In this document: piece by piece, positions 1 to 39,729 of the stretch | Layout of the letters: every line of letters begins with the position of its first letter | How positions within the stretch are numbered: position 1 is the first letter of the stretch | DNA from: a virus | Direction: 5' to 3' (one strand) | DNA length: 39,729 nucleotides | Virus record (IMG/VR): IMGVR_UViG_3300028831_000290 | Location: 1-39,729 of that record | Program-made: the position numbers and the translations under genes | Notes under the pieces: generated by a model | Told to the model about the DNA's origin: nothing | Databases searched by the model: none | The model's input: only the letters and a program-made list of their open reading frames with translations

Positions 1-141
1 ACAACACCATCACCCTGTACGGCACGTTCACCGCAGTGAGTACCGGCACCCACAACGTCGGCGTGATCGGCTGGAAGCCCACTGGCAACACCGGGTCCTC
101 GCAGATTCGGGCCAACGCGTCCGGCTGGGCGGCCAACCGTA
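1..141. repeat. Terminal direct repeat copy 1, identical to 39589..39729 (circular-assembly overlap)
   Basis: Base-by-base comparison of both window ends gives 141/141 identical. The offset 39588 is divisible by 3, and the repeat lies inside one continuous reading frame. Confidence 0.95.
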
Positions 142-164
142 TCACCGTGAAGCGTGTGGGGTAG
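1..164 (+). CDS. 3' end of the minor tail protein gene that starts at 38604 (partial, wraps around the circle)
   Basis: Same frame as the 38604 ORF once the 39588 offset is applied. It reads ...GWAANRITVKRVG and ends at TAG 162..164. Confidence 0.85.
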   Translation, partial: NTITLYGTFTAVSTGTHNVGVIGWKPTGNTGSSQIRANASGWAANRITVKRVG

Positions 165-168
165 GGCC

Positions 169-1317
169 ATGCCCGAATACACCGCGGTCGTCTACCAGAC
201 CACCACCGGCCGTGTGCTCTACGACATCGACCTCACCGAGGACCCCACGTGGTCGGCGGTGCTCAACGGCGTCGGCACCTGGCAGGTCACCACGCCGCTC
301 GAAGACGCGGCCGACCGAGCGCGCTGCCGGGAGTGGGCCGAGCGGTGGTTCTGCTCGGTGGCGGTGCTCTGGGATGGCCAGGTGTGCCAGGCCGGGCCGA
401 TCACCGAGAACCCCGACGTGTCCACATCGGACGGGCTGCCTACGCTGGTGGTGACGGGCAAAGGTTTCTGGGAGAACCTGAACCAGCGGCTTTGCCACAG
501 CCGAACCTGGAACCCGGGTAGCGCCCGGATAACCAGCAGCGCGGCAGACCTCACGATCAACGACAGCTTGCCGAACATCGCCCGGGAGCTGATGTTCCAA
601 GCCACCAACATGACCGTCCGGCAAGGGTCGGCGTTGCCGCTCGACCTGCCGACCGCCGTGGCGTCGGATGCGAACACCCGCACGTACCGAGGCTACGAGA
701 TGGCGACGTTCGGCCAGCGGCTGCAGGAGCTGACACAGGTCGACGGCGGCCCGGATATCTACTTCCAGGGCTACCTGACGATGGTCTCCGGCGTGCGCTA
801 CGTCCGGCATCGCGCGCTCATCGGAGCGCCGTACCTCGCCCAGGGCGGCAACCCGCTGCTGTTCGACCTCGGCAGCTCGATGGCCGGTCTTGAGGTGCAG
901 GGCGACAACTCGCCACTCATTACGTCGGCGTTCGTCAAGGGCACCGGCAACGAGGCGGGCCAGCTCTACGGCTACGCCACCTCAGCCGGGCTCATCGGTA
1001 ACGGCTGGCCGATGCTCGACTACGTGGATTCCAGCCACGGGTCCGCGCAGGTTCAGTCCACACTGGACAGCTGGGCACTGGCGGATGTGGCCCAGTTCGG
1101 CCGGAAGCTGGAGCAGTGGAAGCCCCGCATCATGCTGAGTTCGGAGCCGAAGATCGGCACCTACATCCCCGGTCACTTCGGCACTTACGTGATCAATGAC
1201 CACCCATGGGTGCCGGACGGCAGCTTCACCGCGCGTATCCTGGGGTACTCGTCGGCAGGTTCGCAGGACGACCAACCGGCCATGATCGAGCACCAGATCG
1301 AGTCGGTGCCCACTTAG
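169..1317 (+). CDS. Minor tail protein, possibly Tal/baseplate-hub-like (382 aa)
   Basis: ATG 169 (MPEYTAVVYQ) follows the upstream stop by 5 nt. It lies in the tail module downstream of tape measure and Dit, with G/C-rich third positions. No catalytic motif recognised. Confidence 0.7.
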   Translation: MPEYTAVVYQTTTGRVLYDIDLTEDPTWSAVLNGVGTWQVTTPLEDAADRARCREWAERWFCSVAVLWDGQVCQAGPITENPDVSTSDGLPTLVVTGKGFWENLNQRLCHSRTWNPGSARITSSAADLTINDSLPNIARELMFQATNMTVRQGSALPLDLPTAVASDANTRTYRGYEMATFGQRLQELTQVDGGPDIYFQGYLTMVSGVRYVRHRALIGAPYLAQGGNPLLFDLGSSMAGLEVQGDNSPLITSAFVKGTGNEAGQLYGYATSAGLIGNGWPMLDYVDSSHGSAQVQSTLDSWALADVAQFGRKLEQWKPRIMLSSEPKIGTYIPGHFGTYVINDHPWVPDGSFTARILGYSSAGSQDDQPAMIEHQIESVPT

Positions 1318-1325
1318 GAGAGACG

Positions 1326-2102
1326 ATGGTCGCCAACGCCGAGCCTCAGCGCACTGACAGCTACGACGCGCTCGTGCAGCGCATTGCCGCGCTGGAACGT
1401 GCCCTGGACGAGAGCAGCCGGGCCTCGCGCTTTCCCTTTGTCATCAGCCACGGTGGCGGAGTGTCCGATTTCCAGATCATCCCATCGACATCCGGGGACG
1501 GCTCGGCGGACATCCTGATCGGGGATGGTGCCGGTGGCAAGCTGATGCAGATCACCACGGATGCCGTATACGGCACGAAGATCCTCCGGTTCCTGGACCA
1601 GGCCGGCAACACCATGATGAGCACCGACGCGGCGGCCGGGTTCGGGTGGGGCACTCCGTCCTACCCGTTTGTCTACGAAGGACGGACCTGGAACCAGACA
1701 CTTGCGGGTGCCACGAGCCAAGCAACCGCCGTAGAGATCGGGCGCGGGCTCAACTACGTCTACAACCCCGCAACGTTCATCAACCCGATTGTCCGCATTA
1801 CCTCAATTACGGCGGAAACCGTTAAGGTGTTTGCTCAATGGAAGGACGCGCAGGGAAACATCAACAATACTGCCGATGCCACGTTGATCGTCACCGCCGG
1901 TGGTGTCAACGTCGATGCGAACAGCTGTAATTTCGGCAAACTCTGGCAAGCGGATGATATGAACGCGAATTGCGCGGTGTTCGTCAAGGCGTACGTCGTT
2001 GGCGGAACGCCAGGAAACGTGAATATCCAGATGACCTATGGTCAGGGGTTCGGCGTGAGCCAGGGATATTACCAGCAGTTCTCACCAAACTGGGCCGTGT
2101 GA
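1326..2102 (+). CDS. Minor tail protein with a low-GC C-terminal module, a candidate receptor-binding protein (258 aa)
   Basis: ATG 1326 is preceded by GGAGAGACG. An N-terminal coiled-coil-like segment (YDALVQRIAALERALDE) is followed by a Gly-rich region. The last ~120 codons are visibly AT-richer. Confidence 0.7.
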   Translation: MVANAEPQRTDSYDALVQRIAALERALDESSRASRFPFVISHGGGVSDFQIIPSTSGDGSADILIGDGAGGKLMQITTDAVYGTKILRFLDQAGNTMMSTDAAAGFGWGTPSYPFVYEGRTWNQTLAGATSQATAVEIGRGLNYVYNPATFINPIVRITSITAETVKVFAQWKDAQGNINNTADATLIVTAGGVNVDANSCNFGKLWQADDMNANCAVFVKAYVVGGTPGNVNIQMTYGQGFGVSQGYYQQFSPNWAV

Positions 2103-2104
2103 TC

Positions 2105-2110
2105 TACACT
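2105..2110 (+). promoter_or_regulatory. -10-like hexamer TACACT upstream of the lysis-region genes
   Basis: Intergenic, 22 nt upstream of ATG 2132. Same hexamer as at 2883 and 15699. No convincing -35. Confidence 0.3.
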
Positions 2111-2131
2111 ACCAATCATGAAAGGTACGCC

Positions 2132-2545
2132 ATGACCACCCCCTACCGGTCCCCGTTCGAGGTGATGATGGTCGGAGCCTTCGGCCTGTACGCCCTCATC
2201 GCGCTGCTCGCCTTCGACAAGGTGGCCACCAACACGCTGCGGGAGCTGCCGTTCCCGTCGGCTCACCTCTTTCTCGCGCTCGCCACCTTGTCATGCGTCG
2301 TCGTGCTGGCCGGCATCAGCGGTGCCACCACCGCATGGGGCGTGCTCATCGAGCGCGTGGGACTGGTCATGCTGTCCGGGCTGTGCACGGCCTACGCGAT
2401 CTGGTCGTGGACCAACACCGGCATCCGCGCGCTGGGGTTCGCCGTGATGATGCTGGCCATCGCTGGAGCGTCGCTGTGGCGCAGCTGGCAGATCACCCGC
2501 GGAGTCGGGGCCGCCAGAAAAGCGGCCAGAGAGGCAGGTGCCTGA
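2132..2545 (+). CDS. Integral membrane protein with about 4 TM segments (137 aa), holin-like or lysis-associated
   Basis: ATG 2132 follows GAAAGG. Four hydrophobic stretches (VMMVGAFGLYALIALLAF, LFLALATLSCVVVLAGI, VGLVMLSGLCTAYAIW, LGFAVMMLAIAGASLW). Confidence 0.7.
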   Translation: MTTPYRSPFEVMMVGAFGLYALIALLAFDKVATNTLRELPFPSAHLFLALATLSCVVVLAGISGATTAWGVLIERVGLVMLSGLCTAYAIWSWTNTGIRALGFAVMMLAIAGASLWRSWQITRGVGAARKAAREAGA

Positions 2546-2880
2546 TGGAGTGGGGATGGCTGGGCGGCGCCGCGGCTGTGCTGACCGCGTTCGGAACGGC
2601 ACTCACGCTGTTCATCCGGGCACGGCCGGAAGCCAGAAAGATCAAGGCCGATGGCACCGTCGCGCTGCTGAACGCCACCACGGCCACCTCCGCCGAGCAG
2701 GCCGACCAGATCCAGGAGCTGTTCGCCGAGACGCGCAAGCTGTGGAACCGGCAGCGCCGGACCGAGCAGTTGATCGACCGACACATCTCCTGGGATCGTC
2801 GGGTGGCCAACACCGTGCGCGACCTGGGCGGAACCATCGAAGACCCCCCGCCGCTCGCCCTTCCGGAATCGGATGGGTGA
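2545..2880 (+). CDS. N-terminally membrane-anchored protein (111 aa)
   Basis: ATG 2545 shares its A with the upstream stop TGA 2543..2545 (TGATG). One TM (WGWLGGAAAVLTAFGTALTLFI) is followed by a charged helical region. Confidence 0.65.
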   Translation: MEWGWLGGAAAVLTAFGTALTLFIRARPEARKIKADGTVALLNATTATSAEQADQIQELFAETRKLWNRQRRTEQLIDRHISWDRRVANTVRDLGGTIEDPPPLALPESDG

Positions 2881-2882
2881 CG

Positions 2883-2888
2883 TACACT
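2883..2888 (+). promoter_or_regulatory. -10-like hexamer TACACT within a GTACACT-N3-GTGCAC motif upstream of the endolysin
   Basis: Intergenic 2881..2928. The motif resembles GTACACT-aga-GTGCAG at 4581..4596. No convincing -35. Confidence 0.3.
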
Positions 2889-2928
2889 GAGGTGCACCCG
2901 CGTACATAGCTGATCACCCGGAGGTCGC

Positions 2929-3588
2929 ATGGCCTGGTACATCGCGAAGAGCCTGGAGACGCTACGTCACCAGCTGAACACGATCGCTCCGAATCGCTCG
3001 ACGAAGTCCGACGGCGGGATCGGTGACGCCGCACACTCGGCCCGGCTGAGCGACCACAACCCCACCTCATCCGGGCAGGTGTGCGCCCGCGACTTCACCA
3101 ACGACCCGGCTGGCGGGTGCGGCGGGCAATGGCTGGCTGACGCGCTCGTGCGGTCCCGGGACCCGCGGATCAAGTACATCATCTGGAACCATCGGATCAT
3201 CGACTCCCGCGCGGGCAGCCGACCGTGGCAATGGGTGCCGTACTCCGGTGAGAACGCGCATGAACACCACGTCCACGTGTCGGTGTTCGCCGGCGCGCTG
3301 GGCGACGACACCCGCCCGTGGAGCTTGGGCACAGCAGGAAAGGCCGACAACGACATGACCCCTCAGGAATTTCTCGACACCCGGGTCACCTGGTGGGACG
3401 GCAAATCCGCACCGGTGAAGGACATCCTCGCGGAGGTGTACCTCGCCTCGAAGGGGCTGCGGGGGGCGCCGGCGTTCGACAAGCAGCCGCCGGTCGCGCT
3501 GCCCGCGCTGGCCATGATGCAGTCCAAGCTCGACGCGCTCACCGCCCAGGTGGCCGCGCTGACGAAGGCGTTGGAGGCGAAGTCGTGA
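2929..3588 (+). CDS. Endolysin, LAS-type zinc metallopeptidase fold (219 aa)
   Basis: SD GGAGG precedes ATG 2929. It has the H-x5-D motif (HSARLSD) and downstream H-x-H (HEHHVHV) typical of LAS/M15-like peptidoglycan peptidases. It sits next to the holin. Confidence 0.65.
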   Translation: MAWYIAKSLETLRHQLNTIAPNRSTKSDGGIGDAAHSARLSDHNPTSSGQVCARDFTNDPAGGCGGQWLADALVRSRDPRIKYIIWNHRIIDSRAGSRPWQWVPYSGENAHEHHVHVSVFAGALGDDTRPWSLGTAGKADNDMTPQEFLDTRVTWWDGKSAPVKDILAEVYLASKGLRGAPAFDKQPPVALPALAMMQSKLDALTAQVAALTKALEAKS

Positions 3589-3860
3589 GCCCCGTCGAGT
3601 GGGGCGGCGATCGGCCCGACGACTTCGACACACTGGGCAACCCGCCCGCTCAGCCGCCCGTCCCCGCGTCCGGCTGGCCAACCCGGCTCGCGGGCTACGC
3701 CAAGCTGATCGCCACCGCCATTACGACGCTGGGCACCACGGGTGTGCTGCAGTGGCTCCAGTCGGCCGGTGTGACGTCGCTGCCCGCGTGGGCGGTTGCC
3801 GGTATCACCGCGGTCGTCGGACTGCTCACCGTGCTGTTCAGCCCCCGCAACAAGCTCTGA
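3585..3860 (+). CDS. Holin-like protein with 2 TM segments (91 aa)
   Basis: GTG 3585 overlaps the endolysin stop (GTGA). Two TM segments (LIATAITTLGTTGVLQWL, AWAVAGITAVVGLLTVLF). Confidence 0.65.
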   Translation: MSPVEWGGDRPDDFDTLGNPPAQPPVPASGWPTRLAGYAKLIATAITTLGTTGVLQWLQSAGVTSLPAWAVAGITAVVGLLTVLFSPRNKL

Positions 3861-3877
3861 CCGGGTAAGGTGACCGC

Positions 3878-4150
3878 GTGCGAATTCTTCGCCTACTCCG
3901 CCAGCTGGCTCAGGCGCCGGCGCGGATCGATCGATTGGAGCAGCAGATGACCCGTGTCGACGACGTCATTTCCGACCTGAACGACGCCACCGACGAGATC
4001 GCCAACGACCTCGAATCTCTGCGCGAGCAGGTCTCCGGCCTGGACGCGACGACCGCCGAGAAGTTCACGCCTCTCGTCGAGCGGCTGCGCGCGCTGGGCG
4101 CGGACCCGCAGAACCCGGTGCCCCCGGCCGACGGCGGTACCACCGTCTGA
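3878..4150 (+). CDS. Coiled-coil protein (90 aa), last gene of the late block
   Basis: GTG 3878 follows AAGGTGA. Heptad-like sequence (IDRLEQQMTRVDDVISDLNDATDEIANDLESLREQV). Followed by a terminator. Confidence 0.6.
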   Translation: MRILRLLRQLAQAPARIDRLEQQMTRVDDVISDLNDATDEIANDLESLREQVSGLDATTAEKFTPLVERLRALGADPQNPVPPADGGTTV

Positions 4151-4164
4151 TCCCCGCGGTACTG

Positions 4165-4205
4165 CGAAGGGCCCCTCCCGGCTACCAACTGGGAGGGGCC
4201 CTTCG
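4165..4205. terminator. Bidirectional intrinsic terminator between convergent blocks
   Basis: Perfect 15-bp stem CGAAGGGCCCCTCCC / GGGAGGGGCCCTTCG with an 11-nt loop. It lies between + stop 4150 and - stop 4215. Confidence 0.8.
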
Positions 4206-4214
4206 TCATGCTGT

Positions 4215-4337
4215 TCAGTGTCCGTGGCCGTCGTGGCGCTTGCTCACGTGGTACGGGCACGAGGGCTCGAAGCAGTTGCCTTCCGAGTTGGCCGCGTGGC
4301 CGTTGGGGCACTGCTCGCCGATCGGCTTTTTGCTCAA
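4215..4337 (-). CDS. Cys/His-rich mini-protein, TTG start (40 aa)
   Basis: Minus strand GAAAGGA-N9-TTG. Sequence LSKKPIGEQCPNGHAANSEGNCFEPSCPYHVSKRHDGHGH. About 36 of 40 third positions are G/C. The start codon is uncertain. Confidence 0.45.
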   Translation of the reverse strand: MSKKPIGEQCPNGHAANSEGNCFEPSCPYHVSKRHDGHGH

Positions 4338-4372
4338 CCGAATCAGTCCTTTCTCGATGGTTTGCCGGGAGT

Positions 4373-4546
4373 TTACCGCTGGCCGGAACCGCTGCACGTG
4401 GGGCAGCTGCCGGAGCCCGAACACCACGGGCAGTTGATCCATTTTGTCTTGTTCGGGTCCCCGCTGGAGTGGGTGACCGCAGTTTGTCCCGAACCGCCGC
4501 ATGTGCGGCAGGAGCCGGAACCGTTGCACGTCTTGCAGGATGCCAT
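4373..4546 (-). CDS. DnaJ-type zinc-finger mini-protein with four CXXCXGXG repeats (57 aa)
   Basis: Not in the ORF track (<60 aa). GGAGGGACG precedes ATG 4546. Sequence MASCKTCNGSGSCRTCGGSGQTAVTHSSGDPNKTKWINCPWCSGSGSCPTCSGSGQR, ending at TAA 4373..4375. Confidence 0.75.
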   Translation of the reverse strand: MASCKTCNGSGSCRTCGGSGQTAVTHSSGDPNKTKWINCPWCSGSGSCPTCSGSGQR

Positions 4547-4577
4547 CGTCCCTCCGTGGTTCTTGGTGGTGTCTACT

Positions 4578-4606
4578 ACTGTACACTAGAGTGCAGTAGG
4601 ACGCAA
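4578..4606 (-). promoter_or_regulatory. Sigma-70-type promoter TTGCGT-17-TACAGT driving the terminal Cys-rich mini-operon
   Basis: On the minus strand the -35 is the reverse complement of 4601..4606 and the -10 is the reverse complement of 4578..4583. It sits in the 62-nt gap between the GT2 stop and ATG 4546, within a 25-nt motif shared with 8594..8618. Confidence 0.5.
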
Positions 4607-4608
4607 CC

Positions 4609-5241
4609 TCACCACCGGCTCGGCATCCCGCTCGTGTTGCTCTCGTGGTGCCACCAGTCCCACGTCACCTTCTCCACGTGCCGCATCACCGCGCCGGCGG
4701 CCCGGCACCGTAGCGTGAATTCGTGGTCCTCACCGCGGCGCTGGCCGTCGATGAGCTCGCCGGTGTCGTTGAACTGCTCGAAGCCTCCGGCCGCCCATGC
4801 CAGTTCAGTGCGCACCAGCGTGGTGATGGTGGTCTGGCACGGATCTTCATCGCTCCACTGGGAGAACGCCTTCTCGCCGAGGAACTGCGGGCCCTGGAAG
4901 ATCCGGCCATCAGGAAACCTGATCTGGAAGCGCGACCACACGTAGTCAGCCCGGTGCTCGACCGCCGCGCTGTAGAGCTCGACGAGGTGGCCCAGGTGCA
5001 TCGCGTCGTCGTCGTCCAGGAACGCCGTCCACTCGGTCTCCACGGCCAGCAGGCCACGGTGCCGGGTGCGTGCGGCGCCCTGGTGGCCGTGATCGACGAC
5101 CGTCACGATGCTCACCGGCACCTTATCGCCGAAGTGAACTTCCATCGCCGATGCCGCACCGCGAACGCTATGCAGTGCACGTTCCAGCATAGCGGCGCGA
5201 GGCGGGATGGTCGGAATGACGACCGTGATGCCGGGCAGCAT
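4609..5241 (-). CDS. GT2-family (GT-A fold) glycosyltransferase (210 aa)
   Basis: ATG 5241 overlaps the upstream stop (TGATG). Motifs ITVVIPTIPPR, FLDDDD (DxD) and GEDHEF. The ORF-track 256-aa version has a spurious N-terminal extension. Confidence 0.8.
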   Translation of the reverse strand: MLPGITVVIPTIPPRAAMLERALHSVRGAASAMEVHFGDKVPVSIVTVVDHGHQGAARTRHRGLLAVETEWTAFLDDDDAMHLGHLVELYSAAVEHRADYVWSRFQIRFPDGRIFQGPQFLGEKAFSQWSDEDPCQTTITTLVRTELAWAAGGFEQFNDTGELIDGQRRGEDHEFTLRCRAAGAVMRHVEKVTWDWWHHESNTSGMPSRW

Positions 5242-5393
5242 CAGCTCTTCACCGTTCCCCAGCCGTTGCAGCGGTTGCACGTCTCCCACTGCGTGCCGCC
5301 CTGACACACTTTGCAGCCCTTGCCGTTGCACGTTCGGCATGTGATGGTGAAGCCGCCCGCTCCGCAGCAGACCGGACACGTGACGTCAGCCAT
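5241..5393 (-). CDS. DnaJ-type zinc-finger mini-protein with four CXXC(X)GXG-like repeats (50 aa)
   Basis: Not in the ORF track. ATG 5393 shares its A with the upstream TAA (TAATG). Sequence MADVTCPVCCGAGGFTITCRTCNGKGCKVCQGGTQWETCNRCNGWGTVKS. Its TGA overlaps the next ATG. Confidence 0.75.
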   Translation of the reverse strand: MADVTCPVCCGAGGFTITCRTCNGKGCKVCQGGTQWETCNRCNGWGTVKS

Positions 5394-6106
5394 TACCAGC
5401 CCCTTTCGGTTGTGATCTTACTGAACAGTTCGAGGTTTGCACCCCGCAGGTCCCGATTGGACGGAACGAACAGCTCGCGCAGCGGCAGCCCGCTCGGACC
5501 CATCGAACCGCCCGGCACGCTGTGGTGCAGCCGGGACAGGAACTCGGTGTCCTCGTAGCCCCAGCCGGCGAAGCGTTCGTCCATCCCGCCAGCGGCCACC
5601 CATGCGGCGCGGGTGATGGCGAGCACGCCGGGGCATGGCGCGGAGTGTCGGTGCCAGTTCGCGCTGTCTTCAAACAGGTTACCGCCTCCGTTACCTACAA
5701 ACGGATTATTGATGATCAGGTGCGTCGCCGCTTCGCTGGCGTAGAGCACGTGGTCGTGCAGCCGCACCCACGGGTGGCGCTTGATCTGCTCGGTGGCCCA
5801 GCGCACGACGGCCGGGTCCGGCACGTGGTCGGCGCCGAACATCAGGAAAACGTAGCCGTGAGCGTGCTGGGCCGCGTCGTTGAGTGCACGGGACACGCTG
5901 AACGGTCGCGGCTCGACGCAGTTGTGAATCTCGCGCATCTCGCAGTGCGGCACGAACAGCGGGTCCACGCCCACGATCACCTCGTCAACGAGGCCCGTCA
6001 CGCGCAGCTGATCCCAGCGCCGGGCGTTGTAGCGCCACACCTTCGCCCGTTGTTTGCCGGCCGGGCTGTCGTCGGCGCCGAACGGCACCAGAACACTGAT
6101 CTTCAT
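5393..6106 (-). CDS. GT-A fold glycosyltransferase, GT2/galactosyltransferase-like (237 aa)
   Basis: ATG 6106 (MKISVLVPFG) overlaps the methyltransferase stop (ATGA) and follows GGAGAG. Contains GWGYEDTEF, which resembles the GWGGEDDD motif of the Glyco_transf_7C type. Confidence 0.7.
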   Translation of the reverse strand: MKISVLVPFGADDSPAGKQRAKVWRYNARRWDQLRVTGLVDEVIVGVDPLFVPHCEMREIHNCVEPRPFSVSRALNDAAQHAHGYVFLMFGADHVPDPAVVRWATEQIKRHPWVRLHDHVLYASEAATHLIINNPFVGNGGGNLFEDSANWHRHSAPCPGVLAITRAAWVAAGGMDERFAGWGYEDTEFLSRLHHSVPGGSMGPSGLPLRELFVPSNRDLRGANLELFSKITTERGW

Positions 6107-6831
6107 GCGGCACTCTCCAGTCCTAAGTAGAGCATGGCCTGACGGCCGAGGTACTCGCCATACGCGGGCGGGATGCACTCGCGGACCCCATCGCGGTTCA
6201 TCCATCCCACGCCGAGATCTTCACGGGCGAGCGCGACACCGTGAAAGTTGCCGATGTACTGCCGCAGCTCGCCGTCCCGGAACGGGCGGCCCATCTTCGT
6301 CTTCGGCATGTCGGTGTGGTCTTCACGGCCGAGCGGCCCCACGGGGTGCAGCGGGGGTTCGACGGGAAAGTTCATTTCGAAGTAGCGGTGCCGGTCCGTC
6401 TTCAGGCCGAACATCAGCCCGCACAGCCGCACGTCCGGGCGGAGGTTGCCCCTCCGCACTGCGCCCCCCACGTTCTCAATCCAGTACGGCAAGCCGCTCG
6501 CCTCGACAAGCTCGCGGAATGGGCCGATCAGCTGCGGGTGATCCCTGCCCTGGATCACCTGCGCATCACTGTCGGCCTGGCACGGTGGTGAACCGACGGC
6601 GAGCGCGGGCCGGTACTGGGCGATGAGCCCAGGCAGCATCTCCAGCACGTCGCCCTCTATCGACTCGAAAGGGTATCGGGCCCGGTGTCGTGGATCCTGC
6701 TCGATCCCGATCACTCGGAAGCCAGCGCGGACTAAGCCCGCGGATGCTCCGCCTTGGCAGCAGAACGCGTCGATCGCCACCGGCCGCCGGAGGTATGCGG
6801 GTGTGCCCACTAAGGGGTGCCAGACCTTCAT
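6103..6831 (-). CDS. DNA (cytosine-5) methyltransferase (242 aa)
   Basis: Motif I FCCQGGASAG, motif IV GSPPCQ and motif VI WIENV. ATG 6831 shares its A with the upstream TGA. Confidence 0.85.
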   Translation of the reverse strand: MKVWHPLVGTPAYLRRPVAIDAFCCQGGASAGLVRAGFRVIGIEQDPRHRARYPFESIEGDVLEMLPGLIAQYRPALAVGSPPCQADSDAQVIQGRDHPQLIGPFRELVEASGLPYWIENVGGAVRRGNLRPDVRLCGLMFGLKTDRHRYFEMNFPVEPPLHPVGPLGREDHTDMPKTKMGRPFRDGELRQYIGNFHGVALAREDLGVGWMNRDGVRECIPPAYGEYLGRQAMLYLGLESAA

Positions 6832-7544
6832 CACCACCGCCAGGCGTAGCGCAGGTCGGCCGCCCACACGGACGGATAAGTTTGCCGGATGCGGAACGCC
6901 ATGCCGAGCCCGCGCGCCAGGGTGGCGGTGCGCTCCAGCTTGAGCGCGAACGGCGTGCCGATGTCGTCGGACCAGCTCTCCCATTGGTCGACGCACCCGG
7001 GCCCGGTCAGCCCGTAGGCGTTGGTACCGCAGGCTTTCGCGGGAGACCAGACCTGCTGGTGCTGGAAGTGCATCACCTTGCCGGAGCTCTGCTCGGTGAT
7101 CGTGCCCTCGGCGTAGAGGCAGTACGCCGCAACGGGGATGGTGCTGCGGACGTAGTGCTGCGGGCCGCCGGTGGGCAGCGACACCCGGCCGGTCCGGCAG
7201 TCGGCGGCAGCCTGCCACTCGGTGGTGGTCTGGACCTTGTAGAACGTGCCGTTGTCGAACCACCCCGGCAAGGTCACCCATTCGCCGACGGTGACGAACT
7301 GCTCGTTGTAGGTGGGCGGCCACTTCGCCGGGTCGCCCCATGAGATGCGAGATTCGGTGGTGTTCTGCGGGCTCCAGCTCCACTGGCCGGCGACCTGCGT
7401 GCCGGACCAGTACTGCCCGGCCGAGCGGATACCGGACATCGCGTAGTCGGCGTAGGTGGGTACGGTGGCCGCGGTGCTGGCCGGGGTCATGGCGAGCGAC
7501 AGCCCGGCCAGCACCGCAAGCGTGAGGGTGAGAAAGCGTTTCAT
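6831..7544 (-). CDS. Secreted Trp/Cys-rich protein with a signal peptide (237 aa)
   Basis: ATG 7544 follows GAAGGAAG. The N-terminus MKRFLTLTLAVLAGLSLAMTPASTAAT looks like a Sec signal. The mature part has four Cys and many Trp. No family recognised. Confidence 0.7.
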   Translation of the reverse strand: MKRFLTLTLAVLAGLSLAMTPASTAATVPTYADYAMSGIRSAGQYWSGTQVAGQWSWSPQNTTESRISWGDPAKWPPTYNEQFVTVGEWVTLPGWFDNGTFYKVQTTTEWQAAADCRTGRVSLPTGGPQHYVRSTIPVAAYCLYAEGTITEQSSGKVMHFQHQQVWSPAKACGTNAYGLTGPGCVDQWESWSDDIGTPFALKLERTATLARGLGMAFRIRQTYPSVWAADLRYAWRW

Positions 7545-7717
7545 GACTGGACTTCCTTCGTGAGCTGTCGCGCCTCGATGAGGTCGGCGATACCGCGCAG
7601 CATGTTGATGATCTCCGTGTCGCTGCGGTGGCTGGACCACTGCGCGCGTCCTTCGCGATCCACCAGCACGACGAGATCGGTGGCGTTGAGGCGTTCCTGG
7701 GTGATGTGCAGCATCAT
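7541..7717 (-). CDS. Hypothetical protein (58 aa)
   Basis: ATG 7717 overlaps the upstream TGA (ATGA), and its own TGA overlaps the downstream ATG 7544. Sequence begins MMLHITQERLNATDLVVLVDREG. Confidence 0.55.
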   Translation of the reverse strand: MMLHITQERLNATDLVVLVDREGRAQWSSHRSDTEIINMLRGIADLIEARQLTKEVQS

Positions 7718-7863
7718 CGAACCTGACTGTGAGGGTGGGCAGCCCCGGGACCGGGGAAGAGGTAGTCGCAGCCGCGCATCATGCCGACCACGGCGGCCAG
7801 GCCGAGCAGGAGCAGCACAACCGCGCGGCGGACGCCGTAGCGCGGGTAGGTCCGGCGCCGCAT
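7714..7863 (-). CDS. Small membrane or signal-anchored protein (49 aa)
   Basis: Not in the ORF track. ATG 7863 overlaps the upstream TGA (TGATG). Sequence MRRRTYPRYGVRRAVVLLLLGLAAVVGMMRGCDYLFPGPGAAHPHSQVR, with G/C-rich third positions. Confidence 0.6.
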   Translation of the reverse strand: MRRRTYPRYGVRRAVVLLLLGLAAVVGMMRGCDYLFPGPGAAHPHSQVR

Positions 7864-8366
7864 CAGAGCTCACCGAACAGCTGGTAAATCCGTTCCCGGC
7901 CGACGAACGGCGACGGGTCGGTCCGGCGGTGGCGGCCGCGGGTCGGCGCGGGAGTCATCGGCATCGCGGTGCCGTGCGGCGGGGTGAGCGGGTTGTACTC
8001 GTGGGTGAACAGCGTCGGCTCGCCGACCTCGCCACGGTCCACAAGGGGTTGCATGGCCTCGTGCCGGGCGGTGGCGATCGCCGTCTCGACCTCGTCCGGC
8101 CAGCGCATCGGCGTGGCGAACGTCTCGGTGACGGCTTCGCGGATCGACTCGACGCGCCGGGCGCGGAAGTAACGCCGCAGGCCGATCTCTTCCAGCGAGG
8201 TGAAGACCAGGCTGCCGCAGACGACCGCGCCGATCCAGGTGGCCGCGGCCTCCCAGGGCGAGGTGAGGTCGGGCAGCCGGAGCACGACGTAGCCGGCGAG
8301 GATGGTCATCCCGGCCACCACGCGCAGGGTAAGGATGCTGTCGGGGGCGTTGGATCGGCGGGTCAT
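7863..8366 (-). CDS. Membrane protein with 2 N-terminal TM segments and a cytoplasmic domain (167 aa)
   Basis: ATG 8366 overlaps the upstream TGA. TM segments VVAGMTILAGYVVL and ATWIGAVVCGSLVFTSL. Confidence 0.7.
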   Translation of the reverse strand: MTRRSNAPDSILTLRVVAGMTILAGYVVLRLPDLTSPWEAAATWIGAVVCGSLVFTSLEEIGLRRYFRARRVESIREAVTETFATPMRWPDEVETAIATARHEAMQPLVDRGEVGEPTLFTHEYNPLTPPHGTAMPMTPAPTRGRHRRTDPSPFVGRERIYQLFGEL

Positions 8367-8503
8367 CAGCGGGCCTTTCGCGGGTACTGGCGGATGAGGT
8401 AGACGATGGCCGCGGCCGACGCCATACCGACGCAGACGTGCAGGCCGGTCACGCCCAGCAGGGCGAGCAGGAGCACGGCGGCGGTACGGCGGCGGATGGT
8501 CAT
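8366..8503 (-). CDS. Small single-TM membrane protein (45 aa)
   Basis: Not in the ORF track. GAGGTAGACG precedes ATG 8503. Sequence MTIRRRTAAVLLLALLGVTGLHVCVGMASAAAIVYLIRQYPRKAR. Nearly all third positions are G/C. Confidence 0.65.
   Translation of the reverse strand: MTIRRRTAAVLLLALLGVTGLHVCVGMASAAAIVYLIRQYPRKAR
8393..8408. repeat. 16-bp perfect inverted repeat, arm 1 (partner 8501..8516)
   Basis: GATGAGGTAGACGATG on the + strand. Its exact reverse complement CATCGTCTACCTCATC is at 8501..8516, with a 92-nt spacer. Confidence 0.9.
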
Positions 8504-8516
8504 CGTCTACCTCATC
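8501..8516. repeat. 16-bp perfect inverted repeat, arm 2, covering the SD and start codon of the 45-aa gene
   Basis: The reverse complement of 8393..8408. On the minus-strand RNA this arm reads GAUGAGGUAGACGAUG, which is the SD plus AUG. Confidence 0.9.
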
Positions 8517-8519
8517 TCG

Positions 8520-8595
8520 GTGAACACAGCGGCCGGGGAGAGGGGACTCTCAGCCGGTGGCCCTTGTCTTTCGACTCCCCGGCCGCTGTGTTCAC
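8520..8595 (-). promoter_or_regulatory. Large stem-loop with a 21-bp perfect stem: attenuator/terminator or 5'-UTR structure
   Basis: GTGAACACAGCGGCCGGGGAG (8520..8540) pairs with CTCCCCGGCCGCTGTGTTCAC (8575..8595), with a 34-nt loop. Intergenic, with no U-tract on the minus strand. Confidence 0.5.
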
Positions 8596-8596
8596 T

Positions 8597-8625
8597 ACTG
8601 TACACCAGTGTGCAGCAGCTGTCTA
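8597..8625 (-). promoter_or_regulatory. Sigma-70-type promoter TAGACA-17-TACAGT
   Basis: On the minus strand the -35 is the reverse complement of 8620..8625 (it overlaps the upstream stop codon) and the -10 is the reverse complement of 8597..8602. It shares a 25-nt motif with 4575..4599. Confidence 0.5.
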
Positions 8626-9417
8626 CCGCCGGGCGTACGGGTTCGTCACGCCGCCCGCGGGCGGGCCGGCGGGGGCGGGCTGGCTGCGCGCCAGGATGTC
8701 CGCGGCCGCCTGGTTCATCGGCTCGCCGGTCTGCGGGTCGAACTGCGGGGGCTCCGGGTGCGCGGCCGCGGGTGCCGAGGCGAGCGGCTGGCCGGTGAGC
8801 GGGTCGAACCTCGGACCGGGTGCCGGGTGCTGACCGCCACCTGTGGGCGGGGTGGTGGGCGGCTGCCCCCACGGGTCGGCCGGGGTATCACGGCTGGGCA
8901 CCTGCGGCGGCATGGACGGCTGCTGCGCGGGCGCGGCGCCCGGCCCGTCGTCGAGGAAGCCGGCGGAAGTCTGGGCGGGCGGCTCGTACATCATCTCGAA
9001 CTGCCGCGGGTCACCCACCTTGCCCTCGCCCTTGAACCACCGGACGTACAGGTGCCCGCCCACGGCGAAGTCCTTGGCCCCGGCCTTCTTGAGCGCGTTG
9101 CGCGCGGCCTGGAAGTCCTGCTTGCCCTTGGTGATGTAGTAGTCGCGGACGCCGTCGTCTTCGTCGTCGATGGCCGGCTCCGGGCACTTGCCCGCGCCGC
9201 CCTCCCACGTGTCCAGCGTGATCGGCAGCTGCATGACCGGGTCGTTGGACTTCGGCCAGAACTTCGGCTCGCGGGTGGTGAAGTCGGTCTGCTGCCGGGC
9301 CTCGCCGATGTTGACGATCGCGCCACCGCGCCACTGGCCGAACACGCGCTTGGCGTCCTCGGAACCCCGCTCGCCGAAGCTGAGCGACTTGGAGCCGCCC
9401 TCGAAGAAACTGCCCAT
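8623..9417 (-). CDS. Hypothetical protein with a Pro-rich C-terminus carrying FDPxTGxP repeats (264 aa); a possible recombination or ssDNA-binding partner by position only
   Basis: ATG 9417 lies 4 nt after the exonuclease stop. The C-terminus contains RFDPLTGQPL and QFDPQTGEPM. No family recognised. Confidence 0.6.
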   Translation of the reverse strand: MGSFFEGGSKSLSFGERGSEDAKRVFGQWRGGAIVNIGEARQQTDFTTREPKFWPKSNDPVMQLPITLDTWEGGAGKCPEPAIDDEDDGVRDYYITKGKQDFQAARNALKKAGAKDFAVGGHLYVRWFKGEGKVGDPRQFEMMYEPPAQTSAGFLDDGPGAAPAQQPSMPPQVPSRDTPADPWGQPPTTPPTGGGQHPAPGPRFDPLTGQPLASAPAAAHPEPPQFDPQTGEPMNQAAADILARSQPAPAGPPAGGVTNPYARR

Positions 9418-9420
9418 GAT

Positions 9421-11328
9421 CTACTTGCCTTCCTGTTCGATCTGCCTGGTGCGGATGCTCGCGGCCTGCTCCAGCCGTGGCGGCCAGCCGATGCCGGCCT
9501 TGTTGACGGCGTCATCCCAGATCGCCGCGAGGTCGTCGAACGACGTGGCCGCCACGATGCGCTCGACGAAGGTGTCCTCCGGCGTCTTCACCGGTGCGGC
9601 CACGGGGGCAGCTGAGGGCCGGAACGGGTTGGCCTCGAACTGCTGCGCAGACGCCTGTTCGAGGTGCTCCAGAGCATTGCCTCGCTCCCCACCCATGGCG
9701 GGCTCGGGATCCGGCGGTACCGGGCCGGGCGCGTTGGTGACGACCGGGCTGAACGACTCGGGTTCGTCGCCGTACTCCCGTGCCACCGCGCCCGCCAGCT
9801 GTGTTTCGCTCATCACCCCCGGCTGGTTCGGCAGCAGCGTCGCACGCAGCGAAGGCCACGCGGGGTGCGCGACGATGTCCTTGGCGAGGTTTGCCCGGGT
9901 GCGGCTGAGATTGGTCAGGCCGACCCGACGCCCGACATCCTGTATCGCCGCCTTCGTCTTGAACGCTTCCAGCAGCGCATCCGCATCGAGCTCGGCAGCT
10001 GTTCGGCCGCCCGTGGCCCGTGCTTCCTGTGGGGTGGTGGGCTCGACGCGCTCGCCCTTGCTGTCCAGCGCGATGACCTTCTGGTCCTTGGACGACCAGG
10101 CCGGGTGGGTGCCCGCGTGCGGCGGCTGGACGGCGTTGCCGGTGCCGATCGCCGGGCCCGTGCCCAGCACGGCCTTCGCGGTGGCGCTCATACCCGCCGA
10201 GGTGTTCGCGTCCGGGCGGTCGGCCGGCTCGACGGGCTGCTGCTGGCCGGGCGCCTGCTGCTCGAACCACGCCTGGTTCTCCGGCAGCGATGAGACTGGC
10301 CGCACGCTGTTCGTCGCCGTGCTGATTCCGGCGCCTGGTTCTGCGGGTGCGGTGCGGCCAGTCACCAGCTCGGCTGTCATCTCCGGGCTCACCGGCAAGA
10401 TCTGCTCGGCACGGGCGACGGACATGGACACAATCCTGATGGGCTCGACGGCGGCCGCGGCGAGTGCCTTGTCCGACGGCGGAAACTCGGGGTGGTAGGG
10501 CGCGATGAGGTCCTTGCGGTTGCGCCACCGCCGGACCTTCGCGGCCAGCAGCGCGCCGTACCAGCCGGCGTGGATGTCGACCTCGTAGACGTGCGCGGCC
10601 GCGGTCTGCTCGTCGCCGACCGTGATGTCCACGACGATCGCGATGGTCTTGTCGACGTCAGGCATGGGCACGCGGTGCTGCGCGCCGGACTTGTCGAACT
10701 CGATCATCGTGTCGGCGTTGGCGTAGACGGCCAGCTGCACGGCGGGGGCGTGCGGGTACTCGACGACGCGGCCCGTCTTGCGGTCGCCGATCACCAGGCG
10801 CCCGTCCGCCAGCCGGAACACCGCGTCGAACTTGCCGGCGGTGCCGATCTGCTGGTTGACGCAGGTGCCTTCGGTCAGGACCTCGGTGATACCGAGCCGG
10901 TCGAGCTCCGCGCGGTAGCGCTCATACGTCACCCGCAGCTCAACGGCCTGGGCGGCGTACTCGTCGTCGGTCATGTCCGGCACGCGCTCGTGGAACTCGT
11001 GGAAGGCCGAGCCCCAATCGCGCTTCTCGTCGCCGCCGGACTTGACCTCGGCCTGCTCGATGATCTCGCGCCACACCCGCTTCTCGTCGAGCGGCGTAAC
11101 GGCGGCGCGGGCGGTCAGCGCGGGGCTCATGGCCACACCCTTCGCTGCCTTGCGCTGACCCCAGATCGCGAGGCCCCGGCCGTCGTCGAGCGTCTTGGCC
11201 AGGGTGGTCGCCCGGGTGTACGCCTGCTGTCCGGTGCCGTCGGCGTCGAGCAGGTAGCGCCCGTGGCGGTCGTAGCCCTGCGGATCGGGAGGCGGCGCCT
11301 CGGTGCCGAAGAACTCGCTGCTGTCCAT
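9421..11328 (-). CDS. PD-(D/E)XK (RecB/Cas4/YqaJ-like) exonuclease with a ~330-aa C-terminal extension (635 aa)
   Basis: I chose ATG 11328, preceded by GAGAGG. Motifs GKFDAV...VIGDRKTG and QLAVYA (QxxxY). The C-terminal half is low-complexity and unrecognised. Confidence 0.75.
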   Translation of the reverse strand: MDSSEFFGTEAPPPDPQGYDRHGRYLLDADGTGQQAYTRATTLAKTLDDGRGLAIWGQRKAAKGVAMSPALTARAAVTPLDEKRVWREIIEQAEVKSGGDEKRDWGSAFHEFHERVPDMTDDEYAAQAVELRVTYERYRAELDRLGITEVLTEGTCVNQQIGTAGKFDAVFRLADGRLVIGDRKTGRVVEYPHAPAVQLAVYANADTMIEFDKSGAQHRVPMPDVDKTIAIVVDITVGDEQTAAAHVYEVDIHAGWYGALLAAKVRRWRNRKDLIAPYHPEFPPSDKALAAAAVEPIRIVSMSVARAEQILPVSPEMTAELVTGRTAPAEPGAGISTATNSVRPVSSLPENQAWFEQQAPGQQQPVEPADRPDANTSAGMSATAKAVLGTGPAIGTGNAVQPPHAGTHPAWSSKDQKVIALDSKGERVEPTTPQEARATGGRTAAELDADALLEAFKTKAAIQDVGRRVGLTNLSRTRANLAKDIVAHPAWPSLRATLLPNQPGVMSETQLAGAVAREYGDEPESFSPVVTNAPGPVPPDPEPAMGGERGNALEHLEQASAQQFEANPFRPSAAPVAAPVKTPEDTFVERIVAATSFDDLAAIWDDAVNKAGIGWPPRLEQAASIRTRQIEQEGK

Positions 11329-11356
11329 GGTGCCTCTCATGTATACCGGTGTGCTC

Positions 11357-12964
11357 TTATGTCCACGACTGTACAGCATCGAGCACCCGGGACGCCAGCC
11401 GGATCTGCACCGCGTCGAACAGCTGGCCCGCCGTCATCCCGCGGACGTGGTGTGCCCCGGCGATGGACGCGCGTTTCCGTTGCAGCACGGTCGGGGTGCG
11501 GCGGCGGATGACCGGCGCCGGGATCTCCTGGCGGTTCGGCAGCATGGCGAACGCAGCCTCGTGCGTCAGCCCGACGCTCACCCACCGCGGCGGCCGGCCG
11601 TCCAGTGGCCAGCTGCCGACCGACCACCACGGATGCGGGTGGCGGTCCGGGCCGATGACGAACCAGATCTCCTGCTCGGTCAGCGAGCTGAACGGGATGC
11701 CGCCGTCGGTGAGCAGGTACGGCCGGTCCGACTTAATCAGCTCGACGTCTTCGAACCCGGCCACCCGCGCGCGCAGGCCGGCGTCCGGGTCGACCTCCGC
11801 CGGCTCATCGAGTTCGTCGTCTTCCCGATCGTCGTCTTCGTCGTCTTCCCGATCGTCGTCTTCGTCGCGCTCGGGCCGCTCGCTTGAGGTCATGTCGATG
11901 GTGCCATTCAGCGAGTGCCGGAACAGCACGCCGGTGGGATCCAGGATGATTGCGTCCGTCTTGCCGGGGTCGGGGCGCAGCAGCCGGCCGACCATCTGAA
12001 TGAACAGCCCCTCGTGCACGGTGGGCCGGGCGATCACCCCAGCTGAGCACCACGGCGCATCCCAGCCTTCCGACAGCCGGGTGCACGACACCAGCAGCTG
12101 GACGTCGCCGCGGCGGTGCTGCTTGTGCAGCAGCTTCGAGTCCTCGCGTGAAGTCACGCCGTACAGGCCGCCGGTCGTGATGCCCGCGGCCTCGAACCCC
12201 TCGCGGAAGTACTGGCCCGTGTCGACCGTCGGCGCGAAGCACACACCGGACCGATCGCGGGCGTACTCCAGGTAGCCGGCCACGATGGCATCCCGCACCG
12301 ACTCCCGGGATAGCTTCTCCCCCAGGTCAGCCGCATTGTAGTCGCCCGCCGTCTTGCGCACGCCGTCGAGCTGGATATCGGTGCGGATGTACTTGCCGAC
12401 GGGCCGGACGAGGAACCCCTGCTCGATGGCCCACTCGATCGAGAGCTGAAAGCTGATCTTCTGCCACACGGTGTCCAGGCCGCGGCTGTCCGCGCGTACC
12501 CAGGTGGCGGAGAACCCCGCGCACCGGACCTCGGTCCCCTCGTTCATCGCCCCCAGTCCATTGAGGACAGTCAACCACTGGTCGCTGACCGACCGGTGCG
12601 CCTCATCGCAGATGATCAGCCCGAAGCGGCCGAGCTGCGCCAGCCGCCGGGGCCGGCACGCAGTTTGCACGCTGGCCACCACGATGCGCGCGCCGGCGCT
12701 GTTCTCGCTCGCCTTGACGATCCCGATGCTCACCGAGTTGTCGATGCGCACCAGCTTGTCCACGGTCTGCCGGACCAGCTCATCGCGGTGCACGAGGATG
12801 AGCACGCGGGCGCCGCGCCGGACATGACGGTGAGCGAGGTGGCTCATGATCACGGTCTTGCCAGTGCCGGTCGCCGCGCTCACCCCGCACCGGCGGAGCC
12901 CGGATTCCCAGTCGTGCTCCAGCGCGGCAAGTGCGTCTTCCTGGTACGGCCGGAGCTCGATCAT
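11357..12964 (-). CDS. SF2 DEAH-box helicase (535 aa)
   Basis: Motifs ATGTGKT (Walker A), LIICDEAH (DEAH) and FSATW (motif III). An acidic repeat linker is followed by a C-terminal domain of about 130 aa. Confidence 0.85.
   Translation of the reverse strand: MIELRPYQEDALAALEHDWESGLRRCGVSAATGTGKTVIMSHLAHRHVRRGARVLILVHRDELVRQTVDKLVRIDNSVSIGIVKASENSAGARIVVASVQTACRPRRLAQLGRFGLIICDEAHRSVSDQWLTVLNGLGAMNEGTEVRCAGFSATWVRADSRGLDTVWQKISFQLSIEWAIEQGFLVRPVGKYIRTDIQLDGVRKTAGDYNAADLGEKLSRESVRDAIVAGYLEYARDRSGVCFAPTVDTGQYFREGFEAAGITTGGLYGVTSREDSKLLHKQHRRGDVQLLVSCTRLSEGWDAPWCSAGVIARPTVHEGLFIQMVGRLLRPDPGKTDAIILDPTGVLFRHSLNGTIDMTSSERPERDEDDDREDDEDDDREDDELDEPAEVDPDAGLRARVAGFEDVELIKSDRPYLLTDGGIPFSSLTEQEIWFVIGPDRHPHPWWSVGSWPLDGRPPRWVSVGLTHEAAFAMLPNRQEIPAPVIRRRTPTVLQRKRASIAGAHHVRGMTAGQLFDAVQIRLASRVLDAVQSWT
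11813..11860. repeat. 24-bp tandem duplication (x2 plus a partial copy) inside the helicase gene
   Basis: TTCGTCGTCTTCCCGATCGTCGTC occurs twice back to back. On the minus strand it encodes DDDREDDE DDDREDDE. Confidence 0.9.
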
Positions 12965-13161
12965 CGCACCTTGCCGTCACTAAATCGTCCGCCGCAGGGG
13001 CCGCCGTCGGGTTGCGTCATCATGTCGATCTGGTCGAACTCTGACGTCGCGACGGTCCATCTGTGACAACGGCCGCACTGCTGCCGCGGCGCGTTGCTAC
13101 GCAGGTGAGCAGGGATGCGTGGATCTGTGCCGTCACCGTACGGAATCCATTCACCAGTCAT
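12961..13161 (-). CDS. Small Cys-containing protein, possible zinc ribbon (66 aa)
   Basis: ATGA overlaps at both ends (polymerase stop and helicase start). Contains CGRCH and a distal CGG. Confidence 0.55.
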   Translation of the reverse strand: MTGEWIPYGDGTDPRIPAHLRSNAPRQQCGRCHRWTVATSEFDQIDMMTQPDGGPCGGRFSDGKVR

Positions 13162-15140
13162 GTCAGCACCTCATCATCGTCGTCGATATCGTCCAAAGTA
13201 GACCGATCAAATTCCCTCGGTTGCTCGGCCCAGGTGATGCCGTTGATCTCGGCGGTGGCCAGCATCTCGACCCCGTGCCCGATTGGCCCGGACATTGCGA
13301 TTTCCAGGTCCCGGCACGCTTCGGCGGCCATCGCCTCCGGCACCCACAGCACGATCTCGTCGTGCATGAGCAGCGCCAGCGCCCAGCCCCACTTCTCGCG
13401 CAGGTACAGATACCATGCCGCCTTGAGCCAGTCTGCCTGCGCCCCTTGGGTTTCGTAGTTCAGCGCCTTGCGTGACGGCTTGGCGCTCGTGATGACCCGG
13501 CCGTCGTCGAGCACGATCTTCCGGTCCCACAGGATGATCTTGCGGCCGGACGGCAGGGTGACGGCTTCCTGCTGGTTCATCTTCGCGGCCCGGCCGAACA
13601 TGCCCGGGTAGTTCTGGTGCTGGTCGGACCGGAACTTGGCCGCCGCGTCCATCGAGATCTTGAACGAGGCGGCCAGCTTGCGCACCCCGACGCCGTAGCA
13701 CACCGACAGGAAGCCGATCTTGGCCATTTGCCGCAGCCGGTAAGACCTCGTCCCGGCCTTCTTTCCCTCCGCTGTAACGAACTCCGCGCCGAAGGTGTCG
13801 GTGGCCACTGCGTTGTTCACGTCGCCGGAGTGGATGGCGGCCACGTAGCGCGGGTCCCCGGACAGTCCGGCCATCGTGCGCGGCTCGCCCTGCTCCAGGT
13901 CGCACGAGACGAACAACCACCCCGGCACGCCGCCGAGCGCCGCGCGGATGCGCTTGTCGTCCTTGGGCAGCTGCTGCACCGGCGGGTTGCTGGCGGAGTT
14001 CCGGTGGGTCACCGTGCCGATGGACCGGAACTGCGGATGCAGCCGGCCGTCCCGCTCCAGGGCATCGAGCATCGGCTGCACGTAGGTCTCGCGGTACTTC
14101 GTCGCGCCCCGGCACGCGGTGATGTGGTGAGCCAGCTCGACAGCCGCCGGGTTGGTGCCAGCGTCCTTGATCTCCGCGAGTGCCCACTTGTCCCAGCTCG
14201 GCTTGCCGGTTTTCTCGCTGGTGCGCGGTGAGGTCTGGCCCAGCGCCTCGAACGCTTTGCCGATCGACTGCCCCATCGCCGACGGCGGGATGCCGTGCGG
14301 TGCCAGCCACGCTGCCTCGTCGGCCGCCACCTTGTCCAGCTCGCCGGCGATCCACCGGACGTAGGGCGGGTCCAGCGGCAGGCCGCGGAACACCATGCAG
14401 TCGTCGTCCCACTGCAAGGCGAACTCGATCTGTACGTGATCCCACTCGCCGAGATCGTGCAACCGCTTGACGGCCTGGTCGTAGAGCACCTTGACCGCGA
14501 CGGCGTCCATCGCCGAGTACTCCAGGTACTCGATCGTCCACAATGGAACGTTGGCGAACCCCCACTTGACTGCTGCCTTCGGGGTGCGCTGGCCGACCGG
14601 TGCGTGTTCCTTGAACCACGCGTGCAAGCGCTGCTCGGCCTCGGCCAGGCACGGCGAGACCTCGCGGCGGTAGGTGTCCTTGAGCCCCTTCGGATGCACG
14701 AGCCGGGGATCGATGCCGTCCTTGCGGGGCAGCAGCGTGCGTGGGTCCAGGATCGCCTGCGCCACCTGGTAATCGATGACGTGCGGATCCAGCTCACCGA
14801 GCCGGATGGTGCCCGGCAGGTACCGCTCGATGAATGGGATCTCAGCCAGCCCGGTGAAGTGGCCGACGAAGCGCGGGTGCTCTCGCATGATGGTCCGGAT
14901 GAGGTTCTGGGCTTCGGTGCGCTGCGGATCGAGCAGCCACGCCACTTCGCCGTCGCTGATCTGGATCAACCGACACGCGTACCCCGGTGCCCACGGGTCG
15001 ACCGTGTTCGTCTCGCTGTCCAAGCCCAGCACCTCACCGGTGTTCTGGTGCATCCACCGCGCGAACGCCAGCCAGTCGCCGGAGTCCTGCGGGAAGTAGC
15101 ACACCACCTCGTGCGGCGCCCGGATGGTGAAGGTGATCAT
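13158..15140 (-). CDS. Family A DNA polymerase with a 3'-5' exonuclease domain (660 aa)
   Basis: ExoI motif LGLDSET, motif A FVSCDLEQGEPR, motif B RQMAKIGFLSVCYGVG and motif C LMHDEIV. Confidence 0.9.
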   Translation of the reverse strand: MITFTIRAPHEVVCYFPQDSGDWLAFARWMHQNTGEVLGLDSETNTVDPWAPGYACRLIQISDGEVAWLLDPQRTEAQNLIRTIMREHPRFVGHFTGLAEIPFIERYLPGTIRLGELDPHVIDYQVAQAILDPRTLLPRKDGIDPRLVHPKGLKDTYRREVSPCLAEAEQRLHAWFKEHAPVGQRTPKAAVKWGFANVPLWTIEYLEYSAMDAVAVKVLYDQAVKRLHDLGEWDHVQIEFALQWDDDCMVFRGLPLDPPYVRWIAGELDKVAADEAAWLAPHGIPPSAMGQSIGKAFEALGQTSPRTSEKTGKPSWDKWALAEIKDAGTNPAAVELAHHITACRGATKYRETYVQPMLDALERDGRLHPQFRSIGTVTHRNSASNPPVQQLPKDDKRIRAALGGVPGWLFVSCDLEQGEPRTMAGLSGDPRYVAAIHSGDVNNAVATDTFGAEFVTAEGKKAGTRSYRLRQMAKIGFLSVCYGVGVRKLAASFKISMDAAAKFRSDQHQNYPGMFGRAAKMNQQEAVTLPSGRKIILWDRKIVLDDGRVITSAKPSRKALNYETQGAQADWLKAAWYLYLREKWGWALALLMHDEIVLWVPEAMAAEACRDLEIAMSGPIGHGVEMLATAEINGITWAEQPREFDRSTLDDIDDDDEVLT

Positions 15141-15370
15141 TGCTCGAACAGCAGACGATCATCGCACGTCTCGGCTTCCCACACCGTGACGCCGTCGACG
15201 TCCACACACTGCACCTCAGTTTCACCCGCAGCCTCGTAGCCGTCTCCTGCGCCGGGCGAGATTGTTTCCCGGTCAAGCGCTTCGGCAACGGCGGTCTTGA
15301 TTCCGTCGTCCGTCTCGACCTCGATCACCTGGCTCATCATTTTCGTGAGCATCACGGTGTACTTCGTCAT
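15137..15370 (-). CDS. Hypothetical acidic protein (77 aa)
   Basis: ATG 15370 follows GAAGGTGG and overlaps the upstream TGA. Its own TGA overlaps the polymerase ATG. This is only the last 77 codons of the 363-aa track ORF. Confidence 0.6.
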   Translation of the reverse strand: MTKYTVMLTKMMSQVIEVETDDGIKTAVAEALDRETISPGAGDGYEAAGETEVQCVDVDGVTVWEAETCDDRLLFEQ

Positions 15371-15657
15371 CGAACCACCTTCACCGAGACGCCGCTGTGG
15401 AAGAAGATCACGTCGTCGCGCCACACCCGCACGCCGTGGCCGGGCTGGCTGCCGGAGCGGTCGGACACCGGGCCGGAGTAAGCCGAGAGCACCCGGCGCC
15501 GGATGTAGCGGTCGATCGTGCGCGGGTTGACGCGCAGCTTGTCCGCGGCCTCCCTGCGGGTGAGCCAGTGGTGCGGGTCCAGGACCGGGGTGCTCGCGGC
15601 GATCGTCTTGGCGACGTCGTCGGGGCATCCCTCCCGGACGGTGATCGTGGCTTCCAT
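15367..15657 (-). CDS. Helix-turn-helix DNA-binding protein, excisionase/MerR-like (96 aa); first gene of the leftward block
   Basis: AGAGAGG precedes ATG 15657. HTH segment LTRREAADKLRVNPRTIDRYIRRRVL. Confidence 0.7.
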   Translation of the reverse strand: MEATITVREGCPDDVAKTIAASTPVLDPHHWLTRREAADKLRVNPRTIDRYIRRRVLSAYSGPVSDRSGSQPGHGVRVWRDDVIFFHSGVSVKVVR

Positions 15658-15674
15658 CGTCGGCCTCTCTGGTG

Positions 15675-15704
15675 GTGACGGGGGTACGTGCAGTACTGTA
15701 CACT
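15675..15704 (+). promoter_or_regulatory. Rightward early promoter GTGACG-18-TACACT
   Basis: -35 at 15675..15680 and -10 at 15699..15704, in the 80-nt divergent intergenic region. The first + gene ATG is at 15738. Confidence 0.5.
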
Positions 15705-15724
15705 GGCGTACACCACCCCGTCCA
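15695..15724 (-). promoter_or_regulatory. Leftward early promoter TGGACG-18-TACAGT, face to face with the rightward one
   Basis: -10 is the reverse complement of 15695..15700 and -35 is the reverse complement of 15719..15724. The two -10 hexamers overlap by 2 nt (ACTGTACACT). Confidence 0.5.
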
Positions 15725-15737
15725 CCAGGGAGCAAAT

Positions 15738-15848
15738 ATGAAGATCGATTGGGCCCTCGTGGGCATCGTCATCGCCGCTGTGCTGGGGGTGGTTGCGATC
15801 GGCTGCTCGCTGGTCTCGATCATCCTGACCGTGCAGGCCGGGTACTGA
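15738..15848 (+). CDS. Small single-TM membrane peptide (36 aa)
   Basis: Not in the ORF track. GGGAG precedes ATG 15738. Sequence MKIDWALVGIVIAAVLGVVAIGCSLVSIILTVQAGY. Its TGA shares an A with the next ATG. Confidence 0.55.
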   Translation: MKIDWALVGIVIAAVLGVVAIGCSLVSIILTVQAGY

Positions 15849-16327
15849 TGGTCAACTCGCAGGCCAAGGGCAAGACGGCCGAGCGGGCGGTGGCGCTGGC
15901 GCTCACCCGGTCCGGGCTGCCCAGCCGGCGCCACATCCGGACCGGCGACCAGTTCACTCACGACGAAGGTGATCTCCGCCTGACCGTCGCGCCCGTCACC
16001 ATCGAGGTGAAGAACTGGGCGAAGGGCTACTCCCGCAACCAGGTCGCCGAACTGCTGTCCAAACTGGACCGACAGAAGCGCCCGGGAGACCTCGGCTTGC
16101 TGGTGTGCAAGCGCATCGGCGTGGCCGACCCGTACGGCTGGGATTGCTGGGTGGGCGCATGGGATGCGCTCCAGTTGCTCTACGGCGACCCGACGACGCC
16201 CGCGATTCCGTGCGAGGGAGTCGAGCACCCGGTGGGGTTCGTTTTTGGCGACATCATCCGCGCGCTGGTGTCCGGCGGCTGGGTGACCGAGCTGACCAAT
16301 CCGTTCAAGGACAAGGAGATCTCGTGA
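15848..16327 (+). CDS. Hjc-like PD-(D/E)XK Holliday junction resolvase/endonuclease (159 aa)
   Basis: GKTAERAVALALTRSG...GDLRLTVAPVTIEVKN matches the G-x2-ER...D...E-x-K pattern of Hjc-type resolvases. Confidence 0.65.
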   Translation: MVNSQAKGKTAERAVALALTRSGLPSRRHIRTGDQFTHDEGDLRLTVAPVTIEVKNWAKGYSRNQVAELLSKLDRQKRPGDLGLLVCKRIGVADPYGWDCWVGAWDALQLLYGDPTTPAIPCEGVEHPVGFVFGDIIRALVSGGWVTELTNPFKDKEIS

Positions 16328-16488
16328 GCTTTCGCAAGAGCGTGCTCGAATTCATCGAAGCACAGCTGGAAATCAACCGGAACCAGCAGCGGATCACGGA
16401 CGCCCAGCGCCGGACGATCGAGGACATGAGCCAGCGAATCGACTGGCTGGAACGGGACATGCGCGAGATGGAAAGGCGGACACGATGA
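16324..16488 (+). CDS. Coiled-coil protein (54 aa)
   Basis: GTG 16324 overlaps the upstream TGA (GTGA). Sequence begins VSFRKSVLEFIEAQLEINRNQQRITDAQRR. Confidence 0.5.
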   Translation: MSFRKSVLEFIEAQLEINRNQQRITDAQRRTIEDMSQRIDWLERDMREMERRTR

Positions 16489-16709
16489 TGATCGCGGAGA
16501 CATTGGGCGACCAGCTGCGAGCCGCCCGCGAAGAGGCCGGCCTGACGCAGAAGGCGGTGGCGCGGCGGCTGTTCGTGGCACCGCTGACCGTGCGCAGGTG
16601 GGAGCAGGGCAAGCGGTTGCCGGCGATCGACATGGCCGACGCCTACCTCCGCCTCGTCGGCGGGCACGTCGTGCTCGGCCTTTCGACTGCGGTGGGTGTG
16701 CGGCGATGA
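16485..16709 (+). CDS. XRE-type HTH protein, paralog 1 (74 aa)
   Basis: ATGA overlap. LTQKAVARRLFVAPLTVRRWEQGKRLP followed by AYLRLVGGHVVLG. Confidence 0.75.
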   Translation: MMIAETLGDQLRAAREEAGLTQKAVARRLFVAPLTVRRWEQGKRLPAIDMADAYLRLVGGHVVLGLSTAVGVRR

Positions 16710-16993
16710 GCACAGCACCGTACCGGATGGTGCCCGGCCGTGGGCCGGATGGCCGGCCGACCTTGCCGATCAAGAAGCGCATCAACATGTGGCCGATCGG
16801 CGAGCAGATGCGGGAGGCCCGGTTCGATGCCGAAATGACGCAGACGTCAGTGGCCCACCGGCTCTGTGTTTCGGTACGCACTCTGCGCGAGTGGGAATCG
16901 GGGCGTCGCAAGCCGAATGCCGAACAGCTGGACGCCTACTTGCGTGTGGTGGGTGGCAGTATCACGCTGGGGGTGGTGAGGCAGCCGTCATGA
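16706..16993 (+). CDS. XRE-type HTH protein, paralog 2 (95 aa)
   Basis: ATGA overlap. MTQTSVAHRLCVSVRTLREWESGRRKP followed by AYLRVVGGSITLG. Confidence 0.75.
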   Translation: MSTAPYRMVPGRGPDGRPTLPIKKRINMWPIGEQMREARFDAEMTQTSVAHRLCVSVRTLREWESGRRKPNAEQLDAYLRVVGGSITLGVVRQPS

Positions 16994-17298
16994 CCGCGCA
17001 GATTCTCAGCGAGCGCACGCTGCGCCGCATGACCCGGAAGTTCCTGCTGCCGTTCACTTTCGGGTGGGCACGCGGTGAGTCGTACTACCGGCTGCACACC
17101 GCCAACCACACCACCTACTACGTCTGCTTCACCGGCCGACGACCCGGCAGCCGGAGCTACGTGCTGCGGGGGCCCGTCGAGGGGGTGTGTGCGCAGCGCC
17201 GGGCACGGCTGCAGCTGCGAGGACCATGCCCGCTCAACGACCTTCGCTTGATGGTCAATCCGCACTGGCCTGGCGAACTCGTGGGTGTGCCGCAATGA
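16990..17298 (+). CDS. Hypothetical protein (102 aa)
   Basis: ATGA overlaps at both ends, with G/C-rich third positions. No motif recognised. Confidence 0.55.
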   Translation: MTAQILSERTLRRMTRKFLLPFTFGWARGESYYRLHTANHTTYYVCFTGRRPGSRSYVLRGPVEGVCAQRRARLQLRGPCPLNDLRLMVNPHWPGELVGVPQ

Positions 17299-17513
17299 GC
17301 CGGCCGCACCCGGACCCGCGCATCCTCGCCACCCGGATGAGCGCGGCACGCCAGGCCACCGGGCTCACACAGCGCCGGCTGGCCGCCCGGCTCGGCGTCT
17401 CCGCGAGCACAGTGGCGATGTGGGAGTCCGGCCACCGCACGCCGTCGGTCTACGACCTGCACGCCTACCTTCGTGTGGTTGGCGCGCGCATCGTGCTGGG
17501 AGCCCCGGCATGA
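17295..17513 (+). CDS. XRE-type HTH protein, paralog 3 (72 aa)
   Basis: ATGA overlap. LTQRRLAARLGVSASTVAMWESGHRTP followed by AYLRVVGARIVLG. Confidence 0.75.
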   Translation: MSRPHPDPRILATRMSAARQATGLTQRRLAARLGVSASTVAMWESGHRTPSVYDLHAYLRVVGARIVLGAPA

Positions 17514-17791
17514 CCGCGCCCCGCCGGGGTGTCGACCTGCCGGCCATCCCCATCGACGGTTTCGTCCCGGACCCGGCACGGCTGCGCTGCTCGGCCGAGT
17601 GGGGCGTCTCGGTGATGACCGCCGACCGGCGCCGGTACCAGGCCGAGACCAGCCGGCCGAACCTGCTGTGGGTCGACGGTCTTGCGATCGAGTGGCACTC
17701 CGCGGGCAACGGGACCGGCGTCCACTACGGCCGGGCGGTGACCGTCTACGGCGCTTCGTTCGCCGTCGCCCGCGCTGTCCCGCTTTCCTGA
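17510..17791 (+). CDS. Hypothetical protein (93 aa)
   Basis: ATGA overlap with the upstream gene. No motif recognised. Confidence 0.5.
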   Translation: MTAPRRGVDLPAIPIDGFVPDPARLRCSAEWGVSVMTADRRRYQAETSRPNLLWVDGLAIEWHSAGNGTGVHYGRAVTVYGASFAVARAVPLS

Positions 17792-17822
17792 TCACGCGGT
17801 GTAGGGTGCCCGGATAGCGGTA

Positions 17823-17853
17823 GGCCCGGAACCGTGGCAGCTGGTTCCGGGCC
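17823..17853 (+). terminator. Stem-loop with an 11-bp stem, possible terminator/attenuator before the primase gene
   Basis: GGCCCGGAACC / GGTTCCGGGCC with a 9-nt loop. No T-tract. Confidence 0.35.
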
Positions 17854-17893
17854 CGACCCGCGCCAGGCTCGTCCCCGCTAAGAGAGGCTTGAC

Positions 17894-17944
17894 ATGCCGA
17901 ACATACCAGACCCGTTGATCCCCGACTACGGGCTGCCCGCATGA
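17894..17944 (+). CDS. Upstream mini-ORF (16 aa) coupled to the prim-pol gene
   Basis: AGAGAGG lies 7 nt before ATG 17894. Sequence MPNIPDPLIPDYGLPA. TGA 17942..17944 overlaps the prim-pol ATG 17941 (ATGA). Confidence 0.3.
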   Translation: MPNIPDPLIPDYGLPA

Positions 17945-19839
17945 GCGCGGCGCTGGACGACCACACACAGTACCGGCTCGCCCTGCGCGCGTCGGCACTG
18001 GCGTACGTGGCCAAGGGCTGGGCCGTGGTGCCGTTGTCGCGGATGGCCTACGACGAGCAGGGACGCAAGCAGGTACGCCGGCTCATCCGCTGGCAGCGCG
18101 ACCCTGCGCAGCTGGTGCGCACCCCGGAACAGGTCGAGCGCTGGTTCGGGCTGACCGGCCAGGCTGAGGGGCTGGCCATCGCGACCGGGCCGTCCGGGCT
18201 GATGGCCGTGGACGTCGACTCGCACAAGGCGTCCTACGGCGGCGCCGAACCTCCGCCCGGTGGCTGGCGCGAGCACCACGCCGGCCGCGGCGGCATCCAC
18301 GTCTACTACGCCAACCCCGACGGCCAGCGCAACACCGCGGGCGCGCTCGGCACAGCGGTTGACACCCGCGGCGACGGCGGGCTGATGTACGCCGCCCCGA
18401 CGAGGTGCTATCACGCCGACGGCCGCGTGACGCAGTGGCAAACCGAACGGCCGTTATCCGAGCTGCCGGCGCCCGGCGAGCTGCCGGCCGGGCCCGCAGT
18501 CGCCGACCGGCGCCGGGAGTACCGGCCGGTGGCTGCGGTCGCCGAGCCGACAGTCAAGCCGCGGGATGAGGCGTACGGCATCGTCGAGGTCAAGCGGGCG
18601 GCGTGGCTGGCCAGCGTCGAGGGCACCCGGCACGCCACGCTGATGGACTTCGGCGGCACCCTGGCGCGCGTGCTGCTCGCCGACGGGCTCGCGCCGCACG
18701 AGGTATACGCCCAGCTCGATGCCGAGGTGGCCGCGCACCCGGACGCCGCGGAGTTCGAGACCGCGGAGAAGGACGTCCAGGACTGCGTGCGCTACGCCAC
18801 GGCCAACCCCTGGGTGTTCGGTGTGCCGGAAGGGCTGGAAGGCAGGTTCGCCATCCCGGACCCCGGCGAAGCCCCCGCACCCGCGGACGTCGGTGACGGG
18901 GGCGAGCTGTTCGCTGGCGGCGACCCGGACTTCTACGACAACCCTGCGCCGCCTCCCATGCCCGTCTACGGCAGCTTCGGCGGCAAGCTGCCGCTGTTCT
19001 ACGACTCGGGGGTGCACTGGCTGCAGGGGGAGAGCGAGAGCGGCAAGAGCTGGGTGGCGTTCGCCGTCGCGCTTGAGGTCGTGCGCGAGACCGGCGGGTG
19101 GGTGCTCATCGTCGATCACGAGGACACCCGCGGCAGCGTGCTGCGCCGGCTCAAGGCGCTGGGGATGACCCGGAAGGAGTACGCGCGGGTCGTGTACGTG
19201 TCCGGGCCGGACATCACGCATGCCGAGCTGCGTGCTCACCTGGCGGCTACCGGGCGGGACTACGCGGCGATGGTCGTCGACGGCGTCACCTCGGCCCTGA
19301 ACGCCGCCGGGCTGTCCGGCCGGGACGAGCAGGAGACGACACGGTGGGTGGACCAGCTGCCGCGGCAGGCCCGGATGTCGATCTGTGTGGATCACGTCGT
19401 CAAGGCCGTCGACGACCGGCAAGGGATGGCCATCGGCACGCAGGCCAAGAAATCGGTGGTGACCGGGTCCGGGTGGGAGGTGGTGTGCACCTCGGCGTTC
19501 GGGCGGGGCCGGGATGGACGTATCGAGCTGCGTCCGCAGAAGGACAAGGGCGGGTTCCTGCGCGGTGAGCTGGGTCGCTCAGCGGTCCGGCTGGACGTGC
19601 GCACAGCGCCCGATGGTGAGCGGGTGCGGCTCGAAGCCGGCGATGGAGGCGGGTTCTTCGCCGACCCGAACGAGGCACTGTTCGCCGCGCTGCTGGCCGA
19701 CGGTGCCGACGGCGGCATTGGAGTGAACGAGTTGTTCCGCGAGGCCAAGCAACGGGGCGCGGGCTACTCGACCAACCGCAAAGCGAGTATGCACAAAGCG
19801 TGGCTGACTTATTACGTAGAGCAGTCCGCGGTCACATAG
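17941..19839 (+). CDS. Bifunctional primase-polymerase fused to a RecA/DnaB-like ATPase (632 aa)
   Basis: N-terminal AKGWAVVPL and MAVDVDSH (DxD) match the prim-pol type. C-terminal Walker A GESESGKSW and Walker B VLIVDHED. Confidence 0.8.
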   Translation: MSAALDDHTQYRLALRASALAYVAKGWAVVPLSRMAYDEQGRKQVRRLIRWQRDPAQLVRTPEQVERWFGLTGQAEGLAIATGPSGLMAVDVDSHKASYGGAEPPPGGWREHHAGRGGIHVYYANPDGQRNTAGALGTAVDTRGDGGLMYAAPTRCYHADGRVTQWQTERPLSELPAPGELPAGPAVADRRREYRPVAAVAEPTVKPRDEAYGIVEVKRAAWLASVEGTRHATLMDFGGTLARVLLADGLAPHEVYAQLDAEVAAHPDAAEFETAEKDVQDCVRYATANPWVFGVPEGLEGRFAIPDPGEAPAPADVGDGGELFAGGDPDFYDNPAPPPMPVYGSFGGKLPLFYDSGVHWLQGESESGKSWVAFAVALEVVRETGGWVLIVDHEDTRGSVLRRLKALGMTRKEYARVVYVSGPDITHAELRAHLAATGRDYAAMVVDGVTSALNAAGLSGRDEQETTRWVDQLPRQARMSICVDHVVKAVDDRQGMAIGTQAKKSVVTGSGWEVVCTSAFGRGRDGRIELRPQKDKGGFLRGELGRSAVRLDVRTAPDGERVRLEAGDGGGFFADPNEALFAALLADGADGGIGVNELFREAKQRGAGYSTNRKASMHKAWLTYYVEQSAVT

Positions 19840-19852
19840 AGTGGAGCATCGA

Positions 19853-20062
19853 GTGGTCTTCCGTAACGAGACCACCAGTAGGCTGTCTACTGGTGGTCTC
19901 GGAGTGGTCTCCGCCGGTCTTCAAGATCACTTATACGCTGTTTGACCTGCGGCGATACCGGTCTCGGCGATCGAGACCACTTGAGACCAGGGGACCCCAG
20001 GCCGGGTGGTCTCCCAGCCCTCCCCCGAAGGGGGTGGGAGACCAAGCCGGTCCCGAGACCAC
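19853..20062. repeat. Cluster of 11 GAGACCAC / GTGGTCTC motif copies in both orientations: candidate ori iterons or cos/pac terminase-binding sites
   Basis: Full 8-mers at 19868, 19893, 19904, 19973, 20006 and 20055. Near copies at 19853, 19914, 19959, 19983 and 20038. The region has no credible ORF. Confidence 0.7.
19867..19901 (+). terminator. Perfect 15-bp hairpin built from two inverted motif copies: possible terminator of the early-right block
   Basis: CGAGACCACCAGTAG - GCTGT - CTACTGGTGGTCTCG, 28 nt after the prim-pol stop. No T-tract. Confidence 0.4.
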
Positions 20063-20107
20063 CAAGCGCTGATTAGCTAAGCCTCACCTCACCGACGTAA
20101 GCCGGGC

Positions 20108-20137
20108 TGGCCGGGAGGCCGGGCACTCGTGTACAGT
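20108..20137 (+). promoter_or_regulatory. Candidate late promoter TGGCCG-18-TACAGT (TGTACAGT)
   Basis: -10 at 20132..20137 is preceded by TG. It lies 150 nt upstream of the terS ATG. The core TGTACAGTCGTsGACA is shared with the minus-strand site at 11368. The -35 is weak. Confidence 0.4.
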
Positions 20138-20289
20138 CGTCGACACCGGCCGGGCCTGATCGAGGGGCACGCCGCGGCGCGAACCGATGCGGGAAGGCAG
20201 ATGGCCATCCGGACCCGTGAGAGGACACGCCCGGTCGGCCAAGATCATTAGGTTCGACCCATTCAGCCCCATGCACCCAGGGAGGTCCG

Positions 20290-20862
20290 ATGGCCCGCCG
20301 GCTGAACAAGCGCGAACTGGCCGAGCGCCGCCGTCAGGGCTGGGACCTGTACGTGGCCGGCTGGACGCAGCGCGAGATCGCCGAGCACTTCGGTATCGAC
20401 CAGTCCACGGTGTCCGACGACTTCGCCGCGCTGCGGGCGGAGACACCTCGGCAGACCCGTGAGCAGCTGATCGAGAAGCACCAGGCCAGCCTGGCGTGGG
20501 CCACCCGGCGGCTGCGTGAGCTGGCCGAGAAGCCCGCCCCGCCGGTCACCGCGGGCCAGCTCGGCGCCGTGGTGCGCGACCCGCTGACCGGTGAGATCGT
20601 CCGGGACTACGGGCTCCAGCGGCAGGCCGCGCTTGACCTCGTCCGGCTCCAGGAGCGCGAGGCCAAGCTGCTCGGCCTGAACGCCGCCGACGTCGTCGAG
20701 GTGTCCGGCAGCCTGACCGTCATCGAGGGCAGCGTGGACGCCGAGGTGGCCCGGCTTGCCGCTCAGCTCGGCATGCAGGACCCTGCCGCTTTGCCGTCTG
20801 GTTGTGCTCAGGACGAGAGTTCAGAGGGTGTCCGGGGTTCGGATGCCGACGCCACCGCCTAA
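20290..20862 (+). CDS. Terminase small subunit with an N-terminal HTH (190 aa)
   Basis: GGGAGG precedes ATG 20290. HTH segment WTQREIAEHFGIDQSTVSDDF. Immediately upstream of the large subunit. Confidence 0.7.
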   Translation: MARRLNKRELAERRRQGWDLYVAGWTQREIAEHFGIDQSTVSDDFAALRAETPRQTREQLIEKHQASLAWATRRLRELAEKPAPPVTAGQLGAVVRDPLTGEIVRDYGLQRQAALDLVRLQEREAKLLGLNAADVVEVSGSLTVIEGSVDAEVARLAAQLGMQDPAALPSGCAQDESSEGVRGSDADATA

Positions 20863-20877
20863 GCCGAGAGACGGGCA

Positions 20878-22296
20878 ATGAGCGCCCCGGCGCTGAGCAA
20901 GGCCGATGAGCTCCGCATCCTGCGCCGGCTGGCCGAGCTCAAGCCGTTTCAGTGGCGCTGCCGCCGGCCGGGCTGCGACGGCCTACCTCATCCCGACCCC
21001 AACCCGCTGCTGTCGATGCCGCATCGGCACGCTCGCGCCGCGCAAGTGCCGCCGCCGGGTGATTGGTACTTCTGGTTCCTCATGGCCGGGCGCGGGTTCG
21101 GCAAGACGCGCACCGGCGCCGAGTGGATCAAGGACCGGATGATGAGCGAACCGGGCCACCGCGTCGCCGTCATCTGCCCGGACTTCGCCATCGGCCGCGA
21201 CGTCTGCATCGAGGGTGAGTCCGGCCTGCTCGGCATCGAGCCGAACCCCGGCCTGTTCCCGCCCGAGGTGCGCCGGGGCCTGAAGTGGAACCGGTCCATC
21301 GGCGAGCTCACGTTGCCCAACGGCAGCCAGCTGCGCATCTTCGGCGCCGACACCCGCAAGGACGCCGAGAGCCTGCGCGGGTACCAGTGCCACTCCGCCT
21401 GGTTCGAGGAGCTGGGCACGCAGCGCTACGGTGACGTCGCGTGGGACATGCTGGAGTTCGCGTTGCGTCTCGGCGACGATCCGCGCGTCGTGGTGACCGG
21501 CACCCCGCGGCCGACCGCGCTCATCAAGCGGCTGGTCAAGGATCCCGACGGCGTCATCACCAACGGCACTACCTACGACAACGAGCACAACCTGCCGGCG
21601 AAGATGCGCGACCGCATCAAGCGCCGCCACGAGGGCACGACGCTGGGCCAGCAAGAGCTGTTCGGCCTGCTGCTCGACGACGCCGTCGGCGCGCTGTGGA
21701 ACTCGGAGATGTTCCTCCGGCCGGACACCGCGGCCGAGCTGCCCGACTTCGTGCACGTCGTCATCGGGGTGGACCCGGCCGGCAGCGCGCACAAGACCTC
21801 GGACCTGACCGGCATCATCGCCGTCGGCCTGGACGCGGCTGGGCGGCTGTGGGTGCTGGCCGACAAAAGCGGGCGCTACTCTCCCGAGCAGTGGCGCACC
21901 GAGGTTTACGAGCTGTTTGACACCCTCGGCGCTGACCTCGTCGTGGGGGAGCGCAACTTCGGCGGCGACATGGTGGCCAGCACGCTGCGCGCCGTGCCTC
22001 CGGGTGAGCGGGTGCTGCCCTTCGAGCTGGTGACCGCGAGCCGGGGCAAGGTCATCCGGGCCCGGCCGGTGGCCGATCTCTACGAGCAGGGGCGTGTGCT
22101 GCACCTGGGCACCTTCGCCGATCTGGAGACCGACCTCACCAGCTGGATCCCGCCTGGCCAGTTCGACACCGAGGGCAACCCGATCGAGCCCAGCAACTGG
22201 AGCCCCGACCGCATGGACGCGCTGGTGTGGGCGGCCACGAAGCTGGGCGTCCGGCCACGTAAGCCGCGCCGGACGATGACATTCGTAGCCGCATGA
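20878..22296 (+). CDS. Terminase large subunit (472 aa)
   Basis: Walker A-like MAGRGFGKTRTG, with typical length and position. Confidence 0.85.
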   Translation: MSAPALSKADELRILRRLAELKPFQWRCRRPGCDGLPHPDPNPLLSMPHRHARAAQVPPPGDWYFWFLMAGRGFGKTRTGAEWIKDRMMSEPGHRVAVICPDFAIGRDVCIEGESGLLGIEPNPGLFPPEVRRGLKWNRSIGELTLPNGSQLRIFGADTRKDAESLRGYQCHSAWFEELGTQRYGDVAWDMLEFALRLGDDPRVVVTGTPRPTALIKRLVKDPDGVITNGTTYDNEHNLPAKMRDRIKRRHEGTTLGQQELFGLLLDDAVGALWNSEMFLRPDTAAELPDFVHVVIGVDPAGSAHKTSDLTGIIAVGLDAAGRLWVLADKSGRYSPEQWRTEVYELFDTLGADLVVGERNFGGDMVASTLRAVPPGERVLPFELVTASRGKVIRARPVADLYEQGRVLHLGTFADLETDLTSWIPPGQFDTEGNPIEPSNWSPDRMDALVWAATKLGVRPRKPRRTMTFVAA

Positions 22297-22310
22297 CGGG
22301 CCGGCACGGC

Positions 22311-22499
22311 TTAGCGCCGAGTAATACTCTCGAAGGCCCGGTCATTCGCCGACCGCTTGGCGATGCTGGCGCGGCTCTTCCAAACCCACGAGTAGCACTG
22401 GCTGCCGAGGACAACGGCGGTGCCGATTACGCGGCCGCACAGGCGGTTCAAGCTGGCGCGGTAACCGGGGTCGGCGACGCGGTAGTGGGTGAAACGCAT
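22311..22499 (-). CDS. Reverse-oriented small protein with a possible TM segment (62 aa), moron-like
   Basis: GAAGGA-N9-ATG 22499. Minus-frame third positions are about 85% G/C, against about 50% for the overlapping + frame. The central stretch VIGTAVVLGSQCYSWVW is hydrophobic. Confidence 0.6.
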   Translation of the reverse strand: MRFTHYRVADPGYRASLNRLCGRVIGTAVVLGSQCYSWVWKSRASIAKRSANDRAFESITRR

Positions 22500-22531
22500 G
22501 GGAGTCTTGTCCTTCGCTTAGGTGACGTTCG

Positions 22532-22560
22532 TGGCCGCATAATGTACCCTGAAGTACACA
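22532..22560 (+). promoter_or_regulatory. Candidate promoter TGGCCG-17-TACACA in the divergent 78-nt gap
   Basis: It lies in the AT-richer gap 22500..22577, which also contains a CATAAT hexamer and a 5-bp inverted repeat TGTAC-N6-GTACA. Confidence 0.35.
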
Positions 22561-22577
22561 CTACGACACCAGGGGAC

Positions 22578-23048
22578 ATGATGGATGAAGACGAGATCAC
22601 CGACCTGGACCCAGAAGCGGCCGAGCTGAACCCCGAGCAGCTGTGCTTCGCGCTACACAAGGGCGGCGGCCTGCTCACTCGCCACGGTCGGCCGGTCTGG
22701 GCGACGCGTAGGCAGATGCAGACCATGCCCGACATCGCCGAGCAGCTCATCCCGATCGACGGGGCACCGCCGCTGGGCAGCGTGCCACTCTTCGAGGCCA
22801 ACGCGGCGCCGGACGTCGTCGGCCGGATGCTTGACCTCGTCGGCACGCTGGAGAAGATGACGGCGGCGGTGGCCGAGCGGGTGGCCATGCTCGACAAGGT
22901 GACCGAGCGCGTCGCCGGGCGCCCGACCCACGAGCGCGAGCTGCTGGCCCGCGCGGCGGAGCTCATCGACCCGGACGCTGCGCCGCCCTCGAACAGCTAC
23001 GAGGTGCACCTGGACTGGCTCTCGAAGTGGCGCGAGGTGACCTCGTGA
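22578..23048 (+). CDS. Hypothetical acidic-N-terminus protein (156 aa)
   Basis: ATG 22578/22581 follows AGGGGA. The upstream part of the track ORF is antisense to the 62-aa gene and has AT-rich third positions. Confidence 0.6.
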   Translation: MMDEDEITDLDPEAAELNPEQLCFALHKGGGLLTRHGRPVWATRRQMQTMPDIAEQLIPIDGAPPLGSVPLFEANAAPDVVGRMLDLVGTLEKMTAAVAERVAMLDKVTERVAGRPTHERELLARAAELIDPDAAPPSNSYEVHLDWLSKWREVTS

Positions 23049-23395
23049 TGCCCGAGTACGCCGATCAGGCGCCGCGCCACCTCGGCCGGCCGGAACGCTT
23101 CGTCGTCGAGCCGAACCCGGATGGCGGTTACACCGCGCGCAAGCCGGGCGTCTATGGCATCCAGGCCGGCAACGGCCTGGGCGATGGTTTCGTGCCGCTC
23201 TTCGAGGTGAAGGAGCCGCCCGGCAAGCCGTTGCCGAACCGCCGGGACCGGCGCGAGCAGGCGCGGCAGGCCGCCCGGCAGCTCAACCGCGGGCGGCGTC
23301 GGCGCGTCGTGGCTGTCCAGCCCGATGACCGCGTGGTGCCGTGGGTGGGGCATGGCAGGCAGCGTGGCGACCGCGAGAACCCGACGGGAAAGTAG
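23048..23395 (+). CDS. Hypothetical basic protein (115 aa)
   Basis: ATG 23048 shares its A with the upstream TGA (GTG 23045 is also possible). Confidence 0.55.
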   Translation: MPEYADQAPRHLGRPERFVVEPNPDGGYTARKPGVYGIQAGNGLGDGFVPLFEVKEPPGKPLPNRRDRREQARQAARQLNRGRRRRVVAVQPDDRVVPWVGHGRQRGDRENPTGK

Positions 23396-23401
23396 GACGG
23401 C

Positions 23402-23755
23402 ATGTTGGAGATCCACATTCGTGGCCGGAAGGACGTGTCGGTCAGCTTTCTCACGCTGGACCAGCTGCTGCGCACCGTGCGCGTCGTCGCCGACACGTCG
23501 TTCGTCGAGCCGCGGGAGGGTGCCCTGCTCAACCTCGCCCACGTCGTGCAGATCGTCGAGGGGCCGGACGAGGAAGACGACGTGGCCGCCGACGAGGCGG
23601 AGCAGGAAGCCGCCGAGCCGGTCAACGTCGTCGGACCGCTGGACGTGTTGGGCACGCCGCGCGACGCCTGCCCGCACGGCTACATCCCGTCGACGTGCTC
23701 GGAGTGCAAGCGTCTGGCCACCGAGGTCGAGCAGGAGCAGCCGCTATGGTGGTAG
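23402..23755 (+). CDS. Hypothetical protein with an acidic linker and a C-terminal Cys pair (117 aa)
   Basis: ATG 23402, with G/C-rich third positions. Contains CPHGYIPSTCSEC near the C-terminus. Confidence 0.55.
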   Translation: MLEIHIRGRKDVSVSFLTLDQLLRTVRVVADTSFVEPREGALLNLAHVVQIVEGPDEEDDVAADEAEQEAAEPVNVVGPLDVLGTPRDACPHGYIPSTCSECKRLATEVEQEQPLWW

Positions 23756-23910
23756 CCCTCGCGCTCATGGTTCTCGTCGTTGCCAGTTCGACCGCAGGAT
23801 TTGTGCTCGGCTGGTTCGCGGCAATCCGGCAGCTACCTCGTATGATGGCGAAAATGCCGCCGTCCGAACTGGACGCCTTGGCCGACCGGGTAGCAGAGCT
23901 GAGGGAGTAG
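23746..23910 (+). CDS. Small single-TM membrane protein (54 aa)
   Basis: ATG 23746 overlaps the end of the upstream gene and follows AGGAG. TM segment VVALALMVLVVASSTAGFVLGWF. Confidence 0.5.
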   Translation: MVVALALMVLVVASSTAGFVLGWFAAIRQLPRMMAKMPPSELDALADRVAELRE

Positions 23911-23913
23911 ACG

Positions 23914-25749
23914 ATGGGGCTTCGAGATCTTGCTCTGCGGTCGGCGGGGGTGCGCGCCCGGCCACCGGCGCCGACCTCGGTCCGCCCGCCGGCCGGGGCG
24001 CTCGAAGCGCCCAGCGCCTTCGGCACGCCCGGCCAGCCGCTGTGGCCCTCGTTCGACCCGCAGACCGCCATCCGGCTCGGCCAGCGCAACGTGTTCGCCA
24101 TGCGCTGCGTCGAGGTGATCGCCAATTCGATCAGCGGCCTGCCGTACCAGGGCGGGAACGTCAAGAGCCGGACGCCGCGGCCCACCAGCCGCACCATGCA
24201 GCTGCTCGGCCCGGCGCCCGGCCGCCCCAACCCGAAATGGTCGAGCGCCAAGCTGTGGCGGCACTCGGCGATCCAGTACCTCATGACCGGCAAGTTCGCC
24301 TGGCTCAAGGAGTTCGACGACGCCGGGCGCATCATCGCGCTGTGGCCGTTGATGGCTCAGCACCTCACCCCCGTGCTGGCCGGGACGGGGTCGGCCGACT
24401 ATTTCACCGGCTTCGATTACGGCACACGCGGCCAGCCGGGCTACCGGCCGTTCAAGCTCGGCCAGGTTGTGTACTGCTGGCGTCCGTCGCAAGAGGACTT
24501 CCGCCAGCCCGAACCCCCGATGCGGCTGGCTCAGTGGGGCATCCAGGTCATGCGGCTGCTGGACGAGTTCGACCGCGGCTTCCTGCAGAACGGCGGCGTG
24601 CCTGCTCATCTCGTCGTGACTCCGGCATTCGAGGACCCGAACAGCCGTATTGCATTCCGGGACCAATTCCGGCGCAAGTTCGGCGGCCCGGCCAACGCGG
24701 GCAAGGTGGCCTTCGGCGAGTTCACCGACGACAGCGGTGACCTCGGTCAGGGGACAAGCCGGGCGCAGACCGTCGATGTCAAGGTCATCGGGCAAACCCA
24801 GAAGGACAGTCAGCTGCGCGAGTCCCGGATGGACCGTATCGACGAGATGTGCGCCGCGCTCGGTGTGCCGCTGTCGTTGCTGGGCATCAGCCGGGATTCG
24901 AAGTTCACGAACATGCAGACCGACCTCGAAGTCCTCTGGCAGATCACGAACAAACCGATCATCACCGAGCTGGAAGACAATACGAATGCGGCACTGTCCG
25001 ATCTGGACGGTCCGCAGGACGTCGGCTGGTTCGACGTGTCCGGCGTGCCGCAGCTGCGCAAGCCGCCGGTGTTCACCGAGCAGGGCGGGCTGGCCGCGGT
25101 CAAGGACGGGGTGATCACGCCCAACGAGTACCGCTCGGACCGCGGCCTGCCGCCGGTCGAGGGTGGCGATGATCTGGTCACCGCACCGAAGCCGGACGCG
25201 CTGCCACCCGCGGGCGAGCCGCAGCAGGACCCGCCTGCCCCGGCTCCCGTGTCGGCACCGAAGCTCAAGGCTGTGCGGGCGGCCGCGGTCCGCACCGACC
25301 TGCTCGACGTCGTGCGTGGGCAGCTGGCCGTCGAGCTGGCCGCCCAGCGCGCCGAGCTCGAAGCGCGGCAGGCCGGCAAGCGGGGCGGCCGCCGCCGGGC
25401 GCATGCGCTGCTCGACCTCGCGTTGGTCTACGACACCGAGCACTGGCAGCAGCGCATGGTCACCAACCTCGGGCCGGGCCTGCGCGCCGCGGGTTACGCC
25501 GACCCGGACATCGCCGGTTTCTCCGCCGACGTCACCGCGGCGGTGGCCGAGCAGCTGGCCGGCGCCGTCGAGCTGGACGCCGCGGCCTGGGAGCCGGACG
25601 GATACATGGCGGCGCTCGGTCAGGTGCTCGATCGCAAACCGGGCACGATGGTCGACCACGGCACCGTCGAACAGGCACTGCTGCAGCTAGCCGGCGGGCA
25701 AGGCGACGCCGCGGCCGCGCTATCTATGCTGGGCGGTGGTGGCGCGTGA
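23914..25749 (+). CDS. Portal protein (611 aa)
   Basis: GAGGGAG precedes ATG 23914. The call rests on size and on its position between terminase and the MuF/protease gene. Confidence 0.75.
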   Translation: MGLRDLALRSAGVRARPPAPTSVRPPAGALEAPSAFGTPGQPLWPSFDPQTAIRLGQRNVFAMRCVEVIANSISGLPYQGGNVKSRTPRPTSRTMQLLGPAPGRPNPKWSSAKLWRHSAIQYLMTGKFAWLKEFDDAGRIIALWPLMAQHLTPVLAGTGSADYFTGFDYGTRGQPGYRPFKLGQVVYCWRPSQEDFRQPEPPMRLAQWGIQVMRLLDEFDRGFLQNGGVPAHLVVTPAFEDPNSRIAFRDQFRRKFGGPANAGKVAFGEFTDDSGDLGQGTSRAQTVDVKVIGQTQKDSQLRESRMDRIDEMCAALGVPLSLLGISRDSKFTNMQTDLEVLWQITNKPIITELEDNTNAALSDLDGPQDVGWFDVSGVPQLRKPPVFTEQGGLAAVKDGVITPNEYRSDRGLPPVEGGDDLVTAPKPDALPPAGEPQQDPPAPAPVSAPKLKAVRAAAVRTDLLDVVRGQLAVELAAQRAELEARQAGKRGGRRRAHALLDLALVYDTEHWQQRMVTNLGPGLRAAGYADPDIAGFSADVTAAVAEQLAGAVELDAAAWEPDGYMAALGQVLDRKPGTMVDHGTVEQALLQLAGGQGDAAAALSMLGGGGA

Positions 25750-25952
25750 GTGAGGTGGCCGGAACATTCGACATGCCGGGCGCGATTCGGAAAGTGTTGG
25801 AAGAGCGGGCAGACGAGATTTTCTTATTCGAGATCCCGACGTTCGAGGAGAACGCGGCCAAGCTGCGTCGCGAACTGATGTTCGACTGGTACATGATGGC
25901 GCAGGTGCGTACGCCGCCGTCGGCTATGAAGATCGTCACGGACGTCTCATGA
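25746..25952 (+). CDS. Hypothetical protein, AT-richer (68 aa)
   Basis: GTG 25746 overlaps the portal stop, and its stop overlaps the next ATG (ATGA). Confidence 0.5.
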   Translation: MSEVAGTFDMPGAIRKVLEERADEIFLFEIPTFEENAAKLRRELMFDWYMMAQVRTPPSAMKIVTDVS

Positions 25953-27916
25953 CCACGCCCGCGGCCATCCCGCCGCCGGTCGAGAGCAGCAACACCGACG
26001 AGGTCATCGTGGCGCTGGGCGCGCTGCTGCTCGCCGGTGCGACGGTGGCCGCGGCTACGAAGGTACTCGGCACGCTGGCCGGGGTCGGCGCGAAGCTGGC
26101 CGGGGCGGTGTTCAAGGACCGGAAGCTGTCCAAGCTGCTGGGCAAGAAGGTGACAAAACCCGGACAGAACGCGGCCACATCCGCGCTGATCCGGCACGCC
26201 GCAGCCGAGCGGCAGACCGCGGCGCGCGCGGCCTACATGGTCTCTGCCGTGCTGCGCCTGGTGCCCGCCCACGCCACGGGCGACCCGGCCGTCATCGCCG
26301 CGGCGAACGCCCGGGAGGACACCTTCGCCGTCGCCCACGCCAAGGCGGCTGCACACCGGCAGGCCGCCACCAACGCGCTGATTCAGGCAGTCGGCAAGCG
26401 CAGGCCGGACAAGGACGGCCGCCTGCTCATGGGCTGGTACCTCGATGATGGTGCGAACAACTGCGCCACCTGCCTCGCGGCCGACGGGACCAACTTCGAC
26501 GCGCTCGACCCGCCCATCATCGGGTGGCCGGGCCACGTGCACCCGCACTGCTACTGCGAGGCCGGCGCCCCGCACCCCACGGAGGTCATGGTGGACGACG
26601 TCGTCACACAGCGGGCGGAGCTGCCTCCGGAAGTGCGCGCCATCGAGCTGGAGCCGGAGGCGCGGGCGAGCGGGCTGCAGGCTACGGCCAGCGGCCGGAA
26701 GCTGTGGAAATGGCTCACTGGCGCGGGCGGGCTCTCGAAGTTTGCCGGCAGTCCGCATCCGTGGCAGGCCCTGGTGGACTTTCTGGTCAGCAAGGGCGTG
26801 CCGCCCGGCGTCGCCAAGGGCGAGGCCACCAACATCATGCAGGCGTCCGCGGCAGGTAAGGCCCTGTTCGCCAAGGGCCACAAGGGAAAGCACAAGAAGC
26901 GGAGCAGCGACATGAAGACCGAGACCCGCGCAGCCGTCATTACCGAGGTCCGTGGACCCGGCACCGCCAAGCCCGACGACCCGCCCGGCTTCACCGCGCG
27001 CATGGTGCCCTACGGCGTGCCGGACAGCTACCGCACCAGCTGGCGCCAGGGCGTGTTCGGCCCGGCGCTGGAGAAGCGCAGCGCGGCGGGCCACGCCATC
27101 CCGGTCGTCTGGAACCACGACCCCGGCGACCCGGTCGGCCAGGTCGTCAACTACCGCGACGAAGCGGACGCCTTCTACGCCGACGTCGAGTTCGACGACC
27201 TCGATGCGGTCCCGCGGGCTCGGCAGGCGCACGCGCAACTGCGCGCCAACGCCAAGACGGGCAAGCCGACGATGGGCCAGTTCAGCTTCGCGTTCGTCCG
27301 GGGCCAGGAGCAGGAAGACCCGGAGCACCGCGGCGTGATGCAGCAGACCGAGGTGGACGCGGTGCAGGAGTTCAGCATCGTGCTCAACGGCGCGGTGCCG
27401 GGCACCAGCGTGACCGCCACCCGGGCCGCCGGCCGCGTCGACGCGCGCACCGCGGCCGACCTGATCGAGCGTTTCGGCCGGGGTGAGGTCGACCTCACCA
27501 GCGCGCTGGTCGAGCTGCGCAGCGCGGCCGCGCCGTCCACCACCCCGCAGTTCGAGGTGCGGGCGCTTGGCGACGCGCAGCCCACCATCGCCCCGCTGGA
27601 CGTGCTGGCCGAGGTGGACACCGCGCTGGTCGGCCTGGCCGAGCAGCTCGATAAGGGCGAAGTCGAGGCGGCCCGGAAATTCTTCAGCAAGGCGGCGGGC
27701 CGGCTGAGCGAGCTGCAATACGTGCTCGGCCTGGTGCCGGGCGTCGAGGGCTACGGCGAGACCTACGCGTGGCGGGAGCTGCAGGCCGGCGAGCGGCGCG
27801 CGGCGGGCGACGAGACGCAGGGCGCCTCTGTGGACGAGGACGACCCGTTCGCCGGGCTGGGCGAGCACCGCGCGGTGCCGGGTTACCGCGGGCGGCCGGG
27901 CTGGACGCGCCGATGA
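25949..27916 (+). CDS. MuF-like minor capsid protein / HK97-type prohead protease / scaffold-like C-terminus fusion (655 aa)
   Basis: MuF motif NNCATCLAADGT...GHVHPHCYC. Protease-like PVVWNHDPGDPVG and GQFSFAFV. Helical C-terminal tail (LAEQLDKGEVEAARKFFSKAAGRLSELQ). Confidence 0.75.
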   Translation: MTTPAAIPPPVESSNTDEVIVALGALLLAGATVAAATKVLGTLAGVGAKLAGAVFKDRKLSKLLGKKVTKPGQNAATSALIRHAAAERQTAARAAYMVSAVLRLVPAHATGDPAVIAAANAREDTFAVAHAKAAAHRQAATNALIQAVGKRRPDKDGRLLMGWYLDDGANNCATCLAADGTNFDALDPPIIGWPGHVHPHCYCEAGAPHPTEVMVDDVVTQRAELPPEVRAIELEPEARASGLQATASGRKLWKWLTGAGGLSKFAGSPHPWQALVDFLVSKGVPPGVAKGEATNIMQASAAGKALFAKGHKGKHKKRSSDMKTETRAAVITEVRGPGTAKPDDPPGFTARMVPYGVPDSYRTSWRQGVFGPALEKRSAAGHAIPVVWNHDPGDPVGQVVNYRDEADAFYADVEFDDLDAVPRARQAHAQLRANAKTGKPTMGQFSFAFVRGQEQEDPEHRGVMQQTEVDAVQEFSIVLNGAVPGTSVTATRAAGRVDARTAADLIERFGRGEVDLTSALVELRSAAAPSTTPQFEVRALGDAQPTIAPLDVLAEVDTALVGLAEQLDKGEVEAARKFFSKAAGRLSELQYVLGLVPGVEGYGETYAWRELQAGERRAAGDETQGASVDEDDPFAGLGEHRAVPGYRGRPGWTRR

Positions 27917-28071
27917 ACGAGGAGCTGACGCGGTACCTCGCTGCCGCTGTGATCAAGGCGGGCGGTGAGGTACGACTCACGCACGAAGATCGAATTCAGG
28001 CGTTCGACTTGACACTCAAGGTCGACGACGAGACTGATGACCTGATCATCAGTGCCGAGGTGGCCGAGTGA
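27913..28071 (+). CDS. Hypothetical small acidic protein, AT-richer (52 aa)
   Basis: ATGA overlap upstream and GTGA overlap downstream. Confidence 0.5.
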   Translation: MNEELTRYLAAAVIKAGGEVRLTHEDRIQAFDLTLKVDDETDDLIISAEVAE

Positions 28072-29129
28072 GCGCCGTTGTCTACGCGCCCTACATCGAC
28101 CCGAGCACCTTCTACCGGCTGCTTGAGCCGGCCCGGGTGACGAACACGCCGGTCGTCGAGCACCTGCCGAACGTCGGCGCGGCGGAGACGGTGGTGCTGA
28201 ACCGGCCGCTGGATGCCGGCATCGCCGAGCAGGTCCGGCTGTGGCGCGCCGAGGGGCGCCGGGTGGTCGTGGACCTCGACGACGACTTCGACGCCGTCGT
28301 GCCGGAGCACCGTATCCACGGCCGGTACACCACCGAGTTCCTGCACCAGGCATGCTACTGGGCGTCGGCGGTGACCTGCTCGACGCCCGCGCTCGCCGAA
28401 CGGTACGGCTACGGCCACGGCGAGGTGCTGCGGAACTGCATCCCGGAAAGCTACCTGTCGGTAACCCGACGATCCCGGGTGCCTGGGTACATCGAGCTAG
28501 GTGGTGTGCTGGATAACAGCGTCGGGACGTGGGTCGGCTGGTATGGCTCGCTCGGCAGCCACCCGCGTGACCCGGCTGCCGCCGGGCGCGGCGTGGGCGA
28601 CGCGCTCAACCCGCACCCCGACGTCGAGTTCGTGTTCGCCGGGCCGGGCAAGGACGCGCCGCAGCTCGCCGAGTTGTTCGGCCTGCAGCGCCCGGTGCGC
28701 GAGCTGGGGTTTTTCTCGATGCTCGGCCTCATCCAGATCATTAGCGAGTTCGATATCGGCATCGTGCCGCTGGAGATCAACCCGTTCAACGAGGCGAAGT
28801 CCTACCTCAAGGGGCTGGAGTTCGCCGCGGTGGGCGTGCCGGTCATCGCCAGCCCGACGCCGGAGTACATCCGGATGGCGGCGCAGGGCGGCTGTGTGAC
28901 GGCGGCCAGGCGCGACGATTGGTGGCTGTGGCTGCGTGAGCTCATCAGGCAGCCTGAGATACGGGCTGAGCACGCTGCGCGCGGCCGGGCATGGGCCGCC
29001 GAGCAGACCTACGAGAAGCACGCTGGTCTCTGGCGTGCGGTTTGGTACGCTGATGGACAAGCCAGTGCGGACAACGGGGCTGATGCGACCACCGCCGGGC
29101 GACGTGTGACGACCGACCACGCCCCCTGA
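28068..29129 (+). CDS. GT-B fold glycosyltransferase, GT4/GT1-like (353 aa), inside the head module
   Basis: C-terminal signature NEAKSYLKGLEFAAVGVPVIAS resembles the E-x7-E region (..EA.a.G.PV.as) of retaining GT-B enzymes. G/C-rich third positions. Confidence 0.65.
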   Translation: MSAVVYAPYIDPSTFYRLLEPARVTNTPVVEHLPNVGAAETVVLNRPLDAGIAEQVRLWRAEGRRVVVDLDDDFDAVVPEHRIHGRYTTEFLHQACYWASAVTCSTPALAERYGYGHGEVLRNCIPESYLSVTRRSRVPGYIELGGVLDNSVGTWVGWYGSLGSHPRDPAAAGRGVGDALNPHPDVEFVFAGPGKDAPQLAELFGLQRPVRELGFFSMLGLIQIISEFDIGIVPLEINPFNEAKSYLKGLEFAAVGVPVIASPTPEYIRMAAQGGCVTAARRDDWWLWLRELIRQPEIRAEHAARGRAWAAEQTYEKHAGLWRAVWYADGQASADNGADATTAGRRVTTDHAP

Positions 29130-29141
29130 GAGGATGCGACC

Positions 29142-30404
29142 ATGCCCCAGACCACCGCCGAATGGCGCCGCGATGCCACCGTCGAGGAGCTCACCGCCCG
29201 CGTCGAGGAGATGCGCGCCGAGTGGGCCGAGACCAGCAAGCTCGACCGCGAATCCGGCGAGTTCCGCAAGGCCAAGACCGAATTCCTGGACGAGGTCGAA
29301 CAGATCGACGTCAACCTCACGCTGCGCTCGATGGCGACCATGCCGCCGGCCCTGCGCAACGAGGCGCGCGCGGGCGGAGCCGACAACGGCACGCTGGCCC
29401 CGCAATACGAGCGTCGCAGCCCCGGTGAAATCGTCGTGGCCGACGAGGACTTCATGAACTGGTGCAAGCGCGCCGCGGCCAAGGGCTCGATGATCGGTGA
29501 GTCGCCCGGCGTCGAGCTGCGCAGCCTGATCAGCAGCGTCGAAACCCGGGCGCTGGTGGCCGCGGGCGACGCGAACGGCTCCAGCACCATGTTGCCGGTC
29601 GGCCAGCCGTTCCTGGTCGACACCCGGCGCCGCCGGCTGTTCATCCGCGACCTCATCGGCGTGCAGGGCACCGGGCTGGCCGCGATCCCGTACATCCGGG
29701 AGCTCAACCCGGTGGCGAACGCGCTGTCAGCGAGCACCGTGGCCGAGGGTGCGACGAAGCCGGAAGCCAAGGTCGAGTTCACGCCCGACATCGCGCCGGT
29801 CCAGGTGATCGCGGCCACGATCCCGATCACCACGCAGATCATGGAGGACTCGCCCACCCTGATGGGGTACATCAACGGGCGTCTCACCTACATGCTGGAG
29901 TACCGCGAGGAAGACGAGATCATCCGCGGGAACGGCGTGACGCCGGACCTGAAGGGCATCCTCACCTATTCCGGGATCCAGACGACGCCCACCGCGGGTG
30001 CGGGCGAGTACGCCATCACCATCGGCAACGCAATCGCGAAGATCGAGCTGGTCGACGGCTACGCCGACGGTGTGGCGATGAACCCGGCCACCTTCTGGGC
30101 GATGGTCACCCACCGCGCCGCGGGCGGCTCCGGCACGTTCGACGCCGGCGCCTTCACGCAGTCCCCGATCCAGTACGTGTGGGGCCTGCCGGTCGTGCGT
30201 ACGAACGCGATGGCCGCCAACCAGAACCTCGTCGGCAACTTCGCGATGGGCGCCACGCTGTTCGACCGCTCGCAGTCCGGCGTCCGGATCTTCGAGCAGC
30301 ACGGCACCTTCGCCGCGGAGAACAAGGTGCTGCTGCGCGCGGAGGAGCGCGTCGCGCTGGCCGTCAACCGGCCGGACTTCTTCTGCGTCGCCACGACCAG
30401 CTGA
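29142..30404 (+). CDS. Major capsid protein, HK97 fold with an N-terminal delta-like domain (420 aa)
   Basis: GAGGA precedes ATG 29142. The call rests on size, the helical N-terminal ~100 aa and position after the protease. Confidence 0.85.
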   Translation: MPQTTAEWRRDATVEELTARVEEMRAEWAETSKLDRESGEFRKAKTEFLDEVEQIDVNLTLRSMATMPPALRNEARAGGADNGTLAPQYERRSPGEIVVADEDFMNWCKRAAAKGSMIGESPGVELRSLISSVETRALVAAGDANGSSTMLPVGQPFLVDTRRRRLFIRDLIGVQGTGLAAIPYIRELNPVANALSASTVAEGATKPEAKVEFTPDIAPVQVIAATIPITTQIMEDSPTLMGYINGRLTYMLEYREEDEIIRGNGVTPDLKGILTYSGIQTTPTAGAGEYAITIGNAIAKIELVDGYADGVAMNPATFWAMVTHRAAGGSGTFDAGAFTQSPIQYVWGLPVVRTNAMAANQNLVGNFAMGATLFDRSQSGVRIFEQHGTFAAENKVLLRAEERVALAVNRPDFFCVATTS

Positions 30405-30519
30405 CCTACCCTGATCTGGGCGGAGAGCTCGGAGCACACCTCGCTACGGCGGCGGCTCAAGCTCACCGTGCTCTTCGCCCACCACCTTCGAGCTTAGTTA
30501 GCCAAGCTAAGGAGTTTCC

Positions 30520-30786
30520 GTGGCCACCACGCTCAAGGTCCGGCTGGACCGCAAGATCCCGCAGGACGACGGCCAGACGCAGCTGACGTTCACGGCCGAC
30601 TACGAGGACGGCCGGAACAAGGAGTGGGCGAAGTACACCCCCGCGCTCAGCCTGTCTTTCGTCGTCAAGAACGAGGTCGAGGCGGCGAGCTATGAAGAGG
30701 GCCAGACCTTCACCGTCACCCTCGATGAGGCTGCCGACGACGGCGAACGCGTGCCCGACCCTCGCGAAGGCCGGCGGGCCCAGTAG
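30520..30786 (+). CDS. Hypothetical protein (88 aa), possible head-associated
   Basis: AAGGAG precedes GTG 30520. Follows the capsid gene after a 115-nt gap. Confidence 0.55.
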   Translation: MATTLKVRLDRKIPQDDGQTQLTFTADYEDGRNKEWAKYTPALSLSFVVKNEVEAASYEEGQTFTVTLDEAADDGERVPDPREGRRAQ

Positions 30787-30864
30787 CTCGGTCCGGTGGC
30801 GCCGTGGTCCCTCGCATACTCCGCGCCGCCAACCCCCGCCGGACCGGAGAGAGGAGACGGCGTC

Positions 30865-31053
30865 GTGCGCTTCGTTCCCGACGGCGACGCCGTCTCCCCG
30901 GAAACCGAGTGGCTGAGCAGGGTCAGTCCCTTCCTGACTGCCGACGACCCCCACCAGCGCTGCATCGCGCGAGCCCGTGAGCTCGACGTCCACAGCGTCC
31001 ACCAGGTGTGCGGCTGCCAGGCCGCCCCGTGCACGAAAGAGTGCTGCCGATGA
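30865..31053 (+). CDS. Small protein with a Cys-rich C-terminus (62 aa)
   Basis: GGAGAGAGGAGACG precedes GTG 30865. It ends ...VCGCQAAPCTKECCR. G/C-rich third positions. The start is uncertain. Confidence 0.45.
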   Translation: MRFVPDGDAVSPETEWLSRVSPFLTADDPHQRCIARARELDVHSVHQVCGCQAAPCTKECCR

Positions 31054-31391
31054 GCCACACACGCCCCTCCGGCGCCGGCTGGGTTTCCGGCCTCGAAGCC
31101 GAGCCCGTCGAGGTCGCCACCGAACCGCCCGGTGACGGCATCGGCCCCGACCTGCAGCCGCCGGATCGCATCCCCGGCCAGGACGGCCGGGAGGCCAAGC
31201 GCCTCGCCACCGACTACCGGCAGGCCGTCAAGGACACCTCCGCCACACCCGACGCGATCACCCCCGAGCTACACGAGTCGGCCGAGGAACCGCGCACCGC
31301 CGACCCGTTCGCCGACGCCCGTGCCCGCGAACCGCAGGAGCCGGCGACCGAAGTGCCCGAAGACCCGCGCGAAGATCAGCGGTCTCGATGA
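31050..31391 (+). CDS. Acidic, Pro-rich, likely disordered protein (113 aa)
   Basis: ATGA overlap with the upstream gene. Confidence 0.5.
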   Translation: MSHTRPSGAGWVSGLEAEPVEVATEPPGDGIGPDLQPPDRIPGQDGREAKRLATDYRQAVKDTSATPDAITPELHESAEEPRTADPFADARAREPQEPATEVPEDPREDQRSR

Positions 31392-31612
31392 GTACCGCAT
31401 GGCAAGACCGACACCCGAGCGTCGCGCACTTCGCACCGCTGTTCGTCTACGCACATCTCCCCGAGCACCTGCGGGCGATCTCGAAGCTGTGCGCTGCGCT
31501 CGCTGACGACATGCTCCGTACTCTCCCGGACGGTCCGGAACTGACGGTCGGGCTGCGCAAGCTGCTCGAAGCCAAGGATGCATTTGTGCGCCAGGCGGTG
31601 CTTTCGCGATGA
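31388..31612 (+). CDS. Hypothetical protein (74 aa)
   Basis: ATGA overlaps at both ends. Confidence 0.55.
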   Translation: MSTAWQDRHPSVAHFAPLFVYAHLPEHLRAISKLCAALADDMLRTLPDGPELTVGLRKLLEAKDAFVRQAVLSR

Positions 31613-32187
31613 TTGTCGACTGGGAGACGTACAAGGACCTCACCGGCGACGTCTTCACCGAACAGGCGAAGGCCGAGCGGAACCTTGCACGGGCCCAGCA
31701 GCGCGCCGAGGAGATGACCGGCCGGAAGTTCGACCGCGCCGAGTACACCGAAGCGCTCACCGTCGACGAGGCCGGCCGGGTCTGGCCGAGCGCGACGCCG
31801 GTGGCCAGTGTGAGCGTGCCGATAACGGCCACGGTTGGCGACGACGCGCTCAGCATCGCCACCGGCACGGTGACATGGGCGGACGCGGTGGCCGGCACGC
31901 TGCCCGCGTACCCGGCGCAGGTGGCCCGCCCGCGCGTGCTGGTGACCTACGTCGGCGGTTACGACGCCGTCACGCCGTCGCCCACCGGGCTCGTGGCCGC
32001 CATCTGCGAGCTCGCCCACCGGTACAACTTCCCGGCCGACATGACGACCGTTCCGGCGGGCGCAACGTCGGTCAGCGCGACCGGCCAGAGCGTATCCGGT
32101 AGCCGGCTCGGCGGCTCGGCTTCGGTCCCGCCGGCACTGCGAGCGGAGATCATGAAGCACCAGCACCTCGGCGGGCGGCTGCCGTGA
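31609..32187 (+). CDS. Head-tail connector (gp6-like adaptor) (192 aa)
   Basis: Position, plus an N-terminal pattern (WETYKDLTGD...AERNLARAQQRAEEMTGRKF) typical of gp6-like adaptors. Confidence 0.55.
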   Translation: MIVDWETYKDLTGDVFTEQAKAERNLARAQQRAEEMTGRKFDRAEYTEALTVDEAGRVWPSATPVASVSVPITATVGDDALSIATGTVTWADAVAGTLPAYPAQVARPRVLVTYVGGYDAVTPSPTGLVAAICELAHRYNFPADMTTVPAGATSVSATGQSVSGSRLGGSASVPPALRAEIMKHQHLGGRLP

Positions 32188-32519
32188 TATTCGGGAGCAC
32201 GACCATCAGCGTGCTGCGCGGCGACACCGGCGCCGAAGACGGCCTGGGCGACGTCCAGGACACCGACGACGTCGCCATCGCGGGGCTGCCCGCCTGGGTC
32301 GAGCAGGGATCGCTCAGCCGTCGCGACGACGCCAGCGGGCAGCGCATCACCTTGTCCGGGTACTGGGTGAGCCTCCGCGCAAGCACGCCGTTCCAGTTTC
32401 AGGCGACCGACCGGATTCGCGACGAGCGCACCGGCGACGTACTGCAGGTGGAGACTATCCGGGCCGACCGCGGGTTCGGCGGGAAACGACAGCGCATCTT
32501 CTGCACCATGGCGGCCTGA
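32184..32519 (+). CDS. Head closure / head-tail joining protein (111 aa)
   Basis: GTGA overlap. Called from position and size. Confidence 0.5.
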   Translation: MIFGSTTISVLRGDTGAEDGLGDVQDTDDVAIAGLPAWVEQGSLSRRDDASGQRITLSGYWVSLRASTPFQFQATDRIRDERTGDVLQVETIRADRGFGGKRQRIFCTMAA

Positions 32520-32607
32520 CCGCAGGCTATGATCTCTGCACCGGGACAACCGGTGTTTGACCAGCAGCAATCCGCGAACGCCGACAAGGTGCGGAGGTGA
32601 TCACGTC

Positions 32608-32967
32608 GTGTCTCGCATCGATGTCGACGCTTCCGGGCTTGCCGAGCTGGCCGACTACGTCGAGCAACGGGCTGGCCGCGCGCCTGCACGGATGGTCGAC
32701 GACGCGCGCGGCCGAGCTCCCATCGAGTCGGGTGCACTCAAGGCGTCCGGGCGCGTGGTCAAGATCGGCCGAGGCTACTGGAAGATCATCTTTGGCGAAG
32801 GCCTGCCGGACGCACGCGCCGTTTACCAAGAGGTCGGCACCGGCCCACATTTTTATCAGCCCACCTTCGTCGGCACCGACTTCTCCCCGCTCAAGGGCGA
32901 ACACGACGGCAGTATCGCCCCGCGCGCCTACATCCGCTTCGCCGTCTACCGCGAACGGACGTTCTGA
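32608..32967 (+). CDS. HK97 gp10-like tail completion protein (119 aa)
   Basis: GGAGG lies 10 nt before GTG 32608. APIESGALKASGRVV...ARAVYQEVGTG fits the gp10-family pattern. Confidence 0.55.
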   Translation: MSRIDVDASGLAELADYVEQRAGRAPARMVDDARGRAPIESGALKASGRVVKIGRGYWKIIFGEGLPDARAVYQEVGTGPHFYQPTFVGTDFSPLKGEHDGSIAPRAYIRFAVYRERTF

Positions 32968-33446
32968 TGACGACCCCTGCTCAGGCGCCCACCACCACGC
33001 AGGTGATTCAGGCGTGGTTACGGCATGTCGGCTTCTCGAACAGCTCAACGGTCATCCCTCAGCCGGACAGTTGGATGACGACGCCCGGGTTCTGGGTGCG
33101 CATCGCCGGGGTGGTCGGCGGCAGCGCCGGGCTCGACATCCCCGAGAACGGCCCGGTCGTCCAGCTGGAGACCGTGGCCGCGGCGCGGGCGGCTGCCGGC
33201 GCGAAGTCAACCAGCCGCAAGCTCCCGCGCGGGCTCGCGGAGTCCAAGATGCAGGCCGTGTGCGCGGCCACCTACGCCAGCCCAGCCGGCCTGGACCTGC
33301 AGCTGCCCGCCGACATGCGGCCGGTCTGGCTCACCTCGATCTACCCCGTCAGCGCGGTTCGCGAGCTGCCCGACCCCTCGCCGAATTTCGCCCGTTACTC
33401 CGCCGATATCTACGTCGGCTGGATCGAAAGGAACCCGGTCGGCTGA
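32967..33446 (+). CDS. Tail terminator-like protein (159 aa)
   Basis: TGATG overlap. Lies immediately upstream of the major tail gene. Confidence 0.5.
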   Translation: MTTPAQAPTTTQVIQAWLRHVGFSNSSTVIPQPDSWMTTPGFWVRIAGVVGGSAGLDIPENGPVVQLETVAAARAAAGAKSTSRKLPRGLAESKMQAVCAATYASPAGLDLQLPADMRPVWLTSIYPVSAVRELPDPSPNFARYSADIYVGWIERNPVG

Positions 33447-33468
33447 CCGCGGAGAAAGGCAGGACCCG

Positions 33469-34035
33469 ATGGCCCTCGTGAATACGGCCGACATGATGAT
33501 CGGCCCCGGCAAGCTGCGATACGCGCCCGTGGGGACCGACGACGCGCTGATCGTCGCCACCTACACCCCGAACTGGACCAGCTGGACCGAGGTCGGCGCG
33601 ACCGACGGCGGCGTGCAGATGTCCATCGCCAAGGACTACGCGAACCACAGCATCGACCAGGTGGCCGACTGGGTGGCGAGCACGATCACCGAGCGGCACA
33701 CGACCGTGCAGACCTCGGTGGTGGAGGCGGGCAATCTCGCGAAGCTGGCGCTGGTCAACAACGGCGGCACCACGACGCCGTCCTTCAACCCCTCATGGGC
33801 GAAGTACGAGCCGACCACCGACCTGATCGTCACGCAGGAGACCTACATTTCCGTGGCGCTCGAAGGCGTCACGCTGGCCGGCAAGAAGCGCATCATCGTG
33901 GCGCGCCGGGTGCTCAACGTGGACAGCGTGTCCTGGGAGCACAAGAAGGACGGCAAGACGATGTACGGCTTGAGCTTCGCCGGGCACTATGTGTCCGACA
34001 CGGTCGCGCCGTTCGTCGTCTACAGCCAGCTCTGA
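33469..34035 (+). CDS. Major tail protein (188 aa)
   Basis: GAAAGG precedes ATG 33469. Lies directly upstream of the G/GT chaperone pair. Confidence 0.75.
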   Translation: MALVNTADMMIGPGKLRYAPVGTDDALIVATYTPNWTSWTEVGATDGGVQMSIAKDYANHSIDQVADWVASTITERHTTVQTSVVEAGNLAKLALVNNGGTTTPSFNPSWAKYEPTTDLIVTQETYISVALEGVTLAGKKRIIVARRVLNVDSVSWEHKKDGKTMYGLSFAGHYVSDTVAPFVVYSQL

Positions 34036-34080
34036 CCTGCCGGGCCCGACCCGCCCCGAACTGTCCACAGAGGAGAGAAC

Positions 34081-34482
34081 ATGCTTACGCTTGACAAGCG
34101 CAGTGCCGACTTCGAGGAGATGCTGGCCGGCATCCCCCGCGAGACCATCGCCACGGTCGGAGGCGAGCCGATCACCATCCCCGTCGAGGTGCCGCCCGCG
34201 GTCGCCCTGGGCTACACCCGCACCCGGATGACCTCCGGCGCGGACGTGGCCGTGGTGTGGGCGATGGAGCTGCTGATGACCACGGCGGGGTTCAACCTGC
34301 TGCTGACGGCCAAGCTCGAAGATGCCGACCTCACCACCCTGACCGGCATCGTGATCAACCGGGTGAGCGGAGCATCGGTCGGCACCGCTGATGAGGCCCC
34401 AAAAGCTTCGTCGACTGGTGCGAGCAGCTCACCGCGGCCGCGGCGCACCACCGCGGCGCACTCACGCGCAGCGAGGAAGTAG
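34081..34482 (+). CDS. Tail assembly chaperone G (133 aa)
   Basis: GGAGAG precedes ATG 34081. Contains the slippery site near its 3' end. Confidence 0.8.
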   Translation: MLTLDKRSADFEEMLAGIPRETIATVGGEPITIPVEVPPAVALGYTRTRMTSGADVAVVWAMELLMTTAGFNLLLTAKLEDADLTTLTGIVINRVSGASVGTADEAPKASSTGASSSPRPRRTTAAHSRAARK

Positions 34483-34859
34483 TCCGGGCGCAACCAGACC
34501 TGGACTGGTTTAGGTCCTATGTAGATGAACTGGAAAGCGACTTCTCCGTATACCACCGGCTCGATCTCTGGAGCACCTCGATGGCGACGATCATGCGGCT
34601 GGCGCCGAAGCTCGTGGTGTACGGCGGCGCTCTGCAGCTGGCGATGGGGCGGGATGCGGACGCTCCACAGTCGGCTCCGGTGGCCGGCACTCCGGCATCC
34701 ACAGGTACTCCACAGGCTGTGGACACCCCGGAGGACGTCGTGCGGCAGCTACGGCAGCAGGCGATGGTCGCGCAGTTCAAGGCGATGGGTGTCGAGGTGA
34801 CCAGCGTCGAGCAGATCAGCGACGACGAGATGGAGAAGGTGACGCGCGATGGCGGCTGA
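34081..34859 (+). CDS. Tail assembly chaperone GT, a -1 frameshift product (~259 aa)
   Basis: The -1 frame is open from 34404 to 34859 (..KSFVDWCEQL..YHRLDLWSTSMATIMRLAPKL..) and ends inside the tape measure start region. Confidence 0.7.
34398..34404 (+). promoter_or_regulatory. Programmed -1 ribosomal frameshift heptamer C_CCA_AAA
   Basis: The zero-frame codons are GCC CCA AAA. The X_XXY_YYZ pattern is correctly phased. Confidence 0.65.
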
Positions 34860-37713
34860 GTTCAAGGTCGCGTCTGCCTATGCCGACTTCCGCATCGACG
34901 TCGACGAGGGCATCGACAAGGCCAAGGCCCGGATCAAGCAGCGGCAGCGCGAGCTCGATTCCAGCGCGAAAATCAAGCTCGACGTCGACGTGCAAGACGC
35001 CAAGCGCCAGATCCGCAGCGAGTTCCGCGATGAGCGGTTCACGGTCAAGGCCGATGCGGACACCACTCTGGCTCGTGCGCGGCTGGAGAAGCTGACCGGC
35101 GAAGGCACGTTCAAGATCAAGCCGGATGTGGACGAGCCGGCCGCCCGCCGGACCTCGCAGCAGCTCGAAAGCACTGTCAGCCGGATGGCGAACCGGGCCA
35201 ATGCCCAGTTCGACTTGCTCAAGTTCACGGCCCTCTCGGTCGGTCTGCCCGCTGCAGCTGCCGCCGGGGTCGGGCTCACCGTCGGGGCGCTGGCCGCCGT
35301 GCCGCTCGCTACCGGCGCGATGGCCGTGGCCATGCTGCGCGACACCGACCAGGTATCGGGTGCGTGGGGGGCGCTCTCCAGCCGGGTGGTGACCGACGCC
35401 CAGACCATGAGCATGTCCCTGCAGGACGAGGTGGTCGGCGCCGTCGACGACATGGGCGCGGCGTGGGACCGGGTCAAGCCGAAGGTGCAGTCGGCGATGC
35501 TCGCCGGCGCCCCGGCTATCCGCGAGGTCACCGGCGCCGTCACCGACCTTGCCGAAGAGGCCATGCCGGGCCTGGTCGTCGCCGCGCAGCGATCCGGCGA
35601 GGCCATCCACGGAGTGCGCACTTTTGCCGGCCAAGCGGGTGCGGGGCTGCGCGACTTCTTCATCAACGCCAGCGCGGGTAGCGCGTCGGCCGGCCAGGGC
35701 ATAACCATTTTCGGCGGTACAGTACAGACACTGCTGGGTCGCATCGGGCAGCTCGCCGCGAACCTCTCGCAGGCCAGCGCCGGGCCGCTGCGCTCGTTCG
35801 ACGTGGTCCTTGACCAGCTGTCCGGCTCACTGGTCGACGTGACCGCGCAGAGCAGCGGAACGATCGGCGTGCTGCAGGGCTTCGGCACCGCCGGGTCCGG
35901 CCTCGTGACCATCCTGCACGGCGTGCTGGCGGCGGCCGCGGCGCTGCCCCCCGGCATCACGCAGGTGGGCGGCTCGATCGCCGCGGTGTCCATGATCGCC
36001 AACAAGTTCGGCATCGACGCCACCGCCGGGTTCGACGGCTTCACCAAGAAGGTGCGCGACGCGCAGGGGGCGAGCGGCAAGTTCACCGCCGCGTGGACCG
36101 GGGCGGCCGCGGGCATCTTCAACCCCGCCACGCTCGCCATCGCGGCTCTCGGTGTCGGCCTGAACCTCTACGGGCAGTACCAGGAACGTGCCGCGGGGTA
36201 CGCCGCCCGGCATCGCGACACTGTCCGCGAGCTCACGCAAGCCATCCGCGAAGACAGCGGCGTGCTGGGCGAGCATGTGTCCAAAGTGAACATGAATGCG
36301 CTGGAGACCAAAAACGCTGCGTCGAACTTGGCGATATACGGGCGAAATCTTGGCGATGCGAAGTTGGCTATCCAGGGCAACAGTGATGCCTATGACCGCC
36401 TGAACTACTCGGCTCGCGCTCAGATGGAGACCATCGGGCGAAACGCGAATCTGAACGATGAGAACCGGGGCAAGCTGAAAGAGCTTGCCACAGAAGCACT
36501 TCGCACAGGTAAGTCCTACGACCAGCTCAGCGATGCAGGCGGCGCCAATGTGCGGGTGGCCGCCATGCTGCAAGGGGCGTGGAGCGACCAGATCAACGCG
36601 ATCGTCAACGGCAACGCCGCGGTGGGCGAGCAGATCAACTCTCAGCGCCAGGCCATGGAGCAGTACTACCAGACCGAGCACGCGCTGACCGGGCTGAGCG
36701 AGGCGCAAATCCGGGCGCGCGACGCCACGATCGAGCACACACAGGCGACGCAGGACGCCATTGGCGGCCAGCTGGGGTACCGCGGCGCTGTCCAGAACAC
36801 CAAGACGGCCCTCGACGAGTACGTGAAGATCAACAAGGACGGCAAGGCCAGCGAAGACGAGAAGGCGGCGGCGCTGCTGGGTGTGGAGCAGGCGATGTAC
36901 CGGCAGATCACCGCGGCCGGGCAGGCTGCAGCGGCCACCTACGCCGGCTCGAACGAGAACGAGCGCGGTGCCCGCGCCGCGGCTGCCGTGAACGCCGAAA
37001 CCGTGAAGCTGGCGAACACCTGGGCCGGGCCGTTGCCGGCGTCGCTGCAGGCCGGCATCGCCAAGATGAGCGTCAGCGAAGCACGGGCTGCTGGGCTGAC
37101 CGTGGCCATCGACGGTACCGGCAACGCGGTCTACCGGCTGCCGAACGGCAAAGAGATCCGGATCGAGTCCAACGCCGATCAGCAGCGGGCCCGGGTCGAC
37201 GCGCTGCGCGCCAGCATCGACGCGCTGCACAGCAAGGACATCAAGATCACCACCACCTACTTCTACGGCACGGTGGGCGGCGGCGCGAACCTCAACGGGC
37301 CGTACGTGGCGCGGGCGCAGGGCGGGCTGGTTGGCCGTCTCGCAGCCGCTAGCGGCCGGGCCTATGCCGGAGGGTCGGACGGCGCGGTCATGCCGCTCAA
37401 CGGCGGGATGGTCGGCCGGGCGTTCACGCGCTCGATCCGCGACCTCGTTCCGGCCATGCTCGCATCCGGCGAGCACGTCACGAACACCGAGCAGACCGCG
37501 CGCAATTACCGGGAGCTGCAGGCGATCAACAACGGCCAGCGCAACTACGAGAAGTACCCGGACACCGGGCGGCCGCCGGAGCAGGCTGCTCAGGCCCCGC
37601 AGCAGCGCGGCATGCCTTCGATCAACATGGGCGGTGTCACGCTGGTGGGCGCCGGCCCGGATGAGGTCCTGTCCAAGCTCACGAACCGACTGCGTTGGGC
37701 GGTGAAGATGTAA
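34849..37713 (+). CDS. Tape measure protein (954 aa)
   Basis: Called from size, position, an Ala/Gly-rich helical sequence and central TM-like stretches. Confidence 0.9.
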   Translation: MAAEFKVASAYADFRIDVDEGIDKAKARIKQRQRELDSSAKIKLDVDVQDAKRQIRSEFRDERFTVKADADTTLARARLEKLTGEGTFKIKPDVDEPAARRTSQQLESTVSRMANRANAQFDLLKFTALSVGLPAAAAAGVGLTVGALAAVPLATGAMAVAMLRDTDQVSGAWGALSSRVVTDAQTMSMSLQDEVVGAVDDMGAAWDRVKPKVQSAMLAGAPAIREVTGAVTDLAEEAMPGLVVAAQRSGEAIHGVRTFAGQAGAGLRDFFINASAGSASAGQGITIFGGTVQTLLGRIGQLAANLSQASAGPLRSFDVVLDQLSGSLVDVTAQSSGTIGVLQGFGTAGSGLVTILHGVLAAAAALPPGITQVGGSIAAVSMIANKFGIDATAGFDGFTKKVRDAQGASGKFTAAWTGAAAGIFNPATLAIAALGVGLNLYGQYQERAAGYAARHRDTVRELTQAIREDSGVLGEHVSKVNMNALETKNAASNLAIYGRNLGDAKLAIQGNSDAYDRLNYSARAQMETIGRNANLNDENRGKLKELATEALRTGKSYDQLSDAGGANVRVAAMLQGAWSDQINAIVNGNAAVGEQINSQRQAMEQYYQTEHALTGLSEAQIRARDATIEHTQATQDAIGGQLGYRGAVQNTKTALDEYVKINKDGKASEDEKAAALLGVEQAMYRQITAAGQAAAATYAGSNENERGARAAAAVNAETVKLANTWAGPLPASLQAGIAKMSVSEARAAGLTVAIDGTGNAVYRLPNGKEIRIESNADQQRARVDALRASIDALHSKDIKITTTYFYGTVGGGANLNGPYVARAQGGLVGRLAAASGRAYAGGSDGAVMPLNGGMVGRAFTRSIRDLVPAMLASGEHVTNTEQTARNYRELQAINNGQRNYEKYPDTGRPPEQAAQAPQQRGMPSINMGGVTLVGAGPDEVLSKLTNRLRWAVKM

Positions 37714-38594
37714 TGCCCACAGCGATCACGACCATCACGCATCAGCTGGGCCCGCTGCTGCTGAACGCGGTGGACGACCTCGGGAACCGGTGGGGGGTGG
37801 TCGATATCGAGGACGGGTACTCCACACCGCCGGTGAAGCAGCGCTCCGGCAAACGCCCGTACGGGCACGGCTCGTTCCGGGCCCGGTCGTTCTGGGATGA
37901 GAGGCGGCTCACCATCACCGGGTGGGCGGAGTGCGCCTCGGGGTTCGCCGCGGAGGTCGCGAGCGACTACCTCAAGAGCATTTTCATCACCGGCGATCAG
38001 GTCACCTACACCAAGAAGATGCGCCAGGGGTCCCGGTTCATCAACGTCGAGCTCGCCGACGCAATGCGGGTTCGGGTCGAGTCCGGCGCGTGCATGCTGA
38101 CCTACCAGATCCCGCTGAAGGCGACCGACCCGCGGTACCTGGACAGCGTGCTGCAGACCGTGTCCGCAGCCGTATCGGCGCCGTCGACCTCCGGCCTGGA
38201 CTGGGTGACGGGCGGTGGCCTGGACTGGGTGACGGGCGGTGGCCTGAACTGGGGCACGTCCACCAGCACCGGACTGCTGTCGGTGACCAACAACGCGGGC
38301 ACGGCCGACGCCTACCCGCTCGTGTCGATCGCGGGCTCAGTGATCAATCCGTCCATTTCGGACCCGGTCACCGGGCGCATGGTCTCCTACAACGGCCAGA
38401 TCTCCACGGGCCAGACGCTCGTGATCGACATGTCCCCATTCACCCGCAGCGTCACCGTCAACGGTGTCGATCGCTCCGCCGCGCTGTCGTCCGCCCAATG
38501 GGTCACCGTACCGCCCGGTGCTACCCGCTCGCTCCAGTACGGCGGTTCCGGAATCGGCCAGGCAACCGTCACCATGCGGTCTGCGTACCTGTAG
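37713..38594 (+). CDS. Distal tail protein (Dit-like) minor tail protein (293 aa)
   Basis: ATG 37713 shares its A with the tape measure TAA. It is the first gene after the tape measure. Confidence 0.6.
   Translation: MPTAITTITHQLGPLLLNAVDDLGNRWGVVDIEDGYSTPPVKQRSGKRPYGHGSFRARSFWDERRLTITGWAECASGFAAEVASDYLKSIFITGDQVTYTKKMRQGSRFINVELADAMRVRVESGACMLTYQIPLKATDPRYLDSVLQTVSAAVSAPSTSGLDWVTGGGLDWVTGGGLNWGTSTSTGLLSVTNNAGTADAYPLVSIAGSVINPSISDPVTGRMVSYNGQISTGQTLVIDMSPFTRSVTVNGVDRSAALSSAQWVTVPPGATRSLQYGGSGIGQATVTMRSAYL
38193..38254. repeat. 24-bp tandem repeat (2 exact copies plus 1 diverged partial copy) inside the Dit-like gene
   Basis: GGCCTGGACTGGGTGACGGGCGGT occurs twice, then GGCCTGAACTGGGG. It encodes GLDWVTGG GLDWVTGG GLNWG. 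Confidence 0.9.
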
Positions 38595-38603
38595 GAGAAA
38601 CCT

Positions 38604-39729
38604 ATGCCCACCAACGCAAACGCCGCCGGTGTCTGGACAGCACAGTCCAAGAATAACGCCAAGTTCGGCCGCCAGCTCATGCAAATGCTGTTCGAGAACA
38701 ACGACGGCACACCTCTGAATGGCACCCGATCCGGCGTGGTCGCCACGACCGGACTCACGCTGATGTCCGATCTGCTCGTGTACAACGTCGTCGGGCTCAG
38801 CATGGACGTCGCGCCCGGATGGGGCCTCGCCCACCGTGCCGGTCAAGGTCCGTACCCGGGCTGCCTGGACGCTGTCGTGACGGTGACATGCGATCCGGCG
38901 CCGGCGTCGAACCCGCGTAACGACCTGGTGATCATGCGGATGTACGATGCCGCACTCGGCGACACTCCGCCAGGCGGGCAGCCGTGCCGTATCGAGATCA
39001 TCACCGGCACACCGGCCGCGTCGCCGCTGGACCCGATGACGCCCAACGCACTCGGTGTGCTCACCGGGTTCACCGACGGCGCCGGTGGTGTCGGCATCCC
39101 GCTGGCCCGTGCCCGGGTGTCGACGACCGGCGTGATCACCCTGACTCCGATCCGCCGGGCGGCCAGCCTCGTCGGTGGTCCGCGCGTGCTCCTCGAAGGT
39201 GACGTCGACAACGGCGGACGGGTGGGTCACTTCCGGTACAACGCGAGTACTGATGTGCTGGAAATCAAACGCAGTGACGGCAGCTGGTACCCCATCCCGA
39301 CGGGCACGTCCGGGATTGTCGGATCGATGGTCGGCGACTCGGGATTGATCACAACGGACGCACCGAGCGCGTGGGCTAGCGGCACCAAAGTGCTGTCCAA
39401 TGTGGTCACCAGCTTTTCGGCGGTATCGGGTGGCAAATACGAGGTCGTCGCCGACGTCAACTGGACCTGTGCGACGGCGTCCAACCAGGACGCGCTGGGT
39501 ATCGTGTGGCGATCGGGTGCCGGCCTGGTGGCCACGGACGCGCTCGCCGGCTACAAGGGCCCGCGCACGCACCCGGACGGCACGGGCTACAACACCATCA
39601 CCCTGTACGGCACGTTCACCGCAGTGAGTACCGGCACCCACAACGTCGGCGTGATCGGCTGGAAGCCCACTGGCAACACCGGGTCCTCGCAGATTCGGGC
39701 CAACGCGTCCGGCTGGGCGGCCAACCGTA
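38604..39729 (+). CDS. Minor tail protein, 5' part (full length 382 aa after wrapping to 142..164)
   Basis: GGAGAAACC precedes ATG 38604. The frame is open to the window end and is absent from the ORF track because there is no in-window stop. Confidence 0.8.
   Translation, partial: MPTNANAAGVWTAQSKNNAKFGRQLMQMLFENNDGTPLNGTRSGVVATTGLTLMSDLLVYNVVGLSMDVAPGWGLAHRAGQGPYPGCLDAVVTVTCDPAPASNPRNDLVIMRMYDAALGDTPPGGQPCRIEIITGTPAASPLDPMTPNALGVLTGFTDGAGGVGIPLARARVSTTGVITLTPIRRAASLVGGPRVLLEGDVDNGGRVGHFRYNASTDVLEIKRSDGSWYPIPTGTSGIVGSMVGDSGLITTDAPSAWASGTKVLSNVVTSFSAVSGGKYEVVADVNWTCATASNQDALGIVWRSGAGLVATDALAGYKGPRTHPDGTGYNTITLYGTFTAVSTGTHNVGVIGWKPTGNTGSSQIRANASGWAANR
39589..39729. repeat. Terminal direct repeat copy 2, identical to 1..141
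   Basis: 141/141 identity checked by eye. Confidence 0.95.

What the first reader, a model, noticed from the sequence alone, without database searches (positions are those of the whole stretch)
4609..6831. Coupled C5 methyltransferase and two GT-A glycosyltransferases, with a minimal DnaJ-type zinc-finger mini-protein wedged between the GTs
On the minus strand the order is as follows. First a C5 methyltransferase (FCCQGGASAG, GSPPCQ, ENV), joined by ATGA to a GT-A enzyme (GWGYEDTEF). That is joined by TAATG to a 50-aa ORF made only of four CXXC(X)GXG-like repeats, which is joined by TGATG to a GT2 enzyme (VVIPT, FLDDDD, GEDHEF). A second mini-protein with four perfect CXXCXGXG repeats follows at 4373..4546. 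Both mini-ORFs are shorter than the ORF-track cutoff, so automated calling would miss them. Stop/start overlaps or a strong SD, plus G/C-rich third positions, support them as real genes. Stand-alone DnaJ zinc-centre modules are known as assembly chaperones (for example plant BSD2). I cannot place an alternating GT/zinc-finger arrangement beside a DNA methyltransferase in any described pathway. I see three competing readings. (a) Virion protein glycosylation, as known for some mycobacteriophages, with the Zn-fingers as GT partners. (b) DNA hypermodification built on C5 chemistry, although no TET/JBP-type oxygenase or hydroxymethylase is visible. (c) The Ser/Gly/Cys-rich mini-proteins are themselves GT2 substrates, by analogy to glycocin-type S/O-glycopeptides, although no leader peptide or exporter is seen.
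Basis: partly seen in the sequence, partly recalled or inferred. Interest (0 to 1): 0.85.

Follow-up and report, generated by a model that had tools for sequence, protein, structure and literature searches.

The report
Phage sugar-transferase genes with unrelated zinc-finger mini-genes
An uncultured 40-kb high-GC phage carries a three-enzyme sugar-adding pathway that most likely decorates its own particle, and the DNA methylase and two tiny zinc-finger genes beside it are real but interchangeable passengers, not partners of those enzymes.

Summary
All genes, motifs and stop/start overlaps are as described, and the window's 7 CXXCXGXG-coding sites all lie in the two mini-ORFs.

The proposed functional unit does not survive comparison with about ten related ~40-kb phage contigs.
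- **Conserved core:** GT-A, a variable slot of small ORFs, a class-I SAM methyltransferase and GT2. A third enzyme, a GT-B glycosyltransferase, sits between the head protease and the major capsid gene (window 28068-29129). It lies directly beside GT-A in more distant relatives.
- **This window:** it has lost the SAM methyltransferase.
- **C5 DNA methylase:** reduced to a 27-codon remnant in the sister phage, downstream of GT2 in another relative, and absent from five others examined.
- **Mini-protein 1:** a genuine DnaJ-cysteine-rich-type zinc-finger family under purifying selection. In two relatives it sits after the large terminase gene, and unrelated ORFs fill the GT slot.
- **Mini-protein 2:** no counterpart in any related locus, but it belongs to a widespread class of stand-alone 4×CXXCXGXG mini-proteins.

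Best reading: virion glycosylation, analogous but not orthologous to the mycobacteriophage Corndog system (and to Che8, by published account), plus an orphan DNA methylase and mobile zinc-finger accessory genes. This is a new member of a known kind, of modest interest.

The parts
28068..29129 (+). GT-B (GT4-like) glycosyltransferase, 353 aa, between the head protease/MuF-like gene (25949-27916) and the major capsid gene. Proposed third enzyme of the same glycan pathway.
   Evidence: Pfam Glyco_trans_1_4 at 30.4 bits (cut-off 27); phrog_7162. AF2 model pLDDT 91. Foldseek top matches are GT4 enzymes: GlgM, HepE, PimB', MshA, BshA, PglA, SdgB. Same position in L017, L019, L020 and L320. A homologue lies directly upstream of GT-A in L015 (28% identity, E 2e-13); the equivalent L016 protein aligns alongside it. 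It occurs on contigs of the same lengths as the GT-A hits.
29142..30404 (+). Major capsid protein (HK97-type, with an N-terminal delta-like domain). Candidate acceptor of the glycan; this is inferred only.
   Evidence: phrog_10 at 4.5e-40. The C-terminus is ...FFCVATTS, and ...FFCVATTG in L017. There is no long Ser/Thr tail.
6831..7544 (-). Conserved 237-aa secreted protein of unknown function, first gene of the coupled run (signal peptide MKRFLTLTLAVLAGLSLAMTPASTAAT).
   Evidence: No Pfam or PHROG hit. It is 61-74% identical in L008, L010, L011, L012 and L014, always directly upstream of GT-A. Its stop overlaps the methylase start.
6103..6831 (-). Small C5 cytosine DNA methyltransferase (242 aa). 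An independent accessory gene, probably anti-restriction.
   Evidence: Motifs I, IV and VI read from the sequence. phrog_363 at 1.1e-27. Pfam DNA_methylase is below its cut-off. Deleted to a remnant in L003/L008. A 36%-identical homologue lies downstream of GT2 in L012.
5393..6106 (-). GT-A-fold glycosyltransferase (GT7/GT2_2-like), 237 aa.
   Evidence: Glyco_transf_7C at 8.7e-10. 106 homologues, nearly all on phage-sized contigs. The family profile hits beta4GalT7 at 2.7e-6. AF2 pLDDT 91. Foldseek matches chondroitin synthase, beta4GalT7, WrtF, GalNAc-T3 and TarS, plus Gordonia phage Syleon 'galactosyltransferase' and a Che8 GT in the viral library.
5241..5393 (-). mini1: 50-aa stand-alone zinc-finger protein of the DnaJ cysteine-rich type (four CXXC pairs).
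   Evidence: Homologues in L008, L012, L017 and L019 (54-66% identity) keep all 8 Cys. Pairwise dN/dS is 0.06-0.51. The family profile hits the E. coli DnaJ CR domain 1exk at 4.5e-9 and Anti-TRAP at 1.7e-4. It is a called JGI protein.
4609..5241 (-). GT2-family glycosyltransferase, 210 aa.
   Evidence: Glycos_transf_2 at 1.2e-8; phrog_14775 at 2.3e-35. 71% identical in L003. 43% identical to Streptomyces phage Zuko gp106. 36% identical to the region of genes 177/178 annotated glycosyltransferase in Arthrobacter phages Talia1610 and Racecar, three genes downstream of their GT-B homologue (gene 174).
4373..4546 (-). mini2: 57-aa stand-alone protein with four perfect CXXCXGXG repeats in two tandem pairs. 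It has its own Shine-Dalgarno (GGAGG) after a 62-nt gap and lies in the hypervariable end of the operon.
   Evidence: Pfam DnaJ_CXXCXGXG at 26.6 bits (cut-off 32.7). No homologue in 20 related loci. 71 representative clusters at E<=1e-3, about half of them 49-77 aa; the best are 58 aa (61% identity) and 56 aa (62% identity).
4215..4337 (-). Possible 40-aa Cys/His-rich ORF (TTG start, AAAGGA upstream). Uncertain.
   Evidence: Read. No family hit, no homologue seen, and codon-position G+C is not discriminating.
4165..4205 (.). Strong G+C-rich hairpin between the convergent leftward operon and the lysis/late operon. A likely bidirectional terminator without a T-run.
   Evidence: RNA fold -39.7 kcal/mol, z = -5.1, 0 of 200 shuffles as stable. 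Not picked up by the T-run-dependent scan.

Best explanation
The window is a complete ~40-kb contig of an uncultured high-GC siphophage.

**Glycosyltransferases.** The two GTs of the finding (GT-A 5393-6106 and GT2 4609-5241) belong to a three-enzyme glycan-building pathway. Its third member is a GT-B enzyme placed between the head protease and the major capsid gene (28068-29129).
- Shown: the three enzymes are inherited together across the phage group.
- Shown: in most relatives a class-I SAM methyltransferase sits between GT-A and GT2, and this phage has lost it.
- Inferred: the enzymes act in the cytoplasm on nucleotide-sugars and build a short O-linked glycan on virion proteins (capsid and/or tail) during assembly. 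This would parallel the phage-encoded GT plus O-methyltransferase sets of mycobacteriophages Che8, Corndog and Myrna. Here the glycan would be unmethylated.

**C5 methyltransferase.** It is an independent orphan DNA methylase. Self-protection of phage DNA from host restriction is inferred. It merely occupies a variable position in the same operon.

**Mini-proteins.** Both are real, stand-alone zinc-binding modules of the DnaJ cysteine-rich type. They lie in two hypervariable slots for small accessory genes.
- The mini1 family moves between the GT slot and a slot after the large terminase gene, so it works independently of translational coupling to the GTs.
- Its most likely role is a small zinc-stabilised protein-binding (holdase or adaptor) module acting on some phage or host protein. 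This is inferred with low specificity.
For: **Core and variable parts**
- Contexts of GT-A homologues in L008/L009, L010, L011, L012/L013, L014, L015 and L016 show GT-A, then small ORF(s), then Methyltransf_23, then GT2.
- The same GT2 family sits next to a SAM methyltransferase and another GT in Streptomyces phage Zuko and in L004.
- The window has no methyltransferase remnant (tblastn best E 1.1).

**GT-B linkage**
- GT-B is syntenic between the protease and the capsid gene in L017, L019, L020 and L320.
- It is adjacent to GT-A in L015 and L016.
- In Arthrobacter phages the GT-B homologue (gene 174) lies three genes upstream of the GT2 homologue (genes 177/178).
- In an Amycolatopsis-assembly contig it lies among head-tail genes, with two GT2 genes before the terminase.
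- GT-A and GT-B hits share 11 contig lengths.

**Precedent**
- Cluster O mycobacteriophages carry an O-methyltransferase plus three tandem GTs that modify capsid and tail tube (PMC11600133, citing Freeman 2023).
- In Corndog these genes (gp35-38) lie between the gene I take to be the portal (gp34, annotated only as hypothetical) and the capsid protease, gp39.
- Che8 gp110 and Corndog gp38 are essential for capsid glycosylation (PMC12363180).

**Methylase independence:**

**mini1**
- Patchy and relocating distribution.
- A real gene under constraint.

**Such modules are common in viral DNA**
- Two examples were read in detail.
- mini2 has 71 representative clusters.
- Published phage examples exist.
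Against: - No glycan, acceptor or expression data exist. The virion target rests on gene position and analogy.
- The GTs are not orthologues of the characterised Corndog enzymes. The best match is GT-A versus gp37, E 0.003 over 33 residues.
- The genes immediately upstream of GT-A encode a secreted protein and two small membrane proteins. This could point to an envelope-directed function.
- mini1 homologues were found in the window and in 4 of the 7 other lineages examined (L008/9, L012/13, L011/17, L010/19). L014/L020 has only a degenerate 43-aa Cys-rich ORF after the terminase gene. L015 and L016 were only partly sampled, as was L320. A trans-acting link to glycosylation is therefore not excluded.
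Confidence: 0.5

Rival explanations
1. The GTs remodel a host cell-envelope glycopolymer (wall polysaccharide, teichoic-acid-like polymer or glycolipid) during infection. This might block superinfection or stop progeny from adsorbing to debris. They would act together with the secreted and membrane proteins encoded just upstream.
For: - A conserved secreted 237-aa protein and two small membrane proteins directly precede GT-A in the same overlapping gene run.
- GT-A structural neighbours include the wall-teichoic-acid GTs TarS and RmlT.
- GT-B neighbours include the actinobacterial envelope and thiol-pathway enzymes PimA/PimB', MshA and the methylmannose polysaccharide mannosyltransferase.
- Automatic JGI names read 'involved in cell wall biosynthesis'.
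Against: - GT-B sits inside the head-morphogenesis module in five genomes (the window, L017, L019, L020, L320) and among head-tail genes in a sixth.
- No flippase, polyprenyl-phosphate GT or membrane-anchored GT is present, and no transmembrane segment was noticed on reading the three GT sequences (not formally predicted).
- In L015 and L016 the secreted protein is replaced by GT-B at that position.
- The GT-A family has no copies in 185,579 bacterial and archaeal species genomes beyond a short motif, so it is not a lysogenic-conversion module.
- No integrase was found among the ORFs scanned.
Confidence: 0.2
2. The zinc-finger mini-proteins are dedicated partners of the glycosyltransferases, acting as chaperones or adaptors that fold the GTs or present acceptor proteins to them.
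For: - mini1 is translationally coupled between GT-A and the next gene in three lineages: the window, L003/L008/L009 and L012/L013.
- Stand-alone DnaJ-type CR modules can act as assembly factors (BSD2; from general knowledge).
- A mini1 homologue occurs somewhere in at least five GT-bearing genomes.
Against: - The slot holds unrelated ORFs in L010, L011, L014, L015 and L016, while GT-A, the methyltransferase and GT2 stay conserved.
- In the L011 and L010 phages the homologue lies after the large terminase gene, far from the GT-A/GT2 cassette.
- L320 has no such ORF after the terminase gene.
- Zuko, L004, L005 and the Arthrobacter phages have the GT2 family without any CXXCXGXG ORF nearby.
- mini2 is unique to this contig.
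Confidence: 0.1
3. The C5 methyltransferase and the GTs together hypermodify phage DNA, through glycosylation of a modified cytosine.
For: - The methylase is joined to GT-A by an ATGA overlap.
- The known T4 DNA glucosyltransferases have the GT-B fold (general knowledge).
Against: - The methylase is deleted in the sister phage and absent or elsewhere in other relatives, while all GTs persist.
- No dCMP/dUMP hydroxymethylase, TET/JBP oxygenase or other base-modifying enzyme was found among the scanned ORFs.
- The conserved partner is a Methyltransf_23 class-I enzyme, not a DNA enzyme.
- No DNA glucosyltransferase appears in the top 50 structural matches of GT-A or GT-B.
- A 5-methyl group offers no hydroxyl for glycosylation.
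Confidence: 0.04
4. The Ser/Gly/Cys-rich mini-proteins are themselves the GT2 substrates, as glycocin-like glycopeptides.
For: - mini2 is rich in Ser, Gly and Cys and follows GT2.
- The known glycocin S-/O-glycosyltransferases are GT2-family enzymes (general knowledge).
Against: - GT2 is conserved in many relatives that lack mini2, and often lack mini1 nearby.
- There is no leader peptide, protease/exporter or immunity gene in the window.
- The Cys pattern is that of a zinc-binding CR domain, not of the paired disulfides of a glycocin.
Confidence: 0.03

Closest known systems
Mycobacteriophage virion glycosylation systems: Che8 (gp110 named), Corndog gp35-38, Myrna (Freeman et al. 2023, Cell Host Microbe 31:1216, as cited in PMC11600133 and PMC12363180)
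   Same: - Several phage-encoded soluble GTs, usually with a SAM-dependent methyltransferase.
- In Corndog the genes sit in the head module, between the presumed portal gene (gp34, annotated hypothetical) and the protease. This resembles the GT-B gene here, between the protease and the capsid gene.
- In Che8 the GT named in the literature (gp110) has a high gene number, which suggests a position far from the head genes. That would resemble the GT-A/GT2 cassette here, but I did not check the Che8 map.
- The hosts are actinobacteria or likely actinobacteria.
   Different: - No orthology: blastp of GT-B, GT-A and GT2 against Corndog gp35-38 gives nothing better than E 0.003 over 33 residues.
- The methyltransferase of the relatives is Methyltransf_23, not TylF-type, and it is missing from this window.
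- The pathway is split between two loci.
- Glycosylation itself is unproven here, and no C-terminal Ser/Thr tail is evident.
GT / SAM-methyltransferase / GT2 cassette of Streptomyces phages Zuko and KimJongPhill (gp106-109), and the GT cluster of Arthrobacter phages Racecar, Talia1610, Mimi and Atuin
   Same: - GT2 is 43-47% identical to Zuko gp106.
- The Arthrobacter phages carry homologues of both GT-B (39% identity) and GT2 (36% identity) in one cluster.
   Different: - Zuko's partner GT (gp108) is not a GT-A homologue, and Zuko adds a P4H-type 2OG-Fe(II) oxygenase.
- None of these has a CXXCXGXG mini-ORF or a C5 methylase in the cluster.
- Their functions are also untested.
DnaJ/Hsp40 cysteine-rich zinc-finger domain (PF00684; E. 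coli DnaJ CR domain, PDB 1exk) and stand-alone derivatives (Anti-TRAP, PDB 2bx9/3lcz; plant BSD2)
   Same: - Four CXXC(X)G(X)G units that would form two zinc centres.
- The mini1 family profile matches 1exk at E 4.5e-9 and Anti-TRAP at 1.7e-4.
- mini2 gives sub-threshold Pfam hits to DnaJ_CXXCXGXG and Anti-TRAP.
- Its size (50-57 aa) is that of Anti-TRAP (53 aa).
   Different: - There is no J domain or C-terminal substrate-binding domains, so these are not Hsp40s.
- Both fall below the Pfam gathering score.
- The linkers are shorter than in DnaJ.
- The partner protein is unknown.
- Phage CR-type modules described so far sit inside larger proteins (HMO-2011-type DNA polymerases, Loki gp45) or are unannotated.
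Orphan C5 cytosine DNA methyltransferases of phages (phrog_363)
   Same: Motifs I (FxxxGG), IV (PPCQ) and VI (ENV) are present, and phrog_363 matches at E 1e-27. Presence among close relatives is variable, as is typical of anti-restriction accessory genes.
   Different: It is short (242 aa) with a small target-recognition region. It scores below the Pfam PF00145 cut-off and has no PDB relative by sequence. Specificity and activity are unknown.

Membership tests
DnaJ-type cysteine-rich zinc-finger domain (PF00684) | Four CXXCXGXG repeats in one chain | tested here: met
   mini2 has four perfect repeats. mini1 has three strict repeats plus CKVCQGGT. All 7 strict sites of the window lie in these ORFs, against 0.89 expected.
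DnaJ-type cysteine-rich zinc-finger domain (PF00684) | Score above the Pfam gathering threshold (32.7 bits) | tested here: not met
   mini1 scores 15.4 bits and mini2 26.6 bits. Both are short, compacted versions.
DnaJ-type cysteine-rich zinc-finger domain (PF00684) | Significant sequence match to a solved CR domain | tested here: met
   The mini1 family profile (A4) matches 1exk at E 4.5e-9, 6jzb at 1.3e-4 and Anti-TRAP 3lcz at 1.7e-4. mini2 alone gives no PDB hit at E<=1, so this is met for mini1 only.
DnaJ-type cysteine-rich zinc-finger domain (PF00684) | Binding of two zinc ions and a V-shaped beta-hairpin fold | not testable with these tools
   No metal analysis is possible. I did not model the mini-proteins because only single-sequence input was permitted.
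DnaJ/Hsp40 co-chaperone | N-terminal J domain with an HPD motif and C-terminal substrate-binding domains | tested here: not met
   The proteins are 50 and 57 aa and consist of the CR module only.
C5 cytosine DNA methyltransferase (PF00145) | Catalytic motifs I (SAM binding), IV (PCQ with catalytic Cys) and VI (ENV) | tested here: met
   DAFCCQGGASAG, GSPPCQ and IENV are read in order in the 242-aa product. phrog_363 matches at E 1.1e-27.
C5 cytosine DNA methyltransferase (PF00145) | Pfam gathering score (22 bits) | tested here: not met
   13.7 bits, E 0.042, covering only the N-terminal 80 residues.
GT-A fold glycosyltransferase (GT2 / GT7-like) | Curated family score and a GT-A Rossmann-like fold with an acidic metal-binding motif | tested here: met
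   - GT-A: Glyco_transf_7C at 38.6 bits (cut-off 23); AF2 pLDDT 91; Foldseek GT-A enzymes at E down to 1e-7; invariant D93-H94 and E185-D186.
- GT2: Glycos_transf_2 at 35.5 bits (cut-off 23.3) with an LDDDD motif.
GT-B fold glycosyltransferase (GT4-like) | Curated family score and a two-Rossmann-domain fold | tested here: met
   Glyco_trans_1_4 at 30.4 bits (cut-off 27). AF2 pLDDT 91. Foldseek GT4 enzymes at E about 1e-12, TM 0.6-0.7.
Phage virion glycosylation system (Che8/Corndog/Myrna type) | Phage-encoded glycosyltransferases, several per genome | tested here: met
   Three GTs of different families are present in the window.
Phage virion glycosylation system (Che8/Corndog/Myrna type) | Orthology to the experimentally essential GTs (Corndog gp38, Che8 gp110) | tested here: not met
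   blastp against Corndog gp35-38 gives at best E 0.003 over 33 residues. A Che8 GT is only a remote structural match (rank 47). Che8 gp110 itself was not compared by sequence.
Phage virion glycosylation system (Che8/Corndog/Myrna type) | Associated sugar O-methyltransferase | tested here: not met
   Absent from the window. Present in relatives, but as Methyltransf_23 rather than TylF-type.
Phage virion glycosylation system (Che8/Corndog/Myrna type) | GT genes embedded in or next to virion structural genes | tested here: met
   GT-B lies between the protease and the capsid gene here and in four relatives. Compare Corndog gp35-38 upstream of the protease gp39.
Phage virion glycosylation system (Che8/Corndog/Myrna type) | O-linked glycans on capsid and tail-tube subunits | not testable with these tools
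   This needs mass spectrometry or glycan staining of virions.
Phage DNA glycosyl-hypermodification (T4-type glucosyl-hmC and relatives) | An enzyme that creates a hydroxyl-bearing base (dNMP hydroxymethylase, or a TET/JBP oxygenase) | tested here: not met
   None was found among the 25 larger ORFs scanned against Pfam or PHROGs. Small ORFs were not all scanned.
Glycocin-type glycopeptide locus | A precursor peptide conserved with its GT, plus a leader peptide and an exporter/protease | tested here: not met
   The mini-ORFs are not conserved with GT2. No transporter or peptidase gene is in the operon.

The most novel reading that the evidence does not exclude
The mini1 family would be a trans-acting, zinc-dependent assembly factor specific to this phage group's glycosylated virion. 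For example, it could be a holdase that keeps capsid or tail subunits accessible to the three GTs before assembly. That would explain why the gene is kept in GT-bearing genomes whether it sits in the GT cassette or right after the large terminase gene. It would be the first phage-encoded stand-alone DnaJ-CR module with a defined client, and the first accessory factor for phage protein glycosylation.
Probability: 0.08. Interest if true: 0.65.

Novelty: new member of a known kind. Interest (0 to 1): 0.3.

Why it matters
**If the best reading holds.** Probable virion glycosylation has so far been shown only for a few mycobacteriophages. This would extend it to a large, wholly uncultured group of ~40-kb high-GC soil phages. 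GT-A has 106 protein clusters and GT-B has more than 570. The enzymes are non-orthologous and the pathway is split between the head module and the end of the early operon. That is useful for annotation: the three GTs should be read together, and the methylase and mini-ORFs separately. It also gives a natural methyltransferase-minus variant for studying what glycan methylation does.

**The negative result.** Tight stop/start overlaps in these genomes do not indicate functional coupling. The slots next to conserved enzymes are exchange points for small accessory genes.

**The mini-proteins.** Stand-alone 4×CXXCXGXG mini-proteins turn out to be common in viral DNA and essentially uncharacterised. 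That is a modest open question in its own right.

Tried and rejected
- **DNA similarity:** megablast of the cassette against 50,697 phage records found no match.
- **Mini-proteins against cultured phages:** tblastn of mini1 and mini2 gave nothing significant, probably in part because of the low-complexity filter.
- **mini1 in the word-indexed 5.8-billion protein set:** it found only itself, because homologues share too few 5-mers or were not called. Degenerate DNA patterns were needed instead.
- **GT-B in metagenome contigs:** a single-sequence scan found nothing.
- **Structure database by sequence:** single-sequence PDB searches of all four enzymes found nothing. Family profiles gave only weak hits to beta4GalT7, MshA and PimB'.
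- **Acceptor from structure:** Foldseek of the GT-A and GT-B models gave only generic GT-A and GT4 neighbours, so the acceptor cannot be read from structure.
- **Host or prophage link:** the genome-contig scan with the GT-A family found only remote matches through the GWGYED motif. The closest cultured phage capsid proteins are at most 32% identical.
- **Glycosylation tail:** a Ser/Thr-rich C-terminal tail on the capsid or tail tube was looked for and not seen.
- **Transcription signals:** the promoter and terminator consensus scan of 4050-8600 was uninformative.
- **Codon-position G+C:** it is not discriminating as coding evidence for the mini-ORFs.
- **Key paper:** Freeman et al. 2023 is not held in the library, so its content is cited through two later papers.
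- **Systematic survey:** only a few fetched loci were exported to the scripting machine, so a scripted survey of the ~240 motif-bearing viral loci for neighbouring GTs could not be done. Two were inspected by hand.

Full report
**What is in the sequence**

The window is an entire 39,729-bp JGI contig with about 68% G+C.
- The plus strand from about 17.9 kb, continuing across the contig ends to 4.15 kb, carries primase, large terminase, portal, a head protease/MuF-like protein, major capsid, tail tube, tape measure, minor tail and lysis genes.
- The minus strand from about 17 kb down to 4.2 kb carries family-A DNA polymerase, helicase, exonuclease and small genes.

The finding lies at the distal end of this leftward operon, convergent with the lysis genes. 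A strong hairpin separates the two (4165-4205, -39.7 kcal/mol, z -5.1).

- The secreted-protein stop overlaps the methylase start (TGATG).
- The methylase joins GT-A through ATGA.
- GT-A joins mini1 through TAATG.
- mini1 joins GT2 through TGATG.
- A 62-nt gap with GGAGG then precedes mini2.

Family searches agree for GT-A (Glyco_transf_7C), GT2 (Glycos_transf_2, phrog_14775) and the methylase (phrog_363). The methylase is below the Pfam cut-off.

The seven CXXCXGXG-coding sites of the whole window all fall in the two mini-ORFs, against 0.89 expected.

**Relatives**

No cultured phage is close.
- Megablast of the cassette found nothing.
- Capsid proteins of cultured phages are at most 32% identical.

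GT-A nevertheless has 106 homologous protein clusters, many on 38-41-kb contigs. I fetched the neighbourhoods of seven lineages. All share the same plan at the end of the leftward operon:

[secreted ~240-aa protein, or GT-B] – GT-A – one or two small ORFs – class-I SAM methyltransferase (Methyltransf_23) – GT2 – variable genes – convergent lysis genes.

The same GT2 family sits beside a SAM methyltransferase and another GT in Streptomyces phage Zuko and in viral contig L004.

This window is the exception, because it has no SAM methyltransferase.
- The mini1 stop overlaps the GT2 start. In the sister phage (L003/L008) a 1-nt stop/start overlap at the equivalent position leads into the methyltransferase instead.
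- tblastn finds no remnant of it (best E 1.1).

**The C5 methylase is not part of the unit**
- In the sister phage (GT-A 82% identical) only 27 codons remain, including motif I. A DNA alignment shows a deletion of about 620 nt running from just after motif I to the GT-A start.
- In L012 and L013 a 36%-identical methylase lies downstream of GT2.
- In L010, L011, L014, L015 and L016 none is present in this region.

A gene that is lost, moved or absent while the GTs persist is an independent accessory gene. An orphan anti-restriction methylase is the ordinary reading.

ATGA-type overlaps are the norm here: 9 of 14 junctions in L008 overlap. They carry no special weight.

**The zinc-finger mini-proteins are real but not GT partners**

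*mini1*
- It has homologues with 54-66% identity in which all eight cysteines are invariant.
- Pairwise dN/dS is 0.06-0.51.
- The family profile matches the solved E. coli DnaJ cysteine-rich domain (1exk, E 4.5e-9) and Anti-TRAP.
- It is therefore a genuine, constrained DnaJ-CR-type module without a J domain.

Its location varies between lineages.

| Lineage | Content of the GT-A slot | mini1 homologue elsewhere |
|---|---|---|
| Window | mini1 | none found |
| L003/L008/L009 | mini1 homologue | flanks only |
| L012/L013 | mini1 homologue, missed by the gene caller | flanks only |
| L010 | unrelated 50-aa ORF | 51-aa homologue right after the large terminase gene (L019) |
| L011 | unrelated 101-aa ORF | 51-aa homologue right after the large terminase gene (L017) |
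| L014 | unrelated 60-aa ORF | only a degenerate 43-aa Cys-rich ORF after the terminase gene (L020) |
| L015 | unrelated 78- and 74-aa ORFs | flanks only |
| L016 | unrelated 41- and 76-aa ORFs | flanks only |
| L320 | slot not fetched | none after the terminase gene |

The gene therefore hops between two hot-spots for small accessory ORFs.

*mini2*
- It has no counterpart in any of the related loci.
- An exhaustive HMMER search finds 71 representative clusters. About half are 49-77-aa stand-alone proteins, the best at 61-62% identity over the full length.

*How common such modules are*
- One inspected example is a 76-aa secreted mini-protein beside what looks like a small-terminase-type gene (not family-searched). 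Another is a module inside a 1,369-aa protein that looks head-associated.
- CR-type modules have been noted in other phages: HMO-2011-type DNA polymerases and Acinetobacter phage Loki gp45.

**A third glycosyltransferase, and the likely target**

ORF 28068-29129 lies between the head protease and the major capsid gene. It is a GT4-like GT-B enzyme.
- Pfam Glyco_trans_1_4.
- AF2 model with pLDDT 91.
- Foldseek top matches GlgM, HepE, PimB', MshA, BshA, PglA and SdgB.

It is linked to the cassette in several ways.
- It holds the same position in L017, L019, L020 and L320.
- Its hits fall on 11 contigs of the same lengths as the GT-A hits.
- In L015 and L016 a homologue lies directly upstream of GT-A (28% identity and E 2e-13 for L015; L016 aligns alongside it).
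- In the Arthrobacter phages Racecar and Talia1610 the GT-B homologue (gene 174) and the GT2 homologue (genes 177/178) lie three genes apart in one region.
- In a contig of an Amycolatopsis assembly, a GT-B homologue sits among head-tail genes, with two GT2 genes before the terminase.

The three GTs therefore form one co-inherited pathway that repeatedly associates with virion genes.

The known precedent is virion O-glycosylation in mycobacteriophages.
- Cluster O phages carry an O-methyltransferase followed by three GTs that modify capsid and tail tube (PMC11600133).
- Che8 gp110 and Corndog gp38 are essential for capsid glycosylation (PMC12363180).
- In Corndog these genes (gp35-38; TylF-type methyltransferase, Glyco_tranf_2_2, Glyco_transf_25) lie just upstream of the capsid protease, gp39.

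I therefore take virion glycosylation as the most likely function. In this phage the glycan would be unmethylated.

This is analogy, not membership.
- The enzymes are not orthologous to Corndog's.
- No Ser/Thr-rich C-terminal tail is evident on the capsid or tail tube.
- Structural neighbours of GT-A are generic: chondroitin synthase, beta4GalT7, WrtF, GalNAc-T3 and TarS.

**Rivals**

*Host-envelope modification* is the serious rival (0.2).
- For: GT-A is preceded by a conserved secreted protein and two small membrane proteins.
- Against: GT-B lies in the head module.
- Against: there is no flippase or lipid-carrier GT.
- Against: GT-B replaces the secreted protein at that position in L015 and L016.
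- Against: the family is absent from bacterial genomes.

*DNA hypermodification* is unlikely (0.04).
- No base-hydroxylating or hydroxymethylating enzyme was found.
- The methylase is dispensable in relatives.
- The conserved methyltransferase is not a DNA enzyme.

*A glycocin-like role for the mini-proteins* (0.03) conflicts with their non-conservation next to GT2.

*A trans-acting chaperone role of mini1 in glycosylation or assembly* cannot be excluded (0.08-0.1). Clear homologues occur in the window and in four of the seven other lineages sampled, and most of the rest were only partly sampled.

**Verdict**

The sequence features are real and the mini-ORFs are genuine genes. The "alternating GT / zinc-finger unit coupled to a C5 methylase" is a juxtaposition of three independent things:
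- part of a three-GT, probably virion-directed, glycosylation pathway that has lost its methyltransferase;
- an orphan DNA methylase;
- mobile DnaJ-CR-type mini-genes in hypervariable slots.

This is a new member of a known kind, in an uncultured phage group. Interest is modest (0.3). The main values are correct annotation, the natural methyltransferase-minus variant, and the abundance of uncharacterised stand-alone CXXCXGXG mini-proteins in viral DNA.

Noticed in passing
window 28068-29129 (+): A GT4-like GT-B glycosyltransferase is inserted between the head protease and the major capsid gene. The position is conserved in four related contigs.
   Followed up: yes
window 6831-7544 (-), with 7714-7863 and 7863-8366 upstream: A conserved 237-aa secreted protein has no family match. 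It is W- and Cys-rich and 61-74% identical in five relatives, and it directly precedes the GT genes. Upstream of it lie a 49-aa single-TM ORF and a 167-aa two-TM ORF. Function unknown.
   Followed up: partly
window 4215-4337 (-): A possible 40-aa Cys/His-rich ORF (LSKKPIGEQCPNGHAANSEGNCFEPSCPYHVSKRHDGHGH) follows mini2, with an AAAGGA Shine-Dalgarno-like site and a TTG start. It has no homologue or family hit.
   Followed up: partly
window 4165-4205: A 15-bp G+C-rich stem (-39.7 kcal/mol, z -5.1) lies between the convergent operons. It has no T-run, so the consensus terminator scan misses it.
   Followed up: yes
L003 2865-2924 (= L008 5922-6000): A 27-codon remnant of the C5 methylase (MADDRPVVIDAFSCQSGASAGLEQAA) survives in the sister phage. 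It marks a deletion of about 620 nt relative to the window.
   Followed up: yes
L012 6836-6991 (same in L013): A 51-aa mini1 homologue was missed by the public gene call, because the start of the downstream methyltransferase was over-extended across it in another frame.
   Followed up: yes
L001 3000-3647 (Streptomyces phage Zuko gp109): The 'hypothetical protein' next to Zuko's GT / methyltransferase / GT2 cassette is a prolyl-4-hydroxylase-type 2OG-Fe(II) oxygenase (PF13640, 2.8e-15). This suggests hydroxylation followed by glycosylation of a protein in that phage.
   Followed up: partly
L160 7745-11854; L198 4155-4385: Other viral contigs carry the same 4×CXXCXGXG module. One lies inside a 1,369-aa protein that looks head-associated and includes an ATPase-like P-loop (my reading of the sequence; no family search run). 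Another is a 76-aa protein with a signal peptide, beside a gene that looks like a small terminase subunit (likewise not family-searched).
   Followed up: partly
L018 (Amycolatopsis sp. NPDC006131 assembly, JBEXTX010000053.1): A phage-like region in a bacterial assembly has a GT-B homologue (46% identity) among head-tail genes and two GT2 genes just upstream of the terminase. This is the only link to a named host genus.
   Followed up: partly
window 22293-23048 (+) and the terminase-portal gap in L017, L019, L020, L320: The gap between the large terminase and portal genes is a second hot-spot of small variable ORFs. The window has an unmatched 251-aa ORF there, where relatives have 3-5 small ORFs, including the mini1 homologue.
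   Followed up: partly

Follow-up and report, generated by a model that had tools for sequence, protein, structure and literature searches.

Can a phage operon close the ribosome-binding site (RBS) of its first gene with that gene's own coding sequence? The question arises from a locus on the minus strand of the window, which is a whole phage-like contig (39,729 nt, about 40 kb) of an uncultured soil actinophage. An earlier note on this DNA had described there a 45-aa membrane-protein gene whose SD and start codon are complementary to a later part of the same ORF, and had suggested that the resulting fold-back sequesters the RBS. The features discussed below are listed in Table 1.

Table 1. 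Features of the fold-back locus and its surroundings in the window.
Feature	Position	Strand	Description
Putative promoter	8597..8625	(-)	-35 TAGACA, 17-nt spacer, -10 TACAGT; consensus scan
Wider promoter motif, minus-strand copies	15701, 11374, 8603, 4584	(-)	motif scan of the window
Wider promoter motif, plus-strand copy	20131	(+)	motif scan of the window
Leader hairpin	8520..8595	(-)	closing stem around conserved apical domain; repeat finder, RNAfold
Apical core GAAAGACAAGGGCCACCGGCUGAGAGUCCC	8543..8572	(-)	30 nt, identical in 10 of 12 lineages
Fold-back 5' arm GAUGAGGUAGACGAUGACC	8498..8516	(-)	SD GAGG at 8513-8510, AUG at 8503-8501
Fold-back 3' arm GGCCAUCGUCUACCUCAUC	8393..8411	(-)	codons A31/A32-I33-V34-Y35-L36-I37 of the small ORF
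45-aa small hydrophobic protein gene	8366..8503	(-)	ATG start; MTIRRR...IVYLIRQYPRKAR
p167, 167-aa membrane protein	7863..8366	(-)	ORF list; 1-nt overlap (UGAUG) between its start and the stop of the small ORF
49-aa membrane protein	7714..7863	(-)	next overlapping cistron of the same operon; synteny kept in relatives

The leftward arm of the contig carries the genes for primase, PolA, helicase, exonuclease and a phrog_1911 protein, followed by the operon in question and then by glycosyltransferase and methyltransferase genes. The rightward arm carries the terminase, portal, protease, capsid and tail genes, and a cluster of membrane-protein genes at 1–4 kb lies behind the tail genes. The genes downstream in the operon encode small membrane proteins, one secreted protein, glycosyltransferases and methyltransferases. 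We propose that the region is the beginning of an early operon of a dsDNA soil actinophage.

Among cultured phages, a DNA similarity search with the window gave no match, and neither did tblastn with p167. The 264-aa protein encoded upstream had only distant matches (32–43%), in cluster-K-like mycobacteriophages and Gordonia phages, which made them useless for a comparison of the UTR. Scans of IMG/VR recovered the leader core in only two contigs. Relatives were collected by a protein search with p167, which gave 17 homologs, and then by contig look-ups and pattern scans. Ten further leader-bearing lineages, with amino-acid identities of 58–70%, were obtained from metagenomes (L039, L042, L043, L046, L048, L049, L001, L050, L052 and L053), together with an eleventh (L054) in which the small ORF is present and whose contig is without the leader. 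The p167 proteins of the relatives are 43–70% identical to that of the window at the amino-acid level.

The gene order is common to all lineages: the helicase, exonuclease and phrog_1911 genes are followed by the promoter and leader hairpin, an SD and AUG, the small ORF (42–46 aa), p167 and a membrane protein of 49–50 aa. In four lineages another gene has been inserted between the SD and AUG of the leader and the small ORF, encoding 72 aa in L046, 61 aa in L048 and 120–131 aa in L050 and L001. The small ORF begins there by a stop/start overlap with the inserted gene. An additional hydrophobic ORF of 34 aa is present in L050 and L054.

The 45-aa ORF itself is present as described, and each of the 11 further lineages in the alignment has a homolog of 42–46 aa; the motifs G-V-x-G and Y-P-R-K are invariant. 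On the evidence of this alignment, the small protein is a genuine conserved family. Searches with the 45-aa protein gave no match in Pfam, PHROGs, NCBIfam or PADLOC, and none to Hok/Gef. A role as a holin or as part of a lysis cassette is unlikely, since the operon belongs to the leftward replication/glycosyltransferase arm, and the tail genes are followed by a membrane-gene cluster of their own.

Transcription into this region is proposed to start from a host-type promoter that leads into a structured leader. The hexamers named in the earlier note are present and agree with the consensus of the housekeeping sigma factor at 9 of 12 positions, with a spacing within 16–18 nt. They are the sole match to the consensus between positions 7500 and 9500, where 0.1 would be expected. 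The -35 hexamer overlaps the TAG stop codon of the upstream 264-aa gene, and the -10 hexamer is unchanged, and at the same place, in nine of the relatives' lineages, with TACATT in L052. A wider motif, GCACnC-N3-4-GTACAGT-nGTnGACAC, occurs in five copies in the window, all of them intergenic and oriented with the downstream genes, which supports the promoter call. It also shows the 21-bp stem to consist of promoter-motif sequence in its outer 5' part (GUGAACAC).

A repeat finder returned both arms of the fold-back at the coordinates claimed for them. The perfect 16-nt arms are GAUGAGGUAGACGAUG at 8501–8516 and CAUCGUCUACCUCAUC at 8393–8408, 92 nt apart, and the complement reaches 19 nt if one mismatch is included. 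On the minus strand the hairpin is followed by CCGA-GAUGAGGUAGACGAUG-ACC, and the AUG within GAUGAGGUAGACGAUG starts the 45-aa ORF, while CAUCGUCUACCUCAUC spans the last base of codon 32 through codon 37. If loops of up to about 300 nt are allowed, the hairpin and the fold-back are the two longest inverted repeats in the window. Simulation of the window with a first-order Markov model produced a perfect inverted repeat of at least 16 nt, with a loop of at most 200 nt, in four of 400 runs, or about 0.01 per window. This frequency is about five-fold higher than the chance figure of 0.002 per 40 kb put forward earlier. It is still low enough to make a chance origin unlikely, particularly as one of the arms corresponds exactly to an SD and start codon.

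Folding of the region confirmed that the 16-bp helix dominates the predicted ensemble. For positions 8366–8600 of the minus strand, RNAfold gave a minimum free energy (MFE) of -141.8 kcal/mol (z = -9.9), and both the hairpin and the fold-back helix were contained in the MFE and centroid structures. In a transcript beginning 7 nt past the -10 hexamer, the SD and AUG paired with the 3' arm with a probability of 1.0, a value that, like all folding here, was obtained in silico for a GC-rich RNA with an assumed transcription start. Equilibrium folds of truncated transcripts served as a series of nascent RNAs. In those of 100–184 nt, the probability of being paired was 0.5–0.7 for the SD and 0.15–0.44 for the AUG, with weak and shifting partners. 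Once 196 nt had been made and the 3' arm was complete, pairing of the SD and AUG jumped to 1.0, with a gain of about 23 kcal/mol.

The transcripts of the relatives were folded from 7 nt past the -10 hexamer to 20 nt beyond the small ORF. From the ensemble pair probabilities we took the probability of pairing between the SD of whichever gene comes first behind the leader and the final 75 nt of the small ORF, and in a repeat its mean over the four SD bases. Such pairing is predicted, with probabilities of 0.74–1.0, in eight of 11 lineages including the window. The value was about 1.0 in the window, L039, L043, L046, L048, L052 and L053, and 0.74–1.0 in L049. It was 0.23 in L050 and about 0 in L042 and L001; in L001 it is the start codon, not the SD, that pairs near the end of the ORF. 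Pairing is predicted in L046 and L048 (folded transcripts of 464 and 544 nt) even though the 72-aa or 61-aa gene separates the arms, which lie about 300 nt or more apart. Wherever pairing is predicted, the partner in the MFE structure is the homologous stretch of I-V-Y-L-I (or V-A-L-L) codons, within codons 27–38 of the small ORF.

This degree of pairing is unusual for the window. Among 101 SD-like sites of the window, folded in the same 245-nt frame with an equivalent zone, only two, the real one included, had a probability above 0.9, and 7% had one above 0.5. When the bases around the RBS were shuffled with the SD and start codon kept fixed, the probability fell to a mean of 0.07–0.49. The helix comprises 16–19 bp in the window, compared to 8–15 interrupted base pairs in the relatives. 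The pairing predicted in eight of 11 lineages, which are related and do not count as independent observations, argues for a conserved translational brake. In these folding models, the weaker RBS-to-ORF pairing is probably a functional trait of the family, and we conclude that the perfect 16–19 bp are a strengthening specific to the window lineage. The sequence elements are in place, the helix is thermodynamically dominant by prediction, and it recurs at the homologous site in most relatives.

The pairing might nevertheless be a by-product, the chief competing explanation, which we consider possible but rather less than probable. Both arms would then be kept for other reasons and be partly complementary by chance, with no regulatory role: GAGG/CCUC would derive from the Tyr-Leu codons and CGAUG/CAUCG from the Ala-Ile-Val codons. 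The quasi-palindrome of the window would have been perfected by chance or by a template-switch mutation, as would the 21-bp hairpin; quasipalindrome correction is an established mutational process. Both helices are perfect in the window alone, compared to 11–13 bp for the hairpin and 8–15 bp for the fold-back in the relatives, which fits a lineage-specific mutational process. Within the 5' arm, the SD GAGG and the AUG are constrained in any case. Synonymous recoding of the 3' arm according to genome codon usage gave p = 0.075 for the window and p = 0.047 for L049, with no significant result in the remaining lineages, and the recoded arms still reached a mean of -28.7 kcal/mol compared to the observed -34.4 kcal/mol. 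As recoding was for the most part not significantly worse in single lineages, the amino-acid sequence and the codon bias appear to fix the 3' arm to a large extent.

The homologous loci also give a mixed picture. Besides the eight lineages with predicted pairing, there are three without it, and several mismatches are uncompensated: a Tyr-to-Phe change in L052 gives U-U, L046 has an A-C mismatch, and L052 and L053 have an A opposite a G. Clean compensatory changes are scarce in the fold-back helix, in which an alternation of U-A and U-G is seen among lineages, and the alignment of 11 lineages gives no covariation proof of this helix. One lineage, L049, has an alternative solution, a 10-bp helix made of different letters in which the spacer CACG faces the synonymous Val codon GUG, where in the window GACG faces GUC.

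Several observations speak against a mere by-product. A perfect 16-bp helix over an RBS should strongly harm expression unless it is tolerated or used. The pairing in eight of 11 lineages stands against a background of 2%, and it depends on flanking bases that are otherwise free to change. The spacer GAGGUA(G/A)ACGAUG is common to the window, L052 and L046 even though their p167 proteins are just 58–59% identical, and it is thus kept among lineages whose neutral sites should be saturated. In the 3' arm, the Leu codon is CTC in all of eight lineages and the Val codon is GTC in all of six, compared to a genome usage of 28% and 47%, respectively; other Val, Gly and Ala columns of the small ORF vary in codon.

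Tests of duplex energy gave a mixed result. Cognate pairs of RBS and arm were more stable than permuted pairs (RNAduplex, p = 0.037). Compared to flank-shuffled controls, the duplex was more stable in the window (z = -4.5) and in L039, L046, L048 and L049 (p = 0.01–0.05), whereas the duplex energies of six relatives were no better than those of the controls. On segments of 30 x 75 nt these tests have little power, with a GC-rich background of -16 to -22 kcal/mol, and the ensemble folding of full transcripts was more informative.

We put at about an even chance the proposal that a conserved RBS-occluding fold-back, as modeled here, limits translation of the first cistron. We infer the limitation of translation, a kinetic window and a downstream coupling as follows. 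The RBS after the leader (SD, spacer and AUG) would pair with the I-V-Y-L-I codons in the 3'-terminal part of the small ORF, and at equilibrium the helix would bury the SD and AUG. A ribosome could then load only on nascent RNA, while the polymerase covers the approximately 100 nt that precede completion of the 3' arm, or alternatively while a preceding ribosome unwinds the 3' arm (codons 32–37). The first cistron would be translated from each transcript in a brief burst that limits itself, and the same probably holds for the stop/start-overlapped cistrons behind it.

The gating of downstream genes, which had also been suggested, is plausible given the 1-nt overlap of stop and start and the p167 AUG, which is predicted to be paired (P about 1). 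The SD of p167, GAAAGG, is predicted to be mostly open. It sits within the conserved P-R-K codons, including an invariant CGA codon for Arg.

The regulatory principle is already known, and its novelty here is modest. In the maturation gene of MS2, a long-distance helix buries the SD at equilibrium and translation can occur only in a short nascent-chain window (PMC4615214). In our equilibrium folds the SD is about half open until the 3' arm has been made and is fully paired thereafter. The complement in MS2 is a part of the 5' UTR, upstream of the SD, and closure is delayed by a metastable hairpin, whereas here the complement follows about 90 nt downstream (in relatives, up to about 330 nt), within the coding region, so that elongating ribosomes can reopen the helix. 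The two systems also differ in that one is an ssRNA phage and the other a dsDNA actinophage, with no sequence homology between them. An anti-SD embedded in the ORF, as in the fold-back here, is known from the aapA3/IsoA3 system of H. pylori, in which it pairs with the SD of the toxin that it is part of (PMC6733600). However, the aapA3 hairpins are short, transient and co-transcriptional and act with an antisense antitoxin, whereas the helix here is a stable end state in the predictions and shows no evident antisense partner.

Should the helix act in this way, it would offer a dsDNA phage a compact and cargo-independent means of restricting each transcript to a brief burst of membrane proteins that may be harmful. 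Documented cases of such a logic have so far come mainly from ssRNA phages and type I toxin mRNAs. The locus merits experiments on account of its cargo-independent architecture and of its invariant and unclassified leader RNA.

An improbable alternative is that the helix primarily serves RNA processing or stability and not translational control. It might stack on the leader hairpin and would be either a site for a double-strand-specific RNase (RNase III) or the closure of a 5' domain. The leader and small ORF would thereby be cut off or protected, and the helix would set the half-life or the 5' end of the message from p167 to the glycosyltransferases. In the window, a leader stem of 15–21 bp and a helix of 19 bp lie a few nucleotides apart and together make up a compact domain some 200 nt long, and the transcript, with a start predicted near 8590, probably begins inside or right at the stem, like those with 5'-terminal stabiliser hairpins. 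The survival of the pairing after insertion of a cargo gene between the arms would also suit a domain-closing helix. However, the 8–15 interrupted base pairs of the relatives are short for RNase III, and occlusion of the RBS follows in any case if the helix forms.

The earlier note had likened the locus to hok-type type I toxins, in which the 5' UTR pairs with the 3' UTR (tac/fbi) until released by 3' processing, with a mok leader ORF, a Sok antisense RNA and a metastable trap that prevents any co-transcriptional translation (PMC9841398). A type I toxin-antitoxin system of this kind, with a toxic peptide silenced by the fold-back until the mRNA is processed and an antisense RNA as antitoxin, is very unlikely here: the locus shares with toxin mRNAs in general a small hydrophobic peptide gene and an SD hidden by long-range pairing (PMC9841398, PMC6733600), but the protein matches neither Hok/Gef nor another toxin family, the 3' arm lies inside the ORF and not in a 3' UTR, no mok-like ORF was found, the nascent RNA is without a strong metastable trap for the SD, a consensus scan of the opposite strand between 7500 and 9500, which can miss a site, found nothing promoter- or terminator-like, the gene stands first in a conserved multi-gene operon whose message continues into overlapping cistrons, unlike the monocistronic hok mRNA, and in L046, L048, L001 and L050 the sequestered RBS is that of an unrelated inserted gene. 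By analogy, the predicted fold-back is closer to the MS2 maturation gene than to hok.

The second element of the locus is the leader hairpin. Its 21-nt arms (8520–8540 and 8575–8595) are 100% complementary, with 34 nt between them, in agreement with the perfect stem-loop of the earlier description. The emphasis of that description is reversed by the comparison with relatives: the supposed loop is the conserved part, and the 21-bp stem is a window-specific extension of a closing stem that comprises 11–13 bp elsewhere. The two variants of the 30-nt core are a change of the loop from ACC to AAC in L048 and, in L052, an apical stem of GGCC/GGCC with a 7-nt loop, which converts a G-U pair to G-C. 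The stem covaries. Across 12 lineages, 90.5% of the cells were paired and nine of 14 pairs were altered on both sides; none of 500 shuffles equalled the observed stem, and slid controls reached 33–48%. RNAalifold returned the same consensus hairpin structure. The G-U pairs of the stem are G-U only on the gene-sense strand.

The same core was found in a second type of phage, of about 41.5 kb (L002, L021, L034 and fragments), within an entirely different stem (CCCGCAGGCGA/UCGCCCGCGGG). There it is part of some 370 nt of noncoding sequence that precede a 387-aa gene, and no homologs of the window's neighbouring proteins were detectable in the sequence around those loci. The window gave no match in Rfam at the gathering threshold, and the hits of the hairpin below that threshold were generic miRNA-hairpin noise (E 0.2–10). 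No true match to the core was present in 185,579 GTDB genomes, and a literature search with the core sequence returned no paper. The covarying stem, the near-invariant 30-nt core, its recurrence in an unrelated type of phage and the lack of an Rfam match together make the hairpin a candidate new RNA motif.

Two other explanations of the core were rejected. Against an attP site or mimicry of a host gene, the nine GTDB matches to the 30-mer differ in mid-sequence and are without stems, and the flanks of the core are self-complementary with lineage-specific sequences. Against a peptide-coding role, third codon positions vary no more than the other two; the peptide ERQGPPAESP can be read in an open frame of the window and in the corresponding frame of L002, where its GC3 is about 64% by hand count, less than the GC content of the genome.

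The leading candidates for the function of the leader are a protein- or ligand-binding element, such as an operator or antiterminator, and a 5' stabiliser. Structured leaders at the 5' end of phage and bacterial operons include 5' stabiliser hairpins and the antiterminator put RNAs of HK022. The hairpin is similar to these in being a conserved, promoter-proximal stem-loop at the 5' end of an operon transcript and on the sense strand only, and differs from stabiliser and put leaders in showing no sequence or Rfam similarity. The invariance of the 30-nt apical domain suggests a specific binding partner and not a generic stabiliser. We tentatively suggest, as a minority reading of these alignments, that the apical domain and its covarying stem may constitute a new class of cis-acting RNA that binds a small ligand or a protein of phage or host origin, and that, together with the RBS-to-ORF helix, would form a switch for the expression of an early membrane/glycosylation operon, independent of the first cargo gene. 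An antiterminator, a translational operator or a riboswitch-like sensor would be examples of such a class. Apart from this reading, the hairpin is a candidate for a new regulatory RNA motif of actinophages, in which few cis-regulatory RNAs have been described. The core is common to at least two unrelated types of soil actinophages, and it is mostly identical among lineages while the neighbouring proteins drop to 58–70% identity.

At its apex, the leader hairpin carries a 30-nt core (window 8543-8572, minus strand), which recurs as an identical copy in an unrelated phage type of about 41.5 kb, where it is enclosed by a different covarying stem and lies within a noncoding stretch of approximately 370 nt, flanked by a Cas4-like exonuclease operon and the gene for a 387-aa P/Q-rich protein. 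The core matched no Rfam family, and no copies were found among 185,579 GTDB genomes. Two relatives, L048 and L053, carry an additional, strongly structured domain of about 130 nt between the -10 element and the conserved leader hairpin. The 215-nt leader of L048, which includes this domain, gave a z-score of -5.2, and no match in Rfam was found.

Features in the window and in related or core-carrying lineages (L numbers)
Feature	Location	Strand
Apical core, identical 30 nt	L002 11425-11454	minus
Apical core, further carriers	L021, L034, L017, L023, L025-L027	
Extra structured leader domain	L048 ~2010-2140	
Extra structured leader domain	L053 ~215-345	
Inserted gene, 72 aa	L046 3658-3876	
Inserted gene, 61 aa	L048 2230-2415	
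Inserted genes, 120-131 aa across both lineages	L001 717-1112; L050 718-1080	
Inserted 34-aa hydrophobic ORF	L050 ~1080-1180	
Promoter-like motif	window 15701, 11374, 8603, 4584	minus
Promoter-like motif	window 20131	plus

Small genes are inserted between the leader SD/AUG and the small membrane ORF in four lineages, in which the small ORF begins at a stop/start overlap. Since the inserted genes differ between lineages, the leader-SD module acts like a portable expression cassette. At the other end of the small ORF (window 8372-8380, minus strand), the Arg codon of the Y-P-R-K motif is CGA in 10 of the 12 small-ORF sequences; it is AGG instead in L049, and in L053 an insertion displaces the P-R-K motif, with Arg there also encoded by CGA. 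Together with the subsequent AAG-G, this codon creates GAAAGG, which is likely to be the SD of the overlapping 167-aa gene. The C-terminus of the small ORF is thus under coding and ribosome-binding constraint at once.

The promoter-like motif of about 30 nt, GCACnC-N3-4-GTACAGT-nGTnGACAC, has five intergenic copies in the window, all oriented as the downstream genes. In the relatives, tandem TGTACAC repeats spaced about 11 nt apart, which may be operator sites, lie upstream of the same -10. In the window exonuclease gene, the longest reading frame begins within a motif copy, at 11379 (minus strand); translation more probably starts at an ATG further downstream, at about 11328, which follows GAGAGG.

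The gene for a 269-aa secreted protein, which likely starts near 7544, contains within its signal-peptide codons a perfect hairpin of 15 bp that closes a 17-nt loop (window 7471-7517). Another perfect 15-bp hairpin (19867-19901) belongs to an array of densely packed GAGACCAC / GUGGUCUC repeats (19860-20070), located in a divergent intergenic region immediately upstream of a small-terminase-like gene (20290). This array may serve as a packaging site or an origin, or it may be made up of operators.

Follow-up and report, generated by a model that had tools for sequence, protein, structure and literature searches.

Background

The alpha protein of phage P4 carries primase, helicase and a C-terminal origin-binding domain in a single polypeptide, the primase being of the DnaG/Toprim type and the helicase of SF3. 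The P4 origin includes several octamer copies in both orientations, and ori and crr are separate loci about 4.5 kb apart that do not abut the gene stop. Iteron origins, such as those of the RepA, pi and TrfA plasmids and of lambda (O/ori-lambda), are built from phased iterons beside an AT-rich unwinding element. Their initiators are neither helicases nor primases and recruit host DnaB and DnaG. The lambda ori is located inside the O gene, and among lambdoid O/ori pairs the initiator specificity differs between related replicons. Short sites in both orientations are also found in the lambda cosB region, where the R sites, located just upstream of the small terminase gene, are read by gpNu1 (TerS). 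The specificity of cosB covaries with this helix-turn-helix protein between lambda and phage 21, and in many tailed phages the packaging site lies beside or within terS. The P4 alpha protein and ori/crr are reportedly treated by Ziegelin et al. in 1995 and by Yeo et al. in 2002.

The ori of SaPI (Staphylococcus aureus pathogenicity island) consists of 6-12 iterons located immediately downstream of rep and split around an AT-rich region (PMC9371898). These iterons are short (5-6 nt), include sites facing each other and show island-specific matching; they are read by the C-terminal domain of Rep, a helicase that loads itself, and in SaPI5 primase and helicase are fused (PMC9371898). The pRN1 origin, an essential cis element, is found just downstream of the prim-pol/helicase gene, and similar arrangements have been noted in some bacteriophages (PMC4234260).

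Comparison of the locus with known systems

The stretch of DNA analysed here (the window, 39,729 nt, IMG/VR record IMGVR_UViG_3300028831_000290) has a G+C content of about 68%. Its first and last 141 nt are identical, an exact terminal overlap which indicates a circular assembly; as the original prediction stated, the break of the circle gives no information on the physical ends. The genes relevant to the locus are the following.

13158-15140, minus strand: family-A DNA polymerase (PolA) of the phage
17941..19839, plus strand: primase-helicase gene (632 aa), with Prim-Pol at aa 19-177 and an AAA_25 RecA-like NTPase at aa 356-488
19654..19836, plus strand: C-terminal 61 aa of the primase-helicase, a predicted three-helix domain proposed to read the iterons
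20290..20862, plus strand: probable terminase small subunit (TerS, 190 aa) with an N-terminal HTH
20878-22296: TerL, following terS

The primase-helicase matches the Pfam profiles PF09250 (3e-21) and PF13481 (3e-9). The TerS call is based on weak Terminase_5 and phrog_57 matches and on the place of the gene directly before that of TerL. The gap between the primase-helicase stop and the terS start is 450 nt long and carries an array of short sites 230 bp upstream of terS. Sequence comparison leads us to propose, with a probability of roughly 0.72, that this array (19855-20062) is a replication origin in which the C-terminal domain of the primase-helicase reads the GGTCTC/GAGACC copies as iterons.

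This candidate origin resembles that of SaPI Rep/PriRep in its place directly after the initiator gene, in its split iterons and in the proposed C-terminal reading domain. However, SaPI Rep is an AAA+ pre-sensor II insert helicase with a winged-helix C-terminus, a combination that would point to SaPI Rep/ori homology and that was not found here. The helicase is of the AAA_25 (RecA-like) type and the C-terminal domain is predicted to be an unclassified three-helix bundle (phmmer of the primase-helicase against all PDB chains gave 0 matches). Moreover, the replicon is a complete tailed phage of about 40 kb with its own PolA and the G+C content given above, whereas SaPI is a satellite. P4 alpha is similar in that primase, helicase and a proposed origin-binding C-terminus are joined in one protein and that the repeats occur in both orientations. 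It differs from the present protein, which combines Prim-Pol and AAA_25 and has its array beside the stop codon, and no sequence relationship between the two was detected. Neither an SF3/D5 match in Pfam nor any NCBIfam match was obtained for the whole primase-helicase, so that the SF3 plus winged-helix organization of the P4 alpha/D5 type is not found either. With pRN1 ORF904 (prim-pol, SF3 helicase, winged helix) the locus shares a fusion protein with a cis element directly 3' of its gene, but in pRN1 this element is a stem-loop of 100 nt that has no iterons, and the helicase belongs to SF3, while the present locus has an iteron array whose first inverted repeat is not kept as a stem. Plasmid and lambda iteron origins are alike in their phased iterons and unwinding element and differ in having initiators that are not helicases or primases. 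The difference from lambda cosB resides in the covarying protein, which is here the primase-helicase and not TerS. As read here, the array works like the SaPI and P4 origins without being related to them by descent: the helicase belongs to another superfamily and the reading domain is unclassified.

Structure of the array

The sites and structural elements of the gap are listed in order of position.

19855..19860, plus strand: S0, GGTCTT, near copy of the GGTCTC core, with homologous exact sites in the relatives L014, L032, L017 and L013
19867-19881 and 19887-19901: perfect 15-bp inverted repeat (S1/S2) with a 5-nt loop
19868..19873, minus strand: S1, GAGACC, in the left arm of the inverted repeat
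19895-19900, plus strand: S2, left iteron set
19906-19911, plus strand: S3, left iteron set
19916-19921, plus strand: S4, GGTCTT, left iteron set
19922..19957: AT-richer core CAAGATCACTTATACGCTGTTTGACCTGCGGCGATA between the left and right sets, proposed unwinding element
19960-19965, plus strand: S5, right iteron set (19960..19988)
19973-19978, minus strand: S6, right iteron set
19983-19988, minus strand: S7, right iteron set
20007-20020 and 20031-20044: imperfect G/C-rich palindrome, 93% complementary
20008-20013, plus strand: S8, flanking the G/C-rich palindrome
20038-20043, minus strand: S9, flanking the G/C-rich palindrome, inverted relative to S8
20049-20054: doubtful near copy, GGTCCC
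20055..20060, minus strand: S10, GAGACC, last exact copy
20129..20137, plus strand: GTGTACAGT(C) box in which TACAGT resembles a -10 element, right edge of the proposed origin module

The original prediction described eleven motif copies in 210 bp, six of them exact 8-mers, and both counts are borne out. The octamer GAGACCAC has six exact matches in the whole 39.7-kb window and every one is located within 19868-20062; shuffled controls contained a mean of 2.0 per whole 39.7 kb and never reached six. Near copies of the octamer are AAGACCAC (GGTCTT core) at 19853-19860, GAGACCAG at 19983-19990 and GAGACCAA at 20038-20045, while CCGGTCTC at 19958-19965 contains an exact hexamer; further near copies are GGTCTT at 19916-19921 and GGTCCC at 20049-20054. 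In total, about 210 bp include 9 exact hexamer cores and 2-3 near copies (11-12 sites). The local density exceeds the background of the contig: 9 of the 33 GAGACC matches of the window fall within 19868-20060 and, in a Poisson scan of all hexamers over all 210-bp windows, the cluster ranks first in the contig with a -log10 p of 12.5-12.8. In 100 Markov-1 simulations, the top-scoring cluster, whatever its hexamer, was at 5.85 +/- 0.78 (maximum 8.9). One-mismatch octamers are present genome-wide at the expected number (47 found, 46 expected), which indicates that the signal is one of clustering and not of overall abundance. The array thus presents a short repeat clustered well above chance, as iteron origins do.

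The left set (S2-S4, 19895..19921) is composed of direct repeats at intervals of 11 and 10 bp, close to a full turn of the helix, a spacing which would place neighbouring sites on one helix face and which is the same in L015, L030, L033 and L014. S6 and S7 are oriented toward the left set across the core. The predicted 15-bp hairpin (19867..19901) is perfect and folds strongly (-32.3 kcal/mol, z -6.3). However, its arms show two uncompensated mismatches in 4 of 8 genomes, suggesting that the conserved feature is the site pair and not a base-paired stem. The G/C-rich palindrome, expected at about 20006..20045, was recovered at 20007-20044 (-39.1 kcal/mol, z -4.9); its centre differs in sequence in distant relatives, where the arrangement is still palindromic.

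An AT-richer core had been indicated at 19914..19958, and the segment 19917-19946 is indeed the 6th least stable 30-mer of the contig (top 0.05%). The core thus corresponds to the easily melted AT-rich element that iteron origins carry between or near their iterons, at an A+T content that is moderate (about 50%). The homologous stretch is the stability minimum of the gap in only some relatives, the least stable stretch being located elsewhere in several others. Alignment of the gaps shows partial conservation of the core (..GATCA..TGACC[AT]G..ATA). The GATCA included in this pattern was dropped as a special element: AAGATCA (13 occurrences, 1.2 expected) and WGATCA (75 and 19) are over-represented throughout the contig in a manner that follows gene orientation, and Lys-Ile codons (AAG-ATC) are the simplest explanation of this excess.

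The remainder of the gap contains few other signals. As predicted, there is no credible ORF: those of the window are short and overlapping, and of the 12 relatives for which gene calls exist, 10 have no gene annotated in the homologous gap. An Rfam search gave one sub-threshold match, attributable to chance, and scans for tRNAs and sigma-70 promoters found none. The GC skew of the contig shows no signal for an origin and is uninformative in this respect, since it follows gene orientation.

The GTGTACAGT box is conserved in the gaps of 11 of 12 relatives, with GTGTACGCTC as a variant in L032. Other exact copies are found in the window at 4578(-), 8597(-) and 15695(-), the last facing the leftward genes beyond the divergent junction. 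Copies in the relatives are located at the divergent early junction, ahead of leftward genes and in front of a small leftward gene between terS and terL, each having the orientation of the genes that follow it. These positions suggest that the box is a promoter element of the family, and the copy at 20129 is probably the promoter of the terS-terL late operon. With the box read in this way, the array would be bordered by the end of the rightward early operon on one side and by a late promoter on the other.

The array in related phages

The primase-helicase has 95 homologues in the protein database, many of them on contigs of 39-41 kb. Our comparison set includes the window and 12 uncultured relatives of about 40 kb, that is, 13 genomes which are partly related. 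L008, obtained in a metagenome scan with TerL, is the same phage as L013. All have the same gene order, with leftward genes including PolA and a DEAD-box helicase, and a rightward series of small genes, primase-helicase, gap, terS, terL, portal, protease, glycosyltransferase and capsid. An array is found in 12 of 12 relatives and starts at most about 50 nt after the primase-helicase stop codon. Its hexamer depends on the genome.

GGTCTC: the window, L015 and L030
TGTCTC: L031 and L034
TGTCCC: L016
GGTCCC: L014 and L032
GGTTCC: L017 and L033
GGTACC: L013
GGGTCC: L018
TGCCCC: L019

Each gap includes 9-13 copies of the hexamer (5 in L016), versus a handful in the remaining 11-21 kb. Positions are conserved as well. 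Counted from the stop codon, the L015 sites are at 2-, 29+, 40+, 50+, 93+, 105-, 116-, 141+, 169- and 185-. L033 has the same layout shifted by 1, L030 agrees with L015 within 1-2 nt, and the window is shifted by 27 nt and L014 by 45 nt. The left part of this layout opens with an inverted pair, followed by three direct copies at 10-11 bp intervals and by a core of about 40 bp; the right part is composed of one direct and two inverted copies (10 bp), an inverted pair at the palindrome and 1-2 last copies.

An alignment of eight gaps shows a common scaffold in which the two central bases of each site vary from genome to genome, which implies that all copies switched together. The arm ACCACCAGTAGGCAGGCTACATGTGGT, for instance, is shared without change by L015 (GGTCTC) and L033 (GGTTCC). 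The cluster is therefore non-random, its place and site layout are common to the relatives and its motif has been switched in concert. Such a concerted switch is expected if many sites must match one sequence-specific protein.

Covariation with the primase-helicase C-terminal domain

The C-terminal domain of the primase-helicase is predicted to form helices at aa 576-586, 595-604 and 611-631 (AlphaFold2, 19-24 homologues), with a pLDDT of 87.5 for the domain and above 90 over most of the helices. The residues that track the hexamer are G593-V594-N595 at the start of helix 2 and S610-T611-N612-R613 at the start of helix 3. Classical helix-turn-helix proteins contact bases from these same positions, the N-termini of helices 2 and 3. 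At the helix 3 start, STN is associated with ..TCTC, GN with ..TCCC, GA with GGTTCC and SA with GGTACC; at the helix 2 start, GVN is associated with GGT.. and SAL or SAI with TGT... The window and L015 share the helix 3 segment G-Y-[STN-R]-K-A, which belongs to the last 40 residues of the protein; in its place L013 has SAR-A, L014 GNR-L, L017 GAR-L and L016 GNR-A.

Conserved proteins were scanned across the genomes for columns consistent with motif class, i.e. those with a single residue within every multi-member class and with differences among at least three classes. Among about 1,240 columns with at least three different residues, T611 of the primase-helicase is the only one, with T for ..TCTC, N for ..TCCC and A for GGT[TA]CC. 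The repeat therefore appears, by covariation, to be matched to the specificity of its own initiator, as in iteron origins.

Hexamers were also predicted for further genomes, each prediction being recorded before the genome was looked up. GGTCTC was predicted for P0019 (STN) and found 9 times, GGTCCC for P0003 (GN..L) and found 12 times, and GGTTCC for P0004 (GA..L) and found 10 times. For P0012 (STN), GGTCTC was predicted and TGTCTC was found 12 times, so that the TCTC half was right and the first base wrong. This miss led to the helix 2 rule: the TGT genomes P0012 and L016 have S-A-[IL]-E-L where GGT genomes have G-V-N-E-L. P0023 (SALEL and STN) was then predicted to use TGTCTC, which occurs 9 times in its gap and once in the other 21.5 kb. 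Four of the five predictions were thus exact and one half right, the helix 2 rule being post hoc and applied to one further genome (P0023).

The codons of the tracking residues are about 70-130 bp away from the array, a distance at which co-inheritance might pass for covariation; this was checked in two ways. Once the variable dinucleotides are masked, 5 of 8 genomes have their closest scaffold match in a genome of a different motif class; for the C-terminal domain, compared without the seven tracking residues, this is so in 9 of 11 cases. Similarly, the protein tails encoded between helix 3 and the array place L033 (GGTTCC) beside L015 and L030 (GGTCTC), and L017 (GGTTCC) beside L014 and L032 (GGTCCC). 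Similarity outside the sites and tracking residues does not follow motif class, and plain linkage is consequently an unlikely explanation of the match between residues and hexamer.

The domain resembles no known family. Foldseek searches of both C-terminal models against the PDB gave nothing at E below 0.6 (the weak look-alikes, the DNA-binding domains of ArgR and NsrR with TM 0.48-0.54, are not significant), and Pfam gave no match to the domain at E <= 10. We therefore infer its DNA-binding role from the covariation and the predicted helices. On the same comparison of residues and sites, the array is very probably a binding array of this domain.

Other phage proteins were considered as readers of the sites. 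None of the HTH_17, XRE-like and 160-aa proteins has a class-consistent column. The XRE-like proteins, put forward in the original prediction, are unlikely readers, as the Pfam records of four array-bearing relatives (L016, L018, L031 and L034) include no XRE-type domain.

A modular recognition code in this unclassified three-helix, putatively origin-binding domain, with specificity groups as its consequence, is a possibility that we put forward tentatively. Under such a code, hexamer positions 4-5 would be specified by the residues that begin helix 3, and position 1 by those that begin helix 2.

Origin, packaging site or operator

The original prediction regarded a replication origin and a cos/pac region as fitting the array equally well. 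Its origin part is supported and its TerS-site part is not, because the hexamer changes with the C-terminal residues of the primase-helicase and not with TerS. Repeats acting as TerS binding sites, in the manner of the lambda cosB R sites, would agree with the short distance of the array from terS, with the N-terminal HTH of TerS and with the usual place of the packaging site in tailed phages. However, the TerS recognition helix DQSTVSDDF is seen with GGTCTC (window, L015) and with GGTACC (L013), and DVSTISDDL with GGTCTC (L030), GGTCCC (L014, L032) and TGCCCC (L019); different TerS helices also occur with the same hexamer (GGTCTC). The column scan identified no TerS column consistent with motif class, so that the covariation between sites and the TerS DNA-binding domain to be expected of a cos/pac region is not observed. 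The distance of the array is fixed to the primase-helicase stop and not to terS, with an extra ORF between array and terS in L018 and L019. Furthermore, where the same phage was assembled from different samples (e.g. L008/L013), the contig breaks do not coincide, and no long contig ends in the gap. Taken with these observations, TerS sites are quite improbable. The packaging site itself possibly lies elsewhere in the gap (20063-20289) or inside terS.

The array might instead be a regulatory operator or roadblock between the early and late operons, without origin function, at which the bound C-terminal domain of the primase-helicase, or some other phage protein, would end or repress read-through or control when late transcription occurs. 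Its place between the end of the early operon and the promoter-like box at 20129 suits this role, the two strong hairpins could be tail-less terminators, and covariation tells which protein reads the sites but not the effect of binding. Yet neither hairpin is followed by a T-run, and a scan of 19500-20600 for intrinsic terminators found 0 sites; an intrinsic terminator was accordingly rejected, a tail-less type being possible. The uncompensated S1/S2 mismatches in 4 of 8 relatives also show that an RNA stem is not conserved, and at least 10 sites in two phased sets with a meltable core, directly 3' of the primase-helicase, reproduce the SaPI origin layout. An operator without origin function thus seems unlikely, although an operator role could coexist with origin function since initiators often autoregulate. 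Clusters of short repeats in both orientations are likewise found in parS/parC sites and attP arms, which would be compatible with a centromere-like partition site or an attP-type recombination site with arm-type repeats. Such a function is very improbable: the site class tracks the primase-helicase, and a search for ParA/ParB, integrase and recombinase domains in most large ORFs of the window, and in the Pfam records of the relatives, found none. Finally, a chance or compositional cluster, or two hairpins without protein-binding meaning, would agree with the lack of genome-wide enrichment of both the hexamer and the one-mismatch octamers, but is hardly credible in view of a scan statistic far above the simulations and of an array that occupies the same position in 12 relatives with its motif switched in concert.

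Proposed mechanism and implications

If the array is an origin, the initiator would bind the phased left set S2-S4 and right set S5-S7 around the core (about 19922-19957), as well as the two inverted pairs farther out (S1/S2 and S8/S9). The core would be melted as the RecA-like AAA_25 helicase binds and oligomerises, and the helicase would load itself. The Prim-Pol domain might then make the first primers, for extension by PolA (encoded on the opposite strand). Binding, core melting, helicase loading and priming are proposed by analogy with what is established for SaPI Rep, and are likewise drawn from P4 alpha and pRN1 ORF904.

The choice between origin and packaging site could be made for the family of the window phage from sequence data alone, and an initiator-plus-origin cassette is thereby defined in an uncultured group of high-G+C phages of about 40 kb. 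The analysis also points to a small, unclassified, putative DNA-binding domain whose hexamer is predicted by 2-3 residues. This small residue-to-base rule is its most interesting outcome. The understanding of phage origins is unchanged, as the layout repeats the design of SaPI, P4 and iteron replicons. If the recognition code is true, concerted switching of a dozen iterons together with the residues that read them would generate replication-specificity groups among co-circulating soil phages of about 40 kb, and these groups could stop a co-infecting relative or satellite from using the origin. If confirmed, the domain-site pairs would also provide a compact orthogonal set of origins and initiators for actinobacterial vectors.

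Distribution of the cassette

Among deposited phages, blastn identified no close relative, the matches being short, in TerL only and at about 70% to Arthrobacter phages; tblastn of the primase-helicase reached at most 34% identity, over the NTPase domain. IMG/VR was scanned with the primase-helicase, which found nothing, and with the conserved box pattern CGTGTACAGTCNNCGNNNCC, which gave 10 chance matches and no family member. TerS and TerL scans of IMG/VR returned contigs that end before the array (L001/L003, L004, L007) or are too distant to align. A TerL scan of the genome collection found nothing, and a profile scan a single 29% match, in an Arthrobacter genome.

Two more distant helicase relatives, L035 and L036, have unrelated C-termini and nevertheless carry their own repeat arrays directly after the gene, which suggests that the gene-plus-origin cassette is older than the family of the window phage. 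Their repeats are GGCCGCAC and TTCGGCAC, respectively, and both arrays have an AT-rich centre. The L036 array includes a CCCCCGAAGGGGG hairpin, while the palindrome of L035 has a different sequence.

Gene order around the iteron array and in distant relatives

In two distant relatives (L018 and L019), an extra ORF of 99-114 aa has been inserted after the iteron array and ahead of the promoter-like box that precedes terS:

L018 6381-6680: extra ORF
L019 7116-7460: extra ORF

The array therefore keeps company with the primase-helicase gene rather than with terS. The interval between terS and terL contains one or two small leftward genes in many relatives, several of them preceded by a GTACAGT box, while in the window no small gene separates terS (end 20862) from terL (start 20878).

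Positions of the small leftward genes in the terS-terL interval of uncultured relatives
L013 13092-13238 (-)
L014 13174-13416 (-)
L015 12968-13192 (-)
L017 12984-13483 (-)
L030 9377-9544 (-)
L033 7228-7398 (-)

In L035 and L036, more distant AAA_25 helicase genes whose C-termini are unrelated to that of the window protein are likewise directly followed by arrays of their own repeats:

L035 4795-5060: array of GGCCGCAC
L036 3985-4200: array of TTCGGCAC[GA]C

The L036 array includes the hairpin CCCCCGAAGGGGG; the palindrome of L035 differs. GATCA occurs within the AT-rich centre of both arrays. Across the whole window, and in gene orientation, AAGATCA was observed 13 times against 1.2 expected and WGATCA 75 times against 19. 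The simplest explanation of this strong excess is codon usage for Lys-Ile (AAG-ATC) at high genomic G+C, not a signal. The GATCA of the proposed origin core should accordingly not be over-read.

Two forms of the primase domain

The N-terminal primase domain of the primase-helicase exists in two forms that could not be aligned with each other by BLASTP (window 17941-18370, aa 1-143, compared with 10001-10360 of both L013 and L017). One matches the Pfam Prim-Pol profile (window, L014, L015, L016, L018 and L019); the other has no Pfam match (L013, L017, L030 and L034). The remainder of the protein shows 60-68% identity, and the two forms look like the outcome of a domain replacement. The form carried is unrelated to the iteron class, i.e. 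the repeated hexamer of each genome.

Promoter-like box and other features

The starts of transcription units repeatedly carry a GTGTACAGT box, oriented as the downstream genes and including TACAGT, which resembles a -10 element:

Window 4578-4586 (-), 8597-8605 (-), 15695-15703 (-), 20129-20137 (+)
L014, as an example of the relatives: 7923-7932 (both strands), 3430 (-), 12260 (+), 13457 (-)

Several relatives have the box as a palindrome, ACTGTACAGT, at their divergent early junction. The box is probably the promoter of this phage family or a regulator site.

Two glycosyltransferase genes, which may serve virion glycosylation, were found in the window:

28068-29129 (+): group 1, between the prohead protease and major capsid genes, kept in nearly all relatives
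5393-6205 (-): family 2/7C-like

Perfect or near-perfect 24-nt tandem repeats occupy two sites:

11813-11867: 2.3 copies, inside the DEAD-box helicase gene (minus strand)
38193-38253: 2.5 copies

The former corresponds to the second-best hexamer cluster (GAAGAC) of the Poisson scan.

Positions 1-141 and 39589-39729 of the window are identical; this exact 141-nt terminal overlap indicates a circular assembly of ~39,588 bp. Break positions differ between L008 and L013, contigs of one relative from two samples.

Follow-up and report, generated by a model that had tools for sequence, protein, structure and literature searches.

A GT-B glycosyltransferase gene at the protease-capsid junction of an uncultured phage suggests late glycosylation of the virion

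The window analyzed here, the whole stretch of 39,729 nucleotides of an IMG/VR virus record (IMGVR_UViG_3300028831_000290), encodes a GT-B glycosyltransferase within its head operon. We favor, with moderate confidence, the reading that this enzyme and a distant pair of GT-A enzymes O-glycosylate the virion late in infection, with the C terminus of the capsid protein (...TTS) as the probable site. The ends of the window overlap by 141 bases, which indicates that the assembly is circular, with a length of 39,588 bp, and bears out the genome size of 39.6 kb given in the original prediction. The phage is uncultured and high in GC. Among 50,697 records of cultured phages, a near-identity search gave no match to its head region and, judged by this comparison, it is a phage without a cultured relative.

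The genes around the junction are the following.

25949..27916, plus strand: S78 prohead protease-domain fusion of 655 aa, upstream of the island described below (PF04586, 3e-6, residues 355-491; phrog_80)
27913..28071, plus strand: small acidic ORF of 52 aa, 58.5% GC against 69-73% in its neighbors (ATGA and GTGA overlaps, codon-position GC)
28068..29129, plus strand: GT-B glycosyltransferase (GT4-like, retaining-type) of 353 aa, predicted to be soluble, pI 5.5 (PF13692, phrog_7162, AF2, Foldseek)
29142..30404, plus strand: HK97-type major capsid protein of 420 aa, C terminus ...RPDFFCVATTS (PF05065, 8e-34; phrog_10)

Residues 115-516 of the protease/scaffold fusion match phrog_80, "head maturation protease." Its TGA stop is overlapped by the ATG of the 52-aa ORF (ATGA), and the TGA stop of the latter is overlapped by the GTG start codon of the GT-B gene (GTGA), whose residues 241-262 are NEAKSYLKGLEFAAVGVPVIAS. 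These overlaps confirm that a 353-aa ORF with a GT-B C-terminal signature is part of the head operon through translational coupling, behind a 52-aa ORF that is AT-richer, as had been noticed. Only 12 bases separate the GT-B stop from the start of the capsid gene, which has its own ribosome-binding site (GAGAGGA). The region from 20 to 32 kb has no promoter-like site and no convincing terminator, as expected of a single late operon. We propose that the GT-B enzyme would be made late, from the transcript that also encodes prohead protease and major capsid protein.

The AT-richer flank had been taken as a sign that the whole module was inserted. This argument stands for the 52-aa ORF and fails for the GT-B gene. 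The codon-position GC of the small ORF (0.68/0.34/0.74) is coding-like, and it has three homologs, at 72-98% identity. It is absent from the closest full relatives of the window, L087 (75% identity in the GT) and L001 (58%), and one homolog lies in an unrelated phage contig with a Mu-like head module (L134), where its neighbors are small genes and, close by, an Acb2/Tad1-like gene. From its sequence and distribution, it looks like a real, mobile accessory gene that was recently inserted between the protease and GT-B genes. A 68-aa ORF that follows the portal gene of the window shows no homology to the 68-aa neighbor of the small ORF's homolog in L134. A recent insertion of the GT-B gene itself is not supported, given its composition (69.3% GC, GC3 of 0.88), which is typical of the genome, and its position, which is kept among homologs down to 30-40% identity.

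The assignment to the GT-B fold was upheld by structure prediction. The AF2 model (pLDDT 91.4, pTM 0.89) shows alternating beta/alpha elements in both halves and a compact N-terminal domain, and Foldseek gave 413 matches in the PDB at E <= 0.001, of which the best 50 are GT-B glycosyltransferases, mostly GT4. The best matches include GlgM, PimB', HepE, BshA, MshA, PimA, and SdgB, with E values of 1e-12 to 1e-9. In Pfam, the protein passes the gathering cutoff of PF13692 Glyco_trans_1_4 (30.4 bits for a cutoff of 27) and scores below those of PF13524 (23.8 for 25) and PF00534 (14.3 for 26.4). It also matches phrog_7162, "glycosyltransferase," at 1e-28. A single-sequence search of the PDB matched no chain, and a profile search retrieved MshA with an E value no better than about 8e-4. 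The profile aligns the segment FNEaKSwLKglE with the EX7E region of MshA (FNESF-GLVAME); the C-terminal motif is here E242-X8-E251, one residue longer than EX7E. Eleven residues do not vary among 49 homologs with identities as low as 37% (R46, D71, D72, H165, D168, G192, N241, K244, S245, K248, and E251), and the polar ones among them are predicted to serve nucleotide-sugar binding and catalysis. No transmembrane segment was found in the protein (maximum KD19 of 1.67, within the Rossmann core). We propose that this protein of 353 aa functions as a soluble, catalytically active, GT4-like glycosyltransferase.

The solved retaining GT4 enzymes of Actinobacteria and Firmicutes, MshA (3c4q), PimB' (3oka), PimA, GlgM (6tvp), BshA (3mbo), and SdgB (7ec1), share with this protein the fold of two Rossmann domains (TM of 0.55-0.70, E values down to 3e-12 in Foldseek), but only 11-18% identity among the best 50 matches. 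The phage-borne, capsid-linked enzyme differs from them by its smaller N-domain and by the extra residue in the motif. SdgB is a protein O-glycosyltransferase acting on Ser. The family to which the enzyme belongs is shared with phrog_7162 and with the "Glycosyl transferases group 1" proteins of uncultured Caudovirales; clustering at 50% identity gives it at least 2,044 clusters (E <= 1e-30), and the best structural matches in BFVD have TM values of 0.72-0.78. The only cultured phages with a homolog are Arthrobacter Racecar-like and phi92-like phages (38.7% identity to Racecar gp174, 28% to phi92 gp163/164). There it is found in non-structural regions, together with other glycosyltransferases and a nucleotidyltransferase, and this location outside structural modules counts against a role in the virion.

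The original prediction held that such enzymes are normally missing from head modules. Our analysis of related loci, based on same-strand, GC3-filtered ORF calls and tblastn anchoring, does not bear this out. The GT-B gene occupies the junction between protease and capsid genes in most related contigs, dozens in all. The order terL, portal, protease, GT-B, and major capsid gene, with 29 bp to 5.3 kb between the last two, was found in 27 of 81 dereplicated loci anchored on the glycosyltransferase. Anchoring on the capsid gave no loci with a single protein query; with an alignment as query, most of the loci obtained have the order protease, GT-B, capsid. Corndog provides another case, since its head operon has an O-methyltransferase and three glycosyltransferases between its portal gene and its protease gene (PMC4351075). 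In relatives of the window, the interval between GT-B and capsid genes is often an island of 1-5 kb, with GT-B at its head and the capsid gene always at its end. The 58 ORFs found in these intervals include 9 GT2 enzymes, 5 GDP-mannose dehydratases/epimerases, at least 5 SAM methyltransferases (PF13578 in 3 of the 58), and 4 PhyH-type dioxygenases, together with RmlD-like, UDP-Glc dehydrogenase, and cytidylyltransferase enzymes. The GT2, sugar-nucleotide, and methyltransferase content points to glycan synthesis. The concern that the gene might be a common syntenic structural gene is thus half right: it is commonly syntenic, but it encodes an enzyme and is absent from some relatives (L138 and L168), and so it is accessory rather than structural. 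A homolog at 46% identity lies among head-tail connector genes in L004. A 46%-identical homolog in an Amycolatopsis genome contig, probably a prophage, is accompanied by a capsid protein with no tblastn link to that of the window; hence, the acceptor cannot be a conserved capsid surface.

Sugar-coated particles have been reported for the mycobacteriophages Che8, Corndog, and Myrna. To our knowledge, a few mycobacteriophages are the only phages for which glycosylated virions have been demonstrated. Freeman et al. (2023, Cell Host Microbe 31:1216) reportedly described the glycosylation cassettes, gp108-110 in Che8 and gp35-38 in Corndog. [quoted passage not shown] The available text of PMC11256854 also cites the findings of 2023.

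The window has counterparts to some of these components in a second transcription block.

4609..5379, minus strand: GT-A1 (GT2) glycosyltransferase (PF00535, 2e-8; phrog_14775, 4.5e-35)
5393..6106, minus strand: GT-A2 glycosyltransferase, 237 aa from MKISVLVPF (PF02709, 1e-9; PF10111, 2e-6; phrog_1721, 7.7e-5)
6103-6831: C5-cytosine methyltransferase, abutting the upstream side of GT-A2 (motifs FCCQGGAS, PPCQ, and ENV; phrog_363, 5e-27)

This agrees with the claim of three glycosyltransferases in two blocks. The phrog_14775 family of GT-A1 is also that of the glycosyltransferase domain of Che8 gp108 (1.2e-36), and phrog_1721, which GT-A2 matches weakly, is the family of Che8 gp109 (9e-114) and Corndog gp37. 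Pairwise BLASTP comparisons of the GT-A enzymes with their Che8 and Corndog counterparts gave marginal matches only, including one of GT-A2 to Corndog gp37 (E of 5e-4) over the segment GG-x-DE-x-F-x-G-x-Y-[ED]-D. The pair lies 22 kb from the GT-B gene, on the opposite strand and directly after the methyltransferase gene; this split between two transcription blocks is a difference from the Che8 and Corndog cassettes. In other phages the genes are closer: about 25 loci have a GT-A1 homolog 1-5 kb from GT-B, 9 of the 16 loci found from GT-A1 have GT-B within about 6 kb, and in many phages the two homologs are adjacent to one another and close to capsid genes. Moreover, Che8 gp108 and gp109 and Corndog gp37 directly match GT2 genes of the GT-B islands.

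The likeness to Che8 and Corndog thus consists of several phage-encoded glycosyltransferases in an actinobacteriophage, of glycosyltransferases inside the head operon (at the portal/protease interval in Corndog and the protease/capsid interval here), and of PF13578/TylF-like methyltransferases in Corndog gp35, Che8 gp108, and the GT-B islands of relatives. Among the window ORFs scanned with Pfam or PHROGs, there was no sugar O-methyltransferase (TylF/PF13578), and there is no sugar-nucleotide gene in the window. These two absences, and the distance of the GT-A pair, count against a role in the virion. So does the lack of kinship between GT-B and the Che8 and Corndog enzymes: homology was rejected (hhalign against Che8 gp108, probability 0.2), and a search with GT-B gave no mycobacteriophage match even at E <= 1. 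For the GT25-type gp110/gp38 (phrog_854), tblastn gave no match (E <= 0.01), either in the window or in any of the fetched loci. By analogy, GT-B may take the place of this missing enzyme.

The virion-directed late function proposed originally remains the best reading, because the GT-A pair falls in the PHROGs of the Che8 and Corndog cassettes and homologs of GT-B and GT-A1 lie beside capsid genes. Under the proposed mechanism, GT-B would transfer a sugar, in the cytoplasm, from a nucleotide-sugar to a virion protein, most likely to a Ser or Thr at the exposed C terminus of the capsid protein (...VATTS), thereby filling the role of gp110/gp38. GT-A1 and GT-A2 would then extend this first sugar into a short glycan, and the end product would be a sugar-coated particle, as in Che8, Corndog, and Myrna. 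We infer the acceptor, the GT-B-first order, the donor sugar, and the benefit, which could be surface shielding or stability.

The C termini of the candidate acceptors give some indications. The capsid protein ends in Ser/Thr in 19 of 34 dereplicated GT-B-linked loci and in none of 5 GT-less relatives (p = 0.047, uncorrected for phylogeny), 4 of which end in "AA." Capsid proteins and tail-tube proteins of Che8 and Corndog all end in Ser. The correlation between capsid C-terminal Ser/Thr and the presence of GT-B is small and is kept as weak evidence. The ending ...TTS of the window's capsid protein was dropped as evidence by itself, since Ser and Thr near the end are common without the enzyme too: homologous capsid proteins of GT-less cultured phages end in GTFA, SLTAS, DLTA, GTAGK, APTP, and DLTP. 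The tail tube might, by analogy, be a second acceptor.

33469..34035, plus strand: probable major tail (tube) protein of 188 aa, C terminus ...VVYSQL, between connector and chaperone/tape-measure genes

This protein has no Pfam match and is 67-79% identical to the gene at the same position in L001 and L087.

Glycosylation of DNA or of the host envelope is less likely than that of the virion. The enzymes could glycosylate hydroxymethylated bases of the phage DNA against restriction, with GT-B acting around packaging, and the methyltransferase gene directly upstream of GT-A2, the PhyH-type dioxygenases of the islands, and the Foldseek matches of DNA-modifying phage GT-B enzymes to BshA/MshA (bioRxiv 10.1101/2023.12.21.572611) all fit this. 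Known hypermodification clusters (C5-methyltransferase, 5mYOX, and GT; ThyS and GT) and T4 beta-glucosyltransferase also involve phage GT-A/GT-B enzymes. However, the window ORFs scanned with Pfam or PHROGs include no 5mYOX/TET, thymidylate-synthase-like, or dCMP hydroxymethylase protein, nor are 5mYOX/TET or ThyS-like families among those listed for GT-B neighbors, so that a hydroxyl acceptor on the DNA has no evident source. The neighbors of GT-B are instead head, sugar-nucleotide, and O-methyltransferase genes rather than nucleotide metabolism genes, the methyltransferase association is not conserved (1 of about 80 GT-B loci, L028, and 0 of 16 GT-A1 loci), and the protein is acidic; we regard this explanation as improbable. 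A late change of a cell-wall or membrane glycoconjugate, e.g., for receptor masking, which would keep progeny from binding to debris, or for superinfection exclusion, seems a little less improbable, yet still unlikely. Phage glycosyltransferases commonly serve serotype conversion (see the review cited in PMC12619734), and the closest solved structures (PimA, PimB', MshA, and GlgM) act on lipids or small molecules in the envelope and thiol pathways of actinobacteria. Yet Gtr-type serotype-converting enzymes are membrane-embedded or work with a flippase and are carried as lysogeny morons near an integrase, whereas GT-B has neither transmembrane segment nor flippase partner and the window ORFs scanned include no integrase or lysogeny module. 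Furthermore, its place beside the capsid gene in a late head operon would leave a cytoplasmic product little time to reach the surface, and its GT-A partners are homologous to virion-glycosylation enzymes.

The target could also be another phage product, such as the scaffold/protease fusion, the portal, or the tail fibers/receptor-binding proteins, or a free glycan or small molecule. The translational coupling of GT-B, which is with the protease/scaffold gene and not the capsid gene, the homolog among connector genes in L004, and the 15 of 34 GT-linked capsid proteins without C-terminal Ser/Thr are in favor of it, but the islands invariably stop at the capsid gene and the known precedent acts on capsid and tail tube, so we give this little weight. 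That the fold is degenerate, serving only structure or assembly without any catalysis, is very improbable. The longer motif and the compact N-terminal domain would fit such a protein; the invariance of the motif and the other polar residues, the relatives that dispense with the gene, and its co-occurrence with sugar-nucleotide enzymes argue against it.

Beyond late glycosylation of this phage's virion, we suggest, more tentatively and with some doubt, that GT-B acts as the enzyme that primes the capsid in a hypervariable island for glycan synthesis, located at the protease-capsid junction across a very large and wholly uncultured clade of Actinomycetota phages from environmental metagenomes. 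Judged by sequence searches, the GT-B family is common in environmental phages and differs from the enzyme family of the mycobacterial virion-glycosylating phages. The virion glycan lowers antibody binding and neutralization, according to PMC12363180 and PMC11600133, which makes the subject relevant to phage therapy. The phage offers a compact three-gene system with a candidate acceptor, the capsid C terminus, and natural GT-less relatives as controls, and it could be a source of parts for engineered glycan shields on therapeutic phages. The trait appears modular, with a fixed GT-B gene beside the capsid gene and interchangeable GT2, methyltransferase, and sugar-nucleotide genes. This suggests that virion glycosylation is much more widespread than in a few mycobacteriophages and that it may be built around a different founding enzyme, GT-B instead of GT25. 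If this is true, sugar-coated capsids would be common in environmental phages and would have an evolutionary origin separate from that of the GT25-based mycobacteriophage system, with causes that have nothing to do with mammalian antibodies, e.g., resistance to proteases, to desiccation, or to adhesion, or escape from capsid recognition by the host.

The window encodes a predicted GT-B glycosyltransferase directly upstream of its major capsid gene, in a genome of about 69% GC whose gene layout is that of a siphovirus-type phage. The head region is organized as follows.

20290-22296, + strand: small and large terminase genes
23914-25749, + strand: portal gene
25746-25952, + strand: 68-aa ORF after the portal gene, no family match
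25949-27916, + strand: 655-aa protein with an S78 prohead protease domain
27913-28071, + strand: 52-aa ORF, between the protease gene and the GT-B gene
28068-29129, + strand: 353-aa GT-B ORF
29142-30404, + strand: HK97-type major capsid protein
Downstream of the capsid gene, + strand: connector, tail tube, chaperone, tape-measure and distal tail genes

Because bases 1-141 are identical to bases 39589-39729 (an assembler k-mer overlap), we consider the window to represent a complete circular genome of 39,588 bp, whose junction is spanned by a 432-aa ORF, a probable tail protein gene. The start of the 52-aa ORF lies on the stop of the protease gene (ATGA), that of the 353-aa ORF lies on the stop of the 52-aa ORF (GTGA) with a ribosome-binding site (GAGGTGG) ahead, and the capsid gene starts 12 bases past the GT-B stop codon. 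The sequence-level statements of the original prediction all hold, among them the GTGA coupling and the signature NEAKSYLKGLEFAAVGVPVIAS, which is located at residues 241-262 of the 353-aa protein. In a simple scan, the 20-32 kb region showed neither a promoter-like site nor a convincing terminator. In the 655-aa protein, the S78 domain covers residues 355-491 and is preceded by a Cys/His-rich stretch (NNCATCLAADG...HVHPHCYCE) that we read as MuF-like; members of this family range from 632 to 692 aa, and in relatives MuF and protease are sometimes two genes. The 68-aa ORF has a counterpart at the same place (53% identity) in L087 and is missing in L001, these two contigs being the closest full-length relatives.

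The 353-aa protein is acidic (pI 5.5), with no membrane segment in its sequence. Its score for Glyco_trans_1_4 exceeds the Pfam gathering cutoff, and among PHROGs it hits phrog_7162 (“glycosyltransferase”, 1e-28). The GT-B fold, initially proposed from the C-terminal signature, is supported by an AlphaFold2 model (49-sequence alignment; pLDDT 91.4, pTM 0.89) with two Rossmann-like halves, for which Foldseek searches of the PDB gave GT4-type retaining enzymes, including GlgM, PimB', HepE, BshA, MshA and PimA, and also SdgB, among the matches listed (E 3e-12 to 1e-9). SdgB O-glycosylates serines in a protein. In the family profile, the stretch FNEaKSwLKglE aligns to the EX7E region of MshA and is one residue longer. 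Across the 49-sequence alignment, R46, D71, D72, H165, D168, G192, N241, K244, S245, K248 and E251 do not vary, even in homologs at 37% identity, which argues for an active enzyme.

Homologs of this protein are numerous, with 575 matches in a word-indexed search, many on contigs of 37-41 kb, and at least 2,044 clusters at 50% identity (E <= 1e-30) in an exhaustive one. In both L087 (75% identity in the glycosyltransferase, 92% in TerL) and L001 (58% in the glycosyltransferase), the GT-B gene directly follows the protease gene, without the 52-aa ORF. When the window proteins were compared by tblastn with all fetched loci, the order TerL-portal-protease-GT-B-capsid was found in 27 of the 81 dereplicated loci anchored on the glycosyltransferase, down to glycosyltransferase identities of only 30-40% and including contigs of metagenome-assembled genomes binned as Ilumatobacteraceae and Acidimicrobiaceae. 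The distance between the GT-B and capsid genes varies in these loci from 29 bp to 5.3 kb. A second sample, anchored on the capsid protein and therefore independent of the glycosyltransferase, also has GT-B between protease and capsid in most loci, and lacks it there in five (L138, with a 55% identical capsid, L168, with 60%, L148, L159 and L142). From the two samples we conclude that GT-B is old at the protease-capsid junction, yet dispensable. The possibility that it would prove a common syntenic structural gene is thus half right: the synteny is common, but the product is an accessory enzyme rather than a structural component. Outside this arrangement, an Amycolatopsis sp. genome contig (L004, JBEXTX010000053.1) from an isolate, resembling a prophage or a phage contig, has a 46% identical GT-B in the midst of its head-tail connector genes; the capsid gene upstream of it, of 320 aa, is a different one. 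Amycolatopsis provides a clue to the host, since it is the sole named cultured organism tied to close GT-B homologs.

An AT-richer flank had been taken as a sign that the whole module was inserted. This does not hold for GT-B, which has a genome-typical composition (69.3% GC, GC3 0.88) and a conserved position, but the 52-aa ORF does appear to be a real insert at this junction. Its GC content is 58.5%, with a coding-like pattern across codon positions, and only three homologs (72-98% identity) were found among 5.8 billion proteins. One is at the same position in a near-identical phage (L135, 2513-2671). Another lies in L134 (8139-8321), a 39.8-kb contig of a phage quite unlike that of the window, which encodes a Mu-type portal and MuF; it is found there within a series of small genes between these two, three genes past an Acb2/Tad1-like gene (Acb2/Tad1_hairpin) that we take to encode an anti-CBASS/Thoeris sponge. 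These homologs suggest a small mobile gene moving between the head modules of unrelated phages, perhaps with an accessory role in counter-defence.

The genes around GT-B in related phages give further indications on its function. Among 120 same-strand ORFs, two on each side of GT-B homologs in dereplicated IMG/VR loci (glycosyltransferase identity >=31%), the Pfam families seen most often were Peptidase_S78 (11), Methyltransf_23 (9) and Phage_Mu_F (8), followed by portal, Phage_capsid and Glycos_transf_2 (7 each) and GDP-mannose dehydratase/epimerase (5). The 58 ORFs between GT-B and the capsid gene include nine GT2, five GDP_Man_Dehyd/Epimerase, at least five SAM methyltransferases (including PF13578), four PhyH dioxygenases, four RmlD-like reductases, and one each of C-methyltransferase, UDP-glucose dehydrogenase and cytidylyltransferase. 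Gene orders differ: GT-B, GT2, two unknowns, UDP-Glc dehydrogenase, two GT2 and the capsid gene in L006; protease, HNH, GT-B, an unknown, GT2 and capsid in L109; and the capsid gene immediately after GT-B in L110. Given this content, we conclude that the protease-capsid junction of the clade harbors a variable glycan-synthesis island with GT-B as its constant member, of which the window has the minimal version. Islands of 3-5 kb from GT-B to capsid (L013, L014, L023, L024, L026, L091, L092 and L096) encode GDP-mannose 4,6-dehydratase/epimerase, RmlD-like reductase, C-/O-methyltransferases and PhyH-type Fe/2OG dioxygenases, and thus imply methylated deoxyhexose glycans or acceptor hydroxylation in some relatives.

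The two GT-A genes of the window, GT-A1 (4609-5379, - strand) and GT-A2 (5393-6106, - strand), probably belong with GT-B. About 25 loci have a GT-A1 homolog 0.2-5 kb away from GT-B, often in the GT-B-capsid interval, and 9 of 16 IMG/VR loci anchored on GT-A1 have GT-B within about 6 kb. The pair is simply relocated in the window, to a minus-strand site that follows the tail genes and a putative lysis gene. Directly upstream of GT-A2, with its stop abutting the GT-A2 start, is a C5-cytosine DNA methyltransferase gene (6103-6831, - strand, about 242 aa; motifs DAFCCQGGAS, GSPPCQ and ENVGG; phrog_363 at 5e-27). A 426-aa frame at 6103-7383 is an artefact of longest-ORF calling that fuses this gene with an overlapping upstream frame. 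The gene further upstream, at 6831-7547 (- strand), has a product of about 238 aa without a family match, in which an N-terminal signal peptide (MKRFLTLTLAVLAGLSLAMTPAS...) is clear. A putative secreted or lipoprotein gene shares the leftward block with the methyltransferase and GT-A genes.

What do these enzymes modify? The adjacent methyltransferase makes DNA glycosylation worth attention, and the GT-B enzymes with which phages are known to modify DNA share the resemblance to BshA and MshA. However, the methyltransferase link is found in one of about 80 GT-B loci and in none of 16 GT-A1 loci, no 5mYOX/TET or ThyS-type enzyme is present among the scanned window ORFs, and the conserved neighbors of GT-B are head and sugar-nucleotide genes, which leaves this explanation very improbable. 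Modification of the host envelope, as could be expected because the closest solved structures use lipids and small molecules as acceptors, is only slightly less so: a soluble GT-B whose gene keeps its place next to the capsid gene within a late operon fits it poorly, and no integrase was seen among the scanned ORFs of the genome. Most likely, GT-B would be produced late, along with the protease and the capsid protein, and would attach the initial sugar to a virion protein in the cytoplasm, after which GT-A1 and GT-A2 would lengthen the glycan; here, we infer the acceptor, the order and the donor sugar. The best candidate glycan site is the capsid C terminus (...RPDFFCVATTS). In Che8 and Corndog, the last residue of both the capsid and the tail-tube proteins is Ser. 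The last capsid residue is Ser/Thr in 19 of 34 dereplicated GT-B-linked capsids and in none of the five relatives without GT-B, where “AA” is the ending in four cases (Fisher p 0.047, or 0.012 with six cultured controls without GT-B, shared ancestry being uncorrected). This tie to GT-B presence lends some support to the site, although the correlation is weak and Ser/Thr near the C terminus is common in the capsid family anyway. Less probably, the acceptor may be another phage protein. Pseudomonas phage D3 (L129, NC_002484), whose capsid ends in ...SLTAS, the sole Ser end among the six controls, has a gene annotated “alpha-2,3-sialyltransferase” (orf7, 5951-6409) two genes past its major head protein.

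There are already precedents for glycosyltransferases within a head module and for glycosylation of phage capsids, and the premise that head modules are normally free of such enzymes is therefore outdated. The portal-protease interval of mycobacteriophage Corndog contains an O-methyltransferase, two glycosyltransferases and a putative GlcNAc-transferase (PMC4351075). According to three later reports that cite Freeman et al. 2023 (PMC11600133, PMC12619734, PMC12363180), the glycosyltransferases of Che8, Corndog and Myrna modify the C termini of capsid and tail-tube subunits, reducing antibody binding, and one of these reports (PMC12363180) calls the GT25 enzyme Che8 gp110/Corndog gp38 essential. 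By Pfam, the Che8 and Corndog enzymes are GT-A types (GT2-like, GT25) and TylF-like methyltransferases. GT-A1 shares phrog_14775 (4.5e-35) with the glycosyltransferase domain of Che8 gp108 (1.2e-36), which also matches the GT2 gene of the L092 island (31% over 178 aa, E 8e-17). GT-A2 weakly matches phrog_1721 (7.7e-5), the family of Che8 gp109 and Corndog gp37, both of which hit homologs of GT-A2 at other loci (E 1e-7 to 4e-12). In contrast, no GT25 homolog was found in the window or any fetched locus, and GT-B is unrelated to the Che8 and Corndog enzymes, with no match in mycobacteriophages even at E <= 1. Among 50,697 cultured phage records, GT-B matches at E <= 1e-5 were restricted to four Arthrobacter phages and phi92 records, those in phi92-like phages being weaker; in Racecar the homolog lies outside the structural genes.

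The window thus seems to combine a gp108-like and a gp109-like glycosyltransferase with a GT-B where mycobacteriophages have GT25. As far as the searched libraries show, the new elements include a GT-B family as a conserved capsid-adjacent enzyme, apparently replacing GT25, and a variable glycan island at the protease-capsid junction of a large clade without a cultured member. The inference is comparative only, and the window offers a compact three-glycosyltransferase system that is amenable to testing.
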